From the sequence record OM386658.1: a stretch of DNA of 64,000 bases; one strand, 5' to 3'. The notes below the pieces were generated by a model. The model ran no database searches. It had not been told where the DNA came from and worked only from the letters and a program-made list of their open reading frames with translations. Positions within the stretch are counted from its first letter, which is position 1, and each line of letters begins with the position of its first letter. This DNA comes from Escherichia phage vB_EcoM_ESCO32. The position numbers were made by a program, and so were the translations under genes. Below are positions 1-64,000 of the stretch, in pieces.

Positions 1-350
1 ACATTAGCTAATAATAACGCACCGCAACAATGTAAGGGAATACAATATACTCGTATATTGTTGCGCTTGCAATTGTTGCAAGCTACATAAGCACAAATAA
101 TAACTATCGGTGATGGTTATTATGTGGGGTGTGTAGTTGCGTTATTATTAGCCGCCTATGTGTCCGGCATAGGCTGCTAATGATACGCTTGCGAATTATA
201 TTTCTTGTTATAGTTATTGTATGAAATGATTACTACATGAAATGGTTATTTAGGTAATAGATAGGGAGGTAAAGATTAGATCATAAATAGATAGGATATT
301 AATTATTTAGCAATGTTACTAACAATTTAATAGTTACTTTGTGCAACAAT

Positions 351-398
351 TCGATAGATTATAGTTATAGTTTTAAGGGTTAGATAGATTATAGTTAG
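351..398. repeat. short direct repeat GATAGATTATAGTTA x2 in AT-rich ORF-free leader region
   Basis: 15-mer present twice about 33 bp apart inside the 860-bp AT-rich non-coding region at the window start. Confidence 0.3.
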
Positions 399-544
399 CT
401 TAGTAATGATTTACATTGATTATTGTTGTTTAATATAAGGTTATCAATAAGATAGTAACAGTATGTTATAAATAAAAGTAAGATAATTAGCTTTAATTTA
501 GTTAGATAACTTATTATTTTATAAGTTAGATGGTCTTAAGTTAA

Positions 545-617
545 GAATGATTATCATTATTGCATTATGCAGTTTATTGCATAAATAATCAGCTATAAAT
601 GAAAATGATTATCACTT
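545..617. promoter_or_regulatory. Fur-box-like palindromic sites
   Basis: GAATGATTATCATTATT (545-561) and AAATGATTATCACTT (603-617) resemble the GATAATGATAATCATTATC iron box; AT-rich context, so chance similarity is possible. Confidence 0.3.
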
Positions 618-825
618 AAGAGGAAAGACAAGAAAAAGGCTGTTTTTGCCAGATAGTTACATTGAGAAATTAAAAATAAGCGGTCTAAAACACGTTGTAA
701 GCGCCTTATGATCTTCATGGTATGGTTGTTCATCTGCTCCTTGATTAGCTCGATACCGCGATCTATTCACTTTTTTCGGTGAACGTTTTTGATAGGTAAA
801 AGCTATCATCTTTATTTAGGTAAAA

Positions 826-850
826 AGAAAGGGCGCTTTGTGCGCCCTGG
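826..850 (-). terminator. rho-independent terminator after CDS 864..1247
   Basis: minus strand reads GGGCGC-acaaa-GCGCCC stem followed by TTTCTTTTTACC. Confidence 0.6.
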
Positions 851-863
851 TGTGAAATGTTAT

Positions 864-1247
864 TTACTTATAAGCCGGATCGTTTGTTATATCAATCCAA
901 TGAGCTAAATTAATTTTATTTTTTGCTTTCATTTTCTCGATCAAACGTTCGGCTAATGTCTCGGAACGAATATAAACATGCTCGCTAAAATCTTGCCCGG
1001 TTTCTTCGTCGATCATCTCGCGATATTCAATTTTCCCGATAAACGCATGATTCAGCGCATAAGTTTTACCCGTGTACCAGTTATGTAAATGGATCTCGCA
1101 TTTATAATCATCGCTATACCCTTCGGTTGTTCTAACTTCAACCAGATCGCCTTTAAACACTGATAAGCACCACATAGGATCACGATCTACAGCGCCGTTA
1201 AAATCTTTACCGTTTACAGTAGCCGCCAGGTTGATGATATTGCTCAT
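864..1247 (-). CDS. hypothetical early protein (127 aa)
   Basis: ORF track; ATG with GAGGAA-type RBS; terminator downstream; no domain recognised. Confidence 0.55.
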   Translation of the reverse strand: MSNIINLAATVNGKDFNGAVDRDPMWCLSVFKGDLVEVRTTEGYSDDYKCEIHLHNWYTGKTYALNHAFIGKIEYREMIDEETGQDFSEHVYIRSETLAERLIEKMKAKNKINLAHWIDITNDPAYK

Positions 1248-1322
1248 GGTGATTCCTCGTTTACCGTTTAAAATTGCTTGCCCTACACGATAACTATAAG
1301 TTAACAGAGGCTATAAAGCAAG

Positions 1323-1553
1323 TTATTTTTCAAAAAATTTTTCTGCTGTGATATTCTTCCCAGTGGGGTTAGCTACTTTCAAAATTTTATCATGTACTGG
1401 ACGCCCGAAAGAATAAGATCCGTATACAGTAAACCAATAATCGCCGTCAGGCTGTACTATTACCGCCGCATAGGGTACGCCTTTTTCGTTATTGCTGACA
1501 AAATAGATCACATTGCCGTTAATAGCCTCAGCGCGTTTAATTTGTTCGATCAT
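1323..1553 (-). CDS. hypothetical early protein (76 aa)
   Basis: ORF track; ATG preceded by AGGAA and by promoter plus leader hairpin cassette. Confidence 0.55.
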   Translation of the reverse strand: MIEQIKRAEAINGNVIYFVSNNEKGVPYAAVIVQPDGDYWFTVYGSYSFGRPVHDKILKVANPTGKNITAEKFFEK

Positions 1554-1571
1554 GATATGATTCCTATATTG

Positions 1572-1632
1572 GGCGGGAAACCATTTCCCGCCTTACGTGA
1601 TACATCTTAGTATAAGGGCGATCCGGTGTCAA
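1572..1632 (-). promoter_or_regulatory. early promoter plus leader stem-loop cassette
   Basis: minus strand TTGACA-17 bp-TAAGAT then GGCGGGAAAtggTTTCCCGCC (1572-1592) immediately upstream of the RBS of CDS 1323..1553. Confidence 0.6.
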
Positions 1633-1645
1633 TAGATAAAGTTAA

Positions 1646-1882
1646 TTATTTTGCATAATCAATAACAGCGCATATTTTATCATTTACATCTTGTAAATCA
1701 AAGGCATAGGCGATCTTGCCTTGTAATTTTCCACGGGTGAAACAGATACGATAAACGCCGTTTTTACTGTCATCTTCTGATTTTAGTATTTTTGCAACTG
1801 TTGCAATTAACAGATCATCAGAGTAAGCGATAAAACCGCCACGTAAAATAGGTGATTTTTTGAGGATCATGACTTCTTTCAT
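1646..1882 (-). CDS. hypothetical early protein (78 aa after start trimming)
   Basis: ORF track frame 1646..1930; the track start lies inside the -10 element, so start moved to in-frame ATG (MKEVMILKK) downstream of the promoter. Confidence 0.5.
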   Translation of the reverse strand: MKEVMILKKSPILRGGFIAYSDDLLIATVAKILKSEDDSKNGVYRICFTRGKLQGKIAYAFDLQDVNDKICAVIDYAK

Positions 1883-1929
1883 TTTCTTTTCCTGTTTTCG
1901 TTTTGGGTATGTTCTACCCTCTAAAAACA

Positions 1930-1958
1930 ATATTAAACTGTTGTGATTTATCGGTCAA
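1930..1958 (-). promoter_or_regulatory. sigma70-type promoter
   Basis: minus strand TTGACC-17 bp-TAATAT upstream of CDS 1646..1882. Confidence 0.45.
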
Positions 1959-2052
1959 TAGATGAGATTGTAAAGATTTGATAGTTTATTCCTTTGATGT
2001 TTTGTTATTTAATAGATATTAGCTATCAATATATAGCGGGATCTTCCGGTGA

Positions 2053-2205
2053 TTATCTTCCCCTGTCCCCAGGTGCCGCCCGTTCCATAATAATAATCAA
2101 AAGCAGGATAAAAGGCAAGATAAAAGGCAAATTATTCCCTATGTGCTTTAAACGCTCTAAACAGCTTTCTAACAGCTTTTTCATCCTGGCAAGGTGATTA
2201 GTCAT
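2053..2205 (-). CDS. possible small hydrophobic protein (about 50 aa)
   Basis: ATG with AAGG RBS in the 460-bp gap; translation MTNHLARMKKLLESCLERLKHIGNNLPFILPFIL...; contains a 12-bp tandem duplication; speculative. Confidence 0.25.
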   Translation of the reverse strand: MTNHLARMKKLLESCLERLKHIGNNLPFILPFILLLIIIMERAAPGDRGR

Positions 2206-2304
2206 TGTTACCTTGTTTAAGCGGTTATAATCGGTTTTAGGCTGTTTTACGCCACCTTTTACGTTTATTCTTTACGTGTTACTTCCATCGTGAAAAAAGA
2301 ATAC

Positions 2305-2336
2305 AAAAAAGGGCGCTTAGTGCGCCCCTTTCTTTT
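2305..2336 (-). terminator. rho-independent terminator
   Basis: minus strand GGGGCGCactaaGCGCCC stem followed by TTTTTTGTATTC. Confidence 0.55.
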
Positions 2337-2344
2337 ACCGTGTA

Positions 2345-2734
2345 TTAATATTCGTTATAATACATCGCTAACTTTTCATCAAAAGCCGATTGACGATCTG
2401 CATACTCCCAAAACATTTCTTGATCCTGTTGTTCGTCATCATCCATCATGTTGAATTGCGCAACCTCCTGGTAAGTGATCGCCATATTATAACGATAGGT
2501 GATCTCTTCTGCGATGTTTTCCGGTAAAGATGATTCTACACTGTCTAACAGCATATTTAACATCATTTCAGCCGCTTTTTCATCATTATCAAAGCAGTAA
2601 GCAGACCATGCCGCATGATGTTTATTTTTCATCTTTGCAATCAAGCCGTTGACTAAAAAAGGCGCTACGTTGTTAACGATACCCTGTAAAGATTGGAATT
2701 TTTCAACGTTAGAAACAGAAACCAGGTTGCGCAT
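2345..2734 (-). CDS. hypothetical early protein (129 aa after start trimming)
   Basis: ORF track frame 2345..2770; track start lies inside the leader hairpin; in-frame ATG (MRNLVSV) with AAAGG RBS chosen. Confidence 0.5.
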   Translation of the reverse strand: MRNLVSVSNVEKFQSLQGIVNNVAPFLVNGLIAKMKNKHHAAWSAYCFDNDEKAAEMMLNMLLDSVESSLPENIAEEITYRYNMAITYQEVAQFNMMDDDEQQDQEMFWEYADRQSAFDEKLAMYYNEY

Positions 2735-2757
2735 AGTATTTACCTTTTTGATTACCT

Positions 2758-2816
2758 GGCGGGAAACCATTTCCCGCCTACGTGGTAAATAATACCATAT
2801 TGGGGATCGGTGTCAA
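2758..2816 (-). promoter_or_regulatory. early promoter plus leader stem-loop cassette
   Basis: minus strand TTGACA-16 bp-TGgTATTAT then GGCGGGAAAtggTTTCCCGCC (2758-2778). Confidence 0.6.
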
Positions 2817-2822
2817 TACTTT

Positions 2823-3209
2823 TTATTCAATATAAATCAAATTATCTTCACCAATGTAAGCATGCACCGATGGCATTAATTTAGCTGCATTTGTTAGGCG
2901 GTTGGCGGTGTTAGTAGTGTATATTTCAGGGCGATCCCAAAAGCCTACGCCGTGACCGTTACGGGTGAAATGTAAGTCATTCCCGATCTGGTTTGCTGTT
3001 GCGCCGTCGCTCATTGCCTCAGAGATAGCAGCATCATTGGCATCACAATAAGCCGCTACGTCATGAATGATCCGCTGATGGGCTTGATCTGAAAAATCAT
3101 AATCGTCTAAGTTATCAATAAAATAGCCTTCATGATCCCTGGCGGATTCAGCAAAAATAAAGGCTTCTTTATAACCGTTGATGATTTCAATAATGATTTC
3201 AGTTTTCAT
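2823..3209 (-). CDS. hypothetical early protein (128 aa)
   Basis: ORF track; ATG start overlapping the stop of the upstream gene (translational coupling). Confidence 0.55.
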   Translation of the reverse strand: MKTEIIIEIINGYKEAFIFAESARDHEGYFIDNLDDYDFSDQAHQRIIHDVAAYCDANDAAISEAMSDGATANQIGNDLHFTRNGHGVGFWDRPEIYTTNTANRLTNAAKLMPSVHAYIGEDNLIYIE

Positions 3210-3421
3210 GCTGTACGCTCGACAATAATAATGGTTTGCGGTATCTCGTTTTCTACTACTAACAAGGCTTTTTTCTGTGTGATAGATATTTTAACACGTT
3301 GTAAAGTAGCGGTAAAATCTTTCATTTCATTATGCGCGGATTTAGTGCAATGCCATATTTCAGGTTTACCAATTTGCAAGCCGCGTAAAAATTCTGTTTT
3401 ACCTGTCTTATTCGTGATCAT
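3206..3421 (-). CDS. hypothetical early protein (about 71 aa)
   Basis: ORF track frame 3206..3439 (TTG in track); in-frame ATG (MITNKTGK) with AAGGTG RBS preferred. Confidence 0.45.
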   Translation of the reverse strand: MITNKTGKTEFLRGLQIGKPEIWHCTKSAHNEMKDFTATLQRVKISITQKKALLVVENEIPQTIIIVERTA

Positions 3422-3431
3422 TTGATTCACC

Positions 3432-3536
3432 TTATCCAATACCGTGGGAAGATAGGATCATGTTAGCCATAGTTGCAACCAATCCAACCGATAACACCAG
3501 GCCAACTACTACAACCGTGAAAATTTTCTCTAACAT
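3432..3536 (-). CDS. possible small hydrophobic peptide (34 aa)
   Basis: ATG with GAGGG RBS directly downstream of a promoter/hairpin cassette; MLEKIFTVVVVGLVLSVGLVATMANMILSSHGIG; below the ORF-track size cut-off. Confidence 0.25.
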   Translation of the reverse strand: MLEKIFTVVVVGLVLSVGLVATMANMILSSHGIG

Positions 3537-3554
3537 GATTCTACCCTCATTAAT

Positions 3555-3616
3555 GGGCGTTGCCTTATTGCCCCGCCCTATGTCGTACACTTTACCAGAT
3601 AACTGAATATTGTCAA
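3555..3616 (-). promoter_or_regulatory. early promoter plus imperfect leader stem-loop
   Basis: minus strand TTGACA-16 bp-TAAAGT then GC-rich imperfect palindrome GGGCGGGGCAAtaaggCAACGCCC. Confidence 0.5.
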
Positions 3617-3617
3617 A

Positions 3618-3812
3618 CTATTTTTTACAAGGGATCAGTAAACTTCTTGCTACCGCTTCACGTAAACCTTTACTTTTTATTAAATCTATTGTTGCAGGGT
3701 GGCAAGTAAAAGCCTTTGACCATTTTTGATCACCTGGTTTACGGGCGAAAATGTAAACTTCTCCGTCGATTTCATCCCAACGAGTATTGCTTGTTAGTTT
3801 TTTAAGCGCCAT
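3618..3812 (-). CDS. hypothetical early protein (about 64 aa)
   Basis: ORF track frame 3618..3842; track start (GTG) falls in the leader hairpin; in-frame ATG (MALKKL) chosen. Confidence 0.45.
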   Translation of the reverse strand: MALKKLTSNTRWDEIDGEVYIFARKPGDQKWSKAFTCHPATIDLIKSKGLREAVARSLLIPCKK

Positions 3813-3833
3813 GCTGATTTCTCTTTTAGTTAT

Positions 3834-3892
3834 GAGCGGCACTATTGCCGCCCTACGAAATACATTCTACCCGATTTATAATTGTTGTCAAA
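3834..3892 (-). promoter_or_regulatory. early promoter plus leader stem-loop cassette (variant B)
   Basis: minus strand TTGACA-16 bp-TAGAAT then GGGCGGCAatagTGCCGCTC (3834-3853). Confidence 0.55.
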
Positions 3893-4162
3893 CTATTTTT
3901 TCAAGCTCGACCAGTCAAAACACGGGGCGATCTCGTTAAAACTTGTGCCCTGTAAAGCACATAATTTTTTAGCAATAGCCGCCGTGACCTGGCGCTGTAC
4001 GCGCGGATCTGCTACTGATTGGAGAAAGTAGGCGGCTTTATATGTGATCATGCTTTCGCCTGTTTCCTTGTTAACGTGGTGCACGGTTTTAGCCTTATCA
4101 TCTTTTACCAGGGTGTAACCGGATTCGATGGCCTTGATTGCAACGTCCAATGATATTTTCAT
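3893..4162 (-). CDS. hypothetical early protein (89 aa)
   Basis: ORF track; ATG preceded by AAGAGATAA-type sequence and hairpin. Confidence 0.55.
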   Translation of the reverse strand: MKISLDVAIKAIESGYTLVKDDKAKTVHHVNKETGESMITYKAAYFLQSVADPRVQRQVTAAIAKKLCALQGTSFNEIAPCFDWSSLKK

Positions 4163-4181
4163 GATTTATCTCTTTATTGAT

Positions 4182-4203
4182 GGCGGGGAATACTCCCCCC
4201 GCC
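4182..4203 (-). promoter_or_regulatory. intercistronic GC-rich stem-loop without promoter
   Basis: GGCGGGGaatactCCCCCCGCC sits 8 nt after the stop of the upstream small ORF and 20 nt before the next ATG; no -35/-10 pair and no U-tract. Confidence 0.5.
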
Positions 4204-4210
4204 TTATTAA

Positions 4211-4381
4211 TTACTCTTCATCGTCGCCGTTGTAGTATTCAATGCCGTTTTCATCGGTTACGGTAATATTAACGCCACCGATAGCAACACGATCACGGGC
4301 AAACGTCATGGCTTCATTTAAATCTTCAGACCAAAAAATATTGTGACCTTTGCGCGATACATAAAACATAGTCGGGATCAT
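4211..4381 (-). CDS. small hypothetical protein (56 aa)
   Basis: unannotated gap ORF MIPTMFYVSRKGHNIFWSEDLNEAMTFARDRVAIGGVNITVTDENGIEYYNGDDEE; fills the gap between two cassettes. Confidence 0.45.
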   Translation of the reverse strand: MIPTMFYVSRKGHNIFWSEDLNEAMTFARDRVAIGGVNITVTDENGIEYYNGDDEE

Positions 4382-4402
4382 GATTTGTTTCTCTTCTGTT
4401 GT

Positions 4403-4464
4403 GAGCGGGAAACCACTTCCCGCCCTATGTGATAAACTTTACTACGTTGTTTTTCTGCTGTCAA
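4403..4464 (-). promoter_or_regulatory. early promoter plus leader stem-loop cassette
   Basis: minus strand TTGACA-17 bp-TAAAGT then GGCGGGAAgtggTTTCCCGCTC. Confidence 0.6.
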
Positions 4465-4465
4465 A

Positions 4466-4750
4466 TTATTTTTTAATGTTTTGCCCTACAAAATTGATCA
4501 CTTCCTTAAGCTGTTTCTCAGTCATGATCGTGCCTGGTAATTCTTCTTTGATTTCTTCCGGTAAATAGATATTACCGCGCCAAGTTAATAAACAACAGTT
4601 TTGATCTTCGCAGATGGAATAAGAGAAGATCCACTCATTATCATTCTCAAGCTCCCAAAAGCACAAAAAATCTTCTTTCCCTAAGTTTTCAACGGTTAAG
4701 CATAATCCGCGACGTGCTGCATAGTTGGAAAGTGCTTTTGTGATCTTCAT
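4466..4750 (-). CDS. hypothetical early protein (94 aa)
   Basis: ORF track; ATG; cassette upstream. Confidence 0.55.
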   Translation of the reverse strand: MKITKALSNYAARRGLCLTVENLGKEDFLCFWELENDNEWIFSYSICEDQNCCLLTWRGNIYLPEEIKEELPGTIMTEKQLKEVINFVGQNIKK

Positions 4751-4769
4751 AGCTTATCTCTTCTTTTAA

Positions 4770-4833
4770 GGCGGGGAAACCATTTCCCCGCTCTATGAGA
4801 TACAATATACTACCCGTTCGGTGTGCTGTCAAT
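4770..4833 (-). promoter_or_regulatory. early promoter plus leader stem-loop cassette
   Basis: minus strand TTGACA-17 bp-TATATT then GCGGGGAAAtggTTTCCCCGC (4771-4791). Confidence 0.6.
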
Positions 4834-5156
4834 CAATAATCTTCAATATTTTCTACATTGACAAAAGCATGTTTATTTTCTAAGTTTTCGCCGTACCATT
4901 GCCCCATGTTGATTTCTGCGGTGCGCAACCAGGACATGCCGCGTTGTATCTTTTTACTTGCAATCTCGATCCGGCTTTTGCATAGTGCTTTCGCTTGCAA
5001 TGTAAAAACACTATTGCCCTGTAATGCTTCCAGGTCATCATGTGCAAGGCGATACTCTTTAAAGCCTGATTCTATCATTTCAATAGCATCAAGTAAACGC
5101 GCGCGATGATAGAAAAAATCAGAGTTATCCAAATAAACACCGATCACAGATTTCAT
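4833..5156 (-). CDS. hypothetical early protein (about 107 aa)
   Basis: ORF track frame 4833..5216; track start lies inside the promoter spacer; in-frame ATG (MKSVIGV) downstream of the -10 chosen. Confidence 0.5.
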   Translation of the reverse strand: MKSVIGVYLDNSDFFYHRARLLDAIEMIESGFKEYRLAHDDLEALQGNSVFTLQAKALCKSRIEIASKKIQRGMSWLRTAEINMGQWYGENLENKHAFVNVENIEDY

Positions 5157-5199
5157 AATTTTACCCTTTTGTTTGCGGCCTTTGCCGTTTTCAAGATAT

Positions 5200-5228
5200 A
5201 TTTTAAAGCATAACAAAAAATTGTCAAA
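5200..5228 (-). promoter_or_regulatory. sigma70-type promoter (no leader hairpin)
   Basis: minus strand TTGACA-16 bp-TAAAAT. Confidence 0.5.
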
Positions 5229-5256
5229 CCTTTAAAGCGTACAACTATAAAACCTA

Positions 5257-5376
5257 TTAAAACACAATATATAACAACATGGCTATAGTAGCAATATAAC
5301 ATAAAACCATGCTTGTTTTCCTTCCTTCCTCATATGCTGGATTTATTACGCTATACTGTACGGGAATAACTTTCAT
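5257..5376 (-). CDS. possible small protein (39 aa)
   Basis: gap ORF MKVIPVQYSVINPAYEEGRKTSMVLCYIATIAMLLYIVF with AAGGA RBS; speculative. Confidence 0.25.
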   Translation of the reverse strand: MKVIPVQYSVINPAYEEGRKTSMVLCYIATIAMLLYIVF

Positions 5377-5385
5377 GTTGTTTCC

Positions 5386-5481
5386 TTAATGTCTTAAAAC
5401 GTGGTTTACAATAGAAACAAGTATACAGAAGAAAAAAGATCCTGACAATAAGATCCCGAAAAATAAATGTAAATAGGGCAT
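5386..5481 (-). CDS. possible small membrane peptide (31 aa)
   Basis: gap ORF MPYLHLFFGILLSGSFFFCILVSIVNHVLRH with GGAG RBS; speculative. Confidence 0.3.
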   Translation of the reverse strand: MPYLHLFFGILLSGSFFFCILVSIVNHVLRH

Positions 5482-5485
5482 GGTT

Positions 5486-5788
5486 TTACTCCTTAAAAAA
5501 ATCATTGACAATTAAACTGATAACGCCCAGCACCAGATCACCAGGTAGCGCCGCGCTTTCGTTGTTGCTTATTTGCACTTCCTCACTAGTACCAGCATGA
5601 TAAATCGCATGGTAAGCAATAGTATAATAACCTTTCGTTATTTCTTTAAGATTAATGATTAGCACGTTATTTGTTTCATCTTGAAACAATTTAGCGGTGA
5701 TAGTATTGTTTTCTTTTACACTATCGACTTTTATTGATGGATCAGTTACACCAGAAAAAAGAAAAAACGTTTTAGCTATGCCGTTCAT
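5486..5788 (-). CDS. hypothetical early protein (100 aa)
   Basis: ORF track; ATG with AAAGGAG RBS; promoter upstream. Confidence 0.55.
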   Translation of the reverse strand: MNGIAKTFFLFSGVTDPSIKVDSVKENNTITAKLFQDETNNVLIINLKEITKGYYTIAYHAIYHAGTSEEVQISNNESAALPGDLVLGVISLIVNDFFKE

Positions 5789-5810
5789 GTAGTTCTCCTT
5801 TGTTGTGTGT

Positions 5811-5839
5811 ATCTTATAACGTGCTTTCTATGTTGTCAA
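5811..5839 (-). promoter_or_regulatory. sigma70-type promoter
   Basis: minus strand TTGACA-17 bp-TAAGAT directly upstream of CDS 5486..5788. Confidence 0.5.
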
Positions 5840-6237
5840 TCTTTTATCTCGGTGCATTTTGCTAGGGTATACGTTGCAAGTGCTGACACTAGTTTTTCAT
5901 TGCTACGATCTGCGGCTGTACTGTGTACTTTTTGAATACTTTTTAGCCACGGCGTAAAGTTTTGAGTAGTAAGCACACTAGTAATAATTTCACATGGCAC
6001 GTTTTCATTTAAACCGTTAGCTATAGATTTATCTATTTTTGCCGTTAGTTGTGTAACAGCACCATAAGCGATCATGTGTGAATCCTCCATGATTTCATCG
6101 GGGATCGCATTATTAATGATCATCACGTTTTCCATTGCATCAACGGCGCTTAATTCTGCTACTGTGGAGGATATTGCCGCGTGAGATGTTCCAACCATGC
6201 CAAAAGAGATTAAACCAGCGATCAATAATTTTTTCAT
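5836..6237 (-). CDS. secreted or periplasmic hypothetical protein with signal peptide
   Basis: ORF track frame 5836..6249; start placed at MKKLLIAGLISFGMVGTSHA with GAGG RBS; N-terminal hydrophobic signal-like segment. Confidence 0.55.
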   Translation of the reverse strand: MKKLLIAGLISFGMVGTSHAAISSTVAELSAVDAMENVMIINNAIPDEIMEDSHMIAYGAVTQLTAKIDKSIANGLNENVPCEIITSVLTTQNFTPWLKSIQKVHSTAADRSNEKLVSALATYTLAKCTEIKD

Positions 6238-6245
6238 TTCTTGCC

Positions 6246-6428
6246 TCATATATGTTTTATTGAGATTATATTGTCACTATATACAACGTTTTTCAACGTG
6301 TCAATAAAAATCTTATTGCCTTCAATCCCCAGGATCACGCCGCTAGTTATGAAGCCATATTGATCACGGTATCGGGCGCATAACCTTTGCCCCTGGGCTA
6401 GTGCCTTGCTTATTTCTTCTAATCTCAT
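6246..6428 (-). CDS. hypothetical early protein (60 aa)
   Basis: ORF track; ATG with AGGAG RBS; stop overlaps the downstream gene start. Confidence 0.45.
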   Translation of the reverse strand: MRLEEISKALAQGQRLCARYRDQYGFITSGVILGIEGNKIFIDTLKNVVYSDNIISIKHI

Positions 6429-6520
6429 TTTAAAGCTCCTGTAAAGCCGTCTAACGTTGATTTATAGGCTTGCCCTGGCGTTACCATTGCCTATGGGTAA
6501 CAAGCCTCTATATAAGCTAA

Positions 6521-6548
6521 AAGGGCGCTTATTGCGCCCTTTTTTGTT
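6521..6548. terminator. GC hairpin, possible bidirectional terminator
   Basis: AAGGGCGCttattGCGCCCTT followed by TTTTTGTT on plus strand and shorter T run on minus. Confidence 0.5.
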
Positions 6549-6684
6549 ATTCGTTCCAGTATCTTTTTGTGCTGCGATCTCTTTTTGTTTTGTTCCGCTT
6601 ATCGCCTTTCTTGGTGATCTCTTCGTTCCAATTTTTACGCGCCTTGCTGCGGTTGAATTTTTCGATCTGCTGTGATGCGTTCAT
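6547..6684 (-). CDS. small highly basic protein (45 aa)
   Basis: gap ORF MNASQQIEKFNRSKARKNWNEEITKKGDKRNKTKRDRSTKRYWNE with GAGGA RBS; lysine/arginine rich. Confidence 0.4.
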   Translation of the reverse strand: MNASQQIEKFNRSKARKNWNEEITKKGDKRNKTKRDRSTKRYWNE

Positions 6685-6699
6685 GTTTTTTCCTCTTAA

Positions 6700-7059
6700 T
6701 TACGCCACGTTATGCTGTTTTGCCAGGATTACGATCATGCTTGCAATATATAACCAATAATTTTCCCGCTCACGGGTAACGGTTGTTTCTTTGCTTGTTT
6801 CTTTTATGTACTTCCATTCAATTAACAAGTGATCGATCTCGTTATAATCAAAAGCAATATTGACTTCTGACGGTAAACCTTGTAACCATGAGGCTATTGC
6901 CTTGATCACGTTATAATTGTAACGTTTTTGATTATCGGGATACCAGTATTCAGAGTTAAAACGGCGCATCAGTTCGGTGATCTTTTCTTTTTCGGTTGTA
7001 GTACCATCAAAAGAAATAGCCGACACAATGTAAGTTTTAATTGCTTTTACTGATTTCAT
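6700..7059 (-). CDS. hypothetical early protein (119 aa)
   Basis: ORF track; ATG; cassette upstream. Confidence 0.55.
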   Translation of the reverse strand: MKSVKAIKTYIVSAISFDGTTTEKEKITELMRRFNSEYWYPDNQKRYNYNVIKAIASWLQGLPSEVNIAFDYNEIDHLLIEWKYIKETSKETTVTRERENYWLYIASMIVILAKQHNVA

Positions 7060-7079
7060 AATCTTATCTCTTTATTGAT

Positions 7080-7138
7080 GGCGGGAAACCATTTCCCGCC
7101 GTTGTTGTTACTTTACTTATAAATGATGCTACTGTCAA
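7080..7138 (-). promoter_or_regulatory. early promoter plus leader stem-loop cassette
   Basis: minus strand TTGACA-17 bp-TAAAGT then GGCGGGAAAtggTTTCCCGCC (7080-7100). Confidence 0.6.
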
Positions 7139-7145
7139 ACGGATA

Positions 7146-7316
7146 TTATTTGTTTTTTAACGTTAATGTTCCCAGCTTATCAGCGTGACGCAGACCAGGA
7201 AAGATCCATTTTCCTGATTCATCTTTTACCGGGGCTTTAAGCGTAGCGCCCAGATTGGCGGCATTAACTTTACGTGCAACGTTGCGAGCGGCTTCACGGG
7301 TGGCGAAAGTGATCAT
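7146..7316 (-). CDS. small hypothetical protein (56 aa)
   Basis: gap ORF MITFATREAARNVARKVNAANLGATLKAPVKDESGKWIFPGLRHADKLGTLTLKNK; hairpin upstream. Confidence 0.45.
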   Translation of the reverse strand: MITFATREAARNVARKVNAANLGATLKAPVKDESGKWIFPGLRHADKLGTLTLKNK

Positions 7317-7340
7317 GGTGTTTTCCTCTTCTCTTTGTTA

Positions 7341-7400
7341 GGCGGTGGGCTATTCCACCGCCTTGATGAATATAGTTTACTTTATTTTGTTAAGATTGCA
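7341..7400 (-). promoter_or_regulatory. promoter-like element plus leader stem-loop
   Basis: GGCGGTGGgctattCCACCGCC hairpin (7341-7362) preceded on minus strand by TTGCAA-16 bp-TAAACT. Confidence 0.5.
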
Positions 7401-7407
7401 AGCGGTT

Positions 7408-7623
7408 TTATGAAATAATTGTCAAAGTAAAATCATAATCTTTTGACAGTTTATATTGTACCTTGTTCCCGTAATAGTCACCTTTACGTAAAGATCCGCG
7501 AATACCTATTACATCCTTTACATCTTTAAGATTTTTCACGCCTGTAATGTCTTTATTGAAATGATCGTGATCAGAAAATAAAACCTGCTTTGCATTTTTT
7601 AACAATGTGCGGATATTAGCCAT
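7408..7623 (-). CDS. hypothetical early protein (71 aa)
   Basis: ORF track; ATG; cassette upstream. Confidence 0.5.
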   Translation of the reverse strand: MANIRTLLKNAKQVLFSDHDHFNKDITGVKNLKDVKDVIGIRGSLRKGDYYGNKVQYKLSKDYDFTLTIIS

Positions 7624-7643
7624 TTGATAATCTCTCTCACTAT

Positions 7644-7701
7644 GAGCGGCACTATTGCCGCCCTATGAATTACATTTTACTAATTTTAGTTATCTTGTCA
7701 A
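7644..7701 (-). promoter_or_regulatory. early promoter plus leader stem-loop cassette (variant B)
   Basis: minus strand TTGACA-16 bp-TAAAAT then GGGCGGCAatagTGCCGCTC (7644-7663). Confidence 0.6.
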
Positions 7702-7709
7702 TATTATTT

Positions 7710-7937
7710 TTAGTTTAATGCATCCAGGCACAACAAGCGATCAACATTTAGATCGGTTAGGCTAATCGTTGGCACCTGGTAGGATTCGATATATTCGACG
7801 CTCGACCACTGACCAAAATTAGCGACCGCCCAGCTATTCAAGGAAGAGTGAAGATCATCCCCTTTCTTCTCTGTGATGACTGCTACTACCTGGGAGCTTC
7901 CAACCGTACCGGATACGCGAACAATAACGATAGCCAT
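7710..7937 (-). CDS. hypothetical early protein (75 aa)
   Basis: ORF track; ATG with AAAGG RBS. Confidence 0.5.
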   Translation of the reverse strand: MAIVIVRVSGTVGSSQVVAVITEKKGDDLHSSLNSWAVANFGQWSSVEYIESYQVPTISLTDLNVDRLLCLDALN

Positions 7938-7960
7938 AATTATAACCTTTCTTTGATTTG

Positions 7961-8020
7961 GCGGGAAACCATTTCCCGCCCTATGTGATAAACTATACCA
8001 GAATATAAAACGTTGTCAAC
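7961..8020 (-). promoter_or_regulatory. early promoter plus leader stem-loop cassette
   Basis: minus strand TTGACA-16 bp-TATAGT then GGCGGGAAAtggTTTCCCGCC (7961-7981). Confidence 0.6.
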
Positions 8021-8028
8021 TGTTTTTA

Positions 8029-8268
8029 TTACATTCCAACCATAGCGGCACGGATTGCAGTTTTACTATACTTGAATCCGTCCGGTGTTTTATCTTGTCC
8101 AGTTTGCTCCAGGAATAACATCATATCACGCGCGGCATCATTCTTATTTGTATTAGCTGCGATAAATTCACGCGCAAGATTATAAAAACCTTCATCGTTG
8201 TTGATCCAAAGGCTTACATTCCAATGAGTTTTGTTTTTGTGACCGTTGTACATTTTAGATTTAGCCAT
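8029..8268 (-). CDS. hypothetical early protein (about 79 aa)
   Basis: ORF track frame 8029..8325; track start overlaps the -10 TATAAT; in-frame ATG (MAKSKMYNGHK) downstream of hairpin chosen. Confidence 0.5.
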   Translation of the reverse strand: MAKSKMYNGHKNKTHWNVSLWINNDEGFYNLAREFIAANTNKNDAARDMMLFLEQTGQDKTPDGFKYSKTAIRAAMVGM

Positions 8269-8291
8269 GATGTTAATCTCTTTTTCAGTGA

Positions 8292-8350
8292 GGCGGGAAC
8301 TATTCCCGCTCTCTATGCAAAACATTATACGCCTTTAAACCTAGTTTGCA
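8292..8350 (-). promoter_or_regulatory. early promoter plus leader stem-loop cassette
   Basis: minus strand TTGCAA-16 bp-TATAAT then GGCGGGAAtagTTCCCGC. Confidence 0.6.
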
Positions 8351-8370
8351 AGTGCTTTTTAAAAATATGC

Positions 8371-8601
8371 TTAGATTGCAATCGCGTCTAGGCTATAATA
8401 ATAATAAGTGCCGTATTGGTGTACTTTATTACCTTTTATTTCAGTGCTGAATGAATCCGAACGATTAGCATATGATGTTAATTTATAATACTTTGCTTTA
8501 CTAATACGTTGCCATACACCGCAGATCCGCTGTAAGTAAGTAGTTTTATTAGTAGTAGTATCTTTTACGGTTTTAACTTCGGTCATATACATATTAGCCA
8601 T
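8371..8601 (-). CDS. hypothetical early protein (about 76 aa)
   Basis: ORF track frame 8371..8634; track start is inside the leader hairpin; in-frame ATG (MANMYMTEV) chosen. Confidence 0.45.
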   Translation of the reverse strand: MANMYMTEVKTVKDTTTNKTTYLQRICGVWQRISKAKYYKLTSYANRSDSFSTEIKGNKVHQYGTYYYYSLDAIAI

Positions 8602-8620
8602 TTTATTATACCTAGTTATA

Positions 8621-8683
8621 GGCGGGGGAACCATTCCCCCGTCCTGATATGAAACATTTTACGCTTTTTATTCGTGCTGTCAA
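8621..8683 (-). promoter_or_regulatory. early promoter plus leader stem-loop cassette
   Basis: minus strand TTGACA-16 bp-TAAAAT then GGACGGGGGAAtggTTCCCCCGCC. Confidence 0.6.
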
Positions 8684-8689
8684 TGCTTT

Positions 8690-9055
8690 TTATAAATCTT
8701 TTTTACGTTTAACATCGCTTGCATGACTGTATACAGCGATCCCATTGTCACGGCAAAAACGGGAAAGGTAAGCATAATTTGAAAAGTCTTTGCCTTCCAG
8801 GTTGATGACCTTGCTAAACTCTTCCAGGGCAACGGTATCAAAATGATCCCCGTAACCATAGTGAAACGGAACGTTAACGACTTCAATCAGTTTACCGCCG
8901 ATCTCAACGTCAACCATCAAAGAGAAATAAGTATTACCATAAGACTTTTGAAACCAGCGACGGGCGCTAATATGTACCGCTTCAATGCTGGATAGTTCAA
9001 TTTTAGCAGTGTTAGCCAGGGTAGCATAAGCAGAAACATTGATATTTTTAGCCAT
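8690..9055 (-). CDS. hypothetical early protein (121 aa)
   Basis: ORF track; ATG; promoter upstream. Confidence 0.55.
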   Translation of the reverse strand: MAKNINVSAYATLANTAKIELSSIEAVHISARRWFQKSYGNTYFSLMVDVEIGGKLIEVVNVPFHYGYGDHFDTVALEEFSKVINLEGKDFSNYAYLSRFCRDNGIAVYSHASDVKRKKDL

Positions 9056-9102
9056 AGTCTTTAATCTCTTTTGATTAGTTAGGAGTATTCCCGATAAAAG
9101 TT

Positions 9103-9131
9103 ATTATGCTTGTACTATCGTTCGTTGTCAA
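9103..9131 (-). promoter_or_regulatory. sigma70-type promoter (no hairpin)
   Basis: minus strand TTGACA-17 bp-CATAAT. Confidence 0.5.
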
Positions 9132-9150
9132 TAGCACAAGACTAAAACTT

Positions 9151-9330
9151 TTAACGATAATCATCATATGCTTTATTGACCTGGCGAATATAGCATTCAA
9201 AAGCTAGATCAATAGATTTATATTCACGGATATAATTACCATAGGAAACCACATACATTTCTATAGCTTCCTCATATGCCAGGAGGATAGAATCTAAACC
9301 TACGATCTCAGTCTTCGCAATAATAGCCAT
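9151..9330 (-). CDS. small hypothetical protein (59 aa)
   Basis: gap ORF MAIIAKTEIVGLDSILLAYEEAIEMYVVSYGNYIREYKSIDLAFECYIRQVNKAYDDYR; tandem promoters upstream. Confidence 0.45.
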   Translation of the reverse strand: MAIIAKTEIVGLDSILLAYEEAIEMYVVSYGNYIREYKSIDLAFECYIRQVNKAYDDYR

Positions 9331-9367
9331 GCTTTTATTCCTTAGTAATGTTTCAATCTATATAAGC

Positions 9368-9472
9368 ATTATAGCTTACTGATTTTAGGTGTCAACTGAT
9401 TTTTTATTTCACCTTTGAGAAGTTGCCCCGCTCTATGTGGTACATATTACGGGGCTTGTTTGCATATGTCAA
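9368..9472 (-). promoter_or_regulatory. two tandem sigma70-type promoters with long-loop GC hairpin between them
   Basis: minus strand TTGACA-17-TAATAT (9444-9472) and TTGACA-16-TATAAT (9368-9395); GCCCCG...CGGGGC inverted repeat around 9424-9455. Confidence 0.5.
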
Positions 9473-9475
9473 CCC

Positions 9476-10030
9476 TTACACAATGCAATTTTCATAATTT
9501 TTTAAGGCTTGTATTTTTTCCTCTTCTGTCGGCGTGTATGGCTGGATCTCTTCCTCTTCCATGTTAGGCATGATTTCTTCCTCTTCCTCCTGGTCGTCCT
9601 GGTCTTCCTCTTGCGCTATGGTAACAAGTTTATTGATCTTCTCCTGGGCTTTAATCAATTTTGCATCTAGCACCATTTTAGCGGTGTTGTATACAGTCCA
9701 TGCCATGCGCTTTTCTTCGTATGCCTTATCTAGTGCGGCTAATTTAGCGGGATACTCTTCTAACACCTTAAAAGCCGGATCAATGCTATATAAGGGATTA
9801 TTTTTAGCGTCATCGCTTGGATCTGCGGCGCTTGCAATGTCAGCGTTACCGTTTGCCAGCCAACCAGGGCGAACGGATCGCGTCTTTGTGTGACCGTTGC
9901 TCTTTGCCGCTCGATTCCCTATCTGCTCCCCGCTGTACCCTACCATGTGATCGATCATGTCATCTGGTATTATGCGCGGATCATTAGCGTCATGCTTTAC
10001 CCATGACTGGATCACATATTCACGCCCCAT
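9476..10030 (-). CDS. hypothetical protein with strongly acidic C-terminal tail (184 aa)
   Basis: ORF track; C-terminus QEEDQDDQEEEEEIMPNMEEEEIQPYTPTEEE; start overlaps the upstream gene end. Confidence 0.55.
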   Translation of the reverse strand: MGREYVIQSWVKHDANDPRIIPDDMIDHMVGYSGEQIGNRAAKSNGHTKTRSVRPGWLANGNADIASAADPSDDAKNNPLYSIDPAFKVLEEYPAKLAALDKAYEEKRMAWTVYNTAKMVLDAKLIKAQEKINKLVTIAQEEDQDDQEEEEEIMPNMEEEEIQPYTPTEEEKIQALKNYENCIV

Positions 10031-10292
10031 GTTCGTTCGCCTCTTCTGTTAGTAGTTTACACACCTTAAACATGCTTGCCGCGTCTTTTGACGGTAGCCA
10101 GCCTATGCGATACACTCCAGGATCTGGATTCGTTATATCCGTTAGTTGGGCATTACGATGATTAAAAATAGTGTAACCGCCGCCAGCACGGGGATAAACA
10201 TTATCTTTAAACCTGATAGCGTATCTCGCCAGGTTGAACGTCGTAGCATGTTCAAAAGCGATCACATTATCAAAAACTTTTAGAAAAAACAA
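10020..10292 (-). CDS. hypothetical early protein (90 aa)
   Basis: ORF track; TTG start with GGAGGA RBS 5 nt upstream. Confidence 0.5.
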   Translation of the reverse strand: MFFLKVFDNVIAFEHATTFNLARYAIRFKDNVYPRAGGGYTIFNHRNAQLTDITNPDPGVYRIGWLPSKDAASMFKVCKLLTEEANEHGA

Positions 10293-10294
10293 GA

Positions 10295-10441
10295 TTATCC
10301 TCCCCAGCGTTTAAAGCCCGTTGCACGGTTATTTTTTAACTCTCGTTTTAGTCTCTTGCAACGGTTTACAAGTGCAAACCGTGCCGGAGTGGTAACAGTA
10401 GCGCCGTTTTTGGTGTGAATACTCATTACATATTGTTTCAT
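10295..10441 (-). CDS. possible small basic protein (48 aa)
   Basis: gap ORF MKQYVMSIHTKNGATVTTPARFALVNRCKRLKRELKNNRATGFKRWGG downstream of cassette. Confidence 0.35.
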   Translation of the reverse strand: MKQYVMSIHTKNGATVTTPARFALVNRCKRLKRELKNNRATGFKRWGG

Positions 10442-10460
10442 AAAGTTTTATCCTATGTAA

Positions 10461-10514
10461 GCGGGAACTATTCCCGCTTTAAGATAGCTTATCAGGTTTT
10501 AGTGCAATGTCAAC
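10461..10514 (-). promoter_or_regulatory. early promoter plus leader stem-loop cassette
   Basis: minus strand TTGACA-16 bp-TAAGCT then GCGGGAAtagTTCCCGC. Confidence 0.55.
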
Positions 10515-10519
10515 CGTTT

Positions 10520-10882
10520 TTATTCGTAAATTTTACCGCTTTCCACCCATACCATAACACGGCGCATGTTATCCCATGCATCTTGTCGCAGATTTAAGGC
10601 ATGCAATTCTTCCGTGGTGCTCATACCTGGAACGGGCTTATTATACGTTACAAAGAGATCGCCAGCATATTCATAAGCCAGGGTAAGATCACATTGAATC
10701 ATCTTTTTAATCATAGCATCAAGCATCATATTAGCGGCATGTTGATCACGTTTTAACGGTAATGTCGCGATCTGTGTGCGATAGCTTTCGATCCGTGCAT
10801 CCACTGCATCACGCGAAAGATTTTTCACGTCATCGCGGAAAGATACCAGGTTTAACATGATAGTATTGATTTGCTTGCTCAT
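10520..10882 (-). CDS. hypothetical early protein (120 aa)
   Basis: ORF track; ATG with AAAGGG RBS. Confidence 0.55.
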   Translation of the reverse strand: MSKQINTIMLNLVSFRDDVKNLSRDAVDARIESYRTQIATLPLKRDQHAANMMLDAMIKKMIQCDLTLAYEYAGDLFVTYNKPVPGMSTTEELHALNLRQDAWDNMRRVMVWVESGKIYE

Positions 10883-10904
10883 TGTGTTACCCTTTCTTTG
10901 ATTT

Positions 10905-10964
10905 GGCGGGAAACCATTTCCCGCCCTATGTGGTATATATTACTAAATTATTTTTCAGTGTCAA
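10905..10964 (-). promoter_or_regulatory. early promoter plus leader stem-loop cassette
   Basis: minus strand TTGACA-16 bp-TAATAT then GGCGGGAAAtggTTTCCCGCC (10905-10925). Confidence 0.6.
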
Positions 10965-10967
10965 GCC

Positions 10968-11240
10968 TTAAAGCAAAAATGCTACATCTTGCGCTTTTAG
11001 TGTAGTGTCGATCATTTTCGGGCTTTTATAATCAACAAAGCGCGCGGTTTTTTCAATAGCGAAACCTAAATAATCTTGCTTATTGAAATTACATTCTTTT
11101 TTAAATGTTTCCCGTGCCACGGTGATCGCTGCATCCAGGGATAAACGCCCATCAATATTAATATTAGCGAAAGATCCGCCACCGCGCATAGGTTTACCAG
11201 TGATACCCATTACGATCATTGATGCGCTATATGATGCCAT
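10968..11240 (-). CDS. hypothetical early protein (90 aa)
   Basis: ORF track; ATG; cassette upstream. Confidence 0.55.
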   Translation of the reverse strand: MASYSASMIVMGITGKPMRGGGSFANINIDGRLSLDAAITVARETFKKECNFNKQDYLGFAIEKTARFVDYKSPKMIDTTLKAQDVAFLL

Positions 11241-11262
11241 GATTATTTCTCTCTTCTGTTAT

Positions 11263-11320
11263 GAGCGGCACTATTGCCGCCCTATGTGATACATCTTATC
11301 AGATTAAAAAACGTTATCAA
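11263..11320 (-). promoter_or_regulatory. early promoter plus leader stem-loop cassette (variant B)
   Basis: minus strand TTGATA-16 bp-TAAGAT then GGGCGGCAatagTGCCGCTC (11263-11282). Confidence 0.55.
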
Positions 11321-11328
11321 GAATATTT

Positions 11329-11424
11329 TTAAAAAATAATAACCGCTACTACAACCCAAAATGGAACGGCGAGAATGATAGCGTTAATCGTTCCAACCGC
11401 CAAGCTGTTTTCTTTCTTGATCAT
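11329..11424 (-). CDS. possible small membrane peptide (31 aa)
   Basis: gap ORF MIKKENSLAVGTINAIILAVPFWVVVAVIIF; first gene position of the minus array; speculative. Confidence 0.2.
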   Translation of the reverse strand: MIKKENSLAVGTINAIILAVPFWVVVAVIIF

Positions 11425-11692
11425 CGTTATCAACCTTTTATAAGTAATGTTATTGTGACGGTGGATTGTGGAGATCCTCACCTTTGCCCGTCCTGCATTG
11501 CGCCCTCCTTTTGTTTATTGTCGTTGTGCCTCGCCCCCCTCGACAAGATGAATAATACGCTACCAGGTGAGGAACGTCAACCCCTTTTTTAATCTTTTTT
11601 TCATTTCTTTTTTGCTTGCTATCTATAAAGGAAAGGGGCTATTATCTTTCTACCGCGCCAACCAGGGCGCACATCAAAGAAAGGGCGATACC

Positions 11693-11959
11693 ATGACAAA
11701 TACTACTTTACACCTCATGCACTCATTAGGCTGGCAAGGCGGCACGGTGCACCAGGTAGCAAGCGCAACGGGCTTAAAGGTTGAAACCGTTCTCAACCTG
11801 GGCGATCATAAGGTGGAAGAAATAGATCATTTTGATACGTTCGCAAATGGTTATCTATGGGCTTGCAGTGGCGGCGGGGAAAGCAAGATCCCACCAGGGG
11901 CGCGGGGTGATATGTATTTTTGGTTAGGTGTCCTATCCTGGCAAGAAAACAAAAAATAA
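11693..11959 (+). CDS. hypothetical protein (about 88 aa)
   Basis: ORF track frame 11567..11959; start placed at in-frame ATG (MTNTTLHLMH) with AAAGGG RBS. Confidence 0.4.
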   Translation: MTNTTLHLMHSLGWQGGTVHQVASATGLKVETVLNLGDHKVEEIDHFDTFANGYLWACSGGGESKIPPGARGDMYFWLGVLSWQENKK

Positions 11960-11962
11960 TAT

Positions 11963-11990
11963 TGACAAGCCCAGGGATCGGGCTTATACT
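11963..11990 (+). promoter_or_regulatory. sigma70-type promoter with palindromic spacer
   Basis: TTGACA-16 bp-TATACT on plus strand; spacer contains AGCCC...GGGCT inverted repeat; no downstream ORF identified. Confidence 0.45.
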
Positions 11991-12221
11991 GTCTTACATA
12001 CAGAAGAGGAAGCGCCACCCCCACGGCGTAAAGGCGGGGCTAACATACCAGGGCACTACTGGTTGGAAGGTTGATCGCCGGTAGCTCGTCTAAAATAAAT
12101 TTGTAAAGAAATGTAAAGATAAAAATAATTGCTTGCTTTTGTTGTTGGTTATGCTATTCTTATTGTATGGCGAGGGGACACGGGAGCGCGAGACAAACAC
12201 CGCCCCTGCGCGTTATTCTCT

Positions 12222-12332
12222 AAATGAGAAAATTCTCATTTGCTAATGATTCTCATTCTCTTACTGAGAATGATTATCACTTACATAGTTAAATGATAAT
12301 GATTCTCATTTACAAATGAGAATCATTATCAT
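12222..12332. promoter_or_regulatory. cluster of AT-rich palindromes with Fur-box similarity
   Basis: AAATGAGAAaaTTCTCATTT (12222-12241) and perfect 19-bp inverted repeat ATGATAATGATTCTCATTTacAAATGAGAATCATTATCAT (12293-12332); halves fit TGATAATnATTATCA at 13-14 of 15. Confidence 0.4.
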
Positions 12333-12353
12333 ACGCACACCTATAAAAACACG

Positions 12354-12552
12354 AAATTGAACTTTTCATTTTTGATTTTTCTACGGAAAAAGGCAAAAAA
12401 ACTTTAAATAAACTGGGGAATTTTTAAAAAATTGAAGTTTTCATTTTCTAAACCTGGATAGAAATACGTACAAAAACTTTAAATAATTTTGACCAAACTT
12501 GAACTTTTCATTTTCTAAATTTGTACCCAAAAATCTGTAAAAACTTTAAATA
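12354..12552. repeat. three tandem imperfect 58-bp direct repeats (iteron-like)
   Basis: units at 12354-12411, 12429-12486, 12495-12552 share TTGAAcTTTTCATTTTcTAAA ... AAAAACTTTAAATAAtTTTG; ORF-free AT-rich region. Confidence 0.6.
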
Positions 12553-12772
12553 ATTTTGTCCTTTTTATAAAAATGATTTTACTGTTCTGTTATAAATAGT
12601 AGCTAAGAGATAATGTGTCTTTTAAAAACCAAATAGCATAGTCCAACAAACAAATTAAATAATTTATTAACAGAGTACAAAATAATACTTACTCTGGATA
12701 TATTATTCAGAGGGTGAATTTCCGTACATGAAACCCACACCCCTTTTTATAAAAATAAAAATTTTCAAAATA

Positions 12773-13324
12773 TCAGGAAATATCAGATTGTGCTTTTAGA
12801 TAAACAGCAAGGTCTGTATGCCATTTTCCTAAAAGATTTTGTCCTTTCCAACAGTCCTTATTTTCCACATCACGATCCCACATCCCCATTTTGATACCAT
12901 AAATAGAATCATAAGGGCTTGCCTCTACGAACTCCTTATCGGCGTAAGCAATAAGTTTATTTTTGAGATCTTCATTTTGTGTGTATTTAAGATACAAACC
13001 ACGCTTGACAATCTTCTCTCGTAAAGAAGTCCAGGTATCTTCATCATAATCTTTAACTAATCTGCCTAGTCGCTTATAATATGCTTGTTCTTTTTCTCCT
13101 GTATATCTTAGACCTCCGGTTAAAATAGAAGATGCAATGTTGTAATCATAAAATAAACATGCTTTTCTCCACATCATATATTGTTCCACACAAGTAAATT
13201 CAACAGAACTTGTAATAGAATTATTATACTTGGGAGCTAAAGGTTCAATAAAAGATGATAGATACCAGTTGCTAAATTCATCTTTTGCCGAGAAGAAGAA
13301 CACATACTTATCAGTAATCCGCAT
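12773..13324 (-). CDS. NADAR-domain (YbiA-like) protein, putative ADP-ribose or N-glycoside hydrolase
   Basis: ORF track 183 aa; FFFSAKDEFSNWYLSSF ... EQYMMWRKA ... ASPYDSIYGIKMG ... GQNLLGKWHTDLAVYL follows the NADAR pattern recalled from E. coli YbiA. Confidence 0.7.
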   Translation of the reverse strand: MRITDKYVFFFSAKDEFSNWYLSSFIEPLAPKYNNSITSSVEFTCVEQYMMWRKACLFYDYNIASSILTGGLRYTGEKEQAYYKRLGRLVKDYDEDTWTSLREKIVKRGLYLKYTQNEDLKNKLIAYADKEFVEASPYDSIYGIKMGMWDRDVENKDCWKGQNLLGKWHTDLAVYLKAQSDIS

Positions 13325-14503
13325 TTACACCTCCTTACTGTATACTAACTTGCCACCATGTTGTGTAATAATTTTTTGAAGATTTTCCAAATCAGAAGCA
13401 CTTACTGTTTCTGTATGACCATCTTTCAACTCTCTTGCTGTTAAAATACCAGTTTTTAGTTTTTTCTTTATAGCTCTTTCAGCAGCCTTACACTGTTTCA
13501 CTGTACTAAAATCATATAAACAAATACGCTCCATAAAAAACATATTATGCCTATTTTGATTGTTTAATCGCCTGTCACTATCTTTAGCTATGCCAAACTT
13601 AAGAGCAACTATAATATCATTATCTTTAACAATATTAATATATAATTGCTGTTGACTATGACCTGCACATTGTGGACAACCTTGACCGTGGCTTAATAAG
13701 TTATTAACACGCCCTATCTGCTCCCCATGCACAAGACAAAGATATTTAAACTTACCTGTAGAAGATGGTTTGGTAATCCAATCTACCCAGACATACCCTT
13801 TCCCTTCTACTTCCTTTTTTACCCTATAGGTGATCTGGTCTTCTGTATACTGATAGTTCCCACAACGACACGGAATGTACCCTTGTTTAAGGCGATTTCC
13901 TTTAGAGTAAAATTTACCATCACAAACACCTGCTTGAACATATTCATCATGAGAGCAAACAGGACATTCAACCATCCAGGTAATATGCCTACATCCTTTA
14001 CCCCGTGTTCCTGTGTTAGTGAAGATAGTGCCTTCCTTAAATTTCCCTGTAGAAAAGAAACCTGCAATATGTTGATCGTCGGACATTGTTTGTTTCTCCC
14101 TCCTACATTGTGGACAACCTCGACCGACTTTAAATTGATCAATTGCTGTACTTTGCCATCTATTCCCACAATGGCACAACAAATCAAGTTTTGTGTAACA
14201 CCCTTTCCATTCTCCAACGTACCCTAATACTTGATACTCCTTCTTCTGTGCTATCTCTTCCAAGATCGGTAATTCTGCTTCCCATGTTAACGGCTTATTC
14301 CTTGCACATGTCGGACAACCACGTCCATTCTTAAAATCATTAATGCTCGTGGTGTTCCATTCTCCATGATCAGAGCAAGATAGCTTAAGTTTAGTCTTGT
14401 TCCCTTTCCATTCTCCCGTCCATCCTAAGATTTGGATTTGCTTACTCTCTGCTATTGGTTGACACTCTTCTTTATATTGTTCCCATGATTTTGGTGCTAC
14501 CAT
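13325..14503 (-). CDS. zinc-ribbon repeat protein with C-terminal GIY-YIG/T5orf172-like domain
   Basis: ORF track 392 aa; at least three copies of G(W/Y)xGEWKG...KLxLxC..(H)G..W.....I..FK.GRGCP.CA; C-terminal LYINIVKDNDIIVALKFGIAKDSDRRL. Confidence 0.65.
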   Translation of the reverse strand: MVAPKSWEQYKEECQPIAESKQIQILGWTGEWKGNKTKLKLSCSDHGEWNTTSINDFKNGRGCPTCARNKPLTWEAELPILEEIAQKKEYQVLGYVGEWKGCYTKLDLLCHCGNRWQSTAIDQFKVGRGCPQCRREKQTMSDDQHIAGFFSTGKFKEGTIFTNTGTRGKGCRHITWMVECPVCSHDEYVQAGVCDGKFYSKGNRLKQGYIPCRCGNYQYTEDQITYRVKKEVEGKGYVWVDWITKPSSTGKFKYLCLVHGEQIGRVNNLLSHGQGCPQCAGHSQQQLYINIVKDNDIIVALKFGIAKDSDRRLNNQNRHNMFFMERICLYDFSTVKQCKAAERAIKKKLKTGILTARELKDGHTETVSASDLENLQKIITQHGGKLVYSKEV

Positions 14504-14540
14504 CTACTACTCCTTTTATTAAATCTGGCATCAATACAAG

Positions 14541-14568
14541 AAAACCCGCCGGAGCGGGTTTTTATTTG
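14541..14568. terminator. intergenic GC hairpin, possible attenuator/terminator
   Basis: AAACCCGCcggaGCGGGTTT followed by TTTATTTG on plus strand and weaker U-tract on minus; lies between two minus-strand genes. Confidence 0.4.
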
Positions 14569-14577
14569 CTGGCTTAC

Positions 14578-15705
14578 TTAAAACACGCTTGCCAAAGTTG
14601 CACCATTGGTGATAGTTGGTTCCAGAACAATACGGAAAGAATCTTCTGGATCATCACTAAACACAACGATTTTACCACCTGTAATAAGATCTGCTTTCAT
14701 TTTTGTCGCATTCAATGGAATTCGAGCATCGCCTTCATCATCAAAAACCACGTAAGAGCTATTAGCAAGGGCTTCTTTAGAGTCTGCATCACTTGGAGAT
14801 GACAAGTACACGTCTAGTGTGCACGAGCCACCTAAAAAGATTGCAGGTGTAAAGTTATGCCAACTAGATACCCAGCTAACTTTCTGAAGTTTTCCATTAA
14901 TAACAACGCTACTGATATCCCATTTATTACCCCCACCCAAAGAAACGCCCATCATAGAGATACATTCTTTAAAGGATAAATCAGGGTAGAAATTAAGTTC
15001 TTCTACTATACCTTGGATCACATCAAAGGACAACTCTAAACTTACATCCCAAAGTCTTTGGAAATTATCAAAGTGTGCTTTGTTATCCAGGTTTTTATCT
15101 AAATAGTCAATCATAGTTTCTAGTGAGATTTTATCATAATTAAAATTATAAAACACACGACTAGGACGATTTAAAAAGAATTCAGAGATAAAACCACTGT
15201 TTTTAGTCAGAATAAACAGTTTATTACCACTGCCAGTACCATCTAACAAAGTGAGAAGTGCTTCTTGATCTTGTTTCTTCTCATACACTTTATCAAACTC
15301 GTCAAAAATAATCACTGCTTTGTCGGTGATCTTGCTAATAAGTTCAATGAAATTAGCATCACTGTAGGCTTGAGTAACCATAATAGTAGGAATACCTTCT
15401 TCTACAAGGTCACGACTAATGAGTTTGGCTAACATAGTTTTACCACTACCCTTAGTTCCTGTCAGAAGCAATCCTGTATTTTTACCTTGTGCACTCCGGC
15501 GATGGAATGTACGGATAACGTGATTTGCTCGTTTTTCTGTTTCACCATACAGAACATCCGGTACACCTGTCAGATTACCACGGCTTAAAAAATAATTGCC
15601 AAGGGGATCACGACTAACAGTATAGAATCCAGGTGGAAGATAGTTAGATTCCACGCCCATATCTTTATTTACACTTACAATATCACCATAAATCGTGTAT
15701 TTCAT
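14578..15705 (-). CDS. P-loop NTPase (AAA-like), paralog of CDS 30467..31627
   Basis: ORF track 375 aa; Walker A GTKGSGKT, Walker B IIFDEFD; about 45 percent identical by eye to the N-terminal 230 aa of the plus-strand paralog. Confidence 0.8.
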   Translation of the reverse strand: MKYTIYGDIVSVNKDMGVESNYLPPGFYTVSRDPLGNYFLSRGNLTGVPDVLYGETEKRANHVIRTFHRRSAQGKNTGLLLTGTKGSGKTMLAKLISRDLVEEGIPTIMVTQAYSDANFIELISKITDKAVIIFDEFDKVYEKKQDQEALLTLLDGTGSGNKLFILTKNSGFISEFFLNRPSRVFYNFNYDKISLETMIDYLDKNLDNKAHFDNFQRLWDVSLELSFDVIQGIVEELNFYPDLSFKECISMMGVSLGGGNKWDISSVVINGKLQKVSWVSSWHNFTPAIFLGGSCTLDVYLSSPSDADSKEALANSSYVVFDDEGDARIPLNATKMKADLITGGKIVVFSDDPEDSFRIVLEPTITNGATLASVF

Positions 15706-15716
15706 TTTAACCCCTT

Positions 15717-16154
15717 TTATTTTTGTTGAGATGAACGAATTAAATCAGCAGCAAATTCAATCAGATACACTTTTGGTGCAATAATGATTTTTAGCCAATC
15801 AAAATTCGAAAAGAAAATAACAAATCCTAAAAAGAAAAAGAAAGCACAGACAACAAGGCCAACAATAGGTAAAGCAGATACTTCACCATAGCGATCTCGT
15901 GACCACAGGCATTCTTTATCTTTAATTGCTTTTACGAGGTTCCGCACAGCAATAAAAGTAATAAACATAAAGCAAATACTAAAAAGTTGCCATAAACCTG
16001 CGGATACTGCTTTCCACACTAATAGTTGATGGATTACTTCTGGAATTTGTTGTTTTCCAAACTCTACAACATCACTCATTGTTTGAATAGTGACGTTAAC
16101 CATGTTCAGAAGTACATCCGTTGCTTTATCTGCGATTGCGTTTGTTTTACTCAT
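15717..16154 (-). CDS. membrane protein (2-3 predicted TM helices)
   Basis: ORF track 145 aa; hydrophobic stretches LWQLFSICFMFITFIAV and IVGLVVCAFFFFLGFVIFF. Confidence 0.6.
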   Translation of the reverse strand: MSKTNAIADKATDVLLNMVNVTIQTMSDVVEFGKQQIPEVIHQLLVWKAVSAGLWQLFSICFMFITFIAVRNLVKAIKDKECLWSRDRYGEVSALPIVGLVVCAFFFFLGFVIFFSNFDWLKIIIAPKVYLIEFAADLIRSSQQK

Positions 16155-16168
16155 TCTTTATTCCTCAC

Positions 16169-16342
16169 TTACCTTTTAAGGAAACCAATCATAATGAAGA
16201 ACCACATCCAGGCAGGAGAGATAATAAAGCCAAAGAAACCGCAAATAACCGCTTTCTTAATCTCTTCCAGACAACCCACCAGGAAAAGAACGAGTGAGAC
16301 TACAATCCAAATAGCCATAAATACTGTAACAAAGAAACTCAT
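16169..16342 (-). CDS. small membrane protein (57 aa)
   Basis: gap ORF MSFFVTVFMAIWIVVSLVLFLVGCLEEIKKAVICGFFGFIISPAWMWFFIMIGFLKR with GGAGAAAGG RBS. Confidence 0.4.
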   Translation of the reverse strand: MSFFVTVFMAIWIVVSLVLFLVGCLEEIKKAVICGFFGFIISPAWMWFFIMIGFLKR

Positions 16343-16362
16343 ACCTTTCTCCCGTCTGTATT

Positions 16363-16614
16363 TTAAAATTCAACCACCACTTTATCGAGGTGCTCTGCTT
16401 CAACTTGATCTAATGTTAACACCTCAACTAAACCCTTGTCAATACCTAATTTAATAACATCAACATATTGTCCAAACAGATCCTGGATAGATATCTTGTG
16501 TTCGACAACAACAACCACTTCATTCCCTTTTGTGAATTCTCTCCATACACGTCCACATTTGAAAATAAAGTCTGCTTCATCTGCTGTTATCATTTTAGGT
16601 TTGATACTTAACAT
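16363..16614 (-). CDS. hypothetical protein (83 aa)
   Basis: ORF track; start overlaps the stop of the upstream gene. Confidence 0.5.
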   Translation of the reverse strand: MLSIKPKMITADEADFIFKCGRVWREFTKGNEVVVVVEHKISIQDLFGQYVDVIKLGIDKGLVEVLTLDQVEAEHLDKVVVEF

Positions 16615-16952
16615 TATAAAACTCCGTACTCTGGTTCAATATTATGCTTACGACAAATGGCATCCCAACGCTCATTACCAAAACTTCTTCCATGTAGTGC
16701 ATCGTATGCGAAATGTTCTGCCAACCACATTACTACACCATCTGGTTCAGTGTCAAGCGGAATTCGAAACTCTCGATCATAACGCATACGGAGAACAAAC
16801 TCATTACCGTCTTCCAGCAGGTGCATATGACTTTTAGCTCGTGATGCCAAATCGAAGAAAGGAGGTTCATCGTTCCAAACGTGACGCTCAACTTCAACAC
16901 CATGATCAACTACCAAAGTGGCAATTACTTCTCTCATTTCTTTACTAAACAT
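16614..16952 (-). CDS. hypothetical protein (112 aa)
   Basis: ORF track; ATG. Confidence 0.55.
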   Translation of the reverse strand: MFSKEMREVIATLVVDHGVEVERHVWNDEPPFFDLASRAKSHMHLLEDGNEFVLRMRYDREFRIPLDTEPDGVVMWLAEHFAYDALHGRSFGNERWDAICRKHNIEPEYGVL

Positions 16953-17050
16953 ATTAAAGCCCTCCTAATTTAATAGTCCACTCAACACCTGTTAGATAAC
17001 TTCTTTACACAAGTATACTAAGAACATATAAGTGATTTTACCAGATATGT

Positions 17051-17404
17051 TTAGCTCCACAAATTATGGAAATACTTAGCAAACAAAATACGACCTTCTA
17101 AACGCTTTTGCCGTTGTTTTTCATTAACTTCTTCAGGTGGAGTTGAATCCTTAAAAGAGGACTCCATTTTTTCAAGAATTTCTAACCAGTGTTCTGCTGC
17201 TCGTTCTTCCATATAAGGTAGATAGTCACCTTTAGCGTGTGGGTACATCCGACGAAGTAACCCGCTAGGAATTTTAACATTGTTTGTGGCTATCACTTTT
17301 GCACGATATGCAGAAAGTGCGTTGTAGATCAGTTTACTTAGTGTCACATCCAGATCAAGAAGATCACTCTCTTCAAATTGAATTTTATCGTGTACAATTT
17401 TCAT
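17051..17404 (-). CDS. hypothetical protein (117 aa)
   Basis: ORF track; ATG with AGGAG RBS. Confidence 0.55.
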   Translation of the reverse strand: MKIVHDKIQFEESDLLDLDVTLSKLIYNALSAYRAKVIATNNVKIPSGLLRRMYPHAKGDYLPYMEERAAEHWLEILEKMESSFKDSTPPEEVNEKQRQKRLEGRILFAKYFHNLWS

Positions 17405-17415
17405 ATCACTCTCCT

Positions 17416-17706
17416 TTATAGTAAAACACGTTTTGCACTGCTTGGTGCATTGTCGAACATGTTTATCACTTTGTCAAGTTTGTGTATTAACTCGTTCGTA
17501 ATGTTCCACTCTTTGTATGATCTCCATTGTTTCTTATTCTCACCTACCTGGTGTAAAACTTTGATTGGTGCATTCAAACGTACATTGCGTTCTTTGTCCT
17601 CTTCAAAAGAGGCTAACCATTTTTCGTTATGCCCATGAACAGCAATAATAATGCCAAAACCATCAAAAGTTTCTGTAATATTCTTAGTTGCTAGTGTGAT
17701 GTTCAT
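17416..17706 (-). CDS. hypothetical protein (96 aa)
   Basis: ORF track; first gene of minus island next to the divergent promoter region. Confidence 0.55.
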   Translation of the reverse strand: MNITLATKNITETFDGFGIIIAVHGHNEKWLASFEEDKERNVRLNAPIKVLHQVGENKKQWRSYKEWNITNELIHKLDKVINMFDNAPSSAKRVLL

Positions 17707-17765
17707 ATCTAACCTCTTTTGTTACGATACCCACAGAGTACCAGAAACTAATTTCAAATCAAGTA

Positions 17766-17793
17766 TTGACATACATTTTTATTTTGTTAAGAT
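17766..17793 (+). promoter_or_regulatory. sigma70-type promoter starting the plus-strand block
   Basis: TTGACA-16 bp-TAAGAT on plus strand in the divergent intergenic region 17707-17824. Confidence 0.5.
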
Positions 17794-17824
17794 TAGCGCA
17801 TACCAAATGAAAGGAGAAAAACAA

Positions 17825-18004
17825 ATGCAAAACATCGAACTAACTTCTATCGAAGCTAAAGAAGCAATGAAGGAAGATAGACGTGTTGAACATAACCGTT
17901 TTTGCGGTGGTGAGTGGTTTGAGATGGAATTCAGATCGGAAGTTTGGCAAGGGAGTGATGGGGCTGTAATCAAAAAGGAAAGAAGAAATGATCTACAAAA
18001 ATAA
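17825..18004 (+). CDS. hypothetical protein (59 aa)
   Basis: ORF track frame 17651..18004; start placed at ATG with AAAGGAGAAAAA RBS (MQNIELTS). Confidence 0.45.
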   Translation: MQNIELTSIEAKEAMKEDRRVEHNRFCGGEWFEMEFRSEVWQGSDGAVIKKERRNDLQK

Positions 18005-18140
18005 GTTCACTGGCTGTCTGCGTAAATTTATTGACAAAAAAGGGTATGTTTCTGTTGACAATGGTGTTACGTGGGTGCAAAATGGCACTTCAGAACAACT
18101 GGTCAAGGCTTTACCTTACTACGAGGAGTTTACAAAATGA
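17988..18140 (+). CDS. possible small protein (50 aa)
   Basis: overlapping-frame ORF MIYKNKFTGCLRKFIDKKGYVSVDNGVTWVQNGTSEQLVKALPYYEEFTK; ATGA overlap with next start; speculative. Confidence 0.3.
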   Translation: MIYKNKFTGCLRKFIDKKGYVSVDNGVTWVQNGTSEQLVKALPYYEEFTK

Positions 18141-18337
18141 CAGAATGGGTAAAAGTAGAAGATCCATACGATATCCCACTAGGTGAGTATGTGGTGGTAA
18201 TGGAAGATGGTGAAAAAGGGTATTGTGAAGTGCATAAAAGTATGTCTGGTAAGATTATTGTGGTGAACCATCATTTTCACTTTGATTACCCTCCTATTGT
18301 GGCATATATGCCTTTACCTAAATATGAAGGGGATTAA
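18137..18337 (+). CDS. hypothetical protein (66 aa)
   Basis: ORF track frame 18071..18337; start placed at ATG with GGAG RBS (MTEWVKVEDPYD). Confidence 0.45.
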   Translation: MTEWVKVEDPYDIPLGEYVVVMEDGEKGYCEVHKSMSGKIIVVNHHFHFDYPPIVAYMPLPKYEGD

Positions 18338-18484
18338 ATGTTATTCTTTAAACTTAATATTGCTTTTTGTTTGTTTGCAAACATTGCATTCTGGGTACTA
18401 GGTAGTGTAAAATTAGGCTACTTCTTTACTGTACTACAAGCTATTTGTTTAGCTGGTCAAATAATCACTAAGGGGCGAGTATGA
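18338..18484 (+). CDS. small membrane protein (48 aa)
   Basis: gap ORF MLFFKLNIAFCLFANIAFWVLGSVKLGYFFTVLQAICLAGQIITKGRV; TAAATG and ATGA couplings with neighbours. Confidence 0.4.
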   Translation: MLFFKLNIAFCLFANIAFWVLGSVKLGYFFTVLQAICLAGQIITKGRV

Positions 18485-18909
18485 CACAACAAATTCAAGA
18501 CAAATTTAATGAACTCTATCCAGCAAGTGAAAGCGGCACTCATAACGTGCGTAAATCGCTCTATAACGTCTTTAAAGCAGGATGGGAGGCTTGCCTTCAG
18601 GCTCAAGAAAAACCAGCGTCAGAGACGCGTAACGGCTTTTATATCCCGATTGTTGAAAGTGAGGAAGGATGGGGTAGCAAACATGATGGTTATATGGTAG
18701 GATTCACCATAGAAGATCTTGAAGAACGCCGTAAAGTCTTTGAGGCAGCTAATACAGAAAAGTATGGCTACTATTATGAACGACCTGTTCGTTACATTCC
18801 TGTTGTGCTTAGTCCTAAAGCTGTTGAAACAATGTCTGCAACAGAAAAAGAAAGGACGCGCCATTGTGTATGGTTTGATGATATTGACGACTTTCGATTT
18901 GGAGAATAA
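18481..18909 (+). CDS. hypothetical protein (142 aa)
   Basis: ORF track; ATG with AAGGGG RBS. Confidence 0.6.
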   Translation: MTQQIQDKFNELYPASESGTHNVRKSLYNVFKAGWEACLQAQEKPASETRNGFYIPIVESEEGWGSKHDGYMVGFTIEDLEERRKVFEAANTEKYGYYYERPVRYIPVVLSPKAVETMSATEKERTRHCVWFDDIDDFRFGE

Positions 18910-18912
18910 TTT

Positions 18913-19185
18913 ATGAAAAATAAACACCCTTACTATCAACTATTGCATGTACTGCGCCGATTGCGCAATAAGCAGATTGAAGATTTCCGTCACTTCAAGC
19001 GTGATCGTGTGAATCGTCAATGGATGGATCATCGTTTCTTCTCTTTAACTGTACGTAAGTTCCGTGAAGAGATTAAGAAGACAGACCAGGTAATTGCAGG
19101 TGCTAAACGTGCAATCTCTATGTCAAAAATCACAGGTGTAAATCATATGTACGACTTCAAAACAGACTCTGTTGTACCTATGTAA
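18913..19185 (+). CDS. hypothetical basic protein (90 aa)
   Basis: ORF track; ATG. Confidence 0.55.
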   Translation: MKNKHPYYQLLHVLRRLRNKQIEDFRHFKRDRVNRQWMDHRFFSLTVRKFREEIKKTDQVIAGAKRAISMSKITGVNHMYDFKTDSVVPM

Positions 19186-19348
19186 AGTATTTTGTAAAGT
19201 TTTGTGGAGAGTATTGACTTTTTCAGAAAAACATGCTACCCTAAACCTGAAAGGTGACGAGCGAAGCGAGTTAGTATTCTCTATAGATATTGTTCCTGTC
19301 ACTCATGGAGGGGCAGGAACAGAGTATATTACTGTATAGGAGAATGCT

Positions 19349-19555
19349 ATGGATATTACTACACTAAAGTTTATACTTCTCTTCTTACTTATAGTTATAG
19401 GATTAATTGTTATACCCTATCTATATGTCTACATGTTATCTCGTAAGTATGGTTATGAGCGTATACCATTTTACTATTTAATACCTGTCTTAGTTATCTA
19501 TCTATTTCTCTTTTGTAGATATTGTCCTGAACTAGTCCTGAACATTGGAAGTTAG
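19349..19555 (+). CDS. small membrane protein (68 aa)
   Basis: ORF track; AGGAGAA RBS; two hydrophobic helices; leader contains 9-bp stem CTGTTCCTG...CAGGAACAG (19281-19313). Confidence 0.55.
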   Translation: MDITTLKFILLFLLIVIGLIVIPYLYVYMLSRKYGYERIPFYYLIPVLVIYLFLFCRYCPELVLNIGS

Positions 19556-19674
19556 AACCTGTTGAAGTTTACCATCGTGTATGGAAGACAAAATACAGAT
19601 CTAACAGTAATTAGTTATTGACTCTATCTACTAAATAATCTAGACTCTATGTAAAGTTTACTAAGGAGATTACT

Positions 19675-19839
19675 ATGCAAAACATTTCTATCACTAAAAC
19701 AAAAAGATCTGTACCTAAACTTACTCACTCTACCTACCCTGTTATCATCCGAAAAGGAAAAGAATGGATTAAAGATGATCATGGTGGTTATGTAGAAGTG
19801 TCAAAGCTGAAAGAAGCAGAAGTTAACTTTGTACGCTAA
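19675..19839 (+). CDS. small hypothetical protein (54 aa)
   Basis: gap ORF MQNISITKTKRSVPKLTHSTYPVIIRKGKEWIKDDHGGYVEVSKLKEAEVNFVR with AAGGAG RBS. Confidence 0.45.
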   Translation: MQNISITKTKRSVPKLTHSTYPVIIRKGKEWIKDDHGGYVEVSKLKEAEVNFVR

Positions 19840-19849
19840 GGAGTAGATT

Positions 19850-20131
19850 ATGACTGAAGAGTTTAAGCAATGGTTTGATAAAAACTTTCTACCCCATCTG
19901 TGGCCTAATGAAGAAGAACGTCAAGAGATGATGATCTACACTTGGCTTGCCTGGCGGGATGGCATCCGTAGCAAAGAAGCACAGGAAGAGGAACCTATTG
20001 CTTACATCTTTAAACATCCGGCAGGTAAGTTGTTTTGGGCTTTAACAGACGAAAGTAATAAAGATCACCATGATGTTATTCCTGTGTATGCCAAGAACAA
20101 TGTGAAGGATCAATCAGATGACAATGTATAG
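19850..20131 (+). CDS. hypothetical protein (93 aa)
   Basis: ORF track; AAGGAG RBS. Confidence 0.6.
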   Translation: MTEEFKQWFDKNFLPHLWPNEEERQEMMIYTWLAWRDGIRSKEAQEEEPIAYIFKHPAGKLFWALTDESNKDHHDVIPVYAKNNVKDQSDDNV

Positions 20132-20600
20132 CATATGGGGTAGAATGGGTGAAGACCATGACTACTATTGCTTGAAAAGTAACGTTGAACAGGCAGATGT
20201 TGATCAAATTATAAAGCACTACCTGAAAACATGGCGTGAGGTGGAGTTTAGAGAGTTCGCTATCCTCCATAGTCAAGAAGGAGAAAAGGAGATAGACATG
20301 AGTACACTAACTAAAGCAGTACAAACGCATAAGGAATACGAGGAAGCAGTTAAAGACGAAGTGAACCCTACTTCACTGACGTTCGAAAACCTTACTCCTT
20401 TATTTTGGTCATATGATGGTAATGAAATTTTTACACATGATACACCAGAGGCTGTTAAAAATTGGGAAGGCTGTTGTAATTCCTATGAGGTATTATATGT
20501 CGTAGAAGAAGATGATACGTACATTATGTTCCGCATAGATAACGGTTGTGGTGATCAGTGGGATATTGTTCTTTCTAAACATTTGCAATTGGGTGGTTAA
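20118..20600 (+). CDS. hypothetical protein (160 aa)
   Basis: ORF track; overlaps upstream stop. Confidence 0.6.
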   Translation: MTMYSIWGRMGEDHDYYCLKSNVEQADVDQIIKHYLKTWREVEFREFAILHSQEGEKEIDMSTLTKAVQTHKEYEEAVKDEVNPTSLTFENLTPLFWSYDGNEIFTHDTPEAVKNWEGCCNSYEVLYVVEEDDTYIMFRIDNGCGDQWDIVLSKHLQLGG

Positions 20601-20601
20601 A

Positions 20602-20964
20602 ATGCTAAAGTACCTGATGATCACTTGGTTATGTTTACTTTCATTTGCGGGACATGCAACAGAGGGTTTTAAACTTGGTGCTGACGGTACTAAATTCTTT
20701 ACATATTGGGGTGGGAAAGCCTTATACCAAGAAGAAAAGAATAGCATAGAGTGTACGGTTAGTAAGAAGATTAAATCAGTAGATCAATATGGGGATGCCT
20801 ATACTGGTGTAGGTTTTAACTGTGGAAAAGATTTATTTCTATTTGTTAAGAAGTATTTAGATGTTAACCTTGTATTGCTTATTGTTGTAGATCCTGCTAA
20901 GTTTGAAGAGCGTAAAGCATATCGTGCAGATATGTTCCTAGAATATGATGATAAGGAGAAATAA
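20602..20964 (+). CDS. secreted hypothetical protein with signal peptide
   Basis: ORF track frame 20548..20964; start placed at MLKYLMITWLCLLSFAGHA with GGTGG RBS. Confidence 0.55.
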   Translation: MLKYLMITWLCLLSFAGHATEGFKLGADGTKFFTYWGGKALYQEEKNSIECTVSKKIKSVDQYGDAYTGVGFNCGKDLFLFVKKYLDVNLVLLIVVDPAKFEERKAYRADMFLEYDDKEK

Positions 20965-21315
20965 ATGCTTGATGTAATTATTAATGGTGTTAAATATATT
21001 CCTTATGTAGAGAAAAGCAATCCTGATGCCTTGGATGTTATGTTTGAGGATTCAGATCTTGGTACTGTCACTGTACGGGAATATTTCCGACAACTACTCT
21101 CTACGTTATGGAGAGAAGAAGAGTGTTTTAATGGTAAACGTCCATTTGGTAACTCATGCTGGCAATTTGATATGATCCGCGCCTTAATTGAGGCAGGGTA
21201 TATTGAAGGTACAGTTGTGTACGATGAAGATGGATATCCAGAAGAGACTGACTACGACAGCAAAGAAGCTAATAAATTTATACAGGGCTTGATTGCACAG
21301 ATGTGTTTGGGTTAA
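20965..21315 (+). CDS. hypothetical protein (116 aa)
   Basis: ORF track; AAGGAGAAA RBS. Confidence 0.6.
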   Translation: MLDVIINGVKYIPYVEKSNPDALDVMFEDSDLGTVTVREYFRQLLSTLWREEECFNGKRPFGNSCWQFDMIRALIEAGYIEGTVVYDEDGYPEETDYDSKEANKFIQGLIAQMCLG

Positions 21316-21316
21316 T

Positions 21317-21703
21317 ATGAAAGTATTAAATTTTTACCACTTAGGTAAAGTAATACCTGAAGGTGCAGTTTACATTGGCAGAGCTATGCCTCATATGGGG
21401 TTAAAAGCCTCAAAGTTTGCAAATCCTTTTAAGTTAAAGGATGATGAACCACGAGGGTCAACTATACAAAGATATAAAGAGTGGTTGTGGGAACAAATTC
21501 GTTGTGGTAAAATCACTCTTGAGGATTTGTTAGAATTAGAAGGGAAAGACTTAGTTTGCTTCTGCGCACCTCAACCTTGTCATGGTGATGTGTTGGTAGC
21601 AGCGGTTGCTTGGGCTAGAACAGAGTGGGATAAAAGGCATCCTACTTACACAGATGATTATTGGATTTGGGAGGATATTTATGAAGACTACACAAGAAAT
21701 TAA
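21317..21703 (+). CDS. DUF4326-like protein (tentative)
   Basis: ORF track frame 21293..21703; motifs YIGRAMPHMG ... ANPF ... GKDLVCFCAPQPCHGDVL match my recollection of the DUF4326 pattern; not verified. Confidence 0.5.
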   Translation: MKVLNFYHLGKVIPEGAVYIGRAMPHMGLKASKFANPFKLKDDEPRGSTIQRYKEWLWEQIRCGKITLEDLLELEGKDLVCFCAPQPCHGDVLVAAVAWARTEWDKRHPTYTDDYWIWEDIYEDYTRN

Positions 21704-22046
21704 GGTATTTGATCTGTCAGGCTTAGATATGGAAAAAGCAACCCTGTATCATCACGATAAAGATAATATTACGTACATCTACATCGGAGCAGATAAATAT
21801 AACATTCCTGAAAACTCCCTAGCGGTAATGAAGGAAGGGGATATGCCTTTGCAAGAGAAGATGATTGGTTTTTCCTTTCGTCAAGATGTTAAGATGGATG
21901 GTGTTATTGCTATCTTCCAGGTAGACGAGTTTTATATGGTTACTTTTGTCACACCAAATTTCACCAATATCAATGGGGAAGAGGCAGCAAACGATGTTAT
22001 TGTTCTAACGTTGGGTAATGCCTTAAAAGATTTAGAAAACGTTTAA
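21681..22046 (+). CDS. hypothetical protein (about 121 aa)
   Basis: ORF track frame 21606..22046; start placed at ATG with GGAGGA RBS (MKTTQEIKVF). Confidence 0.5.
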   Translation: MKTTQEIKVFDLSGLDMEKATLYHHDKDNITYIYIGADKYNIPENSLAVMKEGDMPLQEKMIGFSFRQDVKMDGVIAIFQVDEFYMVTFVTPNFTNINGEEAANDVIVLTLGNALKDLENV

Positions 22047-22067
22047 CAAACCAATAAGGAAAATATA

Positions 22068-22583
22068 ATGTTTTTTGATGCTCAATCTCCACTTGTTGAC
22101 TCTGTAAGCAGGGCGGTAATATATCCAGACTTTGATGAAAGAGAAATATGGCTTAAGGAACACCACTATGATCCAGAAAATGTCAACTGGTGCAATCTGG
22201 ATGTTGGTAAGTATCCGCGAGATAAGGGCATCTTGAAATATTATGCTTGCTATACGGTGGATAACATCTATGAATACTACGTGTTTCGTAGTTTGATTAT
22301 CCATTTAAATAAATTGGGTGCTCTAACAGGGGATTCTCAATTCACTCTAGGCCACTATAAACCATTTAAGAAAGGTGGAGAGCACTTTCCAAGCAATTGG
22401 ATTATACAAACATTAAAAGATAATTCTCGTGCTAGTGATGTTATCCCAGACAAAAAAGAAAAGTGGACATGGCATGAGCAAATGGAGTATATTATACAAC
22501 ATATGCCACAACGTGTATTGTATGAGGAAAAGTTGGTCAACCGTTGTGCCGAGTTAATACAGATTGTTAAAGGGTTTTACTAG
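22068..22583 (+). CDS. hypothetical protein (171 aa)
   Basis: ORF track; AAGGAAAA RBS. Confidence 0.6.
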   Translation: MFFDAQSPLVDSVSRAVIYPDFDEREIWLKEHHYDPENVNWCNLDVGKYPRDKGILKYYACYTVDNIYEYYVFRSLIIHLNKLGALTGDSQFTLGHYKPFKKGGEHFPSNWIIQTLKDNSRASDVIPDKKEKWTWHEQMEYIIQHMPQRVLYEEKLVNRCAELIQIVKGFY

Positions 22584-22591
22584 GGGGAAAT

Positions 22592-23068
22592 ATGTCTAAA
22601 CGTTTTGGTCGTAATCAAAAAAGAAAGTTAAGTGCTCAACTAGCAGCTTTGCAAAAAGAGGTTAACACTTTACAAAAAAGTGTTTGTGAACTTAAGGAAC
22701 AAAACCAACTTGAAAAAGAGTGTATCCAGCTTACACAGGAAGTTATTGGTGAGTATTTTCCTTCACTAGTTCCTAAGAAGGTGGCTCTTAGGGAAAATCT
22801 ACCTTTTACCTTGTCCTTAATGCAAGCAAATGATAGATTCCAAACTGAAACTGATGATTTGATGTTTGCAATGCATCAATTACATGGTTTAGAATATACA
22901 GCACAAGTGGATAAACTTCGTAACATGTTATATGTGCGGGTAGAAACACCTAAAGGTGAGACAGTAGCTTTTAATTATAATTTCCAACAGCTACCTGATC
23001 ATATTATTGAACAAATTTTAAAACGAGATTTTGTTCCTATGCTTGTTAAACAAATTAAGAGAGGTTGA
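22592..23068 (+). CDS. hypothetical coiled-coil protein (158 aa)
   Basis: ORF track; AGGGGGAAA RBS; heptad-like N-terminal region. Confidence 0.55.
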   Translation: MSKRFGRNQKRKLSAQLAALQKEVNTLQKSVCELKEQNQLEKECIQLTQEVIGEYFPSLVPKKVALRENLPFTLSLMQANDRFQTETDDLMFAMHQLHGLEYTAQVDKLRNMLYVRVETPKGETVAFNYNFQQLPDHIIEQILKRDFVPMLVKQIKRG

Positions 23069-23069
23069 A

Positions 23070-25844
23070 ATGGCTAAGAAAGAGTTGAGCTTCACTCCGA
23101 CAGAAGAGCAAACAGCTATTAAGGAGGCTTTTCCAGACCATCGCTTTTTAACTATCCAAGCTAAATCTGGGTCAGGCAAAACGTCAACACTTTATTTGCT
23201 GGCTAACAGTACAGAAGATCGCATTCTTTACTTAGCTTTCAATAAAAGCATGGCAGAAGAAGCACGACGTAAGATGCCACTAAATGTAGAATGCCGTACA
23301 TTGCATTCTATTTGCTATCAATTCCTGGATCATCGTTTACGTGCAAAACTGTCACGACCAGAAGGACAGTATGTTAACGTTGCAGGTACAGGTAGTGAGA
23401 TAGCAAAGAAATTTAAGATTAATAATCTTATTGATAAACGAGGGAAAACACTTTTAACTCGTGCTATGATCGGTTTAATGATCAAGCAAACCGTAGGTAA
23501 GTTTGAATTTTCGGATGATCCTTTTATCAGCCGTAAACATTTTCCTAGTGTACATCTTGCAGATATTAAAAGAAAAGGTATTAACGAACACAAACTAATT
23601 ACAGAAGTAGTTAAGTATGCAAAACAATTGTGGCGAGAGCGCATCGATCCTAACACAGACACTTTGATGACGCATGACACCTATGTAAAATTGTTTGAAT
23701 TATCTGGTGCTGATCTTGGTTATGATATTATTTTTGGTGATGAATTCCAGGATGTTAACCCTGCATTCTTATCTATTCTGCGAAATGCTAAATCTGCAAA
23801 ACAAATTGTGGTAGTGGGCGATGAATTCCAATGTGTGTCGGAAAACACGGTACTTAATACCGAGAATGGTCAGGTTACAATGAAAGACCTGCAAATCGGT
23901 GATAAGGTAGAGTCTTATTCTAATGGTAAAGTTACATTTAGAAAAGTAACAAATAAGACTTTATCTACACGTACAAAAGGTAGGAATATTATTACTGCCA
24001 CAGGTAAAACTTTAGATATGACACATAACCATCGTATTTGGGCTTCATCCTATGTTCTGAAAGATGATCAGATGGTGGTATACCTAATGTGGAGGAAAGA
24101 TTTAGGTTTCCGAGTAGGGATCACTAACAAATTCGATGATAAAGAAGGTTTTTCTAAACTGGGGCAACGTACACGTTCTGAAAAAGCACAGAAATTGTGG
24201 GTGTTGGATATTGTTGAAAACCGTGAAGCTGCTATGGAAAAAGAAATGGCATACAGTTTACAATATGGCATTCCTACTTGTGTATTTGAAGCAAGTTCAC
24301 GCGGCATTAATCAAGAAAGGATCAATAACATTTTTGAACAATTCGGACAAAACGGTTTTAAACTTTTAGAGGATAAAGATTATCATTTTGCTTATCCACA
24401 TTGGCACAGCATCAATTGTGCAGTAGATGAAAGAAAAATGTTAACAGTGACTTTGCGAGCACAAGGTTGTAAAGGAACACAAGTTAGTTTTGAGTGGACA
24501 GAAAGTGAAATGTCAATCTATGCTTCACTCATTGAAGCAGGTGTAAGCGTAAGTGTTGCTAAGTTGGAAGGTCGTTACCGTGTACGTAAATATTTCAATT
24601 CTTATCGTGAAGCATTGAGTTTTGCACAAAAGATCCTTGAAATAGTGCCGTTTGCATCTTTAAAAGAATGCATGTCCTCTGTGAACACCGCCAAATATAC
24701 TTTAATTCCGGCGGCGGGTTTGTTTAAAGGCATGTCTGTGTTGGTAAAAGATGGTGATACTGTAACGGCAGAAGAAATTGTGGACATTGTAGATAGTGAA
24801 GGTATCTATTATGATATTGAAGTAGAGGATACTGCTAACTTCTTTGGCAATGAAATTCTTAGCCACAACTGCATTTATCAATTTAGAGGTAGCTCTAATA
24901 TGATGATTGAAACAGCTAAGTATGGGGCAGAGCTTCCATTAACTGCTTGCTTCCGTTTTGGCCCCAAAGTGGCAAACATTGCCAATATGATTTTAAGCGA
25001 TAAAGAACCTTTGCGTCATCCTTTGGTTGGTAAAGGCTTTGATACTGTAGTAGGTAGCTACAAATCAGATGTTGTAGACTATACAAAACCTTACACTATC
25101 ATCTTTCGCAAGAATTTAACCTTGCTTATGGAGGCAATGGATCGTATTGCAGATGGGGAAGAAATTATTATTAACGTAGACACCAGGGATTTTATCTCTA
25201 TGGTAGATAGTGTTAATGCTCTTCGGAGAGGAGATATTGAGAAAGTAAAACATGAAACTGTATTACCTTACGCAGACTGGGATGAATTTGTTGAGTGTGC
25301 AGAGGCTGATCCAGATGCTAAACGCTTGTTAAACATTGTAGTTTCTGGTAAGGCAAACACTATAGCACATACACTTAGAACGCATAGAAATTCTCCTACA
25401 GCAAAAGTCACACTGACTACAGCACATAAGTCTAAAGGTTTGGAGTGGGATCAGGTTATTGTTGCTAATGATTTTCCTTCCAATTATGATAAAAAGACTG
25501 GTGAGTGGGTAGGACTAGAAGAGGCAGAGCGAAACCTACTGTATGTAGCGCATACCCGTTGTGTTAAATGCTTACAATGGAACACAACCGTACAGGAGAT
25601 TATAGATATCAACCGTGTTGCAACAGAGAAAGTACCAACAAGCACCACTTTACCGATCAATGGTATTAAACTTGGTGTATTTGGCGCTGGCACATCTCGA
25701 AAAGCTGTAGAAAAATTTGTTGCAGATTCTTTTGATGGTAACTATAATCATGCACAAGCATATGAGAGTTGGCTAGAGGAAGGTGAAGGTGATTTTTTAG
25801 GTGAAATAAATCTTTTACCAGACATAAATAAACTGGTAAACTAA
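23070..25844 (+). CDS. UvrD/PcrA-like SF1 DNA helicase interrupted by an intein
   Basis: ORF track frame 23031..25844; Walker A AKSGSGKTS; motif III split as VVVGDEFQ / [intein] / CIYQFRGSS; motif VI TTAHKSKGLEWD. Confidence 0.85.
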   Translation: MAKKELSFTPTEEQTAIKEAFPDHRFLTIQAKSGSGKTSTLYLLANSTEDRILYLAFNKSMAEEARRKMPLNVECRTLHSICYQFLDHRLRAKLSRPEGQYVNVAGTGSEIAKKFKINNLIDKRGKTLLTRAMIGLMIKQTVGKFEFSDDPFISRKHFPSVHLADIKRKGINEHKLITEVVKYAKQLWRERIDPNTDTLMTHDTYVKLFELSGADLGYDIIFGDEFQDVNPAFLSILRNAKSAKQIVVVGDEFQCVSENTVLNTENGQVTMKDLQIGDKVESYSNGKVTFRKVTNKTLSTRTKGRNIITATGKTLDMTHNHRIWASSYVLKDDQMVVYLMWRKDLGFRVGITNKFDDKEGFSKLGQRTRSEKAQKLWVLDIVENREAAMEKEMAYSLQYGIPTCVFEASSRGINQERINNIFEQFGQNGFKLLEDKDYHFAYPHWHSINCAVDERKMLTVTLRAQGCKGTQVSFEWTESEMSIYASLIEAGVSVSVAKLEGRYRVRKYFNSYREALSFAQKILEIVPFASLKECMSSVNTAKYTLIPAAGLFKGMSVLVKDGDTVTAEEIVDIVDSEGIYYDIEVEDTANFFGNEILSHNCIYQFRGSSNMMIETAKYGAELPLTACFRFGPKVANIANMILSDKEPLRHPLVGKGFDTVVGSYKSDVVDYTKPYTIIFRKNLTLLMEAMDRIADGEEIIINVDTRDFISMVDSVNALRRGDIEKVKHETVLPYADWDEFVECAEADPDAKRLLNIVVSGKANTIAHTLRTHRNSPTAKVTLTTAHKSKGLEWDQVIVANDFPSNYDKKTGEWVGLEEAERNLLYVAHTRCVKCLQWNTTVQEIIDINRVATEKVPTSTTLPINGIKLGVFGAGTSRKAVEKFVADSFDGNYNHAQAYESWLEEGEGDFLGEINLLPDINKLVN
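23832..24869 (+). mobile_element. intein (346 aa) inside the helicase
   Basis: begins CVSENTVLNTENG (block A), contains TxxH block B (MTHNHRIW) and ends VEDTANFFGNEILSHN followed by +1 Cys; in frame with host protein. Confidence 0.8.
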
Positions 25845-25854
25845 GGGGGTTAAA

Positions 25855-26106
25855 GTGGCAGGGTATCATTTGAAGGAGATTAGCAAAGAGGAATATGGTT
25901 CTGTTGCTAAGATTCAAGAAGAGCTTTATGAACTTCAAGATGCTATTGATCAAGATTGCAAGCTGATGCAACTTATTGAGTTATCAGATATTGTAGGCGC
26001 TGTTGAAGGTGTTCTTGAACAGCATTTTCCTGGTATGACGCTTCAAGATTTGATCACTATGTCAAACATTACTAAACGTGCATTCCGCAATGGAGGTCGA
26101 TCATGA
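25855..26106 (+). CDS. hypothetical protein (83 aa)
   Basis: ORF track; GTG start with AAGGGGG RBS. Confidence 0.45.
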   Translation: MAGYHLKEISKEEYGSVAKIQEELYELQDAIDQDCKLMQLIELSDIVGAVEGVLEQHFPGMTLQDLITMSNITKRAFRNGGRS

Positions 26107-26675
26107 ATGTTGCAGTAATAGCTCAAGCTATTGATTACTATGGTCGATTTGCACAAATGTTAGAAGTTCCATATCTCGTGGATGCTGATATACTGGCGTA
26201 TACACTACCAGAAAATAAAGAGGATCGCCCATTAGGGCATCCTAACGGTAAATACTATGTAGCTAGTGCAGAACAATCTTTCCTGCAAATGGAGAAGGAT
26301 GGTTTTGAATTTGCAGTAGGTAATCCGTATATGGCACTAACACCATGTTACCGCACAGAAGAAAATTTAGATGATACCCATTTTAATATTTTCTTGAAAT
26401 TGGAGTTGATTGAGTTCTACCCTGATGCTACAATTGAAGAGTATGCTAACTCTATACGCTGTTTCTTCTCTACTTATTATGGAGTTAAAACATATTTAGT
26501 ACCCACTAATATTGGGGTTGACGTAGAGGATGAATATGGTTTAGAATTAGGTTCATTCGGTATGAGGGAGTCTCCAAGAGGTCATCCTTATATCTATGCA
26601 ACAGGTATTGCGGAGCCTAGGGCTTCACTGGCAATAAACCGTGTTGTAAATAACATTCAAAGCATTAGCAAATAA
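26103..26675 (+). CDS. hypothetical protein with class-II aminoacyl-tRNA-synthetase-like motif 2 (tentative)
   Basis: ORF track 190 aa; CYRTEENLDDTHFNIFLKLELIEF resembles the FRxE...EFxxxE motif 2 of class II synthetase cores; weak, unverified. Confidence 0.55.
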   Translation: MNVAVIAQAIDYYGRFAQMLEVPYLVDADILAYTLPENKEDRPLGHPNGKYYVASAEQSFLQMEKDGFEFAVGNPYMALTPCYRTEENLDDTHFNIFLKLELIEFYPDATIEEYANSIRCFFSTYYGVKTYLVPTNIGVDVEDEYGLELGSFGMRESPRGHPYIYATGIAEPRASLAINRVVNNIQSISK

Positions 26676-26687
26676 AAGGAGAATAGA

Positions 26688-27122
26688 ATGTCTATTGTGA
26701 CACAAATGAAAGCAGATCGTATCTTAGCACGTACAACCGATAAGGGTGCTTTTGCTTTGTTAACTAATATTATTGGTGAGTTTGACCTTGCTCGTACTCA
26801 AAAGGCAAATCTAAACAAATCAGAAGACGATATTATGATTAACATTGTTAAGATTGGTATTGCACACGCTAAAGAGGAACTAGACTCACTTAAGAAAGTT
26901 AATGCCTCCATTAGCAAATGTGAGCGAGCTATGCGTGATATCACCACTCTGGAAAAATATTTGCCAGAAATGCTATCTGAAGATGATCTTCGAGCTATTG
27001 CTGAAGAATTTGCCTTGACAGGCAAGAAAATGCCAGATATGATGAAACACCTTAAAGCAGAGTATCCGAATCAATATGATGGAAAACTTGCTTCTACCAT
27101 TGCAAAAGAAATTTTAAACTAA
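26688..27122 (+). CDS. GatB/YqeY-domain protein
   Basis: ORF track 144 aa; length and C-terminal LEKYLPEMLSEDDLRAIAEEF ... GKKMPDMMKHLKAEYPNQYDGKLASTIAKEIL match the YqeY pattern. Confidence 0.6.
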   Translation: MSIVTQMKADRILARTTDKGAFALLTNIIGEFDLARTQKANLNKSEDDIMINIVKIGIAHAKEELDSLKKVNASISKCERAMRDITTLEKYLPEMLSEDDLRAIAEEFALTGKKMPDMMKHLKAEYPNQYDGKLASTIAKEILN

Positions 27123-27139
27123 TTTAGAAGGAGAACATA

Positions 27140-28090
27140 ATGATTGCATTTTACGCTAATAAACTGGAAGTTAAAAAAGCAGCAGAAGAGATGGGTATCC
27201 TGCATATTCTTAACGAAGCAATTCACAAGAGTTTTGGTTACACAACTGAAGCAGAAATCAATGATCTGATTCACAGTGTTAATGATTTGTTCTTCTACCC
27301 TAACTTTCTACAGCAGTTAGATGGTTGTGGATTTGAATATATGGAGCTTCATCCTGAATATACATTTATGGAAGTAACACCTGAAGGTTTTCTGGAGATT
27401 ATTCGTACTGAATATCTTGCTAAAGAGGATAAAGAAAAAGATATGGCTGAAAAAGTACAACTGACTGTGCATAATACGTGTTTCCTGGATACTGAGGCCA
27501 CGGAAGAAAATATTAATTATCTGCTTTCCGTTTGTAATCCTCGTTGTCCACAACCACATTGGAAAAATGCAGATCATTATCTAATGTATTCAACTGAAGA
27601 AAACATTACTTTCTTCGATGAAAACAGTGGTATTAATGGTGCACATAAGAATTCTCCATATAGGAAAGATCGGTTTGTAGTTGATGTAAAAACATTTACT
27701 AAACTGTTTGATGAGTATTATTCAAAAAATGAAAGTAAGACTGAATCTTCACCAAAACCACGTTTTCGCCGACCGCGTAAACCTGTGCCTACTCGTTCTG
27801 TAAGTTATGTTCGTATCATTTACACTACACAGCAGGTATATACTCTTAAGAACGTAAGTGCTCTTACTGTACAAGAAGATGCAATTAATATTGTGCGCAA
27901 TAATGTTATTACAGAGGGTATTGAGGAAAAGATTATGTCTGTTATCGATCCTAAACTTGTTATGGCAATCATTATTAATGAACCAAAAGGTGTAACAACA
28001 TTGTTCCGAAATATTCACGGTACTTGGGAAACTCAAGTTGACGGTTTGACTTCTGACGGTTGTACACGTATTACCAAAAACCTTGACTAA
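27140..28090 (+). CDS. hypothetical protein (316 aa)
   Basis: ORF track; AGAAGGAGAA RBS; terminator downstream. Confidence 0.65.
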   Translation: MIAFYANKLEVKKAAEEMGILHILNEAIHKSFGYTTEAEINDLIHSVNDLFFYPNFLQQLDGCGFEYMELHPEYTFMEVTPEGFLEIIRTEYLAKEDKEKDMAEKVQLTVHNTCFLDTEATEENINYLLSVCNPRCPQPHWKNADHYLMYSTEENITFFDENSGINGAHKNSPYRKDRFVVDVKTFTKLFDEYYSKNESKTESSPKPRFRRPRKPVPTRSVSYVRIIYTTQQVYTLKNVSALTVQEDAINIVRNNVITEGIEEKIMSVIDPKLVMAIIINEPKGVTTLFRNIHGTWETQVDGLTSDGCTRITKNLD

Positions 28091-28137
28091 GATCAAGGAC
28101 AATCTTACGAAAAAGATTTAAAATAAAGATCCACCCT

Positions 28138-28166
28138 AAAGCCAGCTTAATGCTGGCTTTTATTTT
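28138..28166 (+). terminator. rho-independent terminator
   Basis: AAAGCCAGCttaaTGCTGGCTTT followed by TATTTT. Confidence 0.6.
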
Positions 28167-28179
28167 CCACGGAGGATTA

Positions 28180-29979
28180 ATGACCCAAAAACTATATGAG
28201 GATGTAATCGGATTCCTCGAACAAACATCCGAAGAATTTACTCGTGAAAATGCAAACAAACCTGCAATGATTGTTAATACTCACCGAGACTTACTAGCAG
28301 GTATCCTAAGCAAGCACATGGCAATGACCCATATTTTACCGGAAGATCTGGCAGAATGGCATAAGAGTGGGTATGGTCACATTCACGATTTAGATTATTT
28401 ACTCTCACCTCTAACTAATTGTTGCCTGGTAAATTACCAAGATATGCTTGAGAACGGTTTCCGTATTGGTAATGCGCATATTGAAAAACCAAAATCTATT
28501 GGCGTAGCAACTACTGTCCTAACTCAAATTATTCAAGCAGTAGCTTCTAGCCAATATGGTGGACAAACTTGTGCACATGTTGATACTGGGCTTAGTCAAT
28601 ACGTTAAAGCAAGTTTTAATAAAATATATGCCGATGTTGGCGATTATGATATTGCTATGCGTATGGTAGATAAACAGGTCTATGATGCAATGCAAACTTT
28701 AATCTACCAGGTGAACACTCTAATGAGTGTAAATGGTCAGTCACCTTTTATAACAATTAGTTTAGGTTTGGATACCTCTGCTTTTGGTAGAATGATCACT
28801 AAAAACTACCTAATGGTGCACAAACAAGGATTGGGAAAAGATAGGGTAACTCCTGTGTTTCCTAAAGTTATCTTCTTCTTGGAAGATGGTGTTAACATGA
28901 AAGCTGGCGATCCAAATTATGATTTGAAGCAACTGGCAATGGAGTGTTGTGCTGAACGCATTTATCCTGATTTTATCTCTGTACCTTTAAACAAAGAAGT
29001 TACAGGATCTTCAGATGGTCGCGTTACAAGCATGGGTTGCCGTAGCTTCTTGTCATACTATGCAACAGAGCAAGGTGAAAAATATGATGGTCGTTTCAAC
29101 TTAGGCGTAGTTTCTTTAAACTTACCTATCATTGCAGCAGAGTCCCGTGAAAAGGGCATCTTATTTACTGAACTGTTGGAACAACATATGGAGATGGCGT
29201 ATAAGGCACATATGCTACGTGTTAACCGTATTAGACATACCAAAGCATCTCAAAACCCTACATTGTTTATGGAAGGGGCTTTAGCTCGACTAGAAGCTAA
29301 TGAAGAGATTGGTAAACTATTCGAAGGTGGTTATGCCTCTATTAGTATCGGTTATGTAGGTTTAGCAGAAGCTATGGAGATTTTATACCCAGGTAACACC
29401 AATCCAAAAGCAATGGGTAAAAACATCCTTCAATATATGAAGGATATCTGTGGCACATTTAAAGAACGTTCTGGTTTAGCTTTTAGTTTGTATGGAACAC
29501 CAGCAGAATCCTTGTGCTATAAATTTGCCAAAGCATTAAATGATCGCTATCCTGGTTCTATTGATCGTGACTACTTGACAAACTCTTTCCATCAACCTGT
29601 GTGGATGCACACTACCCCGTTCCAAAAGTGGGATTATGAGGAAGGTTTTGCACAAATCAGTAATGGTGGGAACATAGGTTATGTAGAAACACCAAACCTT
29701 AAAAATAACTTGCAAGCACTGGAAACTCTTGTAGATTATGCCTACAACAAAATTCCTTATTTTGGCGTGAACCAACCTGTAGATCAGTGTTTCAAATGTG
29801 GTTTTCATGGTGAATTTAAGGCAACAGCTAAAGGCTTCGAGTGTCCAAGTTGTGGCAATCATGAGGAAGAATCTATATCTGTAATCAGAAGAGTGTCAGG
29901 ATATCTTTCTGCCCCTAACTCTCGCCCTTATAATAAAGGTAAAATGCAAGAGGTATTAGAAAGGGAGAAACATTTTTGA
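28180..29979 (+). CDS. nrdD: anaerobic ribonucleoside-triphosphate reductase (class III RNR)
   Basis: ORF track frame 28150..29979; start at ATG with GGAGGA RBS; C-terminal zinc ribbon CFKCGF...CPSCGN and glycyl-radical motif RVSGYL. Confidence 0.9.
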   Translation: MTQKLYEDVIGFLEQTSEEFTRENANKPAMIVNTHRDLLAGILSKHMAMTHILPEDLAEWHKSGYGHIHDLDYLLSPLTNCCLVNYQDMLENGFRIGNAHIEKPKSIGVATTVLTQIIQAVASSQYGGQTCAHVDTGLSQYVKASFNKIYADVGDYDIAMRMVDKQVYDAMQTLIYQVNTLMSVNGQSPFITISLGLDTSAFGRMITKNYLMVHKQGLGKDRVTPVFPKVIFFLEDGVNMKAGDPNYDLKQLAMECCAERIYPDFISVPLNKEVTGSSDGRVTSMGCRSFLSYYATEQGEKYDGRFNLGVVSLNLPIIAAESREKGILFTELLEQHMEMAYKAHMLRVNRIRHTKASQNPTLFMEGALARLEANEEIGKLFEGGYASISIGYVGLAEAMEILYPGNTNPKAMGKNILQYMKDICGTFKERSGLAFSLYGTPAESLCYKFAKALNDRYPGSIDRDYLTNSFHQPVWMHTTPFQKWDYEEGFAQISNGGNIGYVETPNLKNNLQALETLVDYAYNKIPYFGVNQPVDQCFKCGFHGEFKATAKGFECPSCGNHEEESISVIRRVSGYLSAPNSRPYNKGKMQEVLEREKHF

Positions 29980-30446
29980 ATTACGCCGGATATGAACCTG
30001 TTGACATGCTCAACGGTGACGGTGTAAGATGCTCTTTGTGGGTGAGCGGTTGTAGCCACGGTTGCCGTGGCTGCTTTAACCAGAAAGCCTGGTCGTATAA
30101 CTACGGACAAGAGTTCACTACTGAAACATTAGATCTTATCTTGAAAGATTTATCTCGACCTTTCATTAAAGGATTAACAGTTTTAGGTGGTGAACCTCTT
30201 GACAAAGAGAACATTGACACTGTAGCGTATGTTCTTGAGAAGGTAAGAGATTGTTTTGGAAACAAAAAAGATATTGTCTTATACACAGGATATCTTTTTG
30301 AAGAAATTCCAGAGAAAATTAAAAAACTGGTTGACATAGTGATAGATGGTAAGTATGATATGAATCAACCAACAACGAAACGTTATAGAGGCTCAGATAA
30401 TCAACGAATGTGGGTTAAGAAAGACAACATTTGGGAATCTGACTAA
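29976..30446 (+). CDS. nrdG: anaerobic RNR activating enzyme (radical SAM)
   Basis: ORF track 156 aa; TTG start overlapping nrdD stop; N-terminus NYAGYEPVDMLNGDGVRCSLWVSGCSHGCRGCFN parallels E. coli NrdG as recalled. Confidence 0.85.
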   Translation: MNYAGYEPVDMLNGDGVRCSLWVSGCSHGCRGCFNQKAWSYNYGQEFTTETLDLILKDLSRPFIKGLTVLGGEPLDKENIDTVAYVLEKVRDCFGNKKDIVLYTGYLFEEIPEKIKKLVDIVIDGKYDMNQPTTKRYRGSDNQRMWVKKDNIWESD

Positions 30447-30466
30447 ATTAAATAGAGGAGAAAACT

Positions 30467-31627
30467 ATGTTTACAGTATTCGGCAATCAAATCTTCCTGC
30501 GTCAGAAATCTGGTACAGATATTGAAGAAATTCCAGCAGGAACTTTTGGTGTAGGTGTTACTCAAAGTGGTGAGTTCTTCCTGTATCCTAAAAACGATAT
30601 GGAAGTGCCTTCAGTAACATACGGTGATACTGATGATAAATCAGAACGTATTATCAAAACGTTCCTTAGCCGCAAAGGTAAAAACACAGGTGTTCTCCTT
30701 GAGGGTACGAAAGGTAGCGGTAAAACTTTGCAAGCTAAAATGCTGTCTTCTGCTCTTCGTGAAATGGGTATTCCTACTATTTCTATCGGCAGTGCTTTTA
30801 ATGGCGAAGGTTTTATCAATTTTATGTCTAAAATCACACAACCTGTGATGATTATGATCGATGAATTTGATAAACTGTATGCTGAAAAAGATGCACAAGA
30901 TGGTTTGCTTACCCTGTTGGATGGTGTTGGTGGCTACGACAAACTGTTTGTATTGACTAAAAATGATGGTTATGTATCAGAATTTTTGCGTAATCGTCCT
31001 AGCCGTATTTTCTACAGTTTTAGCTATAAGAAACTACCTAAAGCTACTATGGATGATTATCTGGCTAAAAATCTGGAGAACAAAGCCTTCTTACCAGATT
31101 TTGAAACGCTTTATAATCTCTCCGTGGATTTGAACTTTGATATTGTTCAGTCATTAGTAGAAGAACTTAACCGTTACCCTAATGACAAATTCTCTGATGC
31201 ACTTGCATTGATGGGTATCAGTATTACTGAACACCGCTATGCTGCAAAAGAGGTTAAACTTCTGAAAGTTAACGGTGTAGATCGTACAGGAGATGTTTCG
31301 TCAGATACCGATATTGACGGTATGACAGCACAAGGTTTGTTTAGCGGTAATCGTTATGTTGTAGCTGTAGACCATAAACTAGGTGAAGAGCATCTTCCTG
31401 AAATGGAAGGGATTGTTACCGTAGAAGATAAAGATGAAGAAGGTGACTACTACTGGGGTGTAGACCGTATCTTGCTAACGTATGATGAAAAACACATTCG
31501 TACAATGGGTGGTGACGGTTATCACTTTATGTTCACCGATGATAAAGGTAACAACATTGAAGTTGTTATTAAAAACAAAGAACGTAAAAACTACACAGAG
31601 TATGTGTTTGGTGGTCGTTCTTACTAA
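30467..31627 (+). CDS. P-loop NTPase (AAA-like), paralog of CDS 14578..15705
   Basis: ORF track 386 aa; Walker A GTKGSGKT, Walker B IMIDEFD; shared blocks LLTLLDG, LTKN.G..SEF, NRPSR.FY. Confidence 0.8.
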   Translation: MFTVFGNQIFLRQKSGTDIEEIPAGTFGVGVTQSGEFFLYPKNDMEVPSVTYGDTDDKSERIIKTFLSRKGKNTGVLLEGTKGSGKTLQAKMLSSALREMGIPTISIGSAFNGEGFINFMSKITQPVMIMIDEFDKLYAEKDAQDGLLTLLDGVGGYDKLFVLTKNDGYVSEFLRNRPSRIFYSFSYKKLPKATMDDYLAKNLENKAFLPDFETLYNLSVDLNFDIVQSLVEELNRYPNDKFSDALALMGISITEHRYAAKEVKLLKVNGVDRTGDVSSDTDIDGMTAQGLFSGNRYVVAVDHKLGEEHLPEMEGIVTVEDKDEEGDYYWGVDRILLTYDEKHIRTMGGDGYHFMFTDDKGNNIEVVIKNKERKNYTEYVFGGRSY

Positions 31628-31633
31628 GTGATA

Positions 31634-31660
31634 AAAGGAGGCGAAAGCCTCCTTTATTTA
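31634..31660 (+). terminator. rho-independent terminator
   Basis: AAAGGAGGCgaaaGCCTCCTTT followed by ATTTAT. Confidence 0.6.
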
Positions 31661-31673
31661 TATGGAGGGTATT

Positions 31674-31865
31674 ATGGATCATTATTTTGTTTTTAAAGAT
31701 AAAGTTGATACCGCAGGTGGTCACGTTGCTAAAAATGATCGTGACATTAAAGAAGTATTAGGAGATCTGATTAACATTTTAGAACAAAAAGAGTTGCTTT
31801 TAGATAAGGATATTGCTAGACTTCTGGGTGTGGGGATAAGTGACATACAAAGATTACCATTCTAA
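31674..31865 (+). CDS. hypothetical protein (63 aa)
   Basis: ORF track frame 31662..31865; start placed at ATG (MDHYFVFKDK) with GGAGGG RBS. Confidence 0.45.
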   Translation: MDHYFVFKDKVDTAGGHVAKNDRDIKEVLGDLINILEQKELLLDKDIARLLGVGISDIQRLPF

Positions 31866-31876
31866 AGGGGAAGAAA

Positions 31877-32032
31877 ATGCTTACAGATGATGAATATAAA
31901 GCTATCCAGGAAAAACTAACGGAGCTTGAAATTCTTGCTGTCAATATTAAAGATCAATCACATGCTGGAAAGTTACTACAGCAAGAGATCAATAAAATTA
32001 AGCAGATGATATTCTTTTGGACGGAGGATTAA
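31877..32032 (+). CDS. small hypothetical protein (51 aa)
   Basis: gap ORF MLTDDEYKAIQEKLTELEILAVNIKDQSHAGKLLQQEINKIKQMIFFWTED with AAGGGGAAGAAA RBS. Confidence 0.45.
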   Translation: MLTDDEYKAIQEKLTELEILAVNIKDQSHAGKLLQQEINKIKQMIFFWTED

Positions 32033-32034
32033 AA

Positions 32035-32691
32035 ATGACTGTTAAGCATATTTCTTTTGATGTATGGAATACTCTTATTACTGCTAATCCTTTGTATGCA
32101 GAAGAACGCAACAAGGTTATTGCCGAGTATGCCTCTTGTTCTGAGGTAGAAGCAACTACCGTATATAAAGAGGTAAAAACTCTCCTGGATTTAAAAGCAG
32201 AAAAAGGTATTTGTGGAACATCTAGGCATGCTTGGGAAACACTTTCTGCTCATTTGAACATTGATCTTGATAAGGTGGATGGGTTAAAAAGAGACTGTTT
32301 AGCAATGTTTATAAAACATCCTCCAACATTAAACCCTGAACTTTGCAAGAAGTTGGAAGAGCTAAGTTCAACCTATTCTTTGAGTATTAAAAGCAATACT
32401 AATTTTGTACCTGGTAGTTTTTTAGCTGTATATTCTGGCTTGACAAAATTACCATTCGACTTTATGCATTTTTCTGACGAGTTTTGCTTGTGTAAACCAG
32501 ATCCTAGGTTTTTTAAACTCTCTTTTGATGAAATGGTAACGTTTGATCTCGCACCAGAGGAGATCTTACACGTTGGAGATAGTTTGATCTATGATGGAAA
32601 AGCTGTTGACATAGGGATGAAGTTCTGTCATATTATTAATCCAGAAGACTTGTTGGCTAAACTTAAAAAAGAGGAACTTATTAATGCGTAA
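32035..32691 (+). CDS. HAD-like hydrolase (tentative)
   Basis: ORF track frame 32017..32691; start at ATG with GGAGGA RBS; ISFDVWNTLI (motif I-like, second Asp not conserved) and HVGDSLIYDGKA (motif IV-like). Confidence 0.55.
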   Translation: MTVKHISFDVWNTLITANPLYAEERNKVIAEYASCSEVEATTVYKEVKTLLDLKAEKGICGTSRHAWETLSAHLNIDLDKVDGLKRDCLAMFIKHPPTLNPELCKKLEELSSTYSLSIKSNTNFVPGSFLAVYSGLTKLPFDFMHFSDEFCLCKPDPRFFKLSFDEMVTFDLAPEEILHVGDSLIYDGKAVDIGMKFCHIINPEDLLAKLKKEELINA

Positions 32692-33541
32692 TCAAATTCA
32701 ACATTTTGCTAATACTTTTACTAACCTGAAGGAAGCAAAATTTAACATTGCAGATTATTCCAAGCTAAAGTTTGGTAGTAACCAGGCAGCAAAAAGAATG
32801 GGGCGCATTCTGGCTGAAAGTTTCTTTTCCAAGTATGAAGAACGACTGGTAAATGAAAGTTTTGTTGTTATTCCATCTCCATATAACTATGTGAAAAATG
32901 CAGCTACAGTGTTATCTGAACATTTTGTAGATCACCTCAACTACCTAATCTCTATCAAAGGAGGTAAAGCAGTGGAGTGGGATATCGTTCATCGTAAAGT
33001 GAGCTATATCAATGATTATGGATTTCTTAGCAAAGAAGATCGTAAGGCTTTGATCGATGGTGACACTTTCTCTATCAATCGTGATTTCTGGGGTAATAAA
33101 ACTCTGATTTTCATTGATGATGTTAATATTACAGGAACGCACGAAGAAAAACTTATTGAAATTTTAGACAAAGAAGGTGTTGAAAACGATACGTTTTTCC
33201 TGTACTTTGCAAAGTATGAAGGTACAGAAGCCAATACCGAAGCTGCACTTAACTTCAACTATATCAATAACCTGGCAGCTTTTATTAAAATGATTAAACA
33301 AGAAACTGATGCTAAATGTTTGGTTCGTCCTATTAAGTATCTAATGAGTCAAAGCGAAGTTGATTTTAAAATTGCACTTTCACAGCTTCCTTTGTATTAT
33401 GTAGAACAACTGTTCTTTGGTTGCCTTGCAGAAGGCTACAATAACATTGAAAAATATAAAGAGAACTTTGATTTCCTACGTCAATTTTTTGAAAGCAACA
33501 TTATCAACAAATCTAATGTTAAAGGGGATTATTATGTCTAA
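32684..33541 (+). CDS. phosphoribosyltransferase-like protein
   Basis: ORF track 285 aa; PRPP-binding-type motif KTLIFIDDVNITGTHEEK. Confidence 0.65.
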   Translation: MRNQIQHFANTFTNLKEAKFNIADYSKLKFGSNQAAKRMGRILAESFFSKYEERLVNESFVVIPSPYNYVKNAATVLSEHFVDHLNYLISIKGGKAVEWDIVHRKVSYINDYGFLSKEDRKALIDGDTFSINRDFWGNKTLIFIDDVNITGTHEEKLIEILDKEGVENDTFFLYFAKYEGTEANTEAALNFNYINNLAAFIKMIKQETDAKCLVRPIKYLMSQSEVDFKIALSQLPLYYVEQLFFGCLAEGYNNIEKYKENFDFLRQFFESNIINKSNVKGDYYV

Positions 33542-34250
33542 TAAAGTAATGACTTTCGGAGATCCTATCACCAATATTACAGAAAAAGATTTTGGGCGTG
33601 TAGCAACAGATAAAGATGGTGTCTTAAGAATTCGTGTACAAGGTATTACAGCACAGGATGAATATGCTGTGTATGTTTCAGGTCTTAACTATATTGATGA
33701 TCGCATTACACAAAACTTTGCACTGATCGGTGGTGTAGAGAAAATGTATTGGGAAGATGAAATTGTAACAAGTTATCCGGCAGGTATCATTGAGGTATAC
33801 GGTGATCTTTTAGCAGCAGCCGAGAGAGGCGATATAGACGCTATAGCACACTGCTGTAACTGTTTTTGCACTATGGGTAGTGGTATTGCACCAAAAATTA
33901 AAAGCAAGTGGCCTGGTGCGTTTAAAGCAGATTGTGCCACTAAACGTGGTGATTATAAAAAATTAGGTACGTTTACCAAATATATAGAAAACAATTTGAC
34001 AATTTATAATTTATATGGACAATATGGTTATAGTCGTCGTGAGGAAGGTAAGCGTGACCTGAATTATGAAGCTATCTACAATGCGTTAGATAGTATGGGA
34101 GACGATGTTGTATCTTCAGGCGGTAAAATTGTAGGTTTACCAATGCTTGGTTGTGGTTTGGCTGGAGGTTCTTGGAGTATTGTAAAACTTATGATCGAAG
34201 AAACTCTAGTAAACAAAGGTTTAAATGTAATTGTTTACAAACTGAAATAA
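33534..34250 (+). CDS. macro-domain-like protein (ADP-ribose binding or hydrolase)
   Basis: ORF track frame 33417..34250; start at ATG with AAAGGGG RBS; DAIAHCCNCFCTMGSGIAPKI and IVGLPMLGCGLAGGSW resemble macro-domain glycine-rich motifs. Confidence 0.6.
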   Translation: MSNKVMTFGDPITNITEKDFGRVATDKDGVLRIRVQGITAQDEYAVYVSGLNYIDDRITQNFALIGGVEKMYWEDEIVTSYPAGIIEVYGDLLAAAERGDIDAIAHCCNCFCTMGSGIAPKIKSKWPGAFKADCATKRGDYKKLGTFTKYIENNLTIYNLYGQYGYSRREEGKRDLNYEAIYNALDSMGDDVVSSGGKIVGLPMLGCGLAGGSWSIVKLMIEETLVNKGLNVIVYKLK

Positions 34251-34259
34251 GGAGAAAGT

Positions 34260-34466
34260 ATGGCAGGTGTTTTAGCAGTATTAGGTTGTTTTATTGTTGT
34301 GTTTTTGATTGTGTTAATCCCTAGTTGGCTACTGCTTTTAGCATACAACTATATGATTGACATTATCGGCTTAGACTGGCATCATGTTCCTGTAACGTTT
34401 TGGAGTGTAGTCTGTGTGACGTTCATTCTTGCGGTACTTCGTGGTATCTTTCAATCTAACAAATAA
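34260..34466 (+). CDS. small membrane protein (68 aa)
   Basis: ORF track; two hydrophobic helices. Confidence 0.5.
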   Translation: MAGVLAVLGCFIVVFLIVLIPSWLLLLAYNYMIDIIGLDWHHVPVTFWSVVCVTFILAVLRGIFQSNK

Positions 34467-34480
34467 GAGAGGATTTTTAT

Positions 34481-34729
34481 ATGCGTAAAGTAAATGTTGA
34501 AGTGCTTGAAAAATTTAGAAACACTCGTGATTGTACTATCGGCAAGGTTTACGAGGCTATTCTCCTTGAAGATGGAGATCAAGTTCCTGCCCCGTATCAC
34601 GCCTTTAATGGTCAAATCAGCAAAGTGGAAGGTGGTCTTGCTATTTGCTTTATTGATGACGTAGGTGATGCTGTAGCTTTCCCTGTCATTAACAAAGAAG
34701 ATAAACTTAAAATTACAGAACTGAACTAG
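34481..34729 (+). CDS. hypothetical protein (82 aa)
   Basis: ORF track; AGAGAGGA RBS. Confidence 0.55.
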   Translation: MRKVNVEVLEKFRNTRDCTIGKVYEAILLEDGDQVPAPYHAFNGQISKVEGGLAICFIDDVGDAVAFPVINKEDKLKITELN

Positions 34730-34788
34730 TTGACTTTCTTTAAAAACAGTTTATAGTATAAGACATAGAGCGGAGGATTGTCCTCCGC
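34730..34788 (+). promoter_or_regulatory. promoter plus leader stem-loop cassette (plus-strand copy) upstream of terC
   Basis: TTGACT-16 bp-TATAGT then CATAGAGCGGAGGAttgTCCTCCGC; same architecture as the minus-strand early cassettes. Confidence 0.55.
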
Positions 34789-34806
34789 ATTAAAGAGGAG
34801 AAAAGA

Positions 34807-35784
34807 ATGCAACTGGGTTTCCCAATTATTGATGTGGTTGTTTTAGTGGGTATTTTAGTCTTGTCGATTTGTATTGACTTCTTTGGACACAGAGAAAACA
34901 AAGAAATTTCATTTAAATCTGCAATTGGCTGGTCAATTTTCTGGATTGGGGTATCATTAGCCTACTATGGTTTTGTATACTTCCAACACGGTGCTGATTT
35001 TGCGAGCTTGTTCTTGAGTGGGTATGTGTTGGAGAAATCTCTTTCTGTAGATAACTTAGTAGTATTTGTAGCAGTATTCGCAAGTTTTGGTATTAAAAGC
35101 ACACACTTGCAGCACAAGATTCTACTTTGGGGTATTGCAGGTGCGATTGTCTTCCGAGGTGTGTTTGTAGCAGTAGGTACTTACTTGTTGAGTTTGGGCT
35201 GGTATGTTAATATCTTCTTCGGTGCTGTCATCCTTTTCTGTGCGGCTAAAATGGTATTCGCTGGAGATAATGATGCAGAAGTTGATTACTCTAAACACTG
35301 GGCTACTCGCATTGTTCGTAAGCTGTTCCCTGTATCTGATCAGATGGATGGTGAGAAGTTCTTCACAATCAAAAATGGTGTTCGTGTAGCAACTCCGGCT
35401 CTGGTTTGTGTGTTTGTAATGGAAATGGTTGACGTAATCTTTGCAGTAGACTCTGTTCCAGCAGTAATTGCAGTGACACAAGAACCTCTGCTGGTGTTCT
35501 CTTCGATGCTCTGTGCAATCTTAGGTTTACGTGCTCTGTTCTTTGTTCTTAGTGTTGCACTGAAGTATTTGGTTCATCTGGAGAAAGCAGTTATCGTAGT
35601 CCTGGTGTTTGTGGGTGTAAAACTGATGTATCACCCGTTTGCAGAAACTCTGCACGCAAAAGTGAGTTTCCTGCCAGCACACATTGACCCGACGATCAGT
35701 ATGTATATTGTGTTAGGTACTCTTGGGCTGGGTGTTCTTGCAAGTTTAATCTTCCCTGAAAAAGAAGACCAGGCTGTTGCTTAA
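34807..35784 (+). CDS. terC: TerC-family integral membrane protein
   Basis: ORF track 325 aa; multiple TM helices; TerC-type motifs LEKSLSVDNLVVFVAVF and VDVIFAVDSVPAVIAV. Confidence 0.85.
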   Translation: MQLGFPIIDVVVLVGILVLSICIDFFGHRENKEISFKSAIGWSIFWIGVSLAYYGFVYFQHGADFASLFLSGYVLEKSLSVDNLVVFVAVFASFGIKSTHLQHKILLWGIAGAIVFRGVFVAVGTYLLSLGWYVNIFFGAVILFCAAKMVFAGDNDAEVDYSKHWATRIVRKLFPVSDQMDGEKFFTIKNGVRVATPALVCVFVMEMVDVIFAVDSVPAVIAVTQEPLLVFSSMLCAILGLRALFFVLSVALKYLVHLEKAVIVVLVFVGVKLMYHPFAETLHAKVSFLPAHIDPTISMYIVLGTLGLGVLASLIFPEKEDQAVA

Positions 35785-35790
35785 TTCATT

Positions 35791-35813
35791 AAGCCCCTTC
35801 GGGGGCTTTATTG
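35791..35813 (+). terminator. rho-independent terminator
   Basis: AAGCCCCttcgGGGGCTT followed by TATTG. Confidence 0.55.
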
Positions 35814-35823
35814 AGGTGATCTG

Positions 35824-36030
35824 ATGGTGGTTTTACGTGTTCTTTGGATTCTGTTTGAAAATATTTGTTTTGCTCTAGGGTTGTTTTGTTTGATTTTTAT
35901 CTTGACAACATATATTGATAACCATACAATTACTATCAACAGGAACGGAGAACAGATGTATTGTTTCTCTAGGGATTTTAAAAATTGTGTTGAGATTTTA
36001 AATGAGAGGGTTACAAATGAAAAACATTAA
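35824..36030 (+). CDS. possible small membrane protein (68 aa)
   Basis: ORF track; GAGGTG RBS; hydrophobic N-terminus. Confidence 0.35.
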   Translation: MVVLRVLWILFENICFALGLFCLIFILTTYIDNHTITINRNGEQMYCFSRDFKNCVEILNERVTNEKH

Positions 36031-36607
36031 ATCTTTTATTGTTGCAGTTGTTTTAGGTAGTGCATTGCTGGTAGGTTGTGATGATTCTGAAAATGTACAA
36101 AATCAACGTTACCAACAAACACCAAATCAGATGGTAGATGAACAATATGTAAATCAGCCTGCACCTCAAGTTGTTCAAGCAGCACCTGCACAACCTTCAA
36201 CAGTTGTTGTGCAAGGAGGCGGCAGTGGTTCTTCTGGCGTAGGTGAGTTTGCTACAGGTATGCTTCTTGGTCATATGTTGAGTGGTAATAGTGGCGGTGG
36301 TGGTTATAGAGATGGCGGTAGCAATACAACAATTATCAATAACAACGCTGCTCCTACAACTAATAGTAAAGCATATACAACACAAAAGCATAGGTTTTAT
36401 GATAAACAAGGGAATACATATACAACCACTAAACAAAACACAATTAAGCAGCAAAGTGTACAAACGTATTCACGCCCATCAACAACAAAAGTGAATAGTG
36501 ATTACTCTGCTCGTAAGTCTTACTCAAGTCCTATTAGCTCTTATAGTAAGTCTTCGAAAAGTTATTCTTCGTCGAAACGTAGTTTTAGTAGCTCACGTCG
36601 TCGTTAA
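36017..36607 (+). CDS. lipoprotein with Ser/Tyr/Lys-rich low-complexity tail
   Basis: ORF track frame 36002..36607; start at MKNIKSFIVAVVLGSALLVGC (lipobox LVGC); C-terminal SYSKSSKSYSSSKRSFSSSRRR. Confidence 0.6.
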   Translation: MKNIKSFIVAVVLGSALLVGCDDSENVQNQRYQQTPNQMVDEQYVNQPAPQVVQAAPAQPSTVVVQGGGSGSSGVGEFATGMLLGHMLSGNSGGGGYRDGGSNTTIINNNAAPTTNSKAYTTQKHRFYDKQGNTYTTTKQNTIKQQSVQTYSRPSTTKVNSDYSARKSYSSPISSYSKSSKSYSSSKRSFSSSRRR

Positions 36608-36642
36608 TAATTTAATACAGATTAAATAAGAAGGAGAAACAG

Positions 36643-37494
36643 ATGAAACTAGAAGTTGGTAAAGTGTATCGCCTGGAAGGTTGGATCTTTAATCAAGAAA
36701 TTCTTGAGAAGAATAAAGATGGTTTTGAGTTTGTTGGTACTACCAAGGAAAGTATGCACAATGACGAATACTGTAAATTCGTTGGTAAAAATACAGGTCA
36801 AGAACAATTTTGCTTTAAGAGCGCAATCGGTGATTATGCTTCTGTAATGCCAACACCAGAAAAGACTTCGAAGCAATATACTGTCTTTGGTGTAAAACTT
36901 GAAGAACTTGTAGAACACCCACGTTTTGAAGAGTTCAAGGTTGCTGCAATGCGCAAGCATTCTGAAATTAAAATACATAATTTGTTTGATTTAGAAGATC
37001 GGTTTGATATCTTTATGTATGATCGCAGGGAAAAGCATTTTGATGCAACGACTTCAAAATTTGCTGCAACAGAGGATATTAAAATCCTTGATGTTGATAC
37101 CTTTCTTGAGAGTGTATCGTTTGTATTCATTCCTAAATACAAAAAACGTAGTGATCATAAACGTGTGAAAGGAACTCCTCGTAAAAAACGTACTGTAAAC
37201 AAAGCAACTTTGCACTTCACTTCTGGTGATAAATATACTCTCAAAGGGTTTGAAAGTGTTTTGTATGATGCTGGAACGGGTAATATCAAGTTTATCATTA
37301 AGGCAACCTACAAAGGTACGGTATTGCACGAAGAGGCTGTTACACTACCTGTATTCGATATCTCTCGTGTTGAGGTACGGGGTGTTAAAGAGTCCTTCGA
37401 TCTGGATTTCTTAACCGCTAATGATACTGGTTATGTTAATCTGGAAGCAGATGGAGCATTTATTACTACAAATTATTTAGATATGTTTGTTTAA
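36643..37494 (+). CDS. hypothetical protein (283 aa)
   Basis: ORF track; AAGGAGAAA RBS. Confidence 0.65.
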   Translation: MKLEVGKVYRLEGWIFNQEILEKNKDGFEFVGTTKESMHNDEYCKFVGKNTGQEQFCFKSAIGDYASVMPTPEKTSKQYTVFGVKLEELVEHPRFEEFKVAAMRKHSEIKIHNLFDLEDRFDIFMYDRREKHFDATTSKFAATEDIKILDVDTFLESVSFVFIPKYKKRSDHKRVKGTPRKKRTVNKATLHFTSGDKYTLKGFESVLYDAGTGNIKFIIKATYKGTVLHEEAVTLPVFDISRVEVRGVKESFDLDFLTANDTGYVNLEADGAFITTNYLDMFV

Positions 37495-37562
37495 TACTTA
37501 ACTTGTGTTATGATGGTGGTACAGAGGTATCACCATTTACTAAAGAATATGGAGGAAAATGA

Positions 37563-38666
37563 ATGTCCAGTCCTTTTATCAGTGCCGTAAAAAGCAAACC
37601 GTCTGAAATGAGTGTATTCACGGCAACAACAGAAAAAAGTAAGTCTTTGTTTGCTCCAAGTGCTATGGATGCAAGCCCTGTATATGCCCCTGCTGTTGCA
37701 CGACCTGTACAAATGCTGCCTCCAATGTCTCGTGAAGAGATTGAACAAGTTGGTGCTGATGCAGGACTTACTCTTCGTAACCTTAATGCTGAAGTGCTTA
37801 AACACCAACGTTCATCTCAGGGGGATGAAATGAGTGAACGTTTAACTGCACTTATTAAGCAAGCAAAGCAACTTGATCCTAACTCTATTAAACAATCTAA
37901 AGGCTTAGGTAAACTAGTTAAGAAAGTATTAGGTATGAAAGAAGATTTGTTTGGTGAATTTGACACCATCAATAATCGTATTGAAGGTTTGGTAAAGACA
38001 CTACAAACAGATTTGAAAAAAGAAGAAGATTCTTTACGATATCTGCAACGTTTAGAAGAGGCTATTGCAAAATATGCTCTTAGCTTAAACAGGGATATAG
38101 AGCTTCTAACAGCTACTTATGAAAAAGAAGAAGTTCGCCTTAATACACTACCTGAAAATGAAGTAGAAGAACGTCAACGTACTCGTGATACTATGGATCT
38201 GCTTGAAATTCGTATTGCAGACCTGAAAGCCTTGCGTTTACTGTGTGTTCAGATGGGGCCACGTGTACAAAGTATGCAGAAAGTATCTGCAAGTTTGATG
38301 CGATCAGCCCGTAATATTGTGAATAATGTTATTCCTGCTTACTCTGCAAACTTTTCTATGTATATTGAAAGTCTACGCCAGAAGAAAGCAGCAGATACAC
38401 AGAACAATGTACTGAATGAGTTTAATGCTGCTATTGCAATGGGTAGTGATCTGGCTGCACAAAACCAAATTGAAGCTACACAACTTGCTAATCGTCAAGT
38501 ATTGGATATTGAGACATTACGTCGCGATCAAGAAAACTTAGTTAAAATGTTGGAAGAAACTAATCGGATCAACACTGAAGCCCGTGCTGCTCGTATTGAT
38601 TACATTCAGGAAGTGCAATCTCTTGAAGATGGTATGATTCAAACTGTTAAACGTGGTCTACTTTAA
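37563..38666 (+). CDS. telA: TelA-like (toxic anion resistance family) protein, tentative
   Basis: ORF track 367 aa; long alpha-helical protein of TelA size in a TerC/TerD neighbourhood; assignment rests mainly on context. Confidence 0.5.
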   Translation: MSSPFISAVKSKPSEMSVFTATTEKSKSLFAPSAMDASPVYAPAVARPVQMLPPMSREEIEQVGADAGLTLRNLNAEVLKHQRSSQGDEMSERLTALIKQAKQLDPNSIKQSKGLGKLVKKVLGMKEDLFGEFDTINNRIEGLVKTLQTDLKKEEDSLRYLQRLEEAIAKYALSLNRDIELLTATYEKEEVRLNTLPENEVEERQRTRDTMDLLEIRIADLKALRLLCVQMGPRVQSMQKVSASLMRSARNIVNNVIPAYSANFSMYIESLRQKKAADTQNNVLNEFNAAIAMGSDLAAQNQIEATQLANRQVLDIETLRRDQENLVKMLEETNRINTEARAARIDYIQEVQSLEDGMIQTVKRGLL

Positions 38667-38679
38667 GGAGAAATATATT

Positions 38680-38886
38680 ATGAATATTAAAATTTACAAA
38701 CTGTCTGGTTCTATGATCGCTGTCCAGTACGACAATGAAGATCGTTATGTTCTCCTCCAGGATGCTTGGTTAGATGATCCTAATGTATTTACTGTCCTGC
38801 GAGAACTACGTTCTGTCTATACCTATTCTTCTAAAGATGGTTTTGATAGTTCAACGATGGAATTGGTAAAAGAGGAGAATGTGTAA
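38680..38886 (+). CDS. hypothetical protein (68 aa)
   Basis: ORF track frame 38653..38886; start at ATG with AAGGAGAAA RBS. Confidence 0.5.
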   Translation: MNIKIYKLSGSMIAVQYDNEDRYVLLQDAWLDDPNVFTVLRELRSVYTYSSKDGFDSSTMELVKEENV

Positions 38887-39086
38887 TGAATAAAGATATT
38901 CACTTAACTCGTGAAGAATTACAAACCATTATGGAAGATGCTTTCATTGATGGTTGGAAACAAGGTCAAGAGTCAGATTGGTATGATGCCGAAGACTTTT
39001 TGTATTATCATATGACTGCACCTGTAGACGAGCAAACACACTCTGAAACAACTTTGGCTATAATTGATCTTAAGGCTGGTGTATAA
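38886..39086 (+). CDS. hypothetical protein (66 aa)
   Basis: ORF track; TAATG coupling; contains LTREELQTIMEDAFIDGWKQG motif shared with next gene. Confidence 0.5.
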   Translation: MNKDIHLTREELQTIMEDAFIDGWKQGQESDWYDAEDFLYYHMTAPVDEQTHSETTLAIIDLKAGV

Positions 39087-39649
39087 TGGGATGTTTTAGT
39101 TTCTTGTGCAAAGAATCTGGTAATGCTGCTCTTTCTACCTCTTTCGATGGCTCTCCTTGCTACCTATTTCTTTTGAAAGGTGGTAAAGTTGTTGAAGAGA
39201 TGTATGGCAATTATGATAGCTATGGTAGTGTTTTCTCTAACGAAGAAGATAAACATGGCAATCGTAAAAGATTCAAGTGGTCTATGTCTTGGGAAGAAGT
39301 TTGTAATTTGATGTTCTCTTCCGATCTTGGAGATGGGATTGCTCTGGTATTAGAAGAGCACTTTACAGGCGAGATCCCAACAGAAAGATCTGAAGAAGAT
39401 CCTAACCAGGGTTGGGGTGATGGGGAAGAAGATCCAGATTGCTTCTTCAGCACTGAAAATAATAAATTTAAATGTGTTGACAATCCTTACCACAAAGTGC
39501 ATAATACTTGCATTGAGACAGAAGAAGACTCAAAGCTAGAAATTGAAGATGATTTAGTTGTAACTATCTCTTTAAACGAGTTGCAAAAAATCACTAGAGA
39601 GGCTTTCTATTTAGGTTGGAAAGTAGGTAAAGGAGGAGATAGTGCTTAA
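39086..39649 (+). CDS. hypothetical acidic protein (187 aa)
   Basis: ORF track; C-terminal LNELQKITREAFYLGWKVG repeats the motif of the preceding gene. Confidence 0.55.
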   Translation: MGCFSFLCKESGNAALSTSFDGSPCYLFLLKGGKVVEEMYGNYDSYGSVFSNEEDKHGNRKRFKWSMSWEEVCNLMFSSDLGDGIALVLEEHFTGEIPTERSEEDPNQGWGDGEEDPDCFFSTENNKFKCVDNPYHKVHNTCIETEEDSKLEIEDDLVVTISLNELQKITREAFYLGWKVGKGGDSA

Positions 39650-39911
39650 ATTTAATATCAAAGACGACAAATCAGATGAACCTAAATGTTTTGGAGAACT
39701 TGACGTAGGTGATACATTTGTATATTATGTTGCCTATCAAGATTCTGGTTTAGATACATTCAGAAATTTAGTGTTTATTAAGGTTAATACAAACCAAGCA
39801 ATGTGTCTGAACGGTTCGCAAAGAGGTCAACTTAGCTGTATTTCGTATGATACAGAAATGGTAGAAGTGGATTTAGAAGTTACTAACATTACACTCAGAA
39901 AGGAGAAATAA
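39642..39911 (+). CDS. hypothetical protein (89 aa)
   Basis: ORF track; GTG start with AAAGGAGGAG RBS. Confidence 0.45.
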   Translation: MLKFNIKDDKSDEPKCFGELDVGDTFVYYVAYQDSGLDTFRNLVFIKVNTNQAMCLNGSQRGQLSCISYDTEMVEVDLEVTNITLRKEK

Positions 39912-39912
39912 T

Positions 39913-40707
39913 ATGTCCAATAAAATCAGTCTTAAAAAACGTCAAGAAACTCTTACCGTATCTCTGCGTAAGAAAAAGATTAACGATGTTGTTCTTCGTG
40001 TCGGTAGTGCCTTAGATATTTCGGGTAGTATGTGTGAGCTGTATCGTGATGGCACTGTCAGTGATTTTGTAGGTAAGCTACTGCCGTTTGGTATGAAGTT
40101 TGATGATAATGCACAGATTGACATGTGGGCTTTCAATAGTTCTTCTTTTGAACTGCCTCCTGCAACGGCTGATGTATATGATGATTATGTCGGCTCTTGT
40201 ATGTCTAATGTTTGCATCAATGGTGGTACAGCTTATGCTCCAGTAATGCAAGAGATCTATGATACATACTTCGGTAGTGTACCTATGAAAAATATTACAC
40301 GCGAAGTCGTTGAGTATGAAGAAGTTCCGGCTAAGGGTTTCCTTGCTAAACTAACTGGTAAAAAAGAACGTGTAGAAGTTACACGTACTGTTGTAGAACA
40401 GGTTGTAGATACTGATGCACAAGTTGATCGTACTCCTGCAATGATTTTCTTCCAAACTGACGGGGAGAACATGGATACTTCAGCAGTACGTAGTTTGCTG
40501 AACAAACACCGCAACACTCCTGTTTACTGGTTTATGGTTGGTGTAGGTAATGCAAACTTTAAATTCCTGAAAGACTTGGCAAAAGAATACGATAACGTTG
40601 ATTTTATCGGTATTGCAGATTTGTCCTTGTCTGACGAAGAACTTTACGATAAACTGCTATCCGAAGAGTTTGGCGAGTGGGTTAAAAAATTTGGAGCAAA
40701 AGCGTAA
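39913..40707 (+). CDS. von Willebrand factor A domain protein (TerY-like)
   Basis: ORF track 264 aa; MIDAS-type DISGSM ... TDGEN; N-terminal ISLKKRQETLTVSL resembles the TerD N-terminus. Confidence 0.65.
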   Translation: MSNKISLKKRQETLTVSLRKKKINDVVLRVGSALDISGSMCELYRDGTVSDFVGKLLPFGMKFDDNAQIDMWAFNSSSFELPPATADVYDDYVGSCMSNVCINGGTAYAPVMQEIYDTYFGSVPMKNITREVVEYEEVPAKGFLAKLTGKKERVEVTRTVVEQVVDTDAQVDRTPAMIFFQTDGENMDTSAVRSLLNKHRNTPVYWFMVGVGNANFKFLKDLAKEYDNVDFIGIADLSLSDEELYDKLLSEEFGEWVKKFGAKA

Positions 40708-40714
40708 AAAACGC

Positions 40715-40742
40715 TTGACTTTGTAGAAAAGATTAGTAAAAT
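40715..40742 (+). promoter_or_regulatory. sigma70-type promoter upstream of terD
   Basis: TTGACT-16 bp-TAAAAT. Confidence 0.45.
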
Positions 40743-40779
40743 AGACAACGTAAATTAACAACAAAGGAGATAATAAATT

Positions 40780-41376
40780 ATGACTCAGAAAATTTCCCTG
40801 AAAAAAGGTTCTAGCGAAAAAGTTTCTCTGAAAAAGATTGCACCAGCACTGAAACGCATTCGTCTGGAATTCTCTTGGAAATCTAACGAAAAACTGGATC
40901 TGGATGTTAGTGCTCTGATTTGCCGACACAATGCATCTGGTCTGCCGGAACTGTTGTCTCCTCGCCACCTGGTATGCTACGCACAGAAATTTGATCCTGA
41001 ACGTTCTACTTTTGCAGGTGAAGATGTTCGTGACGGTGTAGGACAAATGGAGCAGATTGATGTTACACTGGATAATATCTCTGCTGAAGCACAGGAAATT
41101 GCATTCGTAATCACTATTGATGACGAAACGGGTAAGAAACGCCTTGGTCACGCTACCGAAGGTTTCCTTAAAATCTTCGATGATGAACGTAACGTTGAAC
41201 TGCTGGATTTTGACTTCTTGGCTCCAGAACTTGCAGGTAATACCATTTGCCACGTTGCCTCCCTGGTGCGGGAAGATAGCGAATGGAAACTGAAAGCATA
41301 TGGTGTAGGTAAAGCTGGACTTGACATTTATGATGTAGTTAAAGCGTTTGGCGCTGGCGACGATTGGTTCGAGTAA
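40780..41376 (+). CDS. terD: TerD-family tellurium-resistance/stress protein
   Basis: ORF track 198 aa; ISLKKGSSEKVSLKK ... KLDLDVSALIC ... FVITIDDE ... EDSEWKLKAYGVG aligns by eye with E. coli TerD. Confidence 0.85.
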   Translation: MTQKISLKKGSSEKVSLKKIAPALKRIRLEFSWKSNEKLDLDVSALICRHNASGLPELLSPRHLVCYAQKFDPERSTFAGEDVRDGVGQMEQIDVTLDNISAEAQEIAFVITIDDETGKKRLGHATEGFLKIFDDERNVELLDFDFLAPELAGNTICHVASLVREDSEWKLKAYGVGKAGLDIYDVVKAFGAGDDWFE

Positions 41377-41384
41377 TAAATCAT

Positions 41385-41408
41385 AGCGCCCTTCTGGGCG
41401 CATATTTT
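41385..41408 (+). terminator. rho-independent terminator
   Basis: AGCGCCCttctGGGCGC followed by ATATTTT. Confidence 0.55.
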
Positions 41409-41428
41409 AAATAGAAGAGGAGAAAACA

Positions 41429-42031
41429 ATGGGTATTACTTTAGAAGGTCAAAAACTTATTCGCAGCGGTAATTTTCTTGTGGATATTGACAACAATGAA
41501 GATTATGCTTTAGAAGTTAGTGATGTACTGTTTAATGCTTTGCAGTCTGGTTTCAATTTTGAAGTTTATGAAGTAATCCGTGGAACTAAACTCAGAGAAA
41601 CCCTTGGATCAACTAGTGATGTTTATTCTGCGATCTGGCAATATTTCGGGTTAATGGATGGTAAGACATACCTTACTGATAGTTATTCTGAAGATGTTGT
41701 TTATCTTGATATGGAAGAGTTTCGTCGTCTGTTCAAAAGTGAAGAAAATGAAGAAGAGGGTGAACTTTTTGAAGGAATTACTCTCGAAGGTAATGTTGAA
41801 ATTGTGTATAAAGCAGGAAAAACATTCCACTTGCGTGAAAACGGTAAAGCAAAAGTTGATTTTGTAAACAAGACAGTAACAACTGAACATAATTATCTTA
41901 AAGATGGTCAACCAGCTTTTGAACGTGTAACAATTAAATTTAAAGTATTGTCTGCACTAGTTACGGATCAAGAACGTATTGATTTTGTAGAAGATGGTGT
42001 AGTAACTCATACAAAGGTTTACAACATCTAA
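41429..42031 (+). CDS. hypothetical protein (200 aa)
   Basis: ORF track; AGAGGAGAAAA RBS; followed by GC hairpin AGAGGGGGgataaTCCCCCTC. Confidence 0.65.
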   Translation: MGITLEGQKLIRSGNFLVDIDNNEDYALEVSDVLFNALQSGFNFEVYEVIRGTKLRETLGSTSDVYSAIWQYFGLMDGKTYLTDSYSEDVVYLDMEEFRRLFKSEENEEEGELFEGITLEGNVEIVYKAGKTFHLRENGKAKVDFVNKTVTTEHNYLKDGQPAFERVTIKFKVLSALVTDQERIDFVEDGVVTHTKVYNI

Positions 42032-42124
42032 CAGGGTGTAAGAGGGGGGATAATCCCCCTCCACTTGCAAAACAGCCTCTTCTGTGTTACAATAAAAGTT
42101 CGTTTAACAAAATAGGAGGCAAGT

Positions 42125-42634
42125 TTGTCAATAAAAACCTTTGTCGCAATTGCGTTACTATCCTTAACTGCTTTTACATTTACACCTGTTGTGGCGCAAG
42201 CCGAAGCTGCAAACGTAAAAACTGCTAAAGTAGTTCACAAGTGTACAAAGCGTGATAGTAAAGAAAATCTATTAGCTTGTGCAATCTATGCAGAAAGTCG
42301 TAATCAAGGAAAGCGCGGTATGGCTGCTGTTGGTAATGTAGTATTGAATAGGGCTAGAGATTCATATTTCCCTGATACTATAAAAGAAGTTTTGTTTCAA
42401 AAAGGACAATTCTCTTACACAAAGACATTCAACGTTATGGAACGTGATAAGTGGAAGGAAGCTAAGACTATAGCAGAACGTCTACTTTATCTCGATACGC
42501 ATTTTCCAGAATTACGAATTGCATTAGATATTACAAAAGGAGCATTATACTTTAAAAAATCTACAATAAGAGCACACTGGGAAAAAGATATGGTTCTAGT
42601 GTACCGCTACAAAGAACATCAATTCTATCGCTAA
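42125..42634 (+). CDS. SleB-type cell-wall hydrolase with signal peptide (candidate endolysin)
   Basis: ORF track 169 aa; TTG start after AGGAGG; signal peptide ending VVAQA; core AVGNVVLNRARDSYFPDTIKEVLFQKGQFSY. Confidence 0.7.
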   Translation: MSIKTFVAIALLSLTAFTFTPVVAQAEAANVKTAKVVHKCTKRDSKENLLACAIYAESRNQGKRGMAAVGNVVLNRARDSYFPDTIKEVLFQKGQFSYTKTFNVMERDKWKEAKTIAERLLYLDTHFPELRIALDITKGALYFKKSTIRAHWEKDMVLVYRYKEHQFYR

Positions 42635-42644
42635 GGAGATATAG

Positions 42645-42923
42645 ATGAAAGATGGCGTTATCGTTGCAAGTTATCTTGTTATTGGTCTTACAGAAGAGGA
42701 TGTACATTACATTAGGAAACATTTAGAACAGTTTGCAATGATGTTCATCGAAGACGAAGACAATATGGATGTTTATTCAATTGAAATGATCAATGATAAC
42801 GTCTATCCTTGTATAGCTTTACGAGTCGATGAAGATGTTTGGGAACGTTTTTCACGTAGTCACGATAATGTTGAATGTTCTATGGTTATGTCACAAAGCA
42901 ACATACTGGGAGTGTTACACTGA
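42645..42923 (+). CDS. hypothetical protein (92 aa)
   Basis: ORF track; AAGGAG RBS. Confidence 0.5.
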   Translation: MKDGVIVASYLVIGLTEEDVHYIRKHLEQFAMMFIEDEDNMDVYSIEMINDNVYPCIALRVDEDVWERFSRSHDNVECSMVMSQSNILGVLH

Positions 42924-43153
42924 TGGCTGATGTTATTGAAGTTAACTTTAAAACAAAAAAGAAAGTTGATAAGTATACAATCTTAAAAAATATTTGCGTT
43001 GTGTGCTTCAATTCTGTAATATATGACTCACGTAAGGGCGAAAATGAAAATGAACCTTACATCCAGATTTCTAAAGGTAAAGGGCAGTGTATCTGCAAAA
43101 ACTGTGCTGTAGCAATTAAGGAGGTTGTAGATGAAAACCATTGGGATCAATGA
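42923..43153 (+). CDS. small zinc-finger protein (about 76 aa)
   Basis: ORF track frame 42875..43153; start at ATG overlapping upstream stop; CVVCFNS ... CICKNC Cys pairs. Confidence 0.5.
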   Translation: MADVIEVNFKTKKKVDKYTILKNICVVCFNSVIYDSRKGENENEPYIQISKGKGQCICKNCAVAIKEVVDENHWDQ

Positions 43154-43325
43154 TACTGGTGAAGTTGTAAAATCTTGGGATGATCTTAGTGGTATCCCTA
43201 CAGATAAACTGATTAAACTGCGTGATGTTTGTCGTGATCATCTTAATGAAACATATAAAGAGTATATGGAAGCACGAGATCACAGTTTAGCTATCCAAAT
43301 GGAACTCGCAAAACGTAATCAATAG
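43131..43325 (+). CDS. hypothetical protein (64 aa)
   Basis: ORF track; GGAGG RBS. Confidence 0.45.
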   Translation: MKTIGINDTGEVVKSWDDLSGIPTDKLIKLRDVCRDHLNETYKEYMEARDHSLAIQMELAKRNQ

Positions 43326-43382
43326 GTAAAACCATTTGGACTTTTTAGTCTAAAAATGCTAAAGTAATAATACGGAGGGAGT

Positions 43383-43946
43383 ATGATATTTCACATAACT
43401 CCCTATCTTTCTGGAGATATTGGAAAAGGTATCAATGACACAATAAGTGTCTTACCAGAAGATAGTTGGATTTGCCTAAGAGACATTGATACAATGTTTC
43501 TTCTTCCAGAACAACCTGCTTGGCTGGAATCAATAGTCCGTTCAAATCCTGATTTTGATGTTCTTGGTGCATCTTGTAATAGATTGGGATCAACATATCA
43601 ATTATTTAATAATGAAAGAAGTGAAGATCCAAATATATTACACCACATTGAGATTGCAAAAAGAGCACATCTAGAATGGGGAAACTCAATAGAGGAAGTA
43701 CCTACAGATGCTATCTTAGCAGGATTCTTTCTTCTCTTTCGTAAGAGCCTGTGGAATGAAATCCCTTTTGAGGAAAGATCAATACAGTTTGATATAATTT
43801 TCTCTAAAGCATTGCACGCTAACAATAAAAGGCTAGGTTTACTACGTGGGTTATATTTATTTCACACATACCGTTTAGGTAATGATGATCCTAGAAAAGC
43901 TATTTCACACCTTTTACATTGTCAAGACATGAATAAAATTATTTAA
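43383..43946 (+). CDS. hypothetical protein, possible glycosyltransferase-associated (187 aa)
   Basis: ORF track; ACGGAGGGAG RBS; precedes three glycosyltransferase-like genes. Confidence 0.55.
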   Translation: MIFHITPYLSGDIGKGINDTISVLPEDSWICLRDIDTMFLLPEQPAWLESIVRSNPDFDVLGASCNRLGSTYQLFNNERSEDPNILHHIEIAKRAHLEWGNSIEEVPTDAILAGFFLLFRKSLWNEIPFEERSIQFDIIFSKALHANNKRLGLLRGLYLFHTYRLGNDDPRKAISHLLHCQDMNKII

Positions 43947-43955
43947 GGAGTTATT

Positions 43956-44642
43956 TTGGAAAATACAAAAATTGGTGTTGGTGTTATTACTGTAGGTAAG
44001 CGTCCTCTTAAAGATTATCTTGTGACTGATCCTAATGCTACTTTTGTTGTACAGTATGATCGGGAACGAAAAGGTGTTGCATATGCTCGTAATGAACTGA
44101 TGAAAAAGTTTTATGATGAAGGGTATGATTACTGGTTTATTTTTGATGATGATTGCTATCCTGTTGTTCAAGGTTGGGAAACATATTTTGTAAAACAAGC
44201 GAAGGAAAATGGTTGGGATTTCTTTGGTATGCCTGAATACTTTAAAGATAAAGTAAAAGGTATTGAAGGGGAAGTGGTTATTTGGGAACTAGGTATGTGC
44301 CAGTTTGGTATGTATTCCCGTGCAGTTATTGAGAAAGCTGGCTATTTCCGCTCATACACCCACGGTTATGGATATGAAGATGCAGAGTGGATTCATCGCG
44401 TTCCACTGGCAGGTTTGAACCGAGGTATTCAAGGCGTGCCATGTCCTATTCGAATTATGGCGTTTATCCATCCTGATGATGTATTTGGAGACAATCCTTT
44501 ACCTTTTGCGAATCTGTCAAAAGAAGAGAAAGAACAGGGTATTGGTGTAAACTGGGAACAATATAAACAATCCCTGGAGGATCTTCGCAATGGTAAAACT
44601 TTTATCTCTTATGAGGAGGCTCAAAAATATGGTAAATCCTAA
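43956..44642 (+). CDS. GT-A-type glycosyltransferase (tentative)
   Basis: ORF track 228 aa; TTG start after AAGGAG; GVGVITVGKRP ... YDYWFIFDDDCYP. Confidence 0.6.
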   Translation: MENTKIGVGVITVGKRPLKDYLVTDPNATFVVQYDRERKGVAYARNELMKKFYDEGYDYWFIFDDDCYPVVQGWETYFVKQAKENGWDFFGMPEYFKDKVKGIEGEVVIWELGMCQFGMYSRAVIEKAGYFRSYTHGYGYEDAEWIHRVPLAGLNRGIQGVPCPIRIMAFIHPDDVFGDNPLPFANLSKEEKEQGIGVNWEQYKQSLEDLRNGKTFISYEEAQKYGKS

Positions 44643-45603
44643 TACTCCTGTACTTAAGTGTGATAATAAGTTAGGCAGTGGTTGTGATTACCATCGTATT
44701 GTAATGCCATTTGCTGGAAATACGTTTAAACCTAAGAAAGACGTTTTAGTTTTTAATAGAGTGTATTCTCGTGGAGCAGACGAGGTTAAACGCCTGAAGG
44801 CACAAGGTGTTAAGATTATTGTTGATTTAGATGACTTTTATTCACTTAATCCTGAACATTATATGGCTGGCGTATTTACTAATCATTCAAAGACTATTGT
44901 AGAGATGGTTAAGTTAGCAGATGTTGTTACTGTAACAACAGAATACCTAGCTTACAAAATTCGTCATTTAAATCGTAATGTTGTCGTAATTAGAAACGCA
45001 CTACCTTACGACGAAGGTCAATTTACTTTGACAAAAGACCGTAATTCTGACACGCCTATTATCTGGGCTGGAGGAGCAAGCCACGAGCCTGATTTATCTC
45101 TTGTAGCTAATACATTTGATGATACACTATTGACAATTGCAGGGTATGAAGTGTATCCTTCTGCACCTGTTGGAAATAACAGTCAGTATCTAACTACTGC
45201 GGAGTGGGTTAAAGTAAAACGTAAAATTCCAAATGCACAGTATAAACCAGCTATTAAAAATTTAGGTGAGTATATGTCTGTGTATGACGGTCACAGTATT
45301 GCAATTGCTCCCCTGGTAGATAATGACTTCAACAACTGTAAAAGCAATTTGAAGATTTTGGAAGCAGGTGCAAAGGGTCTTCCTATTATCTGTTCTCCTG
45401 TGCTGCCGTACTTCAATCCGGTAGATGCAAAGGCTGTTATCTATGCAGACTCTAAAGCATCTTGGCATTATGAAGTTGTCAAGCTAATGAGGAACCCTAG
45501 ATACACAGAAGATCGTGGTATGATGCTTGCAGAACACGTTCGTCTTAATTATAATCTTGCAGATGCCAATGAACTGCGTCGTCAAGTTATTGAAAGTCTT
45601 TAA
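44629..45603 (+). CDS. glycosyltransferase-like protein, paralog A
   Basis: ORF track frame 44590..45603; start at ATG after GAGGAGG; shares AIAPLV.N.FNN.KSNLKILEAGAKGLP...CSP with next gene. Confidence 0.65.
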   Translation: MVNPNTPVLKCDNKLGSGCDYHRIVMPFAGNTFKPKKDVLVFNRVYSRGADEVKRLKAQGVKIIVDLDDFYSLNPEHYMAGVFTNHSKTIVEMVKLADVVTVTTEYLAYKIRHLNRNVVVIRNALPYDEGQFTLTKDRNSDTPIIWAGGASHEPDLSLVANTFDDTLLTIAGYEVYPSAPVGNNSQYLTTAEWVKVKRKIPNAQYKPAIKNLGEYMSVYDGHSIAIAPLVDNDFNNCKSNLKILEAGAKGLPIICSPVLPYFNPVDAKAVIYADSKASWHYEVVKLMRNPRYTEDRGMMLAEHVRLNYNLADANELRRQVIESL

Positions 45604-45614
45604 CAAGGAGTTAT

Positions 45615-46559
45615 ATGCCTAATATTATTCTTGACACACGCGGAAATGAAAAGTATAGTGTATGTGATTTTCATAGAATCATTTTGCCATATAAACGCAA
45701 ACTGACCATTAATCCTAAGCATAATATTTTTGTGTTCAATGGAGTACCAACACGTGGAAAGCCAGGTTTCCTGGCTCTTAAACAACTTGGGTTTAAATTG
45801 GTAATGGATCTGGATGATTCTTTAATTATTCCTGAAGGGCATATGCTTGAAGGATTATTTGAAAATCAAATCCGAGATGACCTAAAATGGTTCCTTGAAA
45901 GAAGCGATCTTGTAACTACAACAACTCCAGCATTAAAGGTTGAATTAAGCCAATACAATGATAATGTACATATTGTGCCTAACGGACTACCTTTTGATGA
46001 AGGACAGTTTGTTCTTACGAAAGATCGTTATTCTAAAAGTCCACTGGTTTGGGCGGGAAGTGAAACACATAAACATGATTTAGCAATTCTTCCTGCTTTT
46101 GGTAAAGAGTTAACTTTATGCGGATTTCGTAGAGATCACGAAGAGTTAAGTAGTGCTCAATGGTTGCAAATTAAAGAAGATATTCAACCAGATTGTGTTT
46201 ATGAAGGTATTCGTCCTTATGAGTGTTATATGGAAGCATACGATGGTCATCAAATCTCCATAGCTCCATTAGTAAATAATCATTTTAATAATGCCAAAAG
46301 TAATTTAAAAATTCTTGAAGCTGGTGCTAAAGGTTTGCCACTCGTTTGTTCGCCACGGGAGAACTATTATACTGAAGAATTTAAAGATCTAATCTTCTTT
46401 GCTGATTCAGTTAAAGAGTGGAAAGATATTGTAGAATACTTAATCGAATCTCCTGACGTTTGTATTGAGAAGGGATTGGCTCTTGCTAAGTATGTAAGAG
46501 ATAACTACAATATTGATGATTTAAATGAAACCCGCAGACTGCTTATCGAGGATTTATAA
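45615..46559 (+). CDS. glycosyltransferase-like protein, paralog B
   Basis: ORF track 314 aa; AAGGAG RBS; SIAPLVNNHFNNAKSNLKILEAGAKGLPLVCSP. Confidence 0.65.
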   Translation: MPNIILDTRGNEKYSVCDFHRIILPYKRKLTINPKHNIFVFNGVPTRGKPGFLALKQLGFKLVMDLDDSLIIPEGHMLEGLFENQIRDDLKWFLERSDLVTTTTPALKVELSQYNDNVHIVPNGLPFDEGQFVLTKDRYSKSPLVWAGSETHKHDLAILPAFGKELTLCGFRRDHEELSSAQWLQIKEDIQPDCVYEGIRPYECYMEAYDGHQISIAPLVNNHFNNAKSNLKILEAGAKGLPLVCSPRENYYTEEFKDLIFFADSVKEWKDIVEYLIESPDVCIEKGLALAKYVRDNYNIDDLNETRRLLIEDL

Positions 46560-46828
46560 TGAACACTTTTGATTTTGAGTATAAACAAGATAATAAAGAA
46601 CCTATTATTGTTGAAGTAGATTACTATTATGAAGAACCTAATCCTTTCTCACGAGAAAGTGATTGGGATTATTATGGTGGCCTTATTGTTGATGGTATTA
46701 GGTTCTATTCTGGTACAAAAGAACTTTTTGATATAGATATTTCCCCATCGGAAATTGTTTACCAATTTAAGAAACATATGGAAGATTTGGAAATGCAATA
46801 TATTATGGAGACAAACGAATCATTTTAG
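46559..46828 (+). CDS. hypothetical protein (89 aa)
   Basis: ORF track; start overlaps upstream stop. Confidence 0.5.
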   Translation: MNTFDFEYKQDNKEPIIVEVDYYYEEPNPFSRESDWDYYGGLIVDGIRFYSGTKELFDIDISPSEIVYQFKKHMEDLEMQYIMETNESF

Positions 46829-46840
46829 TAGGAGAATCAT

Positions 46841-48613
46841 GTGTCTTATGTTGTAAATAAATATGGGTATAACATTGACCTAAGTCAAGAAGGACATACT
46901 GGGTGTCCTCGTTGTATGAAAGGAGGGCGTGATCGATCACAAAACAATTTGATGGTATATGGCTTAGATGCCGATGAAGACCATCGAGGCGCACATTGTT
47001 TTTCTTGTGGCTTTACTATCCCTGATCAAAAATGGTTAAATGCACACGGTGAAGAAATTGAAGAGGAGGATATCTTGGGTAGTGAGTTTAATCCAGAAGT
47101 ACATGATAAACTAAAAGCCAGCACTGGAACTAATCCAAAAGGTTATCGCGGTATTCGTGAAGATATCTCTAAACCTTTCGGTGTACGCTATATGTACGAT
47201 GAAGCTACTGGCGAAGTAATTTCAACACTATACCCTACAACTAAAGATTACAATATTGCTGGGTATAAACAACGTATCGATCCAAAAGATTTTTCGCATC
47301 CTATTGGTGAAACAGGAAAGGATTGTGATCTTTTTGGTGAGTTTAAATATCGTAACCACAGTGGTACTATTCTAATCGTTGGTGGTGAACACGATATGCT
47401 GGCTGCAACACAGATGCTAAAAGATTATAACAAGGGCGGTAAATATCCTGTTCCTGCTGTAGTGTCTGGTACTTGTGGCGAAACATCTCTGCATAAGCAG
47501 CTTCAACATCGTTATAAATTCTTAGATCAATTTAAAAAGATTGTTCTGTGTATGGATAATGATGAAGCTGGACGTGCAGCAGTTGAGAAATGTGTTAAAA
47601 TCTTACCACGTAATAAAGTTTACGTGATGGAACTAACGGATGTTAAAGATCCTAACCAGGCACTAGTAGAAGGAAAAATTGATCATTTTATTGATCGCTT
47701 TTTCAAAGCTAAATTGTACACACCTGCTGGTGTTTACGCTTCTAACGTACTGTATGAAGCAGCCTTGGAATGCCTGGAAGCTAAAATGATCACCCTTCCT
47801 CCATTCATGCGTGTTGCTTCTAATATGTTAGGTGGAGGCTTGGTAGAAGAAGAAATTACTGTTATACTTGCAAAAACAAGTATCGGTAAGACACTGTTGG
47901 TTAACGAGATTACGAAACACATTATTCTTGCACACCCAGAACATACTCTTGGTATTTTATCTTTGGAGGCAACGTATAAGAAGTATTCTCGTAACTTGCT
48001 GTCTTCATTCTTGCATATCCCTCTTCACCGTAAAACAAAAGAAGAGAAGGAAAAGATTTTAAAAGATAATGAAGAAAAGATTCGTGATTTTTACGAACGA
48101 GAAGATGGAACACCACGTTTCTATGTTTGTGATGATCGTGGGGCTAACGTAGATGTGATTAAAGAGAAGGTTCTGGAAATGATTATTTATTTCGGAGTAA
48201 CCATTCTTGTTATCGACCCTTATTCTGACTTGCTTTCTGGTATGGACGTGTCACAACAAGAGGAACTTGCGACGTGGCTGAAACGCATTATGAAAGAGTA
48301 CGCAATAACCATTGTTGTAATTTCACACGTTAAAAAGTCTTCTAACAATAGTAATGAACATATTGTAGAAGATGATGCAATGGGTAGTAGCTTCCTTGCT
48401 AAAGGTGCTGGTATCACAATTGCGCTGGAGCGTGATAAACAAGCTGAAGATCCTATGGAACGTAACCGCACATATTGCTACATTCTAAAGAACCGTGAGT
48501 TCTCAGAGACTGGTGCAGCAGGTAGTTTCTTCTATGAGATTAAAACAGCTACACTTCACGATTACGATCAATACACAAGTAACCCAGAAAATATTTCTGC
48601 TGGTTCTTATTAA
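46841..48613 (+). CDS. bifunctional DNA primase-helicase (T7 gp4-like)
   Basis: ORF track 590 aa; GTG start after AGGAG; zinc ribbon CPRC...CFSCGF; Toprim-like LIVGGEHDMLAA / MDNDEAG; DnaB-type Walker A AKTSIGKT. Confidence 0.85.
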   Translation: MSYVVNKYGYNIDLSQEGHTGCPRCMKGGRDRSQNNLMVYGLDADEDHRGAHCFSCGFTIPDQKWLNAHGEEIEEEDILGSEFNPEVHDKLKASTGTNPKGYRGIREDISKPFGVRYMYDEATGEVISTLYPTTKDYNIAGYKQRIDPKDFSHPIGETGKDCDLFGEFKYRNHSGTILIVGGEHDMLAATQMLKDYNKGGKYPVPAVVSGTCGETSLHKQLQHRYKFLDQFKKIVLCMDNDEAGRAAVEKCVKILPRNKVYVMELTDVKDPNQALVEGKIDHFIDRFFKAKLYTPAGVYASNVLYEAALECLEAKMITLPPFMRVASNMLGGGLVEEEITVILAKTSIGKTLLVNEITKHIILAHPEHTLGILSLEATYKKYSRNLLSSFLHIPLHRKTKEEKEKILKDNEEKIRDFYEREDGTPRFYVCDDRGANVDVIKEKVLEMIIYFGVTILVIDPYSDLLSGMDVSQQEELATWLKRIMKEYAITIVVISHVKKSSNNSNEHIVEDDAMGSSFLAKGAGITIALERDKQAEDPMERNRTYCYILKNREFSETGAAGSFFYEIKTATLHDYDQYTSNPENISAGSY

Positions 48614-48623
48614 GGAGAAAAAT

Positions 48624-49019
48624 ATGAAAGACAACGAAAACATCCTCTATGGGGTATGCCCTTCTGCTTTAGCGTATGATTATACGAAAACTATTGCTAA
48701 GTTTAAATTTCAAGACGGATCAGAATTAGAACCATACGGTTATGCTTATGGTGAACATTTGTGGTTTGAGGATGGTTGTCTATACCTTCTCATTCAAACT
48801 ACCAGTGGTTTTGTGGGAGAGCTTGTAGATCGTATGTTGAAAAATGTCAGTGATAAAGTTATTCTTGATATCACTAGTAAGGATGAAAACATTAATAACA
48901 TTGTTTCCACTTTTAATGGTTTGACAGGCACTGTTAAAATTGAACGTGTAGGCTTGAGAAATACCAATGGTGTCCCTAATTGCCTTATTAAAGTACAACT
49001 AAGTGCTGACAATAAATAA
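48624..49019 (+). CDS. hypothetical protein (about 131 aa)
   Basis: ORF track frame 48495..49019; start at ATG after AAGGAGAAA. Confidence 0.55.
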   Translation: MKDNENILYGVCPSALAYDYTKTIAKFKFQDGSELEPYGYAYGEHLWFEDGCLYLLIQTTSGFVGELVDRMLKNVSDKVILDITSKDENINNIVSTFNGLTGTVKIERVGLRNTNGVPNCLIKVQLSADNK

Positions 49020-49109
49020 CAAGAAGGGGCGAAAGCCCCTTTACAAAACAATTAATTTGTGGTACAGTATTAACAAATTAAGACTTTAGAAATATTTTAA
49101 GGAGGGAGA

Positions 49110-52100
49110 ATGGGAGCTTTTACTTTCGACATTGAAAGTAACAACTTGCTTAATGACGAAAGTGTAGATTACTTGGCAAGTCCATATCGTTTAAAAGATA
49201 GTTTTGCAATGCACTGTATTGTGTGCGAAAGTCATGATACTGGAGAGATTATTGCTTTCCATGATGGTGATAAATATCTTTTCGATGGTCGTCCGTATGT
49301 TGAGACTGACGGAAAGTATGAATACCGACTGGAGGAATATGAGCATTTAGAATATACCCATTTCCCTCTTAAAGATTTTCCTGATTTTGTAAATGGAACA
49401 GGTAAATTTAAAGGTAATTCAAACTATAAAATTACCAAAGTAGTTGGACATAACATCATTAACTTTGACTTACTGGCAATTAAATTATTTTTTAAACTCA
49501 ACTACAGTATTAAGTACAATACTTGGGGTAATAGTAACATTGAAATTTGTGATACTATGATCTTAAGTAAGACACTAAACCCTGATCGCTTCGGTGGTCA
49601 TAGTCTGGCAGAGTTATCTAAGAAGGCTGGAGGGGATGTTAAAATTGATTTTAGAAAAAACATTCCTGAAACTGAAAGATTTAAAACATTTGCAGCAGAT
49701 ATGCTGTATTACTGTATTTACGATAACAAAGCTAACACCGCAGTGTTCCGTTATTTGATGGAAGAGTGGGGTGATTATAATAAGTGGTCTGAACCATTTA
49801 ACTTAGAACAACGTGTAGCTGATATTATTACACGTCAAGAGCACCGTGGCTTTGCTTTCAATATGAAACAAGCAGAAGATAATATTCGTGATCTGGATGC
49901 TCGAATGGAAGCATGTCGTTTAGAGGCAGAACCTGTGCTACCTCCTAAACCTGCTACTAAAGGTTATTTGAAATCATTCATTCCACCTAAACTACAGTTT
50001 AAAAAGAATGGTGAACCTTCAAGTAACATGATAAAGTTTGCAGAGAAACATTCTGGTGAACTTGTACAAAAAGAAGATGGTTGGTGGCTATTTGCATTAG
50101 GTAAAGAGTTTAAACTACCTATTCCAGCAGAAGAACCTATTTGTGATCCTACAGTACCTGCTACTTTAGACGACACTACACATATTAAAAACTGGTTAGT
50201 TGGTTTAGGTTGGAGTCCATCTGAATATAAAGATAAAGATATCACTCTTAAATCTGGCACTAAGATTAAGAAAGATGAAGCACAGATGGAGAAAGCTATT
50301 CGTGACTATGTTGATCAAACGTTAGCATCTAATTTCTGCCAGGACAGATGTGATCATCTGGAGTGCACACCAGAAACTTTGGAATGGAAACTAAGAGATC
50401 GTATTGCTAAAGCTAAAGGTCGTGGTGTTAAAGTGCTTACTAACCCTTCCTTTACAAAAGGGCAAGAGAAAGATATTTGTCCTAACTTGGAAGCACTAGG
50501 TGAAAAGTTTCCTTATGCTACGCAGATTGTGCAGTATCTTACGTATAAACACCGTAGGAACTCTATTCTAGGGGGTGGTGCTGATTGGGAAGAAGATGAA
50601 GAGGATTATGATAAAGGTTATCTGGCAGCAGTAAGGGCTGATGGTCGTATACCAACTCCTGCTGCAACGTGTGATGCAGCTACGTCTCGTATGAAACATA
50701 GGTTAGTAGCAAATATCCCACGTGTAACATCTCTGTACGGATATGAAATGCGTAACTTATTTGGTGTAGAAGTTCCAAAATACTTCCAAATTGGTTATGA
50801 TTTTGATTCTCTTGAGGCAAAAATAGAATCACACTACTGTGTACCTATGGATGCACAAGCACTAACCCGTAAAGGTTGGGTTGGTTATCACGATCTACAA
50901 GAAGGGGATGAAATCTTAGGATATAACCCAGAAACAGGACTTAAAGAATGGACTAAAGTAAAAGGTAAGGTCTTCTATAAAAATAGTAAGACGTTTGAGA
51001 TTAAAGGAAAATCCCATACTTACCGTGCAACAGCAGATCACCGTTGGTATGTTAATACCCGTAGTAAAGGGAATACTTATGTGCCTAAAGTCAGAACAAC
51101 TGCCGAGCTTTGCACAGGAGATAATATTATTTGTAATGCTCCATTTAACATGGAACAAGATCAGGTAAATAGTTTAACTTCTGTTCAACAAGGTAAATGG
51201 GATGTTCCGTGGGTAGAGCGTGTAGTTAATATGTCTCATGCCGAGCGTGTAGCTTTCTTGGAAGGTTTCTTGATTGCAGATGGTTACTGGCATGAACATA
51301 AACAAAAACCTGTTTGGCGTTGGGCGCAGAACCCAGGTGAACTTTTTGAAGCAGCTTTAACTGCCTCGTACCTGGTGCATGGAGGCAATATCTCTGTAGC
51401 TTTCAATACAAAAGAGCAGAAAGTAAAAGTGGCAACATTGGCTAACCGCTCTCACATTCCTGTTCAAAGTTTGACTATTGAAGAGTGGGGTGTAGAGGAT
51501 GTTTGGTGTCCACAAACAGAACTTGGTACGTGGGTCATGCGTCAGAAAGACTGCATTACCATCACAGGAAACTGTTGGCGGTACGAGCAGGAACCACACG
51601 AATATTGTAATGCTCTATTATTGGAAAAACCTAATGATGTTCATACAATGATGGCTCGACGTATTTCTGACACTATTGGTCGTAAGTTTGAACGAAGCCC
51701 TGCTAAATCTGTTAAGTATGGTATTACTTATGGTGCTCAAGCTGCAAAAGTAGCAAAAACTATAGGTAGTGATATGTATACCGGACAGCTTGTATACGAT
51801 GCTTTCTGGGAAGCTGCAAAACCTCTTGCGCTTCTTAAAGAACGTCTGCATGACTTTTGGGTTAAAACAGGTAAGAAATACATTCTGGGTATTGATGGTA
51901 GGAAAGTACCTACACGATCTGCACACGCAATACTTAACTCTCTGTTCCAGAGTGGTGGTGTTATTTGTGCAAAAAGAGCAATGGTTATCTACGACGATCT
52001 TATCGAAGAAGAAGGATTAGCTGTTGACTTTTTTGTTGATGACTGGAAAAATAAGTCATTCGTTCAACAAATGATTGCATATCACGATGAAGCACAGCTT

Positions 52101-52424
52101 GAAGTAACTCGTGATCTGGTGCATTTTAAATGGTTCTCTAAAGAATCTTTAGGTTGGACTCAAGTTGATGATCCAGAAGAACAAAAGAAAATTGATAAAG
52201 AATGTTTGGATAAAGTTAATGCCTGGAAAGAAGAGGAAGAGAAACGTACTGGCAAGATTTGGGCTAACGTACATGAATCTCCGAAAGGTGGTTGGTTTAC
52301 AGCCTACAGTCGTGCTGGAGAATTAGCATCTATCGCTGTTAATAAAGCTGGTGAGTATTACAATCTTAATGTACCTCTCACTGCTGGTTACGATGTTGGT
52401 AACTCATGGGCCAGTTGTCATTAG
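49110..52424 (+). CDS. family-A DNA polymerase (T7-like) interrupted by an intein
   Basis: ORF track 1104 aa; exo FDIESNNL; motif A DFDSLEAKIESHY; post-intein CWRYEQEPHEY...DVHT parallels T7 pol as recalled; motif B KYGITYGAQ; motif C YHDE. Confidence 0.9.
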   Translation: MGAFTFDIESNNLLNDESVDYLASPYRLKDSFAMHCIVCESHDTGEIIAFHDGDKYLFDGRPYVETDGKYEYRLEEYEHLEYTHFPLKDFPDFVNGTGKFKGNSNYKITKVVGHNIINFDLLAIKLFFKLNYSIKYNTWGNSNIEICDTMILSKTLNPDRFGGHSLAELSKKAGGDVKIDFRKNIPETERFKTFAADMLYYCIYDNKANTAVFRYLMEEWGDYNKWSEPFNLEQRVADIITRQEHRGFAFNMKQAEDNIRDLDARMEACRLEAEPVLPPKPATKGYLKSFIPPKLQFKKNGEPSSNMIKFAEKHSGELVQKEDGWWLFALGKEFKLPIPAEEPICDPTVPATLDDTTHIKNWLVGLGWSPSEYKDKDITLKSGTKIKKDEAQMEKAIRDYVDQTLASNFCQDRCDHLECTPETLEWKLRDRIAKAKGRGVKVLTNPSFTKGQEKDICPNLEALGEKFPYATQIVQYLTYKHRRNSILGGGADWEEDEEDYDKGYLAAVRADGRIPTPAATCDAATSRMKHRLVANIPRVTSLYGYEMRNLFGVEVPKYFQIGYDFDSLEAKIESHYCVPMDAQALTRKGWVGYHDLQEGDEILGYNPETGLKEWTKVKGKVFYKNSKTFEIKGKSHTYRATADHRWYVNTRSKGNTYVPKVRTTAELCTGDNIICNAPFNMEQDQVNSLTSVQQGKWDVPWVERVVNMSHAERVAFLEGFLIADGYWHEHKQKPVWRWAQNPGELFEAALTASYLVHGGNISVAFNTKEQKVKVATLANRSHIPVQSLTIEEWGVEDVWCPQTELGTWVMRQKDCITITGNCWRYEQEPHEYCNALLLEKPNDVHTMMARRISDTIGRKFERSPAKSVKYGITYGAQAAKVAKTIGSDMYTGQLVYDAFWEAAKPLALLKERLHDFWVKTGKKYILGIDGRKVPTRSAHAILNSLFQSGGVICAKRAMVIYDDLIEEEGLAVDFFVDDWKNKSFVQQMIAYHDEAQLEVTRDLVHFKWFSKESLGWTQVDDPEEQKKIDKECLDKVNAWKEEEEKRTGKIWANVHESPKGGWFTAYSRAGELASIAVNKAGEYYNLNVPLTAGYDVGNSWASCH
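50838..51572 (+). mobile_element. intein (245 aa) with LAGLIDADG-type homing-endonuclease motif inside the DNA polymerase
   Basis: starts CVPMDAQALTRKGW (block A), TADHRWY (block B), LEGFLIADGYW (LAGLIDADG-like), ends ITGN followed by +1 Cys; inserted right after polymerase motif A. Confidence 0.7.
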
Positions 52425-52453
52425 TCTAACATATTGTTTTATAAGGAGTTTTT

Positions 52454-53041
52454 ATGGTATATGGTCATGGTATTTTTGATGGAGATTTTACTGTAAGATC
52501 TCCTAGAGGAACTATGCACCCTGCTTATATGAAATGGATGTCTATGTTGGGGAGGTGTTACTCCCCTTGTCAACAAGAACGTGATCCTTGTTATAATGGG
52601 GTGACAGTTTGTGAAGAATGGAAGTTGTTCTCCAATTTCTATTCCTGGTTGCAAACTTGGGATGACTGGGAAAACTTAGAACTTGATAAAGATATTATAG
52701 GAGGGAGAGTTTACTCTCCCAATACCTGTCTTTTAGTAACAGGAGATCTTAATAAGTTCTTAGCTTATAGAGTAAGTAAAAGATCTCATGGGACTATGGT
52801 GGGATGTAGTTACGAGAAAGATCGTAAAAAGTATAAAGCCAACATAAAAGTAGGCGGTCGCATGAAAACGCTGGGACGTTTTAATACTGAAATTGAAGCG
52901 CATCTTTGTTGGTTGAAGGCTAAGGCAGAACAGCTTACAAAATTCTTTGAAACTGAAGATGAAAGAGTTGTTCCACATCTTAAAGCACTATATAATGAAA
53001 TGCTTGAGCATGTAGAACAACACAAAGAGTGGACACGATAG
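52454..53041 (+). CDS. AP2-domain DNA-binding protein (possible homing-endonuclease-related)
   Basis: ORF track 195 aa; AP2-like GCSYEKDRKKYKANIKVGGRMKTLGRFNTEIEAHLCWLKA; N-terminal Cys/Trp-rich region of unknown type; no HNH or GIY-YIG motif seen. Confidence 0.6.
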   Translation: MVYGHGIFDGDFTVRSPRGTMHPAYMKWMSMLGRCYSPCQQERDPCYNGVTVCEEWKLFSNFYSWLQTWDDWENLELDKDIIGGRVYSPNTCLLVTGDLNKFLAYRVSKRSHGTMVGCSYEKDRKKYKANIKVGGRMKTLGRFNTEIEAHLCWLKAKAEQLTKFFETEDERVVPHLKALYNEMLEHVEQHKEWTR

Positions 53042-53049
53042 GAGAAAAT

Positions 53050-53643
53050 ATGAATATTGAAGATCAAAAAGTACGAGCTTTAGAAGTATTACGTATGTGC
53101 CAACTGGTAGATCCGTTTGCAATTGTAGCTGGCGGCGCTGTACGTGACTGGCGATTAGAGAAACCTGCGCAAGATATTGACATTTACTTGCGTATGCCTA
53201 ACCACAATACACTCGTATTAGTAGAGAAATTTTTGATGTTGGGTGTTGGTGCACGTAATGTTAAACAACTTACTAAGCAAACAGAACACACTTATGCCGA
53301 ACTACCACATTTGAAATGGGTATTTGAAGCATACTATAAAGATCTTAAGTTTAACTTTATGATCATGGAAGAAGGTGTACGCAGTGAAATCGTATGGAAC
53401 TTTGATGTGGCTATTTGCCTGTGTTACTGGGATGGTCAAAATTATGTATATCATCCAGACTTTGAATTTGCACTGAAAACTAATATTTGTACTATTAATC
53501 ACCGATACACAGGTAAGGAAGCACACGTCCGTAAAATGGCAGAACGTTTCCCTATGTTCCGCTTTGTAAAAGACGTTTTCATTCCCAAAGAACCAGAAGT
53601 ACGTACACTGGATTCATTTAACAACGAAGAATTTAAGATTTAA
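53050..53643 (+). CDS. nucleotidyltransferase (CCA/poly(A)-polymerase head-domain type)
   Basis: ORF track frame 53029..53643; start at ATG after AGGAGAAAA; IVAGGAVRDWRLEKPAQDIDIYL matches the GGxVRD...DxD motif. Confidence 0.6.
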   Translation: MNIEDQKVRALEVLRMCQLVDPFAIVAGGAVRDWRLEKPAQDIDIYLRMPNHNTLVLVEKFLMLGVGARNVKQLTKQTEHTYAELPHLKWVFEAYYKDLKFNFMIMEEGVRSEIVWNFDVAICLCYWDGQNYVYHPDFEFALKTNICTINHRYTGKEAHVRKMAERFPMFRFVKDVFIPKEPEVRTLDSFNNEEFKI

Positions 53644-53686
53644 GTGTTGACAAACATTATAATTATGTGTTATTATGAGGACTTGA

Positions 53687-54085
53687 ATGACAGATAATCG
53701 TTCTAAAATCTTAGTCGAGACGTTCTACAGTAGAGAAACTAACCGTCTTGAGCTAACTAAAAAAGATGTTGAACCTCAAGATAATACCTTTTTTATTCAA
53801 ATACTATGTCTCTTTGGTGGATACAACCGTTTAACAGTGCGGGTAGAAAACAAAGAGATATCTGAAACCACTATCACAAAACGTGAGCTTATGTTACTAC
53901 AGGATACAATACGAGATGTTTTGGATAATCCTGGAAAAGCAAAAGTAATTAACCTTGGTGGAGAAAAGATACAAATCCTCCATTTCGAAAGTGGTGAAAT
54001 AGGATTTGGTATTGGTCTTGGTAAATACCTGTTGGAAGAAACTGACGCTACTCTTTTACGAGAGTTTTGTGTTAAAGTAATGTAA
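53687..54085 (+). CDS. hypothetical protein (132 aa)
   Basis: ORF track; TTGACA-type promoter just upstream. Confidence 0.55.
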   Translation: MTDNRSKILVETFYSRETNRLELTKKDVEPQDNTFFIQILCLFGGYNRLTVRVENKEISETTITKRELMLLQDTIRDVLDNPGKAKVINLGGEKIQILHFESGEIGFGIGLGKYLLEETDATLLREFCVKVM

Positions 54086-54101
54086 TTATAGAGGAGAATT
54101 T

Positions 54102-55049
54102 ATGCCAGTAATTAATTCTGAAATCGACCGTCGTACTAAAAAAGAAGCATTCTGGGCTGAAGGTATCGTTGAATATGTCAAACTGGATAAGTTTGATGAA
54201 ATGAAAGTCTCTTATATTAAGGTTGCAGGTCAGCCAGATAAGAAAATTGAATCAACTCACAAAGCATCTCTGCTTATTAAAGAGAAAGGTGCTAGTGCTG
54301 ATGATAAAGGTGTTTGGGTTAGCCTAGGTGAAGTTAAACTGCATCCAGAACATGAAAACCTGCAAGTTAAAGATGGTGACAAGTGGGTTACTATCGAAAA
54401 AGGTGTAGAACTAACTATGGATGTTAAACCTTCTGAATGGAATGGCAAAACATACTACAATTCCTCTAAAGGTAAAATCACTATTCTTTCAACAGAAGGT
54501 GTTCAGCAAGCACAATCTTCTTCAAAAGGTGGAAATAAGCCATCTAATAACGAAGGTAGCAAGCCTAACTACAAAAAACGTGATACCGTAGGGATTGAAA
54601 CAGGACACGCTGTAAACGGCGCTCTGGAGCTTCTACGTGCTGGTGTGAAAGGTGATGCTTTCGACTTGGCTGGTGTGGTACAATCTGCAACTGTTACTCT
54701 GAAAGCAGAAATTGCTAAAGATCGTGGCGTTGATGTGACTGACTATGATCTTGGTGCTTCAGTTGGACACGCAATTCTTAACGCTTGTCGTGATCATACA
54801 GGTAAAACTGTAACGGCAGAAGAGATTATTGAAGCTGCTCGTGAAGTTCTTGCTTTGTCTGATAAAGTAGCTGCTGCTATCCGTGGAATGTCTACCCCAG
54901 TACAAGAAGTTAAGAAAGAAACTAAAAAAGTAGAGAAGAAAGAGCCAGCACCGAAAGAACCAGAACCTGTTGTTCAAGATTTCGATGATGATATCCCATT
55001 TGCTCCTATTGGTTTGCAGTATGGTCGAAACTTCCTGCACTGTTTCTAA
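54102..55049 (+). CDS. putative ssDNA-binding protein with SSB-type acidic tail motif
   Basis: ORF track 315 aa; AGAGGAGAA RBS; near C-terminus QDFDDDIPF matches the E. coli SSB tail as recalled, followed by 16 more residues. Confidence 0.5.
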   Translation: MPVINSEIDRRTKKEAFWAEGIVEYVKLDKFDEMKVSYIKVAGQPDKKIESTHKASLLIKEKGASADDKGVWVSLGEVKLHPEHENLQVKDGDKWVTIEKGVELTMDVKPSEWNGKTYYNSSKGKITILSTEGVQQAQSSSKGGNKPSNNEGSKPNYKKRDTVGIETGHAVNGALELLRAGVKGDAFDLAGVVQSATVTLKAEIAKDRGVDVTDYDLGASVGHAILNACRDHTGKTVTAEEIIEAAREVLALSDKVAAAIRGMSTPVQEVKKETKKVEKKEPAPKEPEPVVQDFDDDIPFAPIGLQYGRNFLHCF

Positions 55050-55071
55050 TAGTTAAATATTGTGTAAATAT

Positions 55072-55097
55072 AAGGAGCCTAACGGCTCCTTTTCTTT
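55072..55097 (+). terminator. rho-independent terminator
   Basis: AAGGAGCCtaacGGCTCCTT followed by TTCTTTG. Confidence 0.55.
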
Positions 55098-55109
55098 GAA
55101 GGAGATATA

Positions 55110-55841
55110 ATGAGCGAATTTGTAAACAACACCGCGTTAAACTACCTGCAAACCCTCGAAAGCAATAGTGTAGATTTGATTCTTACTGACCCACCATATG
55201 CTATTTCTCGTGACACAAATTTTCAATCTGGAGAGCCTACTGGAAAAGATACAGATAGATTCCGTGTATCTTACAACTTTGGGGATTGGGATGTTGTAGA
55301 TATTCCTTACTTTAAAGAAGTATTCAAAGAAGCCTATAGGGTGCTTAGAAAAGGTGGTACTTGCATAGTTTGGTATGATATCTGGAAGATCCAGGAGCTA
55401 CGTGAAATCCTTGAACCGCTTGGTTTTCGTATGTTCCGTACTATTGAATGGATTAAAACAAACCCTGTACCCATCAACAGTGGTGTTAACTACCTTAGTA
55501 ACGCTAAAGAGATGGCTATTGTTTGTGTTAAAGGTTCTAAGCCAACCTTCAATGCCTCCTACCACAAGGGTGTGTTTGAGTATCCTATCTATCAAGGAGC
55601 AGATCGTTTTCATCCGACACAAAAACACTTGACTTTGTTTTGTGACCTTATTAATATACATACCAACGAAGGAGATGTAGTCTTAGACTTCTTCTCTGGA
55701 AGTGCAACAACACAAGTTGCGGCACTTTTAACAGGTAGAGAATACTTAGGCTGTGAAGCCGATGTAAATATTTTTAAGCAAGCGGAGGAACGACTAAATG
55801 AGTACACTGAACAGCAAAATCACCCTGAAAGCACTGATTAA
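55110..55841 (+). CDS. DNA amino-methyltransferase (N6-adenine or N4-cytosine), beta class
   Basis: ORF track 243 aa; DPPY catalytic motif (LILTDPPYAI) precedes SAM-binding DFFSGSATT. Confidence 0.8.
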   Translation: MSEFVNNTALNYLQTLESNSVDLILTDPPYAISRDTNFQSGEPTGKDTDRFRVSYNFGDWDVVDIPYFKEVFKEAYRVLRKGGTCIVWYDIWKIQELREILEPLGFRMFRTIEWIKTNPVPINSGVNYLSNAKEMAIVCVKGSKPTFNASYHKGVFEYPIYQGADRFHPTQKHLTLFCDLINIHTNEGDVVLDFFSGSATTQVAALLTGREYLGCEADVNIFKQAEERLNEYTEQQNHPESTD

Positions 55842-56229
55842 CAACGGTATGAACCTGGACTCTGGTCTGTCTCCAAAGATTTCTATGGCACGACTAGAAC
55901 AAGTTACTGGTCTTCGTCAAGTAAGTAATGGCGGTAAGATTATTCGTGATGACGCTGTACCTTTTAATAAATTTCAGATTGAACGTCATTACGATCCTGT
56001 AACTGCAAGTCTCACTGGTGTAACTTTCTCAGGTTATCGTACTGCCGGATACCAACGTAAGGTTGTAGCTGAACGTATTAAAAATCGCAAACAGAAAATT
56101 GCAACATTGAAGAAACTAGTAGAGAAAGATGTTTCAGAACTTCTTAACCTGTATGAAACTCTTGAGACAAAAGGTGAAGATCATAAACTCTTCTCTAAAG
56201 AAGATGTGAGCGTAATTTTCACTGATTAA
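55798..56229 (+). CDS. hypothetical protein (143 aa)
   Basis: ORF track; last plus-strand gene before the convergent late genes. Confidence 0.5.
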   Translation: MSTLNSKITLKALINNGMNLDSGLSPKISMARLEQVTGLRQVSNGGKIIRDDAVPFNKFQIERHYDPVTASLTGVTFSGYRTAGYQRKVVAERIKNRKQKIATLKKLVEKDVSELLNLYETLETKGEDHKLFSKEDVSVIFTD

Positions 56230-56237
56230 GATAAAAG

Positions 56238-56264
56238 AAAAGGAGCCTATTGGCTCCTTTTTGT
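56238..56264. terminator. bidirectional terminator between convergent transcription units
   Basis: AAAGGAGCCtatTGGCTCCTTT with T runs on both sides. Confidence 0.5.
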
Positions 56265-58151
56265 TTATGTAACATTGACTGTAAATCTGACAAGAGGTGA
56301 TAACACGTCATTATCAGCATCATAGTGTGCAACATCAAACACTGCTGTACCTGCTGCAAACCCGTATTGTTCAACCTGATCTGCATAAGTAAATGTGTAA
56401 GTGTTAGTATCAAGAGTTTGTTCTGTAAGAATTGCTGCTGTGAGGACGTTTACATTTCGGAAGTAATGTTTGGTATATCCTGCTGGTTCCCAAGAAATAA
56501 TTGCATCTTGGTTAGCTTGTCTTACAGCGGCTCCTCCTGTTGGAACAGACATATCAACCCAAACAGGTGGTGTTGATGTTAAATCTGTACCGTCTGCTGC
56601 TGATTTAGCAAGTTTTGTAGCTGCTGTTTGATATACAGAAGAAATATAATGGATACGACCATCAATACCTTCTTCATAAACATAACCACTGTAACGTTCA
56701 GCACCATCTACCCAAGAACCAATGATAACATCATCACGTGCTGTAGAGATGGTTCTTTGTACATTTCTGTACTTCTGCCAATCCACACCATTAACTTCTA
56801 CACCATATAAATAAGAACGTCCTAGGATCTGCCAAACAATTTTTGCTTGAGAAGCAGGAACTATTGTACGCATCTTATCAAAGATAGCTATCGTAGCATC
56901 ATGGTAACGTGTAGTGTTACTGTACCTACCTGCAACAGTCGAAGATGCTGATACAGCATCATTTTCACCTTGTCCCCAAATAATTGCTTTAACCTTACTT
57001 GCATAAGGTGTGACTTTAGTGATAAAGTTAGTTAAGCATGGCCCATCTGCTGTGTTATCCAGATCATACCAGTAGTTGTCTGGTGTACCTGTTCCAGCTT
57101 TATCGTCAGCATATTTATCTGCTGCTGATGATCCAGAAGCTGTATTTAACGGAAGAACTTCAGCATTTGCTAAACCACGTTGCGTAGCATATGCATTACG
57201 GGTTGTTGTGCTACTCATTACTGCTTTATTTGCACCAGATAATTCTGTAAAGTGTGCATTTACGTTATCTTGTCCAGCAAAGACAATAACTTCTTTAATG
57301 AACGAATCATCTGTAGCTATTGAGTTATTAAAGATAACGGCTGCTGCTTTGGTGCTCTTAACGCTAATTTTAAGGTATGTTGGAGCAAACCCATAAAGAG
57401 GAATAGAGTCAGAGATATCAAAGTAAGCGTAAGTATTCGTGGTTGTTGTAGTCCACTGAACACTATTATCACTTAAATCTAATACTTCTACAGTATAAGT
57501 ATCACCGTCTAGTGGATCAGTTACATCCCAAGCAACACGAACGTCTCCATAACTGTTTGCCACGGCTGTTACATTAGAAATAACAGGAATAGCATTAACA
57601 CCTAAATAAGAACTATCAGAGGCCACAACTGTTCCTTGATACGTTGCAGTACAACCTATACGGCAATTGCCATCTTTAAGAGCAGTTATTAATCCTGTAG
57701 GGCTTACAGTAGCTACTTCTGGATCTGTTGTGGTGTATGTAATTACCATATCTGGAAGGTCTTTAGCACCTTCTGGACTGATTGTAGCAACCAACTGTTG
57801 AGTAGTGCCTACATCCATAGCCGATAGACTTTCAGTGTACACACTTAATTCTGAAGCATAACCACCAGATTGATCAGTTAAGACAGCACCTAAATTATTT
57901 TTAGCTGTCATTATTGCATCAAAACCACCTTCAGCAACAAACTCCATCATACCATTATTATCTATAACCATTTTGGTATTATCTGAAGATGAAAAAGCTA
58001 TATCAAATAACGCACCATCTTCGGGTGTAACTGTATATGTCAGTTGTTTTTTACTACCAACTATTGCAATGCCAATAGAGGAAGTGGTTATAGATGTAGC
58101 TGTTACTACTGAAGCTGATGTTGTTGACATAAATAAAGGAATAGGATACAT
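56265..58151 (-). CDS. tail fibre/spike protein with Ig-like domains and SASA/SGNH-type carbohydrate esterase domain
   Basis: ORF track 628 aa; Big_2-like ITYTTTDPEVATVSPTGLITALKDGNCRI; esterase-like VIVFAGQDNVNAHF and AIIWGQGENDA. Confidence 0.65.
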   Translation of the reverse strand: MYPIPLFMSTTSASVVTATSITTSSIGIAIVGSKKQLTYTVTPEDGALFDIAFSSSDNTKMVIDNNGMMEFVAEGGFDAIMTAKNNLGAVLTDQSGGYASELSVYTESLSAMDVGTTQQLVATISPEGAKDLPDMVITYTTTDPEVATVSPTGLITALKDGNCRIGCTATYQGTVVASDSSYLGVNAIPVISNVTAVANSYGDVRVAWDVTDPLDGDTYTVEVLDLSDNSVQWTTTTTNTYAYFDISDSIPLYGFAPTYLKISVKSTKAAAVIFNNSIATDDSFIKEVIVFAGQDNVNAHFTELSGANKAVMSSTTTRNAYATQRGLANAEVLPLNTASGSSAADKYADDKAGTGTPDNYWYDLDNTADGPCLTNFITKVTPYASKVKAIIWGQGENDAVSASSTVAGRYSNTTRYHDATIAIFDKMRTIVPASQAKIVWQILGRSYLYGVEVNGVDWQKYRNVQRTISTARDDVIIGSWVDGAERYSGYVYEEGIDGRIHYISSVYQTAATKLAKSAADGTDLTSTPPVWVDMSVPTGGAAVRQANQDAIISWEPAGYTKHYFRNVNVLTAAILTEQTLDTNTYTFTYADQVEQYGFAAGTAVFDVAHYDADNDVLSPLVRFTVNVT

Positions 58152-58190
58152 TTAATCTCCTTAAACAATAAGCCCCCGAAGGGGCTTTGA

Positions 58191-60152
58191 TTATGTGCGT
58201 TTAGCAACAATAGCATCCACGTAATCACCAACACCACAATATGTTAGTTGTAGTATTGTTACTCCGTTAGGATCTGTATTAATATCACTAGAACCAATTA
58301 CTTTATAAGATGGATCTAAAGTAACAGTACGACCTCCAGTGGCATCTTGGATAAGATAAACTATTGCAGAGAATGGTTTAGGTTTTGTGCTATCTTCGAC
58401 ACCAGGCCATGCTTTTATAGTAGAGTTACCAGTAAGATTCAACACATTCATGTTATGTGTTCCTGGAGGTGTCCAGTCACCTGTAACAGAGTTGTTGGTA
58501 TATGCTGTAACCTCTATAAAATTAGTTGTTACTTTTGTTGGAACTATATCTTGACCATCTACAGAACTGGTGAGTTCTTCCCATGCTCCATCTTTACGAG
58601 CATAGATCTTACCGTCACTAGGTGCATCTGTGATGCTAGGTAGTGTACCTTGAGAAGTCCAGACAGTTGCAGATGTTTTTAAGAACACCTCGCCAGTGGA
58701 GATATTAAAGGCATAATCACCTTGTTTACCATCACTAGAGATTGGATCTGTTGTTTTAACAATCCAAGTTGCACCGTCTGTACCGTTAGTACCAGCGTCA
58801 CCTTTTTCACCCTTATCACCTTTCAAACTACCCATATCTACATATTCAGCAGTTTGAGTTTGTTCGTCATAGGTGTAAATGTAAAGATGGCCTGTATCTT
58901 CCGTCAGATAAGCGTCACCGTAATTGGCTGTAGGAGGAAGTGCACTTGCAGACGCAACGTGTCCTTTTGCAGTGATTGGAGTACCAGCTAAACGACCAAC
59001 ATTTGTCCACTCTGTGGCTCCTTGCAACCAGACCCAAAGTTCATTATTGATCAGATAACCATCACCATCTTCTCCAGTTTGTGGTAGTTCAGAAGTGCTA
59101 GTCAGAATATCAATAATAGTCAACCCTGCGCCAGTTGGCCCCGTCAAGCCTTGTATACCCTGCTCACCTTGATCACCCTTGTCTCCCTTATCACCTTTTT
59201 CTCCTTTCAGAGAGGCAATATATTCGTCAATAGTACCAACGTTACCAGCATTTAACCAGACTTGATAAGCAGAATCACCAGTGTTACCCTTATCTCCTTT
59301 GTCGCCTTTATCTCCTTTTGGCCCCACTATAGCGCCCATATTGATCCATTCTACACCGTTTGACACGTATAGATATGTACCAATACTCCATGCTTGAGAT
59401 GTGTTTCCAGGAGATGCAGAAGGAAGATCTGAAACAGAGTTAGCTGCACCTTGGTAATCAAAACCATTAGCATTATTACCTGGTACACCTTGTGGCCCCT
59501 CTGGGCCAGGCTCCCCTTTATCACCTTTAATTGAAGCAAGATAATCTAGTTCTGTACCTTGGTTCCCTGCTGCAAGCCAAACTTGATAAGCAGATTTACC
59601 CTCTGGCCCCTGTGAGTTTACTTTTCTCCAAGCAGTACCATCCCAAGCATACATATTCTCGCCTACAATCCATGCATCTCCTGCATTGTTTCCAGTTGTA
59701 GGTAATTGGTTGGTATTAGATAGTGTCCCTAGTAGCTTTAATGGAGCACCTGGATCACCTTTTAAAGAAGCCAACCACTGTGTCTCAGTACCTTGGAAAC
59801 CATTGTCTACGGCAATCTGGTAAGCTGATTTACCAGCTTCTGGGATGGATTCTCTAAGATCTTCAATTTCAGCTTCAATAGCATCTAATTCTGATTCTAT
59901 TTGAGCAATGTCATCTGCATTACCCACATTTTTCCAAGCTGTATCTGAAATCCCTCCAGTAGATGTAGGAGTAGAGTTAGCAGGTACAACTTTAGGTAGA
60001 GAACCTTTCCACTGATAGTAGTTACCGTCAGCTTCAAAGAGCAATGCTTCACGAGCATCTCTTAAGGTAAAACCACTTGCAAAACTTCTACGCTTTCTAT
60101 AGCGAGACTCTACCATGTCTGCAATGGCACTATTTGGACGTGTTAAAATCAC
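58191..60152 (-). CDS. tail fibre protein with collagen-like Gly-X-Y repeats
   Basis: ORF track 653 aa; GDKGEPGPEGPQGVPG, GPKGDKGDKGDKGNTGD, GEKGDKGDKGDQGEQGIQGLTGPTG. Confidence 0.8.
   Translation of the reverse strand: MILTRPNSAIADMVESRYRKRRSFASGFTLRDAREALLFEADGNYYQWKGSLPKVVPANSTPTSTGGISDTAWKNVGNADDIAQIESELDAIEAEIEDLRESIPEAGKSAYQIAVDNGFQGTETQWLASLKGDPGAPLKLLGTLSNTNQLPTTGNNAGDAWIVGENMYAWDGTAWRKVNSQGPEGKSAYQVWLAAGNQGTELDYLASIKGDKGEPGPEGPQGVPGNNANGFDYQGAANSVSDLPSASPGNTSQAWSIGTYLYVSNGVEWINMGAIVGPKGDKGDKGDKGNTGDSAYQVWLNAGNVGTIDEYIASLKGEKGDKGDKGDQGEQGIQGLTGPTGAGLTIIDILTSTSELPQTGEDGDGYLINNELWVWLQGATEWTNVGRLAGTPITAKGHVASASALPPTANYGDAYLTEDTGHLYIYTYDEQTQTAEYVDMGSLKGDKGEKGDAGTNGTDGATWIVKTTDPISSDGKQGDYAFNISTGEVFLKTSATVWTSQGTLPSITDAPSDGKIYARKDGAWEELTSSVDGQDIVPTKVTTNFIEVTAYTNNSVTGDWTPPGTHNMNVLNLTGNSTIKAWPGVEDSTKPKPFSAIVYLIQDATGGRTVTLDPSYKVIGSSDINTDPNGVTILQLTYCGVGDYVDAIVAKRT
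59118..59555 (-). repeat. collagen-like (G-X-Y)n coding repeats within the tail fibre gene
   Basis: three Gly-X-Y blocks rich in GDKGDKGDKG; coordinates approximate. Confidence 0.55.
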
Positions 60153-60168
60153 TTTACTACTCCTTTTA

Positions 60169-60189
60169 TAAAGGGGCTTTCGCCCCTTT
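60169..60189. terminator. intergenic GC hairpin between tail genes
   Basis: AAAGGGGCtttcGCCCCTTT flanked by T/A runs on both strands. Confidence 0.45.
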
Positions 60190-60192
60190 TAA

Positions 60193-62607
60193 TTAAGCAT
60201 TATTGACAGTAACAAAAGTAACAGGGTTCAGAGCTTTAATTTTTGTATTCTCTGCTGTAGGTGTTACAATTGGATCTGCAATATCTATTGTGTACAAACT
60301 ATTTGTCACATATGTAGCACGTGCTATAGTTGTCACAAGATCGCCGCCATTTACACCTGCACCTGGAATAACAATCTTAGTACCTGCTGCTTTAGCGTAG
60401 CCATTACTAGCCCAGTTTAAAGCATTAGACTGTAGATAGGTTTGACCTGTAACAGTTGCTTTTATTTTCTCATTATCACTAAAGAAAGCACCACCTGCTG
60501 TAACAACGTGTTTTTTACCGCTTGCACAATGAATAACTGTTCCAGTAGGGAAGTCACGCCCACCTGGGAATTCATCATAAGCTGTAAAATATTGTTCAGA
60601 AATAGTAGTTAAAACTGGCCCACGATGACCTGTACCATCAACAGCAGTTGGAACACCAAAGTTATTTCCAACCTGATCGCAACGATCAGTGTAGATTTTA
60701 GCAAAAGAAACTGTTATTTCATCTCCGCTAAGTGCTGTACATCCTACCCACTTCATATACGTGAATTGGCTGCGAGTATAGAAACCGCCACCACTTCCTT
60801 CTCCGCTTCCATGTTGACCAATAAAGTCAATGCTACGGCAACGAATGTTATTAAAGGTAGAGCTAGATGGTAGTCCACGCCATTTAAAAACATTACAATT
60901 GATGTTACTAACAATTGTAGAGTTTTCCCAGGCATCTGATCCAGCCGTTGCAATCTCAATTGAAGATTCTGGAATATCCAAATTCTTAATTGTAAAGTTA
61001 ATTGGTGGCCCCGCATATCTTCCACTGTTAACACCCCAGTCAATAAAGACCATGCGTGTTGAAACAGACGGATCATTAAGCAGATAACCAGTTAAACCAT
61101 CAACTTCAAAATCTTGGCATCCGTATAATGCAACACCACAAGTAGTTAAACCTGTACCTGTTGAAACTGCTGTGTTAGGATAAACTTCGTTATCACGTAT
61201 TGTGAAGTTTTTACCCATTTCAACGTGTAAACATTGACGGCAATTGTAAACCCTATTCCCAACGATACTGAAATTACGTACATATTGTGAATCAGGAACA
61301 TCAACACCATATGGGCCACTACCTGCTACACCAATACCAATACCCCAGTTTGCCCCTTGTCCAGAAGCATCTACGTTAGCAATGTGGTTATTCTCGATAA
61401 TCAAACCTTCAGTGTAGTGTTTTTGAACTACGTTAAGTTCAATAGCATCACCTTTAATATCGTGAATATAGTTGTTAGAGTAACGCCCGTAGGTCATTAC
61501 TTCTCCAGTACCTTGTTGCAGGATCGCATATTTACAACCATACATTTCGTTGTAACTGAAGTCCAACGTACCTTCACTTGTCATTGCTTGCATTAAGAAT
61601 GCTGCTGTAGATGTTGCGTTGGAGAAGATATTACGATAGAATCGGCAATCACCACCTAACATCTTAACATAACATTTTTCAAAGCGAACGTTTTCCATCC
61701 AACAAGACACAGTAGAAATCATTGTTCCACCGTTACCAGTGAATGTACCACCATACCAACGAATACCAGACATAGCAATTGAGCTTGTGAATCTATAATT
61801 CTTATCTGCACGTACTTGAATGTTATTCGTGTTAGCGAAAGTAATGGTTTTTAAAATTGCTTGAGTATCATCGGTAACTCCATCACCAATTGCACCAAAC
61901 TGCTCAGGCGTTACAAAGTATTGAGCTTGTAAGAGGTTGCCTCCAGATGGAAGACCAACCATTGCTGCACCAGTGGTGGATGACAAAAGGTTTTTCTCTA
62001 CGTAAGAAGTAGAGGCTGTTGTTTTACCAATAAAAGCAAACAATTTGTTAGGTAGACCAGTAGACGGATCTAAACCTAGTGGTTCTGCCAGAATAATTTT
62101 ACTATCTTTGATAGTAAATGCTTCACCTTGAATCTGAATTACACCGTTAATGGTGACAATAGCATTATCAAAGATATAAGGAGGACTGATTTCTGTTTCA
62201 TATCCTGTAGCACCTTTAAAATACCAAGGATACACATCTGAAGCTAACTGTTCAGTTTTAAGAGCGTACAGAGTCCAGTTACTATCTCCTACAGGTGTTC
62301 CCTGCATAGGTACAGGGTTCGCAGTAGTGGCAGATGGGGCATAATAGTACCCACTCAAGATACCGTTTTCAAAATAACGTAACTGGTTAAATACAGTTTC
62401 AGTTGATCCTGCTGACCAAGCAACAGGACTCTTAAAGAAGAAGTTATCAACAAGTGCTTTACGCAGTGTAGGTATTAAACCTGTTTCGGTTTCTACAGTT
62501 GCTGTAGCATCTCCATTAATAACATCATGCATCTGGTTAGACGAGAATATAACCAGATCAACACCTTGTTCTAGTGTCGTAGCAGGATATGTTGGAAAAT
62601 TCGCCAT
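60193..62607 (-). CDS. tailspike/tail fibre with right-handed beta-helix (pectate-lyase-like) domain, candidate depolymerase
   Basis: ORF track 804 aa; N-x-I-x-N-rich repeats (NNYIHDIKGDAIELN ... IIENNHIANV ... IVGNRVYNC ... IRDNEVY). Confidence 0.7.
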   Translation of the reverse strand: MANFPTYPATTLEQGVDLVIFSSNQMHDVINGDATATVETETGLIPTLRKALVDNFFFKSPVAWSAGSTETVFNQLRYFENGILSGYYYAPSATTANPVPMQGTPVGDSNWTLYALKTEQLASDVYPWYFKGATGYETEISPPYIFDNAIVTINGVIQIQGEAFTIKDSKIILAEPLGLDPSTGLPNKLFAFIGKTTASTSYVEKNLLSSTTGAAMVGLPSGGNLLQAQYFVTPEQFGAIGDGVTDDTQAILKTITFANTNNIQVRADKNYRFTSSIAMSGIRWYGGTFTGNGGTMISTVSCWMENVRFEKCYVKMLGGDCRFYRNIFSNATSTAAFLMQAMTSEGTLDFSYNEMYGCKYAILQQGTGEVMTYGRYSNNYIHDIKGDAIELNVVQKHYTEGLIIENNHIANVDASGQGANWGIGIGVAGSGPYGVDVPDSQYVRNFSIVGNRVYNCRQCLHVEMGKNFTIRDNEVYPNTAVSTGTGLTTCGVALYGCQDFEVDGLTGYLLNDPSVSTRMVFIDWGVNSGRYAGPPINFTIKNLDIPESSIEIATAGSDAWENSTIVSNINCNVFKWRGLPSSSTFNNIRCRSIDFIGQHGSGEGSGGGFYTRSQFTYMKWVGCTALSGDEITVSFAKIYTDRCDQVGNNFGVPTAVDGTGHRGPVLTTISEQYFTAYDEFPGGRDFPTGTVIHCASGKKHVVTAGGAFFSDNEKIKATVTGQTYLQSNALNWASNGYAKAAGTKIVIPGAGVNGGDLVTTIARATYVTNSLYTIDIADPIVTPTAENTKIKALNPVTFVTVNNA

Positions 62608-62948
62608 TAATTTTTGTCCTTACTTTGTGTGCGCTTTGTAATCTCCTCTAGCATTAATTGAACAGGAGCATTTTTTAAATCCATTATTTTTTCAATCTTC
62701 TGTTCTAAGGCAGTATTATTTGCCATTAATGTAGAGTTGATCTGGTTAAGCATTTGAGCAAGTTCTGCTTTGGTAGCATAAGTGGATTCAACAAACACCA
62801 ACTTCTTTTCTAGTTCGCGGTATTTGTCTTCCATTTTATCCAAATCACTTGCCATATCATCTATCTTCTGTTTGAAGACCACCCAGATTACGCCAATAAG
62901 AGGGATAATCGCCTCTTTAGCGATATCCCATACTTCTGTTAGCTCCAT
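62607..62948 (-). CDS. hypothetical protein with N-terminal hydrophobic helix and coiled coil (113 aa)
   Basis: ORF track; IIPLIGVIWVVF hydrophobic segment then heptad-rich region. Confidence 0.5.
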   Translation of the reverse strand: MELTEVWDIAKEAIIPLIGVIWVVFKQKIDDMASDLDKMEDKYRELEKKLVFVESTYATKAELAQMLNQINSTLMANNTALEQKIEKIMDLKNAPVQLMLEEITKRTQSKDKN

Positions 62949-62957
62949 ACATTGCCC

Positions 62958-63509
62958 CTATTTCTTAGGTCTTGTAGGCCAAGTTATATTAGGTGCATCT
63001 TCAACGTTAATTTGAATTAATGTTGCACGATAGAGTTTAACTTTTCCTAACCAATCTTTTTGTTCTTCAGATAAACCTTGTAATTCCTCTAAATCTTGAA
63101 TCGCAGACACTTGATTCGTAGCCCAAGTTAGCTCCTTTTCTAACTTAAGAGTAGCATCTTCAATAGCAAGATTATTGTGAGGAACAAACTTACCTTCAAC
63201 ATATTGCCAAGAGCCAATATTACTTTCATCTTCTATTTTATCTGGTACATTATATGTAACTAAAATAGATTGTCCGGCAGGGAAATAGGTAGTAACATCT
63301 TTAGTAGCACCACGTACAATATTATTATCATCTAAGGTAATAAAATAAGCGTCGGGATATTCTACCATCAAAGTTTTTTGAAGCTGATACCAGTCGTTAC
63401 CATCTTTGTCTTGCAAAAAACCACCACCAACAGAAAGATAAAGAATATTTTCTTCTGTTAATTCTGGTTCATACAATTCAAAACCTGTAAAAATAACGTC
63501 TTTTTTCAT
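62958..63509 (-). CDS. hypothetical tail-associated protein (183 aa)
   Basis: ORF track; position within the tail fibre module. Confidence 0.55.
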   Translation of the reverse strand: MKKDVIFTGFELYEPELTEENILYLSVGGGFLQDKDGNDWYQLQKTLMVEYPDAYFITLDDNNIVRGATKDVTTYFPAGQSILVTYNVPDKIEDESNIGSWQYVEGKFVPHNNLAIEDATLKLEKELTWATNQVSAIQDLEELQGLSEEQKDWLGKVKLYRATLIQINVEDAPNITWPTRPKK

Positions 63510-63518
63510 AGACTCTCC

Positions 63519-63992
63519 TTACGAAACGTTGGTTACTGTTATCCAGCTACCATTAATATAATATTGTAGCGGGGCTGACCAATACCAAGCACCACGAAGT
63601 TCTTTCTTGTCACCAAAACCCCAACCTGTGATCACGTGACCAGCATAGAAACGAGACTCAGACACACCAGCTTGGATACGTGTTCCAAGACGGATAGCAG
63701 ACACAACAGAAGAAACTCTATTGTTAATGCTATTAATTTGGCCTTGCAAGTTACTATTAACGTTGTTAATATTATTTTGCAGTGTGCTTTGCAATGAGTT
63801 TAGTCTGGAGTTAAGATAATCTAATCTTACAAGAGCATTACCATTACCAGTATCTTGACCAGAATTAGAACGAGGGTTGTCTATTAAAACATAACCTGCA
63901 TCATATAAACGGACTGCACAAGATGTTCCTCCAGTTGATGGGTTCATTCTATAAATATAGAGTTGACCACCTGCACCTGGTTCAGAGGACAT
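63519..63992 (-). CDS. hypothetical structural protein (157 aa)
   Basis: ORF track; lies within 8 nt of the window end, upstream context not visible. Confidence 0.5.
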   Translation of the reverse strand: MSSEPGAGGQLYIYRMNPSTGGTSCAVRLYDAGYVLIDNPRSNSGQDTGNGNALVRLDYLNSRLNSLQSTLQNNINNVNSNLQGQINSINNRVSSVVSAIRLGTRIQAGVSESRFYAGHVITGWGFGDKKELRGAWYWSAPLQYYINGSWITVTNVS

Positions 63993-64000
63993 ATTACCTA

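Follow-up and report, generated by a model that had tools for sequence, protein, structure and literature searches.

Three direct repeats of 60 bp, occurring once in the sequence searched, under constraint and with a conserved architecture, lie in a gene-free gap in the DNA of a phi92-like phage of the genus Justusliebigvirus that has E. coli as its host; the window referred to below is the whole stretch of 64,000 nucleotides that was analysed, numbered from its first letter. Judged from the sequence, and with the support gained from comparison with relatives, a candidate replication origin is the best single hypothesis for the role of these repeats. We infer that the three units form a unique cis-acting DNA site, that a protein would bind to it, that this binder would be encoded by the phage itself, and that the site may have a part in replication.

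Three bipartite units in a gene-free gap

The repeat finder confirmed the three direct copies with two conserved cores described in the initial annotation, placing their starts at 12354, 12429 and 12496 with start-to-start distances of 75 and 67 bp, and Tandem Repeats Finder detects the last two copies only, with a period of 67. When set in register, the units measure exactly 60 bp each and have a GC content of 20-25%, which agrees with the AT-rich setting that had been reported. The earlier figures of 58 bp for the unit and 66-75 bp for the spacing were close without being exact, and the range 12354-12552 located the array correctly but stopped short of its end at 12558.

From a structural perspective, each unit is bipartite, with a box A, a free spacer and a box B, all read on the + strand. 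Unit 1 (12357-12416) carries box A at 12357-12377, in a form more diverged at its 3' end, and box B at 12397-12416; after a 15-bp linker (GGAATTTTTAAAAAA, 12417-12431), unit 2 (12432-12491) carries box A at 12432-12452 and box B at 12472-12491; and after a second linker, of 7 bp, unit 3 (12499-12558) carries box A at 12499-12519 and box B at 12539-12558. The starts of the outer units lie 142 bp apart. The 15-bp linker and its flanking bases make up a near-palindrome, AATTTTTAAAAAATT (12419-12433), and a comparable A/T palindrome stands at the same place in ESCO13 and in the Klebsiella phage phi1_175008.

Box A (TTGAACTTTTCATTTTCTAAA), with up to three mismatches allowed, has two matches in the 64-kb window against 0.02 expected, and box B (AAAAACTTTAAATAATTTTG) has three against 0.05, all of them inside the array. 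Neither box occurs outside the array in the 64-kb window or in nt 1-50000 of phi92; the search for the repeat unit elsewhere, which had been proposed as a check, therefore led back to the array alone, and the idea that the boxes belong to a dispersed class of phage promoters was rejected on the same ground. The motif AACTTTAAATAA, at one mismatch or fewer, is found in the three units only, and the matches to the box A core elsewhere are at chance level. Moreover, in a scan of the whole window for three-copy repeats at 45-99 bp spacing, the array ranked first with 53 of 72, compared with 43 for the next best candidate; shuffles matched in composition reached 43 at most. A search for relatives of the repeats on plasmids gave none.

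The array is located inside an 813-bp gap whose flanking genes are convergent, as had been stated. The left edge is formed by gp224 (11693-11959, + strand), the sole + strand gene of the first 17 kb, which encodes 88 aa with a helix-turn-helix-like stretch, and the right edge by gp223 (12773-13324, - strand), which encodes a NADAR-domain protein; gp222 is a homing-type endonuclease (CapR/T5orf172) and gp221 a classic p97-type AAA ATPase. The claim that the repeats have no coding potential held, as no ORF of at least 40 aa crosses them. Directly 3' of the array, an AT-rich and weakly conserved stretch (12559-12704) is a candidate unwinding zone. The segment 12405-12704 is the second least stable 300-bp duplex among 63,700 such windows, and the GC content is 22.6% over 12354-12640. 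In the right part of the AT-rich stretch, the arms CAGAGTA (12671-12677) and TACTCTG (12690-12696) form a hairpin that, from its sequence, could serve as a transcription terminator from either side.

Conservation of number and span across two subfamilies

The array is present in 56 of 56 Justusliebigvirus records, always in three copies and at 92-99% identity. Absence from close relatives had been named in the initial annotation as evidence against a functional site; the array was found in every one of these genomes, which favours function. Among 12 aligned Justusliebigvirus copies, 3 of 123 box columns vary compared with 7 of 82 columns of the spacers and linkers (p = 0.09), and unit 1 is invariant save for one spacer site. 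In close relatives, 10 of 205 columns of the whole array vary, and in the DNA that directly follows it 34 of 214 do (p = 2e-4). The window carries an identical T-for-A change in box A of copies 2 and 3, that is, a concerted change.

Homologous gaps, each with three direct repeats, were found in more than 15 lineages of the Stephanstirmvirinae and Vequintavirinae. The distance between the outer copies is 141-143 bp in most lineages, the exceptions being ESCO13 (138), phiWec179 (139) and 05F01 (123), and it is divided in several ways: 75+67 in phi92-like phages, 67+75 in PVP-SE1, TH18 and one further contig, 67+76 in 4MG, 67/68+74 in the KPP-1 group, 63/64+78 in CR3, P7_Pc and two uncultivated contigs, and 84+58 in the Klebsiella phage phi1_175008. 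The middle unit is degenerate in Phapecoctavirus. The sequence of the repeats tracks the lineage of the phage and not its host: a type AATACG...CGATCGAGA(A/C)C is found in Vequintavirinae of E. coli, Salmonella, Klebsiella, Cronobacter and Pectobacterium, and the AACTTTAAATAA type in Stephanstirmvirinae of E. coli and Klebsiella. The fact that copy number and spacing are kept while the sequence changes points to a binding site for a phage protein. Furthermore, the Vequintavirinae units hold perfect palindromes without a loop, CTCGATCGAG and GAAAAATTTTTC, which fit duplex-DNA sites of dimeric proteins. The same version of the array has 6-7 GATC sites in about 200 bp, and may by analogy recall Dam-regulated origins, whereas the phi92-type repeats have none.

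The array might be thought a functionless tandem duplication in a spacer between terminators, given the AT-rich intergenic DNA around it and the bare label 'repeat_region' that it bears in some database records. This is extremely improbable, since three copies and a 141-143-bp span have been kept, in most lineages, across two subfamilies despite complete turnover of the sequence, and since the boxes are conserved while the spacers and the downstream DNA drift, with no variation in copy number in 56 genomes.

Predicted promoters and the case for a candidate origin

On the + strand, the promoter-like site P1 (11962-11990) consists of TTGACA, a 17-bp spacer and TATACT, with 11 of 12 consensus positions. 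It is followed by a conserved GC-rich element (11996-12095), which keeps 83-86% identity even in Cronobacter and Klebsiella phages and has a consensus fold of 24 pairs, 2 of them compensatory, and by two copies of TGTAAAGA starting at 12102 and 12112, within the feature 11962-12119. A second promoter-like site on the same strand, P2, read from the sequence, has TTGCTT at 12133-12138, a 16-bp spacer and TATTCT at 12155-12160, and a G-rich element (12167-12212) stands after it in the feature 12129-12213; its hexamers are kept, with a free spacer, in six lineages (the window, ESCO13, PVP-SE1, CR3, TH18 and KPP-1). In the Vequintavirinae, a further site with a good promoter sequence, P3, lies immediately upstream of the array (TTGCTT-N17-TAGAAT in TH18 and TTGACT-N17-GATACT in KPP-1). 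The conserved predicted promoters are all directed into the array, and no + strand protein gene is found downstream of P1, P2 and the array. Sigma-70 promoters inside the units were considered and rejected, as there is one weak match (9/12, in unit 2), with hexamers that are not kept from unit to unit.

The palindrome cluster next to the array, already noticed in the initial annotation, proved real. It is made of four Fur-box-like palindromes of the TGAGAATnATTATCA type (12225-12336), with a perfect 19-bp inverted repeat at 12293-12332, and holds 11 of the 34 matches of the E. coli Fur 19-mer in the window, the best of them 16/19. The cluster is kept in all the relatives compared, and P1, P2 and the Fur-like boxes are common to all lineages of both subfamilies compared. 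The repeats being lineage-specific and these other elements shared, a phage-encoded binder is argued for the former and host factors for the latter.

Promoters that lead into the array, with no + strand gene after it, fit the transcriptional activation of an origin. We tentatively propose, with a confidence that stays below an even chance, that the array is a transcription-activated origin, its three units bound by a protein encoded by the phage, next to AT-rich DNA that melts easily. At such an origin, a lineage-specific phage protein would occupy box A and box B of each unit and organise about 200 bp of AT-rich DNA, while host RNA polymerase would start at P1 and P2 (plus P3 in the Vequintavirinae) and transcribe rightward into the array. 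Transcription and the bound protein would together open the array and the DNA immediately beyond it, which is very rich in AT, possibly aided by a lasting hybrid in which the G-rich beginning of the P2 transcript takes part, and a T7-type primase-helicase and a family A DNA polymerase would then load at the opened DNA. Host Fur, on the palindromes between the promoters and the array, might gate the read-through. The window encodes both enzymes, the primase/helicase (phrog_239) at 46841-48613 and, at 49110-52424, the family A polymerase (DNA polymerase I families), and a T7-type replisome is also supported by work on rV5 (PMC3606486). The array is at least 10 kb away from the replication genes.

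Known iteron-type origins include lambda ori, with four O-protein sites and an AT-rich region, and pSC101, with three iterons, while oriE of phage T4 combines iterons with RepEB. The array is similar to iteron origins in having at least three direct repeats of the same orientation, unique here, in a sequence that is specific to the replicon lineage, and in adjoining easily melted AT-rich DNA, a low duplex stability that is a property of the sequence and not actual unwinding; with lambda ori it shares transcription into the site, by the pR transcript in lambda and from predicted promoters here. It differs in its 60-bp bipartite units at 67/75 bp, compared with iterons of 17-22 bp at a spacing of about 22 bp, in the lack of a recognised adjoining or overlapping initiator gene and in the lack of an IHF site. 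In fact, none of the genes next to the array was recognised as coding for a Rep-, O- or DnaA-like initiator, although one could lie elsewhere in the genome, the IHF consensus WATCAANNNNTTR has matches in 0 of 7 homologous gaps, and the DnaA consensus TTWTNCACA gave, among the homologous gaps, single TTATACACA sites in CR3 and KPP-1 only and none in the window. The origin suggested in the initial annotation thus gained a unique site, a conserved copy number and span, a lineage-specific sequence, inward promoters and an unstable duplex, but its likeness to classical iterons did not hold for the units, and no initiator gene was recognised beside the array, nor any DnaA box or IHF site in the gap.

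In phages with a T7-type replisome, origins are built of promoters followed by AT-rich DNA. In T7, whose genome has short terminal repeats, the primary origin is placed about 15% of the way in from the left end and has the tandem promoters phi1.1A/1.1B and then an AT-rich segment. The likeness to T7 extends to tandem predicted promoters into an AT-rich non-coding stretch, a linear genome with short direct terminal repeats, in which the array stands 8% from an end, and a gp4-type primase-helicase with a family A polymerase. Unlike in T7, the promoters here are of the host sigma-70 type, with no phage RNA polymerase, and the leader is GC-rich and conserved; the T7 origin, for its part, has no large sequence-specific repeats.

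Cumulative GC skew, suggested earlier as a check, lent no support to an origin at this place: it turns at about 17 kb and about 56 kb, at switches of gene orientation, and not at 12.4 kb. As the skew follows gene orientation, it is uninformative on the origin; the authors of the rV5 study also tried GC skew and did not locate the origin (PMC3606486). A search of the literature for origin mapping or transcript maps in both subfamilies found nothing.

Several candidates were rejected. The gp224 protein, considered as the repeat binder, fails to follow the type of repeat: the window and ESCO13 have it in identical form (100%), TH18, which has the other type of repeat, still has it at 69% identity, and the small ORFs at its position in PVP-SE1 and KPP-1 cannot be aligned with it. 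As for gp221, considered as an initiator of the Orc/DnaA type, it falls in the classic p97-like AAA clade. The right-hand neighbour in the Vequintavirinae was set aside as binder because the proteins are unlike though the repeats are alike: those of KPP-1 and TH18 are 27% identical, that of CR3 has no detectable similarity, and the phi92-like DNA has no homologue. The neighbours of the gap in that subfamily are unrelated proteins without an assigned function, and do not co-vary with the repeats. An analogy to the mapped origin of ICP1 was also dropped, as one record has no comparable gap near 60 kb and the coordinates differ between isolates.

The place of the array bears as well on an operator or boundary function, in line with the array of regulator-binding sites offered as an alternative in the initial annotation. 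Here a phage regulator would block or license read-through from P1, P2 or P3 at the border between the small early genes and the convergent block, for example to control, at the early-to-middle switch, transcription that enters gp223-gp217 in antisense. The array is between convergent units and directly 3' of conserved promoters, with P3 immediately upstream in the Vequintavirinae, its dyad-symmetric boxes resemble repressor sites, the adjoining Fur-like boxes mark the region as regulatory, and a lineage-specific sequence fits a phage regulator. We nonetheless consider such an operator rather unlikely: there is no + strand protein gene downstream to be regulated, known operator sets are far smaller than three 60-bp bipartite units spread over a conserved 142-bp span, and no regulator was identified, gp224 not tracking the repeat type. 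Since the boxes occur only in the array, a regulator of this kind would control one place only.

Promoters directed into the array with no ORF after it would also suit a role at the RNA level, the repeats being modules of a non-coding P2/P3 transcript that acts as a protein sponge or an anti-defence decoy. A precedent exists in a relative, the rV5-like phage phiTE, in which tandem RNA repeats, known as pseudo-ToxI, mimic an antitoxin (Blower et al. 2012, PMC3475682). Both systems have tandem repeats that lie in non-coding DNA of an rV5-like phage, but the phiTE unit is of 36 nt, similar to ToxI, readily changes its copy number and acts as RNA, and it stands at another locus, between the tRNAs and the terminase. 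Here three copies are fixed in 56 genomes, with neither expansion nor contraction, predicted folding is no better than that of shuffled sequences on either strand (z = +0.35 and +0.14), no Rfam family matches at E up to 1, nor does any type III antitoxin family that Rfam may contain, and the loop-less palindromes of the Vequintavirinae are typical of duplex sites. An RNA role is accordingly improbable.

Genome ends, genome entry and significance

Repeat arrays serve the small terminase subunits of other phages, and a packaging site had been offered in the initial annotation as an alternative to the origin. That the array is a pac or terminase recognition site would agree with the first descriptions of rV5 and phiTE as circularly permuted (PMC3606486; PMC3475682). 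It is nevertheless very improbable, because the virion ends, which are direct terminal repeats, are about 11.6 kb from the array. In the record of phi92, a 343-bp left terminal repeat occupies nt 1-343 and the array 136753-136984 of 148612, about 11.6 kb apart; BME3 has a 342-bp terminal repeat determined by PhageTerm, with the array about 11.7 kb inside (PMC12210895), and KPP-1 a 514-bp terminal repeat about 8.5 kb from the homologous array (PMC9862379). With the ends 8.5-12 kb away in these three phages, the packaging alternative was abandoned. Furthermore, the terminase gene is not near the array, and a separate cluster of short repeats (CAACAAATAG, four copies) adjoins the terminal repeat.

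The same distance from the end invites comparison with phage T5. The gap is about 11.6-12.4 kb, or about 8%, from a terminus of a 148.6-kb genome. In T5, a stretch of 1.2 kb known as Repeat Region 3 lies 7.9% into the genome; it is not translated, is crowded with palindromes and direct repeats, and has been suggested to act as an injection stop signal (Davison, bioRxiv 10.1101/866236). By this comparison, the gap would act as a checkpoint for genome entry or as an architectural site, placed where the roughly 8% of the genome that enters first comes to an end, and its repeats would anchor the DNA, or make it pause, until the early proteins have been produced. Both regions are untranslated, measure about 1 kb and lie about 8% into the genome, where a block of small early genes ends on its inner side, and in both the conservation exceeds that of the genes next to them. 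The block on the terminus side is made of small ORFs, 15 of which were scanned against PHROGs and all gave families of unknown function or no match. In the T5-like phage EC100, the palindromes have the same Fur-box-like motif, with exact AATGAGAATCATTATCATT, and an array of direct repeats specific to the lineage comes next on the way inward from the terminus, which is also the order seen in the window. Moreover, Vequintavirinae are sensitive to daunorubicin like the T5-like phages (PMC13250531).

Much separates the two systems, however, and a checkpoint of this kind is distinctly unlikely. The role of the T5 region is itself a proposal only. T5 has paired DnaA boxes, present also in EC100 and absent from the homologous gaps here, together with nine DRD repeats of 15 bp, and its 10-kb terminal repeat has its end within the region; here there are three 60-bp units, unrelated in sequence to the T5 repeats, and a terminal repeat of 343 bp located 11.6 kb away. 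No ORF could be recognised as a homologue of T5 A1, A2 or dmp, though remote homologues are possible, the early block 700-11481 has no ORF of at least 200 aa and its largest ORFs match PHROG families of unknown function, and no literature report of two-step entry in rV5- or phi92-like phages was found. A broader form of the analogy, to which we give only a slight probability, would make the 813-bp gap a checkpoint of entry and of the early programme shared in principle by T5-like siphoviruses and rV5/phi92-like myoviruses, with the repeats as a phage-specific stop or anchor. Within it, with equally slight probability, the Fur-binding palindromes and the repeats, at about 8%, would pause or anchor the DNA at the edge of the host-takeover genes; and, no more probably, the inward-pointing P1 and P2 would then drive or license the entry and use of the remainder.

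The rV5- and phi92-like phages are widely used as candidates for therapy and biocontrol, yet in none of them is an origin, a packaging signal or an early control region known to have been defined. The array provides a precise candidate site, with three units that keep their number and their 142-bp span in two subfamilies even as their sequence is replaced, and a working division of the gap into a part probably read by the host (sigma-70-type promoters and Fur-like boxes) and a part probably read by the phage (the repeats). Should the likeness to T5 prove true, two-step genome delivery would extend beyond the T5-like phages and would be tied to the sensing of iron by the host. If instead the preferred reading of the array as a replication origin is true, a type of origin with large bipartite repeats would have been described, and phage-dependent replicons, landing sites for engineering and studies of copy number would become possible.

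The three-unit array and its surroundings

The repeat finder returned three copies with start-to-start distances of 75 and 67 bp which, read in register, form units of exactly 60 bp (unit 1, 12357-12416; unit 2, 12432-12491; unit 3, 12499-12558), the spacing being unequal because the linkers measure 15 and 7 bp. Each unit is built of a box A (TTGAACTTTTCATTTTCTAAA) and a box B (AAAAACTTTAAATAATTTTG), separated by about 19 bp of spacer that is unlike between units. When the repeat unit was sought elsewhere in the 64 kb, both boxes matched only at the array (chance expectation 0.02-0.05); the shorter core AACTTTAAATAA is also confined to the three units and, in a scan for any three-copy repeat of the window, the array ranked first (53/72, vs 43 for both the next best and the shuffle maximum). 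No ORF of at least 40 aa was found across it. From spacing, uniqueness, rank and absence of an ORF it follows that the initial annotation, which had reported iteron-like triple repeats at 12354-12552, described the region correctly. The array is annotated as an unnamed 'repeat_region' in the GenBank records of inny and alia, and no published discussion of it was found. Among the readings that were dropped, sigma-70 promoters inside the units lack conserved hexamers, a dispersed promoter motif is at odds with boxes that are not repeated elsewhere, and a structured RNA is not indicated by units that fold no better than shuffled sequence on both strands and have no Rfam match.

The gene-free gap holding the array (11960-12772, 813 bp) is bounded on the left by gp224 (11693-11959, + strand), the sole + strand gene in the first 17 kb of the window, and on the right by gp223 (12773-13324, - strand), encoding a NADAR-domain protein; beyond it come the genes of a homing-type endonuclease and an AAA ATPase. 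The left side is occupied by some two dozen small - strand ORFs, 15 of which, scanned against PHROGs, matched unknown-function families or nothing; the replication genes run from 23 kb onward on the + strand. Two paralogous AAA ATPases of PHROG family 2376 are encoded at 14578-15705, 2 kb from the repeats and of the classic p97-like clade by PDB sequence search, and at 30467-31627, within the replication module and matching the PHROG family alone.

Among the phi92-like phages (genus Justusliebigvirus, subfamily Stephanstirmvirinae) the region has counterparts of 97-98% identity; in phi92 itself it lies on the opposite strand, at nt 135923-137923. Three records titled 'Campylobacter phage' (MG065639, A150; MG065650, B15; MG065689, A110a) are about 97% identical to E. 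coli phi92-like/phAPEC8-like phages over this region and are probably mislabelled or contaminant assemblies. The array is kept, always with three units, in 56/56 Justusliebigvirus records at 92-99% identity. In an alignment of 12 copies, 10 of its 205 columns vary vs 34 of 214 in the DNA directly downstream (p = 2e-4) and, within it, 3 of 123 box columns vs 7 of 82 in spacers and linkers (p = 0.09). Of the three variable box columns, two represent one position of box A, in units 2 and 3 (12449 and 12516); there the window has T and all 11 other aligned genomes have A, a concerted change that points to gene conversion or joint selection.

A layout common to two subfamilies

Phapecoctavirus, the Klebsiella Stephanstirmvirinae and Vequintavirinae (rV5-like, Seunavirus, Certrevirus, Mydovirus) have a homologous gap at the equivalent map position, with five parts in fixed order. 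The first (11962-12119) is a near-consensus sigma-70-type promoter, P1 (TTGACA-N17-TATACT), with a GC-rich element of about 100 nt after it; at 83-86% identity across the two subfamilies, even in Cronobacter and Klebsiella phages, this element surpasses the adjacent genes in conservation. This element may be a non-coding RNA: its consensus fold has 24 pairs, 2 of them with compensatory changes, and it shows no Rfam match and no excess folding energy. The phage cardinal carries an HNH homing endonuclease gene within the element, inserted after GATCGC (stretch L021, 425-1150, in its own coordinates; about 12074-12083 of the window), and at that point a KPP-1-like uncultivated contig of the other subfamily (L042) has about 700 bp of inserted DNA with an ORF, besides a second, diverged copy of promoter and element. 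The second part (12102-12213) comprises two invariant copies of TGTAAAGA 10 bp apart, directly upstream of the promoter-like P2 (TTGCTT-N16-TATTCT; conserved hexamers, free spacer), and then a G-rich element (ATGGCGAGGGG...CCCCTGCGCG), which in CR3, by eye, shows apparently compensatory changes (AGCGGG...CCCGCT). The third consists of palindromes, two to four in number, which in several lineages have a spacing of about 29 bp; the fourth, in Vequintavirinae, is a third good promoter (P3), and the array of three direct repeats closes the series.

The E. coli Fur box consensus is GATAATGATAATCATTATC. The gap palindromes fit it and are candidate host Fur sites: 11 of the 34 window matches with at most 5 mismatches (shuffles, about 7 per 64 kb) fall within 12242-12336, the best agreeing at 16/19 positions, and the phage's own palindrome consensus has 9 matches vs 0.3 expected, all of them either here or, close to the end of the genome, at 540-616. 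In these phages such palindromes (TGAGAATnATTATCA) are confined to the large non-coding regions, namely the gap and the terminal repeat with its surroundings (window 12225-12336 and 540-616; phi92 nt 77-290, L025; KPP-1, L017 16700-16870).

The Vequintavirinae repeats have another sequence (AAAAATTTTTT ... AAATACG ... CTCGATCGAGAAC) on the same plan of two conserved boxes and a free spacer, and the geometry of the phi92-like array. Spacings are 75+67 bp in the phi92-like phages, 67+75 in PVP-SE1, TH18 and an Av-05-sized contig, 67+76 in 4MG, 67/68+74 in the KPP-1 group, 63/64+78 in CR3, P7_Pc and two uncultivated contigs, and 84+58 in Klebsiella phi1_175008, so that most lineages have 141-143 bp between the outer copies; Phapecoctavirus (138-139 bp, middle unit degenerate) and Klebsiella phage 05F01 (123 bp) depart from this. 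In phiTE the CGATCGAGACCC boxes are retained at about the CR3 spacing (by eye) and the other box has decayed; the antitoxin-mimic repeats of this rV5-like phage, considered as a counterpart, are at another locus. In both subfamilies, several lineages share a short recurrent motif, TTTGAGATA(A/T), 3' of the three repeats (L017 25480-25620, L027 1765-1860, L004 2595-2610), and the window has a similar AAGAGATAAT at about 12606.

The repeat type goes with the lineage of the phage, not with its host: repeats differ between the E. coli phages of one subfamily and those of the other, and Vequintavirinae of five host genera share one type. Promoter hexamers and palindromes are common to all lineages. 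From this distribution we infer that a phage-encoded protein would read the repeats, and host factors the rest of the gap. The small protein gp224 has a helix-turn-helix-like stretch (GGTVHQVASATGLKVETVLNL) and no Pfam match; it was rejected as the binder because ESCO13, a Phapecoctavirus phage, has a copy of 100% identity, TH18 has one of 69% identity despite carrying the other repeat type, and the small ORFs that take its place in PVP-SE1 and KPP-1 could not be aligned with it. The right-hand neighbours of the gap in Vequintavirinae were also discarded, being mutually unrelated though the repeats are alike.

Genome ends, packaging and injection

The initial annotation had offered a packaging site as an alternative, and this is now largely excluded. 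In the phi92 record a left direct terminal repeat of 343 bp is annotated, and the array lies at 136753-136984 of 148612, so that its distance from the right end is 11.6 kb, or 8% of the genome length. For BME3, PhageTerm gave a terminal repeat of 342 bp (PMC12210895), the first 342 nt of its record, and window nt 1 is BME3 nt 619; KPP-1, with a 514-bp terminal repeat and T7-type packaging (PMC9862379), carries the homologous array about 8.5 kb from that repeat. Older reports describe rV5 and phiTE as circularly permuted (PMC3606486; PMC3475682). With terminal repeats away from the array documented in two phages of the group to which the window belongs, a packaging role is unlikely. The window starts about 280 bp inside the terminal repeat of its genome, and its least stable duplex (269-568) adjoins that end. 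In BME3, four CAACAAATA(G) copies just inside the terminal repeat (L015 343-410) could belong to the packaging signal; the end of the same record (PP239276 nt 146169-147371; L016 1798-3000) repeats its first 788 nt, contains N bases and looks like an assembly artefact around the terminal repeat.

The palindrome cluster is matched by T5-like phages. In EC100 the match is to the untranslated 'Repeat Region 3', which borders the pre-early genes on their inner side and, at 7.9% of the T5 genome, has been proposed, without proof, as the injection stop signal; Fur is not mentioned in that preprint (Davison, 10.1101/866236). The same motif, including an exact AATGAGAATCATTATCATT, fills the EC100 region (L026 1201-1385), and palindromes are followed inward by lineage-specific direct repeats, the element order and relative map position of the window gap. 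However, the paired DnaA boxes, A1/A2 proteins and long terminal repeat of T5 have no counterpart in the window phage, and a T5-like injection stop region is an improbable rival reading of the gap.

A probable binding site and candidate origin

The array, unique and constrained, is very probably a functional cis-acting protein-binding site, and would be bound as duplex DNA by a phage protein. The origin proposed in the initial annotation is reasonable and unproven. A transcription-activated origin, suggested tentatively as the leading explanation, fits because promoters point into the array with no gene downstream, the array borders the 300-bp segment that ranks second in the window for low duplex stability, and the replisome is T7-type. 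It is conceivable that the P2 transcript, being G-rich at its start, forms a lasting RNA-DNA hybrid, and that read-through is gated at the Fur-like boxes. Such an origin would be like that of T7 or lambda in logic but unlike them in its unusually large bipartite repeats. Against it, cumulative GC skew is silent at 12.4 kb, its turning points (about 17 kb and about 56 kb) coinciding with the switches of gene orientation (the rV5 authors met the same problem; PMC3606486), and no IHF sites were found in seven gaps examined, where the DnaA consensus gave single matches in CR3 and KPP-1 only. As an initiator, gp221 was rejected, being a p97-type AAA ATPase outside the initiator clade. The three Vequintavirinae repeats hold 6-7 GATC sites within about 200 bp (L017 25250-25470, L007 2860-3040, L008 2880-3090) and perfect loop-less palindromes (CTCGATCGAG, GAAAAATTTTTC); these GATC sites are in line with an origin, but the phi92-type repeats have none.

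The three-unit 142-bp geometry conserved over two subfamilies appears to be undescribed. The array is real and not a chance repeat, and is best classed as a repeat-organised cis-acting control site and a candidate origin.

Follow-up and report, generated by a model that had tools for sequence, protein, structure and literature searches.

A NADAR protein orthologous to the anti-DarTG1 factor AdfN^Bas60 and an unlinked TARG1-like macro-domain protein in a phi92-like Escherichia phage

The stretch of DNA analysed here (the window) comprises 64,000 nucleotides of Escherichia phage vB_EcoM_ESCO32 (OM386658.1), a phi92-like E. coli myovirus of the genus Justusliebigvirus. It contains a block of leftward genes that runs from ~17.16 kb to 12773 and is flanked by plus-strand genes on both sides, those on the one starting at ~17.28 kb and a small ORF on the other reaching to 11959, with a switch of the GC skew at ~17.4 kb. 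The last, promoter-distal gene of this block is an ATG-started ORF of 183 amino acids at 12773..13324 (minus strand), which encodes a NADAR protein and has exactly the boundaries, and the final place in a minus-strand island, that a sequence-only reading of this DNA had given it. That reading had also named a zinc-ribbon/GIY-YIG-like protein and an ATPase as its neighbours, and both were recovered by Pfam and PHROG searches. The gene directly upstream (13325..14503, minus strand) codes for a protein with four CapR-homology repeats of zinc-finger type (Pfam CapR, E = 1.4e-38) and a C-terminal T5orf172 domain, which is related to GIY-YIG (Pfam, E = 6.8e-5), and the product falls in a PHROG 'endonuclease' family (phrog_681, E = 6.7e-85). 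It is preceded by an AAA+ ATPase gene (14578..15705, minus strand; Pfam AAA, E = 1.5e-9; phrog_2376, E = 6.6e-108). A GC-rich, terminator-like hairpin, AAAACCCGCTCCGGCGGGTTTT, is found at 14541..14562, between the ATPase gene and the CapR/NADAR pair, and the annotation of phage Paula has terminators on both strands at this position.

The TAA stop of the CapR/T5orf172 gene abuts the NADAR ATG directly (TAAATG), and the NADAR Shine-Dalgarno sequence, AAGGAGGTG (13328..13336, minus strand), lies within the 3' end of the upstream gene, an arrangement that implies co-transcription and translational coupling of NADAR. The order ATPase-CapR-NADAR is kept in the sister genus Phapecoctavirus. The length of the CapR/T5orf172 gene varies between 1173 and 1404 nt among relatives, and in Phapecoctavirus the protein contains five CapR stretches and gives no match to T5orf172. 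No ART domain was found among the neighbours of NADAR, namely the CapR/T5orf172 protein, the AAA ATPase and a gene-free gap. Across the window, a promoter scan returned 31 candidates against 23±5 expected, which is roughly background, and Rfam and tRNA scans detected no RNA genes.

The assignment of the 183-residue protein to the NADAR family, proposed from the sequence alone, was upheld by a profile search (Pfam NADAR PF08719, E = 3.2e-36; 125.5 bits where the cutoff is 35.1; the match spans positions 9-154 of the 163-position profile), and the protein also matches the solved NADAR of P. nicotianae (8BAU, E = 9.4e-13). In the latter protein (PnNADAR), the residues that contact ADP-ribose or take part in catalysis are E43, K50, R79, W89, R93, E125, D130, and W133 (PMC11543638). 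Mapped onto the phage protein, these correspond to E47, K54, R88, W98, R102, E134, D139, and Y142, so that the site of a characterised NADAR is kept, with seven of the eight residues identical and one conservative replacement of Trp by Tyr (W133 to Y142).

The closest characterised relative is AdfN^Bas60, found in the BASEL phages Bas60, Bas61, and Bas62, which belong to the same genus; the proteins are all 183 residues long, share 98-99% identity with the window NADAR and have the same gene neighbourhood. The identity is 180/183 (98%) to the Bas60 protein and 181/183 (99%) to that of Bas62, and the three changes with respect to the Bas60 sequence (N62S, G71D, and A178T) spare the ADP-ribose-site residues. 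Homologues of AdfN^Bas60 with 95-100% identity are present in about 55 Justusliebigvirus records, Phapecoctavirus has relatives that are 57-59% identical, and more distant ones occur in about 660 other large myoviruses. Given the near-identity and the shared ATPase-CapR-NADAR order, the window gene is, by sequence comparison, an ortholog of AdfN^Bas60, effectively the same gene and already known.

AdfN^Bas60 was shown to neutralise the DarT1 toxin (Johannesman et al., Nat Commun 2025, PMC11825919). On DarTG1 hosts it restored the plaquing of RB69, T5, and Bas25 to full titre, it had no effect against DarTG2, and it needs no further phage factor to act, in contrast to AdfN^T4; these results were obtained by ectopic expression (PMC11825919). 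In the literature we found neither a knockout of AdfN^Bas60 in its native phage nor a statement of natural DarTG1 resistance in Bas60-62. From the near-identity and the conserved active-site residues we infer that the window NADAR has anti-DarT1 activity. It would act as an orphan N-glycosidase, functionally like the DarTG1 antitoxin, stripping ADP-ribose from the amino group of guanine in DarT1-modified phage DNA, so that replication could proceed on hosts carrying DarTG1. The idea that this NADAR serves as a counter-defence against DNA ADP-ribosylation is thus borne out through the assays on the 98%-identical AdfN^Bas60 (PMC11825919).

Other members of the NADAR superfamily, AdfN^T4 (gp30.3) and DarG1 of the BC4488 type, have the same reported guanine de-ADP-ribosylation activity and are specific for DarT1-type damage. 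However, no pairwise similarity is detectable between gp30.3 and the window NADAR, which belong to different PHROGs (652 and 1017, respectively), and the residue at the subfamily-diagnostic position is Glu in the window NADAR (E134), His in gp30.3, and Asp in DarG1. Since E134 takes the place of the Asp, and no DarT1 gene is adjacent, identification of the protein as a DarG1-type antitoxin was rejected.

A Glu at the diagnostic position is the YbiA-type residue, and it raises the alternative that the protein is a housekeeping N-glycosidase of the YbiA type whose substrates are riboflavin-pathway intermediates or soluble ADP-ribose derivatives, with the anti-DarT1 effect as a side activity of overexpression. 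In line with this, the protein exceeds the cutoff of the NCBIfam model for riboflavin biosynthesis intermediates N-glycosidases (TIGR02464, 109.7 bits against 73.7), and surveys by the Aravind group argue that soluble ADP-ribose derivatives are the main targets of phage NADARs (PMC9503650). Nevertheless, we regard this alternative as very improbable: AdfN^Bas60 fully neutralised DarT1 and brought three phages to full titre, and it falls outside the YbiA group in the published phylogeny (PMC11825919), whereas a separate study found that E. coli YbiA, although active on ADP-ribosylated guanine in vitro, gives no protection against DarT1 in cells (PMC11125620). In addition, no riboflavin-pathway (rib) genes are annotated around NADAR in close relatives. 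The mismatch between the in vitro and the cellular behaviour of YbiA means that the in vivo specificity of a NADAR cannot be read from its residues alone. A second, small-molecule substrate of the phage NADAR, next to its expected action on DarT1-modified DNA, is possible in view of the YbiA-type Glu and the TIGR02464 score.

The separate macro-domain protein that the sequence-only reading had placed at 33534-34250 was likewise confirmed (Pfam Macro PF01661, E = 1.1e-6; 29 bits where the cutoff is 22). The matches to the NADAR and Macro profiles are thus too strong to be accidental. Its gene (33534..34250, plus strand; 238 amino acids) is immediately preceded by those of a HAD-family hydrolase (32017-32691, plus strand; Pfam Hydrolase, E = 3.9e-6) and a ComF-like PRTase_3 (32684-33541, plus strand; Pfam PRTase_3, E = 1.1e-41), and the three reading frames overlap; the first 8 nt of the macro gene are shared with the end of PRTase_3 (ATGTCTAA), and AAAGGGGA lies ahead of the macro start. 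This synteny is kept in Phapecoctavirus and in metagenomic relatives. The remaining genes of a Ter-like cluster follow 3' of the macro gene, spanning 34807..41376 (plus strand), and include TerC (34807-35784, Pfam TerC 1.2e-38), TelA (37563-38666, Pfam TelA 5.1e-34), a vWA-TerF-like protein (39913-40707, Pfam vWA-TerF-like 7.2e-39), and TerD (40780-41376, Pfam TerD 5.1e-28), all on the plus strand.

The protein is composed of an N-terminal extension (residues 1-84, 33534..33785, plus strand) and a macro core (residues 85-238, 33786..34250, plus strand). Outside Justusliebigvirus, the extension is seen in just a few metagenomic relatives, and only 69 of 2,901 phage records reach at least 80% query coverage of the protein. 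It is acidic (pI 4.4) and, in a prediction of low confidence (pLDDT 31-63, because only three sequences of the alignment carry it), rich in beta structure. Its sequence shows homology to the N-terminus of a phrog_1247 MazG-like ORF that a related phage carries between its PRTase_3 and macro genes (L015:5457-6011; 31% identity, E = 1e-7). By this homology to a separate ORF, the extension is therefore probably a gene-fusion remnant.

The macro core is predicted with high confidence (AF2 model, pLDDT >90). Its matches among PDB sequences are SCO6735 (5e-16), BT1257 (2e-15), TARG1 (4e-10), and DarG (1e-3), with about 29-33% identity, and the same proteins are its closest solved relatives in fold, the Foldseek TM scores being 0.91 for TARG1, 0.83 for BT1257, 0.81 for DarG, and 0.79 for SCO6735, against 0.72-0.75 for Poa1p. 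Judged by these matches and the model, the core is of the TARG1/SCO6735/DarG (ALC1-like) class. Two residues, N109 and Q163, do not vary within the macro clade. Q163 sits at the position of SCO6735 Q85, TARG1 K84, and DarG K80, and the position of TARG1 D125 is occupied by Ala; the catalytic Lys and Asp125 are thus replaced by Gln163 and Ala, as in SCO6735. The first active-site loop (CNCFCTMGSGIA), in contrast, is TARG1-like and not SCO6735-like, and the core is less basic than SCO6735 (pI 8.2 against 9.7). SCO6735, TARG1, and DarG all cleave thymidine-ADP-ribose, SCO6735 despite its Gln and in a Q85-dependent manner (PMC9411070). As a TARG1-like hydrolase, the phage protein would remove a substituent at C1'' on the distal ribose of ADP-ribose. 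The possibility that it is DarG itself, the DarTG2 antitoxin, was discarded: the NCBIfam DarG match covers only positions 4-147 of 338 and, at 48 bits, stays below the cutoff of 250, and the macro core reaches to the end of the protein, with neither the C-terminal DarT-binding domain nor an adjacent DarT gene.

The protein belongs to PHROG 335 (phrog_335, E = 2.6e-64), a family with homologues in about 2,900 phage records that also includes T4 Tk.4 and the Adpp of Vibrio phage Gary. Tk.4, also called AdfM^T4, has Gln at the equivalent of the catalytic position, as does the window protein, and its knockout sensitises T4 to DarTG2 (HIDEN-SEQ preprint 2025). This suggests one reading of the macro protein, that it is AdfM-type and de-ADP-ribosylates thymine in DarT2-modified DNA, so that together with NADAR it would cover both DarT families, as AdfN and AdfM do in T4. 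We hold this reading tentatively, at somewhat less than even confidence. Besides the shared PHROG, it is favoured by the detectable homology to Tk.4 (hhalign probability 99.9%; BLASTP E = 2e-17), by the thymidine-ADP-ribose DNA hydrolases SCO6735, TARG1, and DarG being the nearest solved relatives, by the DarG antitoxin being the sole NCBIfam match of the protein (E = 8e-13), by the correspondence of Q163 with Q85, a residue that SCO6735 cannot do without in the de-ADP-ribosylation of DNA (PMC9411070), and by the mildly basic core (pI 8.2). However, the protein as a whole is acidic (pI 5.4), the DarT-binding domain of DarG is missing, and both active-site loops differ from those of Tk.4 (YTQF and GAGIGKGNW). 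The identity to Tk.4 is 27-31%, against 41% to Adpp, and the gene lies among small-molecule enzymes (HAD, PRTase, and, in relatives, MazG-like) and not among DNA-metabolism genes; the T4 result, moreover, comes from a preprint. Isoelectric point and net charge were dropped as a proxy for DNA binding, T4 AdfM being itself acidic. A further protein named AdfM, gp104 of phage PhiKZ, has a demonstrated role against DarTG2 or on ADP-ribosylated thymine (Cell Rep 2026), but is of a lineage unrelated to Tk.4; by its description it is a separate macro protein, DarG-like and with a catalytic Lys.

The higher identity to Adpp points to a different substrate. Gary Adpp converts ADPR-1''P to ADPR and has an anti-aRES phenotype (Osterman et al., bioRxiv 10.64898/2026.01.28.702374). 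In an Adpp-type reading, an aRES-type RES-domain defence would cleave NAD+ to nicotinamide and ADPR-1''P, the macro protein would act as a phosphatase turning ADPR-1''P into ADPR, and Adps and Namat, the NARP1 enzymes of the phage encoded elsewhere, would rebuild NAD+ from it. We consider this plausible, though a little short of an even chance. Gary Adpp is the closest characterised homolog of the macro protein (40.9% identity over 154 residues, E = 2e-31), and the two share the YGQY and GCGLAGGxW motifs; the GCGLAGGxW loop and the catalytic-position Gln are also common to SCO6735 and Adpp, and the Gln is found in the window protein, Adpp, and Tk.4 alike. The Adpp gene (GARY_182) is located between Adps and Namat, and members of the same clade adjoin NARP1/NAD-salvage genes in the unrelated phages CAb1, 5P1b, P0079, and P0045. 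The genome of Justusliebigvirus alia encodes adjacent Adps-like and Namat-like proteins (E = 3e-42 and 4e-139, respectively; Pfam), and the window-type macro protein is the only macro homolog in it. As to the defence itself, aRES is present in E. coli, Klebsiella, and Enterobacter.

A neighbour-joining tree of 130 macro sequences (100 bootstraps), in which the partial TARG1 sequence forms a long branch, places the window protein with the NARP1-adjacent proteins and leaves Tk.4 and SCO6735 outside, although the bootstrap support for this grouping is 14-39%. Genomic context also speaks against the Adpp-type reading. An Adpp is defined as lying within two genes of NARP1 (Adps/Namat), and the macro gene falls outside this range: in alia, Adps and Namat are at about 140.7-143.2 kb and the macro gene at about 57.5-58.2 kb, outside the NARP1 operon and >60 kb away. 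The presence of NARP1 in the window phage is itself taken from alia, which is 95-99% identical, as the region is outside the window. In addition, Gary Adpp differs in having no counterpart of the 84-residue extension, and the window gene is instead embedded in the Ter-like HAD/PRTase_3 cluster. By Foldseek, the fold resembles the DNA-acting TARG1 and DarG more closely than Poa1p, the canonical ADPR-1''P phosphatase. The Adpp results, too, come from a preprint. The nearest solved structure was rejected as a means of telling Adpp from AdfM, since the window protein, Adpp, and Tk.4 all match the TARG1/SCO6735/BT1257 cluster. It was also considered whether the macro, PRTase, and HAD genes represent NARP3, which was ruled out as NARP3 consists of PnuC and NadR.

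The surroundings of the macro gene suggest a third alternative, in which macro, HAD, and ComF-like PRTase_3 form the 'nucleoside-derivative' arm of the Ter system, handling a phosphoribosylated metabolite unrelated to DarT or NAD+ defences. The overlapping HAD-PRTase_3-macro frames, the conservation of this synteny across Stephanstirmvirinae-like phages, and the complete Ter-like set downstream (TerC, TelA, vWA-TerF, and TerD) are consistent with it, and PRTase plus HAD is the predicted signal-biosynthesis module of Ter systems in the part of the published description available to us (PMC7824862). In that same part, however, a macro component is mentioned nowhere. The reading lacks a biochemical precedent, and T4-like, Pakpuna-like, and Vibrio phages have macro homologs from this clade but no Ter genes with them, so the link between macro and Ter is lineage-specific. 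Altogether, we find this explanation improbable.

Returning to the two ADP-ribose-directed readings, the in vivo substrate of the macro protein may be DNA, ADPR-1''P, or both, as far as its sequence and model indicate. The proposal that the phage could neutralise both DarT families therefore stands for its DarT1 half, through the match of NADAR to AdfN^Bas60, and its DarT2 half is plausible, with the macro protein closer in identity to Adpp than to Tk.4, so that the proposal as a whole is partly supported. A combined possibility, which we judge rather unlikely, is a bifunctional C1''-ADP-ribosyl hydrolase that would both reverse the DarT2 modification of thymine and dephosphorylate ADPR-1''P for the unlinked NARP1. 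We found no paper on the Justusliebigvirus macro protein in the literature, nor tests of Bas60-62 on DarTG2 or aRES.

Taken together, it is likely that the phage encodes two independent ADP-ribose-processing enzymes, a NADAR orthologous to AdfN^Bas60 and a TARG1-like macro hydrolase whose substrate would be DNA, ADPR-1''P, or both. A distance of 20 kb separates the two genes, which belong to different transcription units on opposite strands and have different upstream coupling partners; thus they do not form a coordinated pair, an operon, or a system. The NADAR result is biologically not new and confirms the conservation of a published anti-DarTG1 factor. If the bifunctional reading were true, NADAR and macro, two small enzymes, would cover DarTG1, DarTG2, and aRES, and the 'AdfM' and 'Adpp' of PHROG 335 would be one promiscuous family named twice; at present, two independent preprints of 2025-2026 assign two different counter-defence functions to this PHROG. 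Justusliebigvirus offers a natural test case, since the macro gene, NARP1, and NADAR are all present and mutually unlinked. Whether the macro enzyme is specific or promiscuous would guide the annotation of thousands of phage 'phosphatase/macro' genes, and would help to predict phage host ranges among clinical E. coli and Klebsiella that carry DarTG2 or aRES; this is relevant in practice, as therapy collections make use of phi92-like phages.

By megablast, the genomes closest to the window are those of phi92-like E. coli myoviruses of the genus Justusliebigvirus (Stephanstirmvirinae), with 94-99.7% nucleotide identity to outra, ESCO8, muut, Paula and BASEL PaulScherrer (Bas60), EmilieFrey and JohannJBalmer (Bas62). 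In some of these records the two genes of interest are already labelled, as 'putative YbiA-like N-glycosidase' and 'putative macrodomain protein'. Four to five 'Campylobacter phage' records (e.g. A150, MG065639) are near-identical to these E. coli phages, with a 97.5% identical macro protein, which suggests host mis-assignment or contamination.

The sequence-only reading placed a NADAR gene at 12773-13324 (-), and the 183-aa ORF found there matches Pfam NADAR above the curated threshold (E=3.2e-36). Its surroundings are also as described: it comes last in a leftward gene block beginning near 17.16 kb, directly preceded by a gene with four CapR zinc-finger-type repeats and a T5orf172 domain (13325-14503, (-)), with an AAA ATPase gene (14578-15705, (-)) next beyond. 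The CapR/T5orf172 stop and the NADAR start meet in a TAAATG junction, which together with a strong Shine-Dalgarno sequence couples the two genes; a terminator-like hairpin separates this pair from the ATPase gene. The CapR-repeat gene differs in length within the genus (1173-1404 nt; 3319-4722 in comparison locus L003), and its counterpart in Phapecoctavirus REC (L022:1492-2952) has five CapR stretches in 486 aa and lacks a T5orf172 match, variability that is typical for a fast-evolving or mobile endonuclease-like gene. The window holds two AAA ATPase genes that are close in size, 14578-15705 (375 aa) upstream of the NADAR block and 30467-31627 (386 aa) upstream of the macro/Ter block, both annotated in relatives as 'putative ATPase or Zn metalloprotease'.

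Adjoining the NADAR stop codon is an AT-rich, gene-free gap of about 690 bp (12084-12772), in which Rfam and tRNA searches returned nothing. It contains a perfect 19-nt palindrome at 12293-12332 (ATGATAATGATTCTCATTT/AAATGAGAATCATTATCAT), with additional half-site copies at 12232-12264, and three tandem direct repeats of about 70 nt each (12354-12574), every one with a AAAAACTTTAAATAAT core, of which a fourth copy lies at 12646-12665. Phage alia has two annotated repeat_regions at the corresponding site. Candidate functions for the gap are an operator/iteron array, a cluster of promoters or an origin.

The NADAR protein is identical at 180/183 positions to the Bas60 protein and at 181/183 to that of Bas62. 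The former was named AdfN^Bas60 by Johannesman et al. (Nat Commun 2025, PMC11825919), who showed by ectopic expression that in E. coli it neutralises DarT1 toxicity without any other phage factor and lets RB69, T5 and Bas25 plate at full titre again on hosts with DarTG1, with no effect on DarTG2; we found no native-phage knockout in the literature. We mapped residues on the solved P. nicotianae NADAR (8BAU), using the ADP-ribose-site list of Schuller et al. 2023, and all eight are kept (E47, K54, R88, W98, R102, E134, D139 and Y142), the three substitutions relative to Bas60 falling outside them. The proposed anti-DarT function is therefore fully supported, and was already published for the near-identical AdfN^Bas60; judged by its sequence, this gene is one already characterised and known. 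The subfamily-diagnostic residue is Glu (YbiA-type), whereas DarG1 has Asp and T4 gp30.3 has His, and the protein passes the NCBIfam riboflavin-intermediate N-glycosidase model; despite both features, the published phylogeny places AdfN^Bas60 outside the YbiA group (PMC11825919). No pairwise similarity to T4 AdfN was detected and the two are assigned to different PHROGs, a pattern that fits independent capture. The 716 phage records with a homolog include Kayvirus, Listeria A511/P100-like and Enterococcus phiEF24C-like phages, and several of the homologs carry the wrong label 'GTP cyclohydrolase II'.

The second gene, at 33534-34250 (+), likewise encodes a macro-domain protein as read (238 aa; Pfam Macro E=1.1e-6, above the curated threshold). 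The nearest solved proteins by sequence are SCO6735 (5e-16), BT1257, TARG1 (4e-10) and DarG (1e-3). In the AlphaFold model, residues 85-238 form a confident core (pLDDT >90) that superposes best on TARG1 (TM 0.91), followed by BT1257 (0.83), DarG (0.81) and SCO6735 (0.79), with Poa1p more distant (0.72-0.75). SCO6735, TARG1 and DarG each release ADP-ribose that is linked to thymidine in DNA (PMC9411070). The catalytic Lys position of TARG1 and DarG is Gln163 in the window protein, as in SCO6735, where this Gln (Q85) is essential (PMC9411070); unlike DarG, the window protein has no DarT-binding domain. It belongs to PHROG 335, together with T4 Tk.4 (27-31% identity, BLASTP E=2e-17, hhalign probability 99.9%). 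A 2025 preprint named Tk.4 AdfM and showed that T4 becomes sensitive to DarTG2 when it is deleted. For the window protein, a physiologically relevant anti-DarTG2 role is a serious possibility, if somewhat short of probable.

The same PHROG includes GARY_182 of Vibrio phage Gary, whose gene sits between Adps and Namat. Osterman et al. (bioRxiv 2026) describe this protein as Adpp, an ADPR-1''-phosphate phosphatase that enables NAD+ rebuilding by NARP1 after aRES defence. Adpp is 40.9% identical to the window macro core (E=2e-31) and shares its YGQY and GCGLAGGxW loops, whereas Tk.4 has YTQF and GAGIGKGNW. NARP1 or NAD-salvage genes also adjoin other close clade members, in Pakpunavirus CAb1, Vibrio phage 5P1b, a 64-kb metagenomic phage and a jumbo phage, and a neighbour-joining tree groups the window protein with NARP1-adjacent proteins, leaving Tk.4 and SCO6735 outside, with bootstrap values of only 14-39%. 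The complete genome of Justusliebigvirus alia has adjacent Adps-like (Prs-like, 297 aa, E=3e-42) and Namat-like (NAPRTase family, 577 aa, E=4e-139) genes with Pfam support at about 140.5-143.2 kb (L013:40514-43212), a region outside the window and >60 kb from the macro gene, and holds no second macro homolog; the pair resembles a NARP1 pathway for NAD+ reconstitution, one not linked to the macro gene. An Adpp-type role is as serious a possibility as the anti-DarTG2 role, and likewise somewhat short of probable. A 368-kb jumbo-phage contig (GCA_040384245.1, L017:5001-5911) carries two macro genes in tandem, of 149 and 154 aa, with 48% identity between the product of the first and the window macro core, near NUDIX, NAMPT, HAD_SAK_2 and SIR2 genes, and two macro activities may be split between these paralogs.

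The macro gene lies in a phage-borne Ter-like cluster (30467-41376), after genes for an AAA ATPase (30467-31627), a HAD hydrolase (32017-32691) and an overlapping ComF-like PRTase_3 (32684-33541), whose stop overlaps the macro start, and upstream of TerC (34807-35784), TelA (37563-38666), vWA-TerF-like (39913-40707) and TerD (40780-41376). Synteny of this region is kept in Phapecoctavirus and metagenomic relatives. According to PMC7824862, PRTase and HAD form a predicted nucleoside-derivative arm of Ter systems. That the macro protein processes a Ter-module metabolite is improbable. Its 84-residue N-terminal extension (33534-33785), for which AlphaFold gives no confident structure, is essentially confined to the genus (69 of 2,901 records) and shows homology (E=1e-7) with the N-terminus of a 184-aa MazG-like pyrophosphatase (phrog_1247, L015:5457-6011), which in a metagenomic relative has an ORF of its own, placed between PRTase_3 and macro. 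The extension is probably a fusion remnant, and the comparison suggests that Justusliebigvirus lost most of the MazG-like gene, with the 5' end of that gene becoming fused to macro.

In both reported activities of the macro family, the group removed is the C1'' substituent on the distal ribose, which is phosphate for one and thymine N3 for the other; promiscuity is therefore plausible. The anti-DarTG2 and Adpp-type roles are compatible, but that both hold is unlikely, and sequence evidence cannot decide between them. The idea of one phage countering both DarT families thus stands for its NADAR part, as published, and only in part for the macro gene, which by homology is a new member of a known family with a predicted function. 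The two genes are on opposite strands, 20 kb apart, and do not constitute a system; T4, with AdfN and AdfM, has already been described as a phage with both hydrolase classes (2025 preprint). Justusliebigvirus is a clean test case for the question of specific versus bifunctional activity in PHROG 335 enzymes.

Follow-up and report, generated by a model that had tools for sequence, protein, structure and literature searches.

Background

What does a coliphage protein that joins repeated Cys/His modules to a nuclease-like C-terminus do, and is its gene a mobile element or a lasting resident of the genome? The gene lies in a 64-kb window, the whole stretch of DNA that was analysed, from a Justusliebigvirus-like E. 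coli myovirus of the Stephanstirmvirinae (top match phage pEC-M2929-1AR.1, 98.3% identity over 3.7 kb). A sequence-only reading of the window had proposed a nucleic-acid-binding protein or nuclease. CapR zinc-finger modules, a T5orf172 domain and conserved catalytic residues support that proposal and suggest a narrower one: the gene product is probably a member of the T5orf172/CapR homing endonuclease family that cuts DNA at specific sequences, with a proposed homing-type role.

Homing endonuclease genes of phages are already known to combine these domains (Netter 2021; Barth 2023). The Vibrio satellite PLE encodes the repressor CapR, which requires its conserved cysteines for DNA binding; a CxxC...CxC motif was defined for CapR itself, and CapR was traced to the N-terminal domains of T5orf172 homing endonucleases of phage ICP1 (PMC8096241). 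Barth et al. found CapR, DUF723 or DUF4379-type zinc-finger domains (the last written both DUF4397 and DUF4379) in 200 of 229 T5orf172 homing endonuclease genes, where these domains are often repeated and recombination between intragenic repeats alters their number (PMC10448857). Another T5orf172 nuclease of ICP1, Odn, the one member with biochemical data, has been domesticated for anti-satellite defence, and cleavage is abolished in the E180A mutant both in vitro and in vivo (PMC8263062). Our literature search found nothing specific on the present gene in Stephanstirmvirinae. Its orthologues are labelled 'endonuclease' in RefSeq and 'CapR homology domain-containing protein' in UniRef.

Results

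A free-standing gene between an ATPase gene and a NADAR gene

The 392-aa reading frame that had been noted at 13325..14503 is real and lies on the minus strand. It is a complete CDS (392 aa plus stop), the longest ORF in its own region of the ORF list, and its Pfam and PHROG matches define four CapR zinc-finger modules followed by a T5orf172 nuclease domain; PHROG 681, 'endonuclease', covers the protein nearly end to end (E = 6.7e-85). A Shine-Dalgarno-like AAGGAG (14510..14515, minus strand), read directly from the sequence, stands 6 nt before the ATG. The gene is free-standing, with its own ribosome-binding site, and no paralogue was found by tblastn within the 64-kb window. Searches of NCBIfam and PADLOC gave no meaningful match for the 392-aa protein, so no tie to a known defence system is made.

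Upstream lies an AAA-type ATPase gene (14578..15705, minus strand; phrog_2376, E = 6.6e-108), whose annotation varies among records from 'FtsH-like protease' to 'ATPase or Zn metalloprotease' and 'regulatory inactivator'. Just past its stop, and ~38 nt upstream of the endonuclease gene start, a consensus scan placed a terminator-like GC-rich hairpin, AAAACCCGCTCCGGCGGGTTTT, with a T-rich tail (14541..14562, minus strand); this is a consensus match only, and such sites in the region are not above shuffle expectation. The promoter scan of the region gave 14 sites against 14.2 expected from shuffles, and hence no promoter is claimed. The tRNA scan of the whole 64-kb window found no tRNA genes. 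A divergent transcription boundary is marked at ~18000 in the window, where the GC skew reverses sign and the genes pass from the minus to the plus strand.

On the other side, a NADAR/YbiA-like gene (12773..13324, minus strand; PF08719, E = 3.2e-36) begins directly past the endonuclease stop with no spacer, which confirms the adjacency pointed out earlier. The NADAR gene also scores 109.7 bits against TIGR02464, matches the PADLOC candidate PDC-M42C (E = 1.6e-34) and weakly matches a 'NADAR family anti-phage protein' model. Proteins of this type in phages could act to undo the ADP-ribosylation of DNA. A functional link between the endonuclease and NADAR genes was considered and rejected, because two extra small ORFs separate them in Phapecoctavirus and the endonuclease gene is missing from Klebsiella phage 05F01, which does have NADAR. 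The adjacency, which is not conserved outside Justusliebigvirus, looks incidental.

The C-terminal domain has a predicted GIY-YIG-type fold

Residues 283-392 (13328..13657, minus strand) form a T5orf172 domain of the GIY-YIG superfamily. PF10544 (T5orf172) scores 23.8 bits with the whole protein and 25.9 bits with the domain alone, above its cutoff of 20, in agreement with the T5orf172-like domain first recognised by eye. The AlphaFold model of aa 282-392 is of very high confidence (pLDDT 94.7, pTM 0.87) and has the topology beta-beta-alpha-beta-alpha-alpha, so that the domain is predicted to adopt a GIY-YIG-type fold (beta1-beta2-alpha1-beta3-alpha2-alpha3). The protein had been said to end with LYINIVKDNDIIVALKFGIAKDSDRRL; this motif is present at aa 287-313 but is not terminal, since it opens a C-terminal domain of ~110 aa.

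Alignment of profiles with hhalign relates the domain to ICP1 Odn (gp88) with 94.9% probability (E = 4e-8) and pairs Odn R148 with R312, E180 with E342, and E202 with E365. Conservation was scored across 29 homologues, down to 26% identity: Y288, G304, E342 and E365 are invariant (29/29), and K302 and R312 are kept in 28 of the 29. With the 392-aa protein as query, tblastn also reaches phage T5 (E = 4e-7) and RB49/JSE.

The description of this part as GIY-YIG-like holds for the superfamily fold and for T5orf172 but not for the canonical family. The canonical GIY-YIG profile, PF01541, had no match at E <= 1 in the 392-aa protein; the first motif reads Y-I-N, the second K-F-G, and the helix-1 His/Tyr position is occupied by Q316/N317. 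The missing PF01541 match and the missing helix-1 His/Tyr together make the protein a T5orf172/superfamily member rather than a canonical GIY-YIG protein. The helix-1 His/Tyr is also missing in Odn (PMC8263062). Profile searches of the PDB with full-length and C-terminal alignments returned nothing significant (best E ~0.08, to the TFE zinc ribbon and bL31). A Foldseek search of the PDB with the full-length model gave nothing at E <= 0.001 and reached GIY-YIG nucleases only at E ~2, a failure probably due to flexibly linked domains in that model (pTM 0.47).

Four CapR modules precede the nuclease domain

The rest of the protein is a tandem array. PF21817 (CapR homology domain) matches the whole protein with E = 1.4e-38 in four stretches, which upholds the view of these repeats as Cys/His modules of zinc-ribbon type, with putative Zn ligands. 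The modules were also scanned one by one against the PF21817 cutoff of 24.2 bits. Module M1 (aa 7-68; 14300..14485, minus strand) scores 53.4 bits, with putative ligands C43, H46, C63 and C66, and M2 (aa 73-135; 14099..14287, minus strand) scores 48.8 bits, with putative ligands C110, C112, C130 and C133. The divergent M3 (aa 139-215; 13859..14089, minus strand) scores 42.7 bits over aa 154-215. M4 (aa 216-282; 13658..13858, minus strand; putative ligands C256, H259, C276 and C279) reaches 24.0 bits when scanned alone (E = 4.4e-5), marginally below the cutoff, and is counted among the four stretches of the whole-protein match.

At least three copies of a module with the pattern GW.GEWKG...KL.L.C..HG.W.....I..FK.GRGCP.CA had been reported. 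The pattern is present, and the divergent M3 raises the count to four. By blastp, M1 is 48% identical to M2 (E = 5e-22) and 33% identical to M4 (E = 9e-7), a likeness far beyond chance. The likeness of M3 to the other modules goes undetected by pairwise blastp and is found by the PF21817 profile; its ligand order is reversed (C180xxC183 ... C212xC214), with a further conserved C194. The earlier module length of ~45 aa fits the conserved core but not the repeat period, which is 67 aa (201 nt).

The putative ligands were scored across the same 29 homologues. Every module keeps at least three of its four Cys/His ligand positions in 27-29 of the 29: C43 of M1 in 27 and C63 and C66 in all 29; C110, C130 and C133 of M2 in 28; C180, C183, C212 and C214 of M3 in all; and the M4 ligands in 27-29. 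The second ligand of M1 (H46) and of M2 (C112) shifts position between homologues. Searches of the PDB by sequence and by Foldseek found no solved structural relative of the CapR modules, so that their fold class and their mode of DNA contact rest on models.

The repeats are also visible in the DNA. A repeat search identified two microhomologies on the plus strand: D2, which encodes GEWKG (M1 14401..14414, M2 14200-14213, M4 13795-13808), and D1, which encodes G-R-G-C-P-x-C (M1 14306..14327, M2 14105-14126, M4 13667-13688). The D2 copies of M1 and M2 are spaced 201 nt apart, and the D1 copies of M2 and M4 are 95% identical over 22 nt.

The gene is held in one slot in two genera

The order ATPase, endonuclease, NADAR was found in every Justusliebigvirus locus sampled, and query coverage in ~55 Justusliebigvirus-level records is consistent with all of them carrying the endonuclease gene. 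All four Phapecoctavirus loci inspected carry it too, with the two small ORFs standing between it and NADAR. The sporadic presence and absence among close relatives that is a classic signature of active homing was not seen in these ~55 records or four loci. As expected of a homing gene, it is free-standing between conserved genes, and it is missing next to an ATPase of 71-74% identity in two more distant Stephanstirmvirinae, Citrobacter phage Tr1 and Klebsiella phage phi1_175008. Downstream of the ATPase these two phages carry a 205-aa conserved protein and a small ORF (Tr1 2777-3394 and phi1_175008 2969-3586, both minus strand) and have neither nuclease nor NADAR; a different protein at this position points to replacement of a gene block between lineages rather than simple insertion.

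Three further observations concern related records. Phage phiWec181 carries, ~3 kb from the conserved slot, a 317-aa T5orf172-type paralogue (7122-8075, plus strand) that shares 34% identity with aa 199-384 of the window protein and is absent at the matching place in ESCO5; its sporadic occurrence appears more like that of a classical mobile homing endonuclease gene. In Klebsiella phage vB_Kpn_K18PH07C1 (OY978784.1), tblastn found a fragment at 122253-122738 whose match is limited to M4 and the T5orf172 domain (aa 228-387, 38% identity), beneath baseplate and tail-fibre annotations; this fragment may be a remnant, or else a small T5orf172 gene missed in annotation where structural genes meet. 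Finally, the records MG065639.1, MG065656.1 and MG065645.1 ('Campylobacter phage' A150, C3 and A145) share ~94% DNA identity with the E. coli Justusliebigvirus locus and have an equal genome size, ~146 kb, and their attribution to a Campylobacter jejuni host looks doubtful.

The zinc-finger array changes by whole modules

The alleles at the slot differ in the number of N-terminal modules: one in SD2 (329 aa) and EmilieFrey (325 aa), two in the window phage (392 aa) and PD114 (396 aa), and three in alia (465 aa), while Phapecoctavirus alleles range from 337 to 486 aa. All nine alleles examined are intact reading frames (325-486 aa), with in-frame, whole-module indels. EmilieFrey lacks exactly 67 aa (201 nt), one period, and in both SD2 and EmilieFrey the one-module deletion has fused M1 and M2 with a junction inside the GEWKG motif, at the 14-nt D2 microhomologies of 201-nt spacing.

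Identity to SD2, alia, EmilieFrey and PD114 was computed in 100-nt bins. The flanks of the gene are 96-100% identical across these four relatives and its nuclease-coding part 90-98%, whereas the zinc-finger part is 47-88% identical or deleted; this DNA-binding region is the sole hypervariable segment in the ~5 kb compared. Co-conversion or mosaic tracts, the other classic mark of active homing, were not visible in the flanks, which are uniformly similar (94-100%), and mosaicism was confined to the gene's own zinc-finger region. Elsewhere in the window, identity falls to 44-74% against an otherwise 96-100% at ~16600-17200 (SD2, alia) and ~11200-11500 (SD2, PD114), blocks that look like further replacement or mosaic segments among small early genes.

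Comparison between genera separates the two halves of the gene. Between phAPEC8 (Phapecoctavirus) and SD2 (Justusliebigvirus) the ATPase is 45-80% and the nuclease domain 46-70% identical, and the first ~180 nt of the endonuclease gene are 91-96% identical, one module common to two genera. Between phAPEC8 and ESCO5, both Phapecoctavirus, the ATPase and nuclease domain are 93-100% identical and the zinc-finger region 23-63%. The catalytic domain is thus inherited with the genome around it, unlike the recognition modules.

Substitution rates agree with this division. The ATPase (375 codons) showed zero amino-acid differences in four comparisons (dN 0, dS 0.07-0.11), a degree of purifying selection that is unusual in a phage protein. 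Values were dN 0.002-0.007 and dN/dS 0.01-0.06 for NADAR, dN 0.03-0.05 and dN/dS 0.22-0.30 for the nuclease domain, and dN 0.006-0.52 for the zinc-finger segments, where dS is saturated in some pairs; dN/dS lies at 0.2-0.5 in most segments of the endonuclease gene. The saturated dS indicates that diverged sequence was imported, rather than produced by fast point mutation. In the variable modules dN/dS is below 1 in all computable comparisons except M3 against SD2 (2.47, on very few changes). Positive selection on the zinc fingers is not claimed, since much of the divergence comes with saturated dS and the sole excess rests on few substitutions. By these comparisons the nuclease domain is inherited vertically under purifying selection, and the DNA-reading modules turn over among related phages, by exchange, loss and gain, much more quickly than anything near them.

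Discussion

It is hypothesized that the four CapR modules are arranged as beads on a string, each holding one Zn through C-x(1-3)-C/H and CxxC knuckles, and that together they would read an extended DNA site. The T5orf172 domain would then cut nearby using R312 and E342, with Y288, K302 and E365. A likely substrate would be the DNA of co-infecting relatives that carry a different allele or lack the gene, and cutting could lead to repair-mediated gene conversion or to exclusion of the competitor. Specificity would shift by import of modules from other phages and by unequal recombination at microhomologies of 14-22 nt, which repeat in step with the 201-nt module period.

The closest known counterparts are the ICP1 putative homing endonucleases, which match the protein directly (tblastn E ~3e-22, 29% identity over ~80% of the protein). 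ICP1 gp174, gp165, gp121, gp53 and gp130 likewise combine one or more N-terminal CapR modules, often repeated, with a C-terminal T5orf172 domain (Netter 2021; Barth 2023), and between gp174 and gp174* the module number has changed by intragenic repeat recombination, as at the coliphage gene. Unlike these Vibrio phage genes, the gene described here belongs to E. coli Stephanstirmvirinae, and its protein has four modules, one with reversed ligands. ICP1 has many sporadic copies, whereas the coliphage gene occurs once per genome, in a slot shared by two genera. PLE CapR shares the zinc-finger module, PF21817 being named after it, and its CxxC...CxC cysteines match M3, but it represses ICP1 capsid genes without a nuclease domain, whereas the coliphage protein keeps an apparently intact one.

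Odn has a homologous nuclease domain, its catalytic E180 and R148 corresponding to E342 and R312, but binds DNA by a satellite-captured RepA_N domain and not by CapR fingers; its target, the PLE origin iterons, and its anti-satellite role are established for Odn only. The T4 I-TevI and Seg proteins are more distant: they have the GIY...YIG motif, whereas the coliphage protein has Y-I-N...K-F-G, lacks the helix-1 His/Tyr and has no Pfam GIY-YIG match. The nuclease of I-TevI is N-terminal, the reverse of the order here, and the DNA-binding domains of the T4 proteins (HTH, single Zn finger linker) are unrelated to CapR modules. Slx1 and At-HIGLE, eukaryotic branched-DNA resolvases with RING/Slx4 partners, share only a likeness of fold at 13-16% identity.

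Long retention in one slot in two genera is to be expected of a useful resident no less than of a purely selfish gene. Together with purifying selection on the nuclease, this retention leaves room for a domesticated role that benefits the phage. The protein may therefore be a resident nuclease that cuts satellites, competing phages or host DNA, as ICP1 Odn does, with selection continually changing the finger array to track its targets; we hold this possible, though doubtful. The slot is fixed in two genera whose neighbouring DNA shares only ~65-70% identity, the nuclease domain is vertically inherited under purifying selection, and it is the DNA-binding region that varies. Odn provides the precedent (PMC8263062), and Barth et al. 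state that domestication of such genes cannot be excluded from sequence alone. Against this, no target, satellite or partner could be identified, and PADLOC gave no match. Much of the divergence of the fingers is imported, with dN/dS below 1 bar the M3 comparison, rather than demonstrably driven by positive selection, and competing homing endonuclease alleles would give the same pattern.

A role mainly in DNA binding, as a zinc-finger transcriptional repressor with a nuclease that is inactive or rarely used, is unlikely. It has models in CapR, a repressor built from the same module (PMC8096241), and in I-TevI, which doubles as a repressor by autorepression (discussed in PMC10448857), and the gene sits in an early-type region of small genes. 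However, the expected T5orf172 catalytic residues are invariant or nearly so in homologues as distant as 26% identity, the nuclease domain is under purifying selection, and a regulator of a fixed phage promoter would hardly swap modules between phages whose neighbouring DNA is 96-100% identical. That the gene is a fixed homing endonuclease which has lost its targets and drifts towards loss, its variability a sign of relaxed constraint, is very improbable: its dN far exceeds that of its neighbours (ATPase dN = 0, zinc-finger segments up to 0.52) and modules are deleted, but all nine alleles keep intact frames with whole-module indels, Zn ligands and catalytic residues are conserved, and dN/dS stays at 0.2-0.5 in most segments. 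Conserved catalytic and Zn-ligand residues, intact alleles and a dN/dS below 1 almost throughout make a purely regulatory role or a decaying relic less likely than sequence-specific cleavage.

Sequence-specific cleavage by a member of the T5orf172/CapR family remains the preferred reading, and a further step can tentatively be taken from it. The gene could be a long-term resident nuclease that switches specificity, not a transient selfish element: a vertically inherited T5orf172 domain would stay docked in one slot while zinc-finger cassettes are continually deleted, duplicated and imported across genera, which would retarget it against co-infecting relatives, satellites or host elements. This is possible, but rather less likely than not.

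As an annotation the endonuclease gene matters little, since its class is published and its orthologues are already named 'endonuclease' in RefSeq. The local evolutionary pattern is cleaner than usual, with frozen neighbours around an array that changes by whole modules and by import between genera, and, since the BASEL collection includes several of the allelic phages, it can be tested in E. coli phages that are simple to work with. Natural alleles with one, two or three N-terminal modules in a near-identical background form a ready-made series, which bears on how tandem CapR fingers encode DNA specificity and on a possible role of such nucleases as drivers of exclusion between phages or of gene conversion. 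As the CapR module has no solved structure, a structure with DNA would be new. If the specificity-switching reading is true, coliphages would have in these genes a natural zinc-finger nuclease system that is modular and can be reprogrammed.
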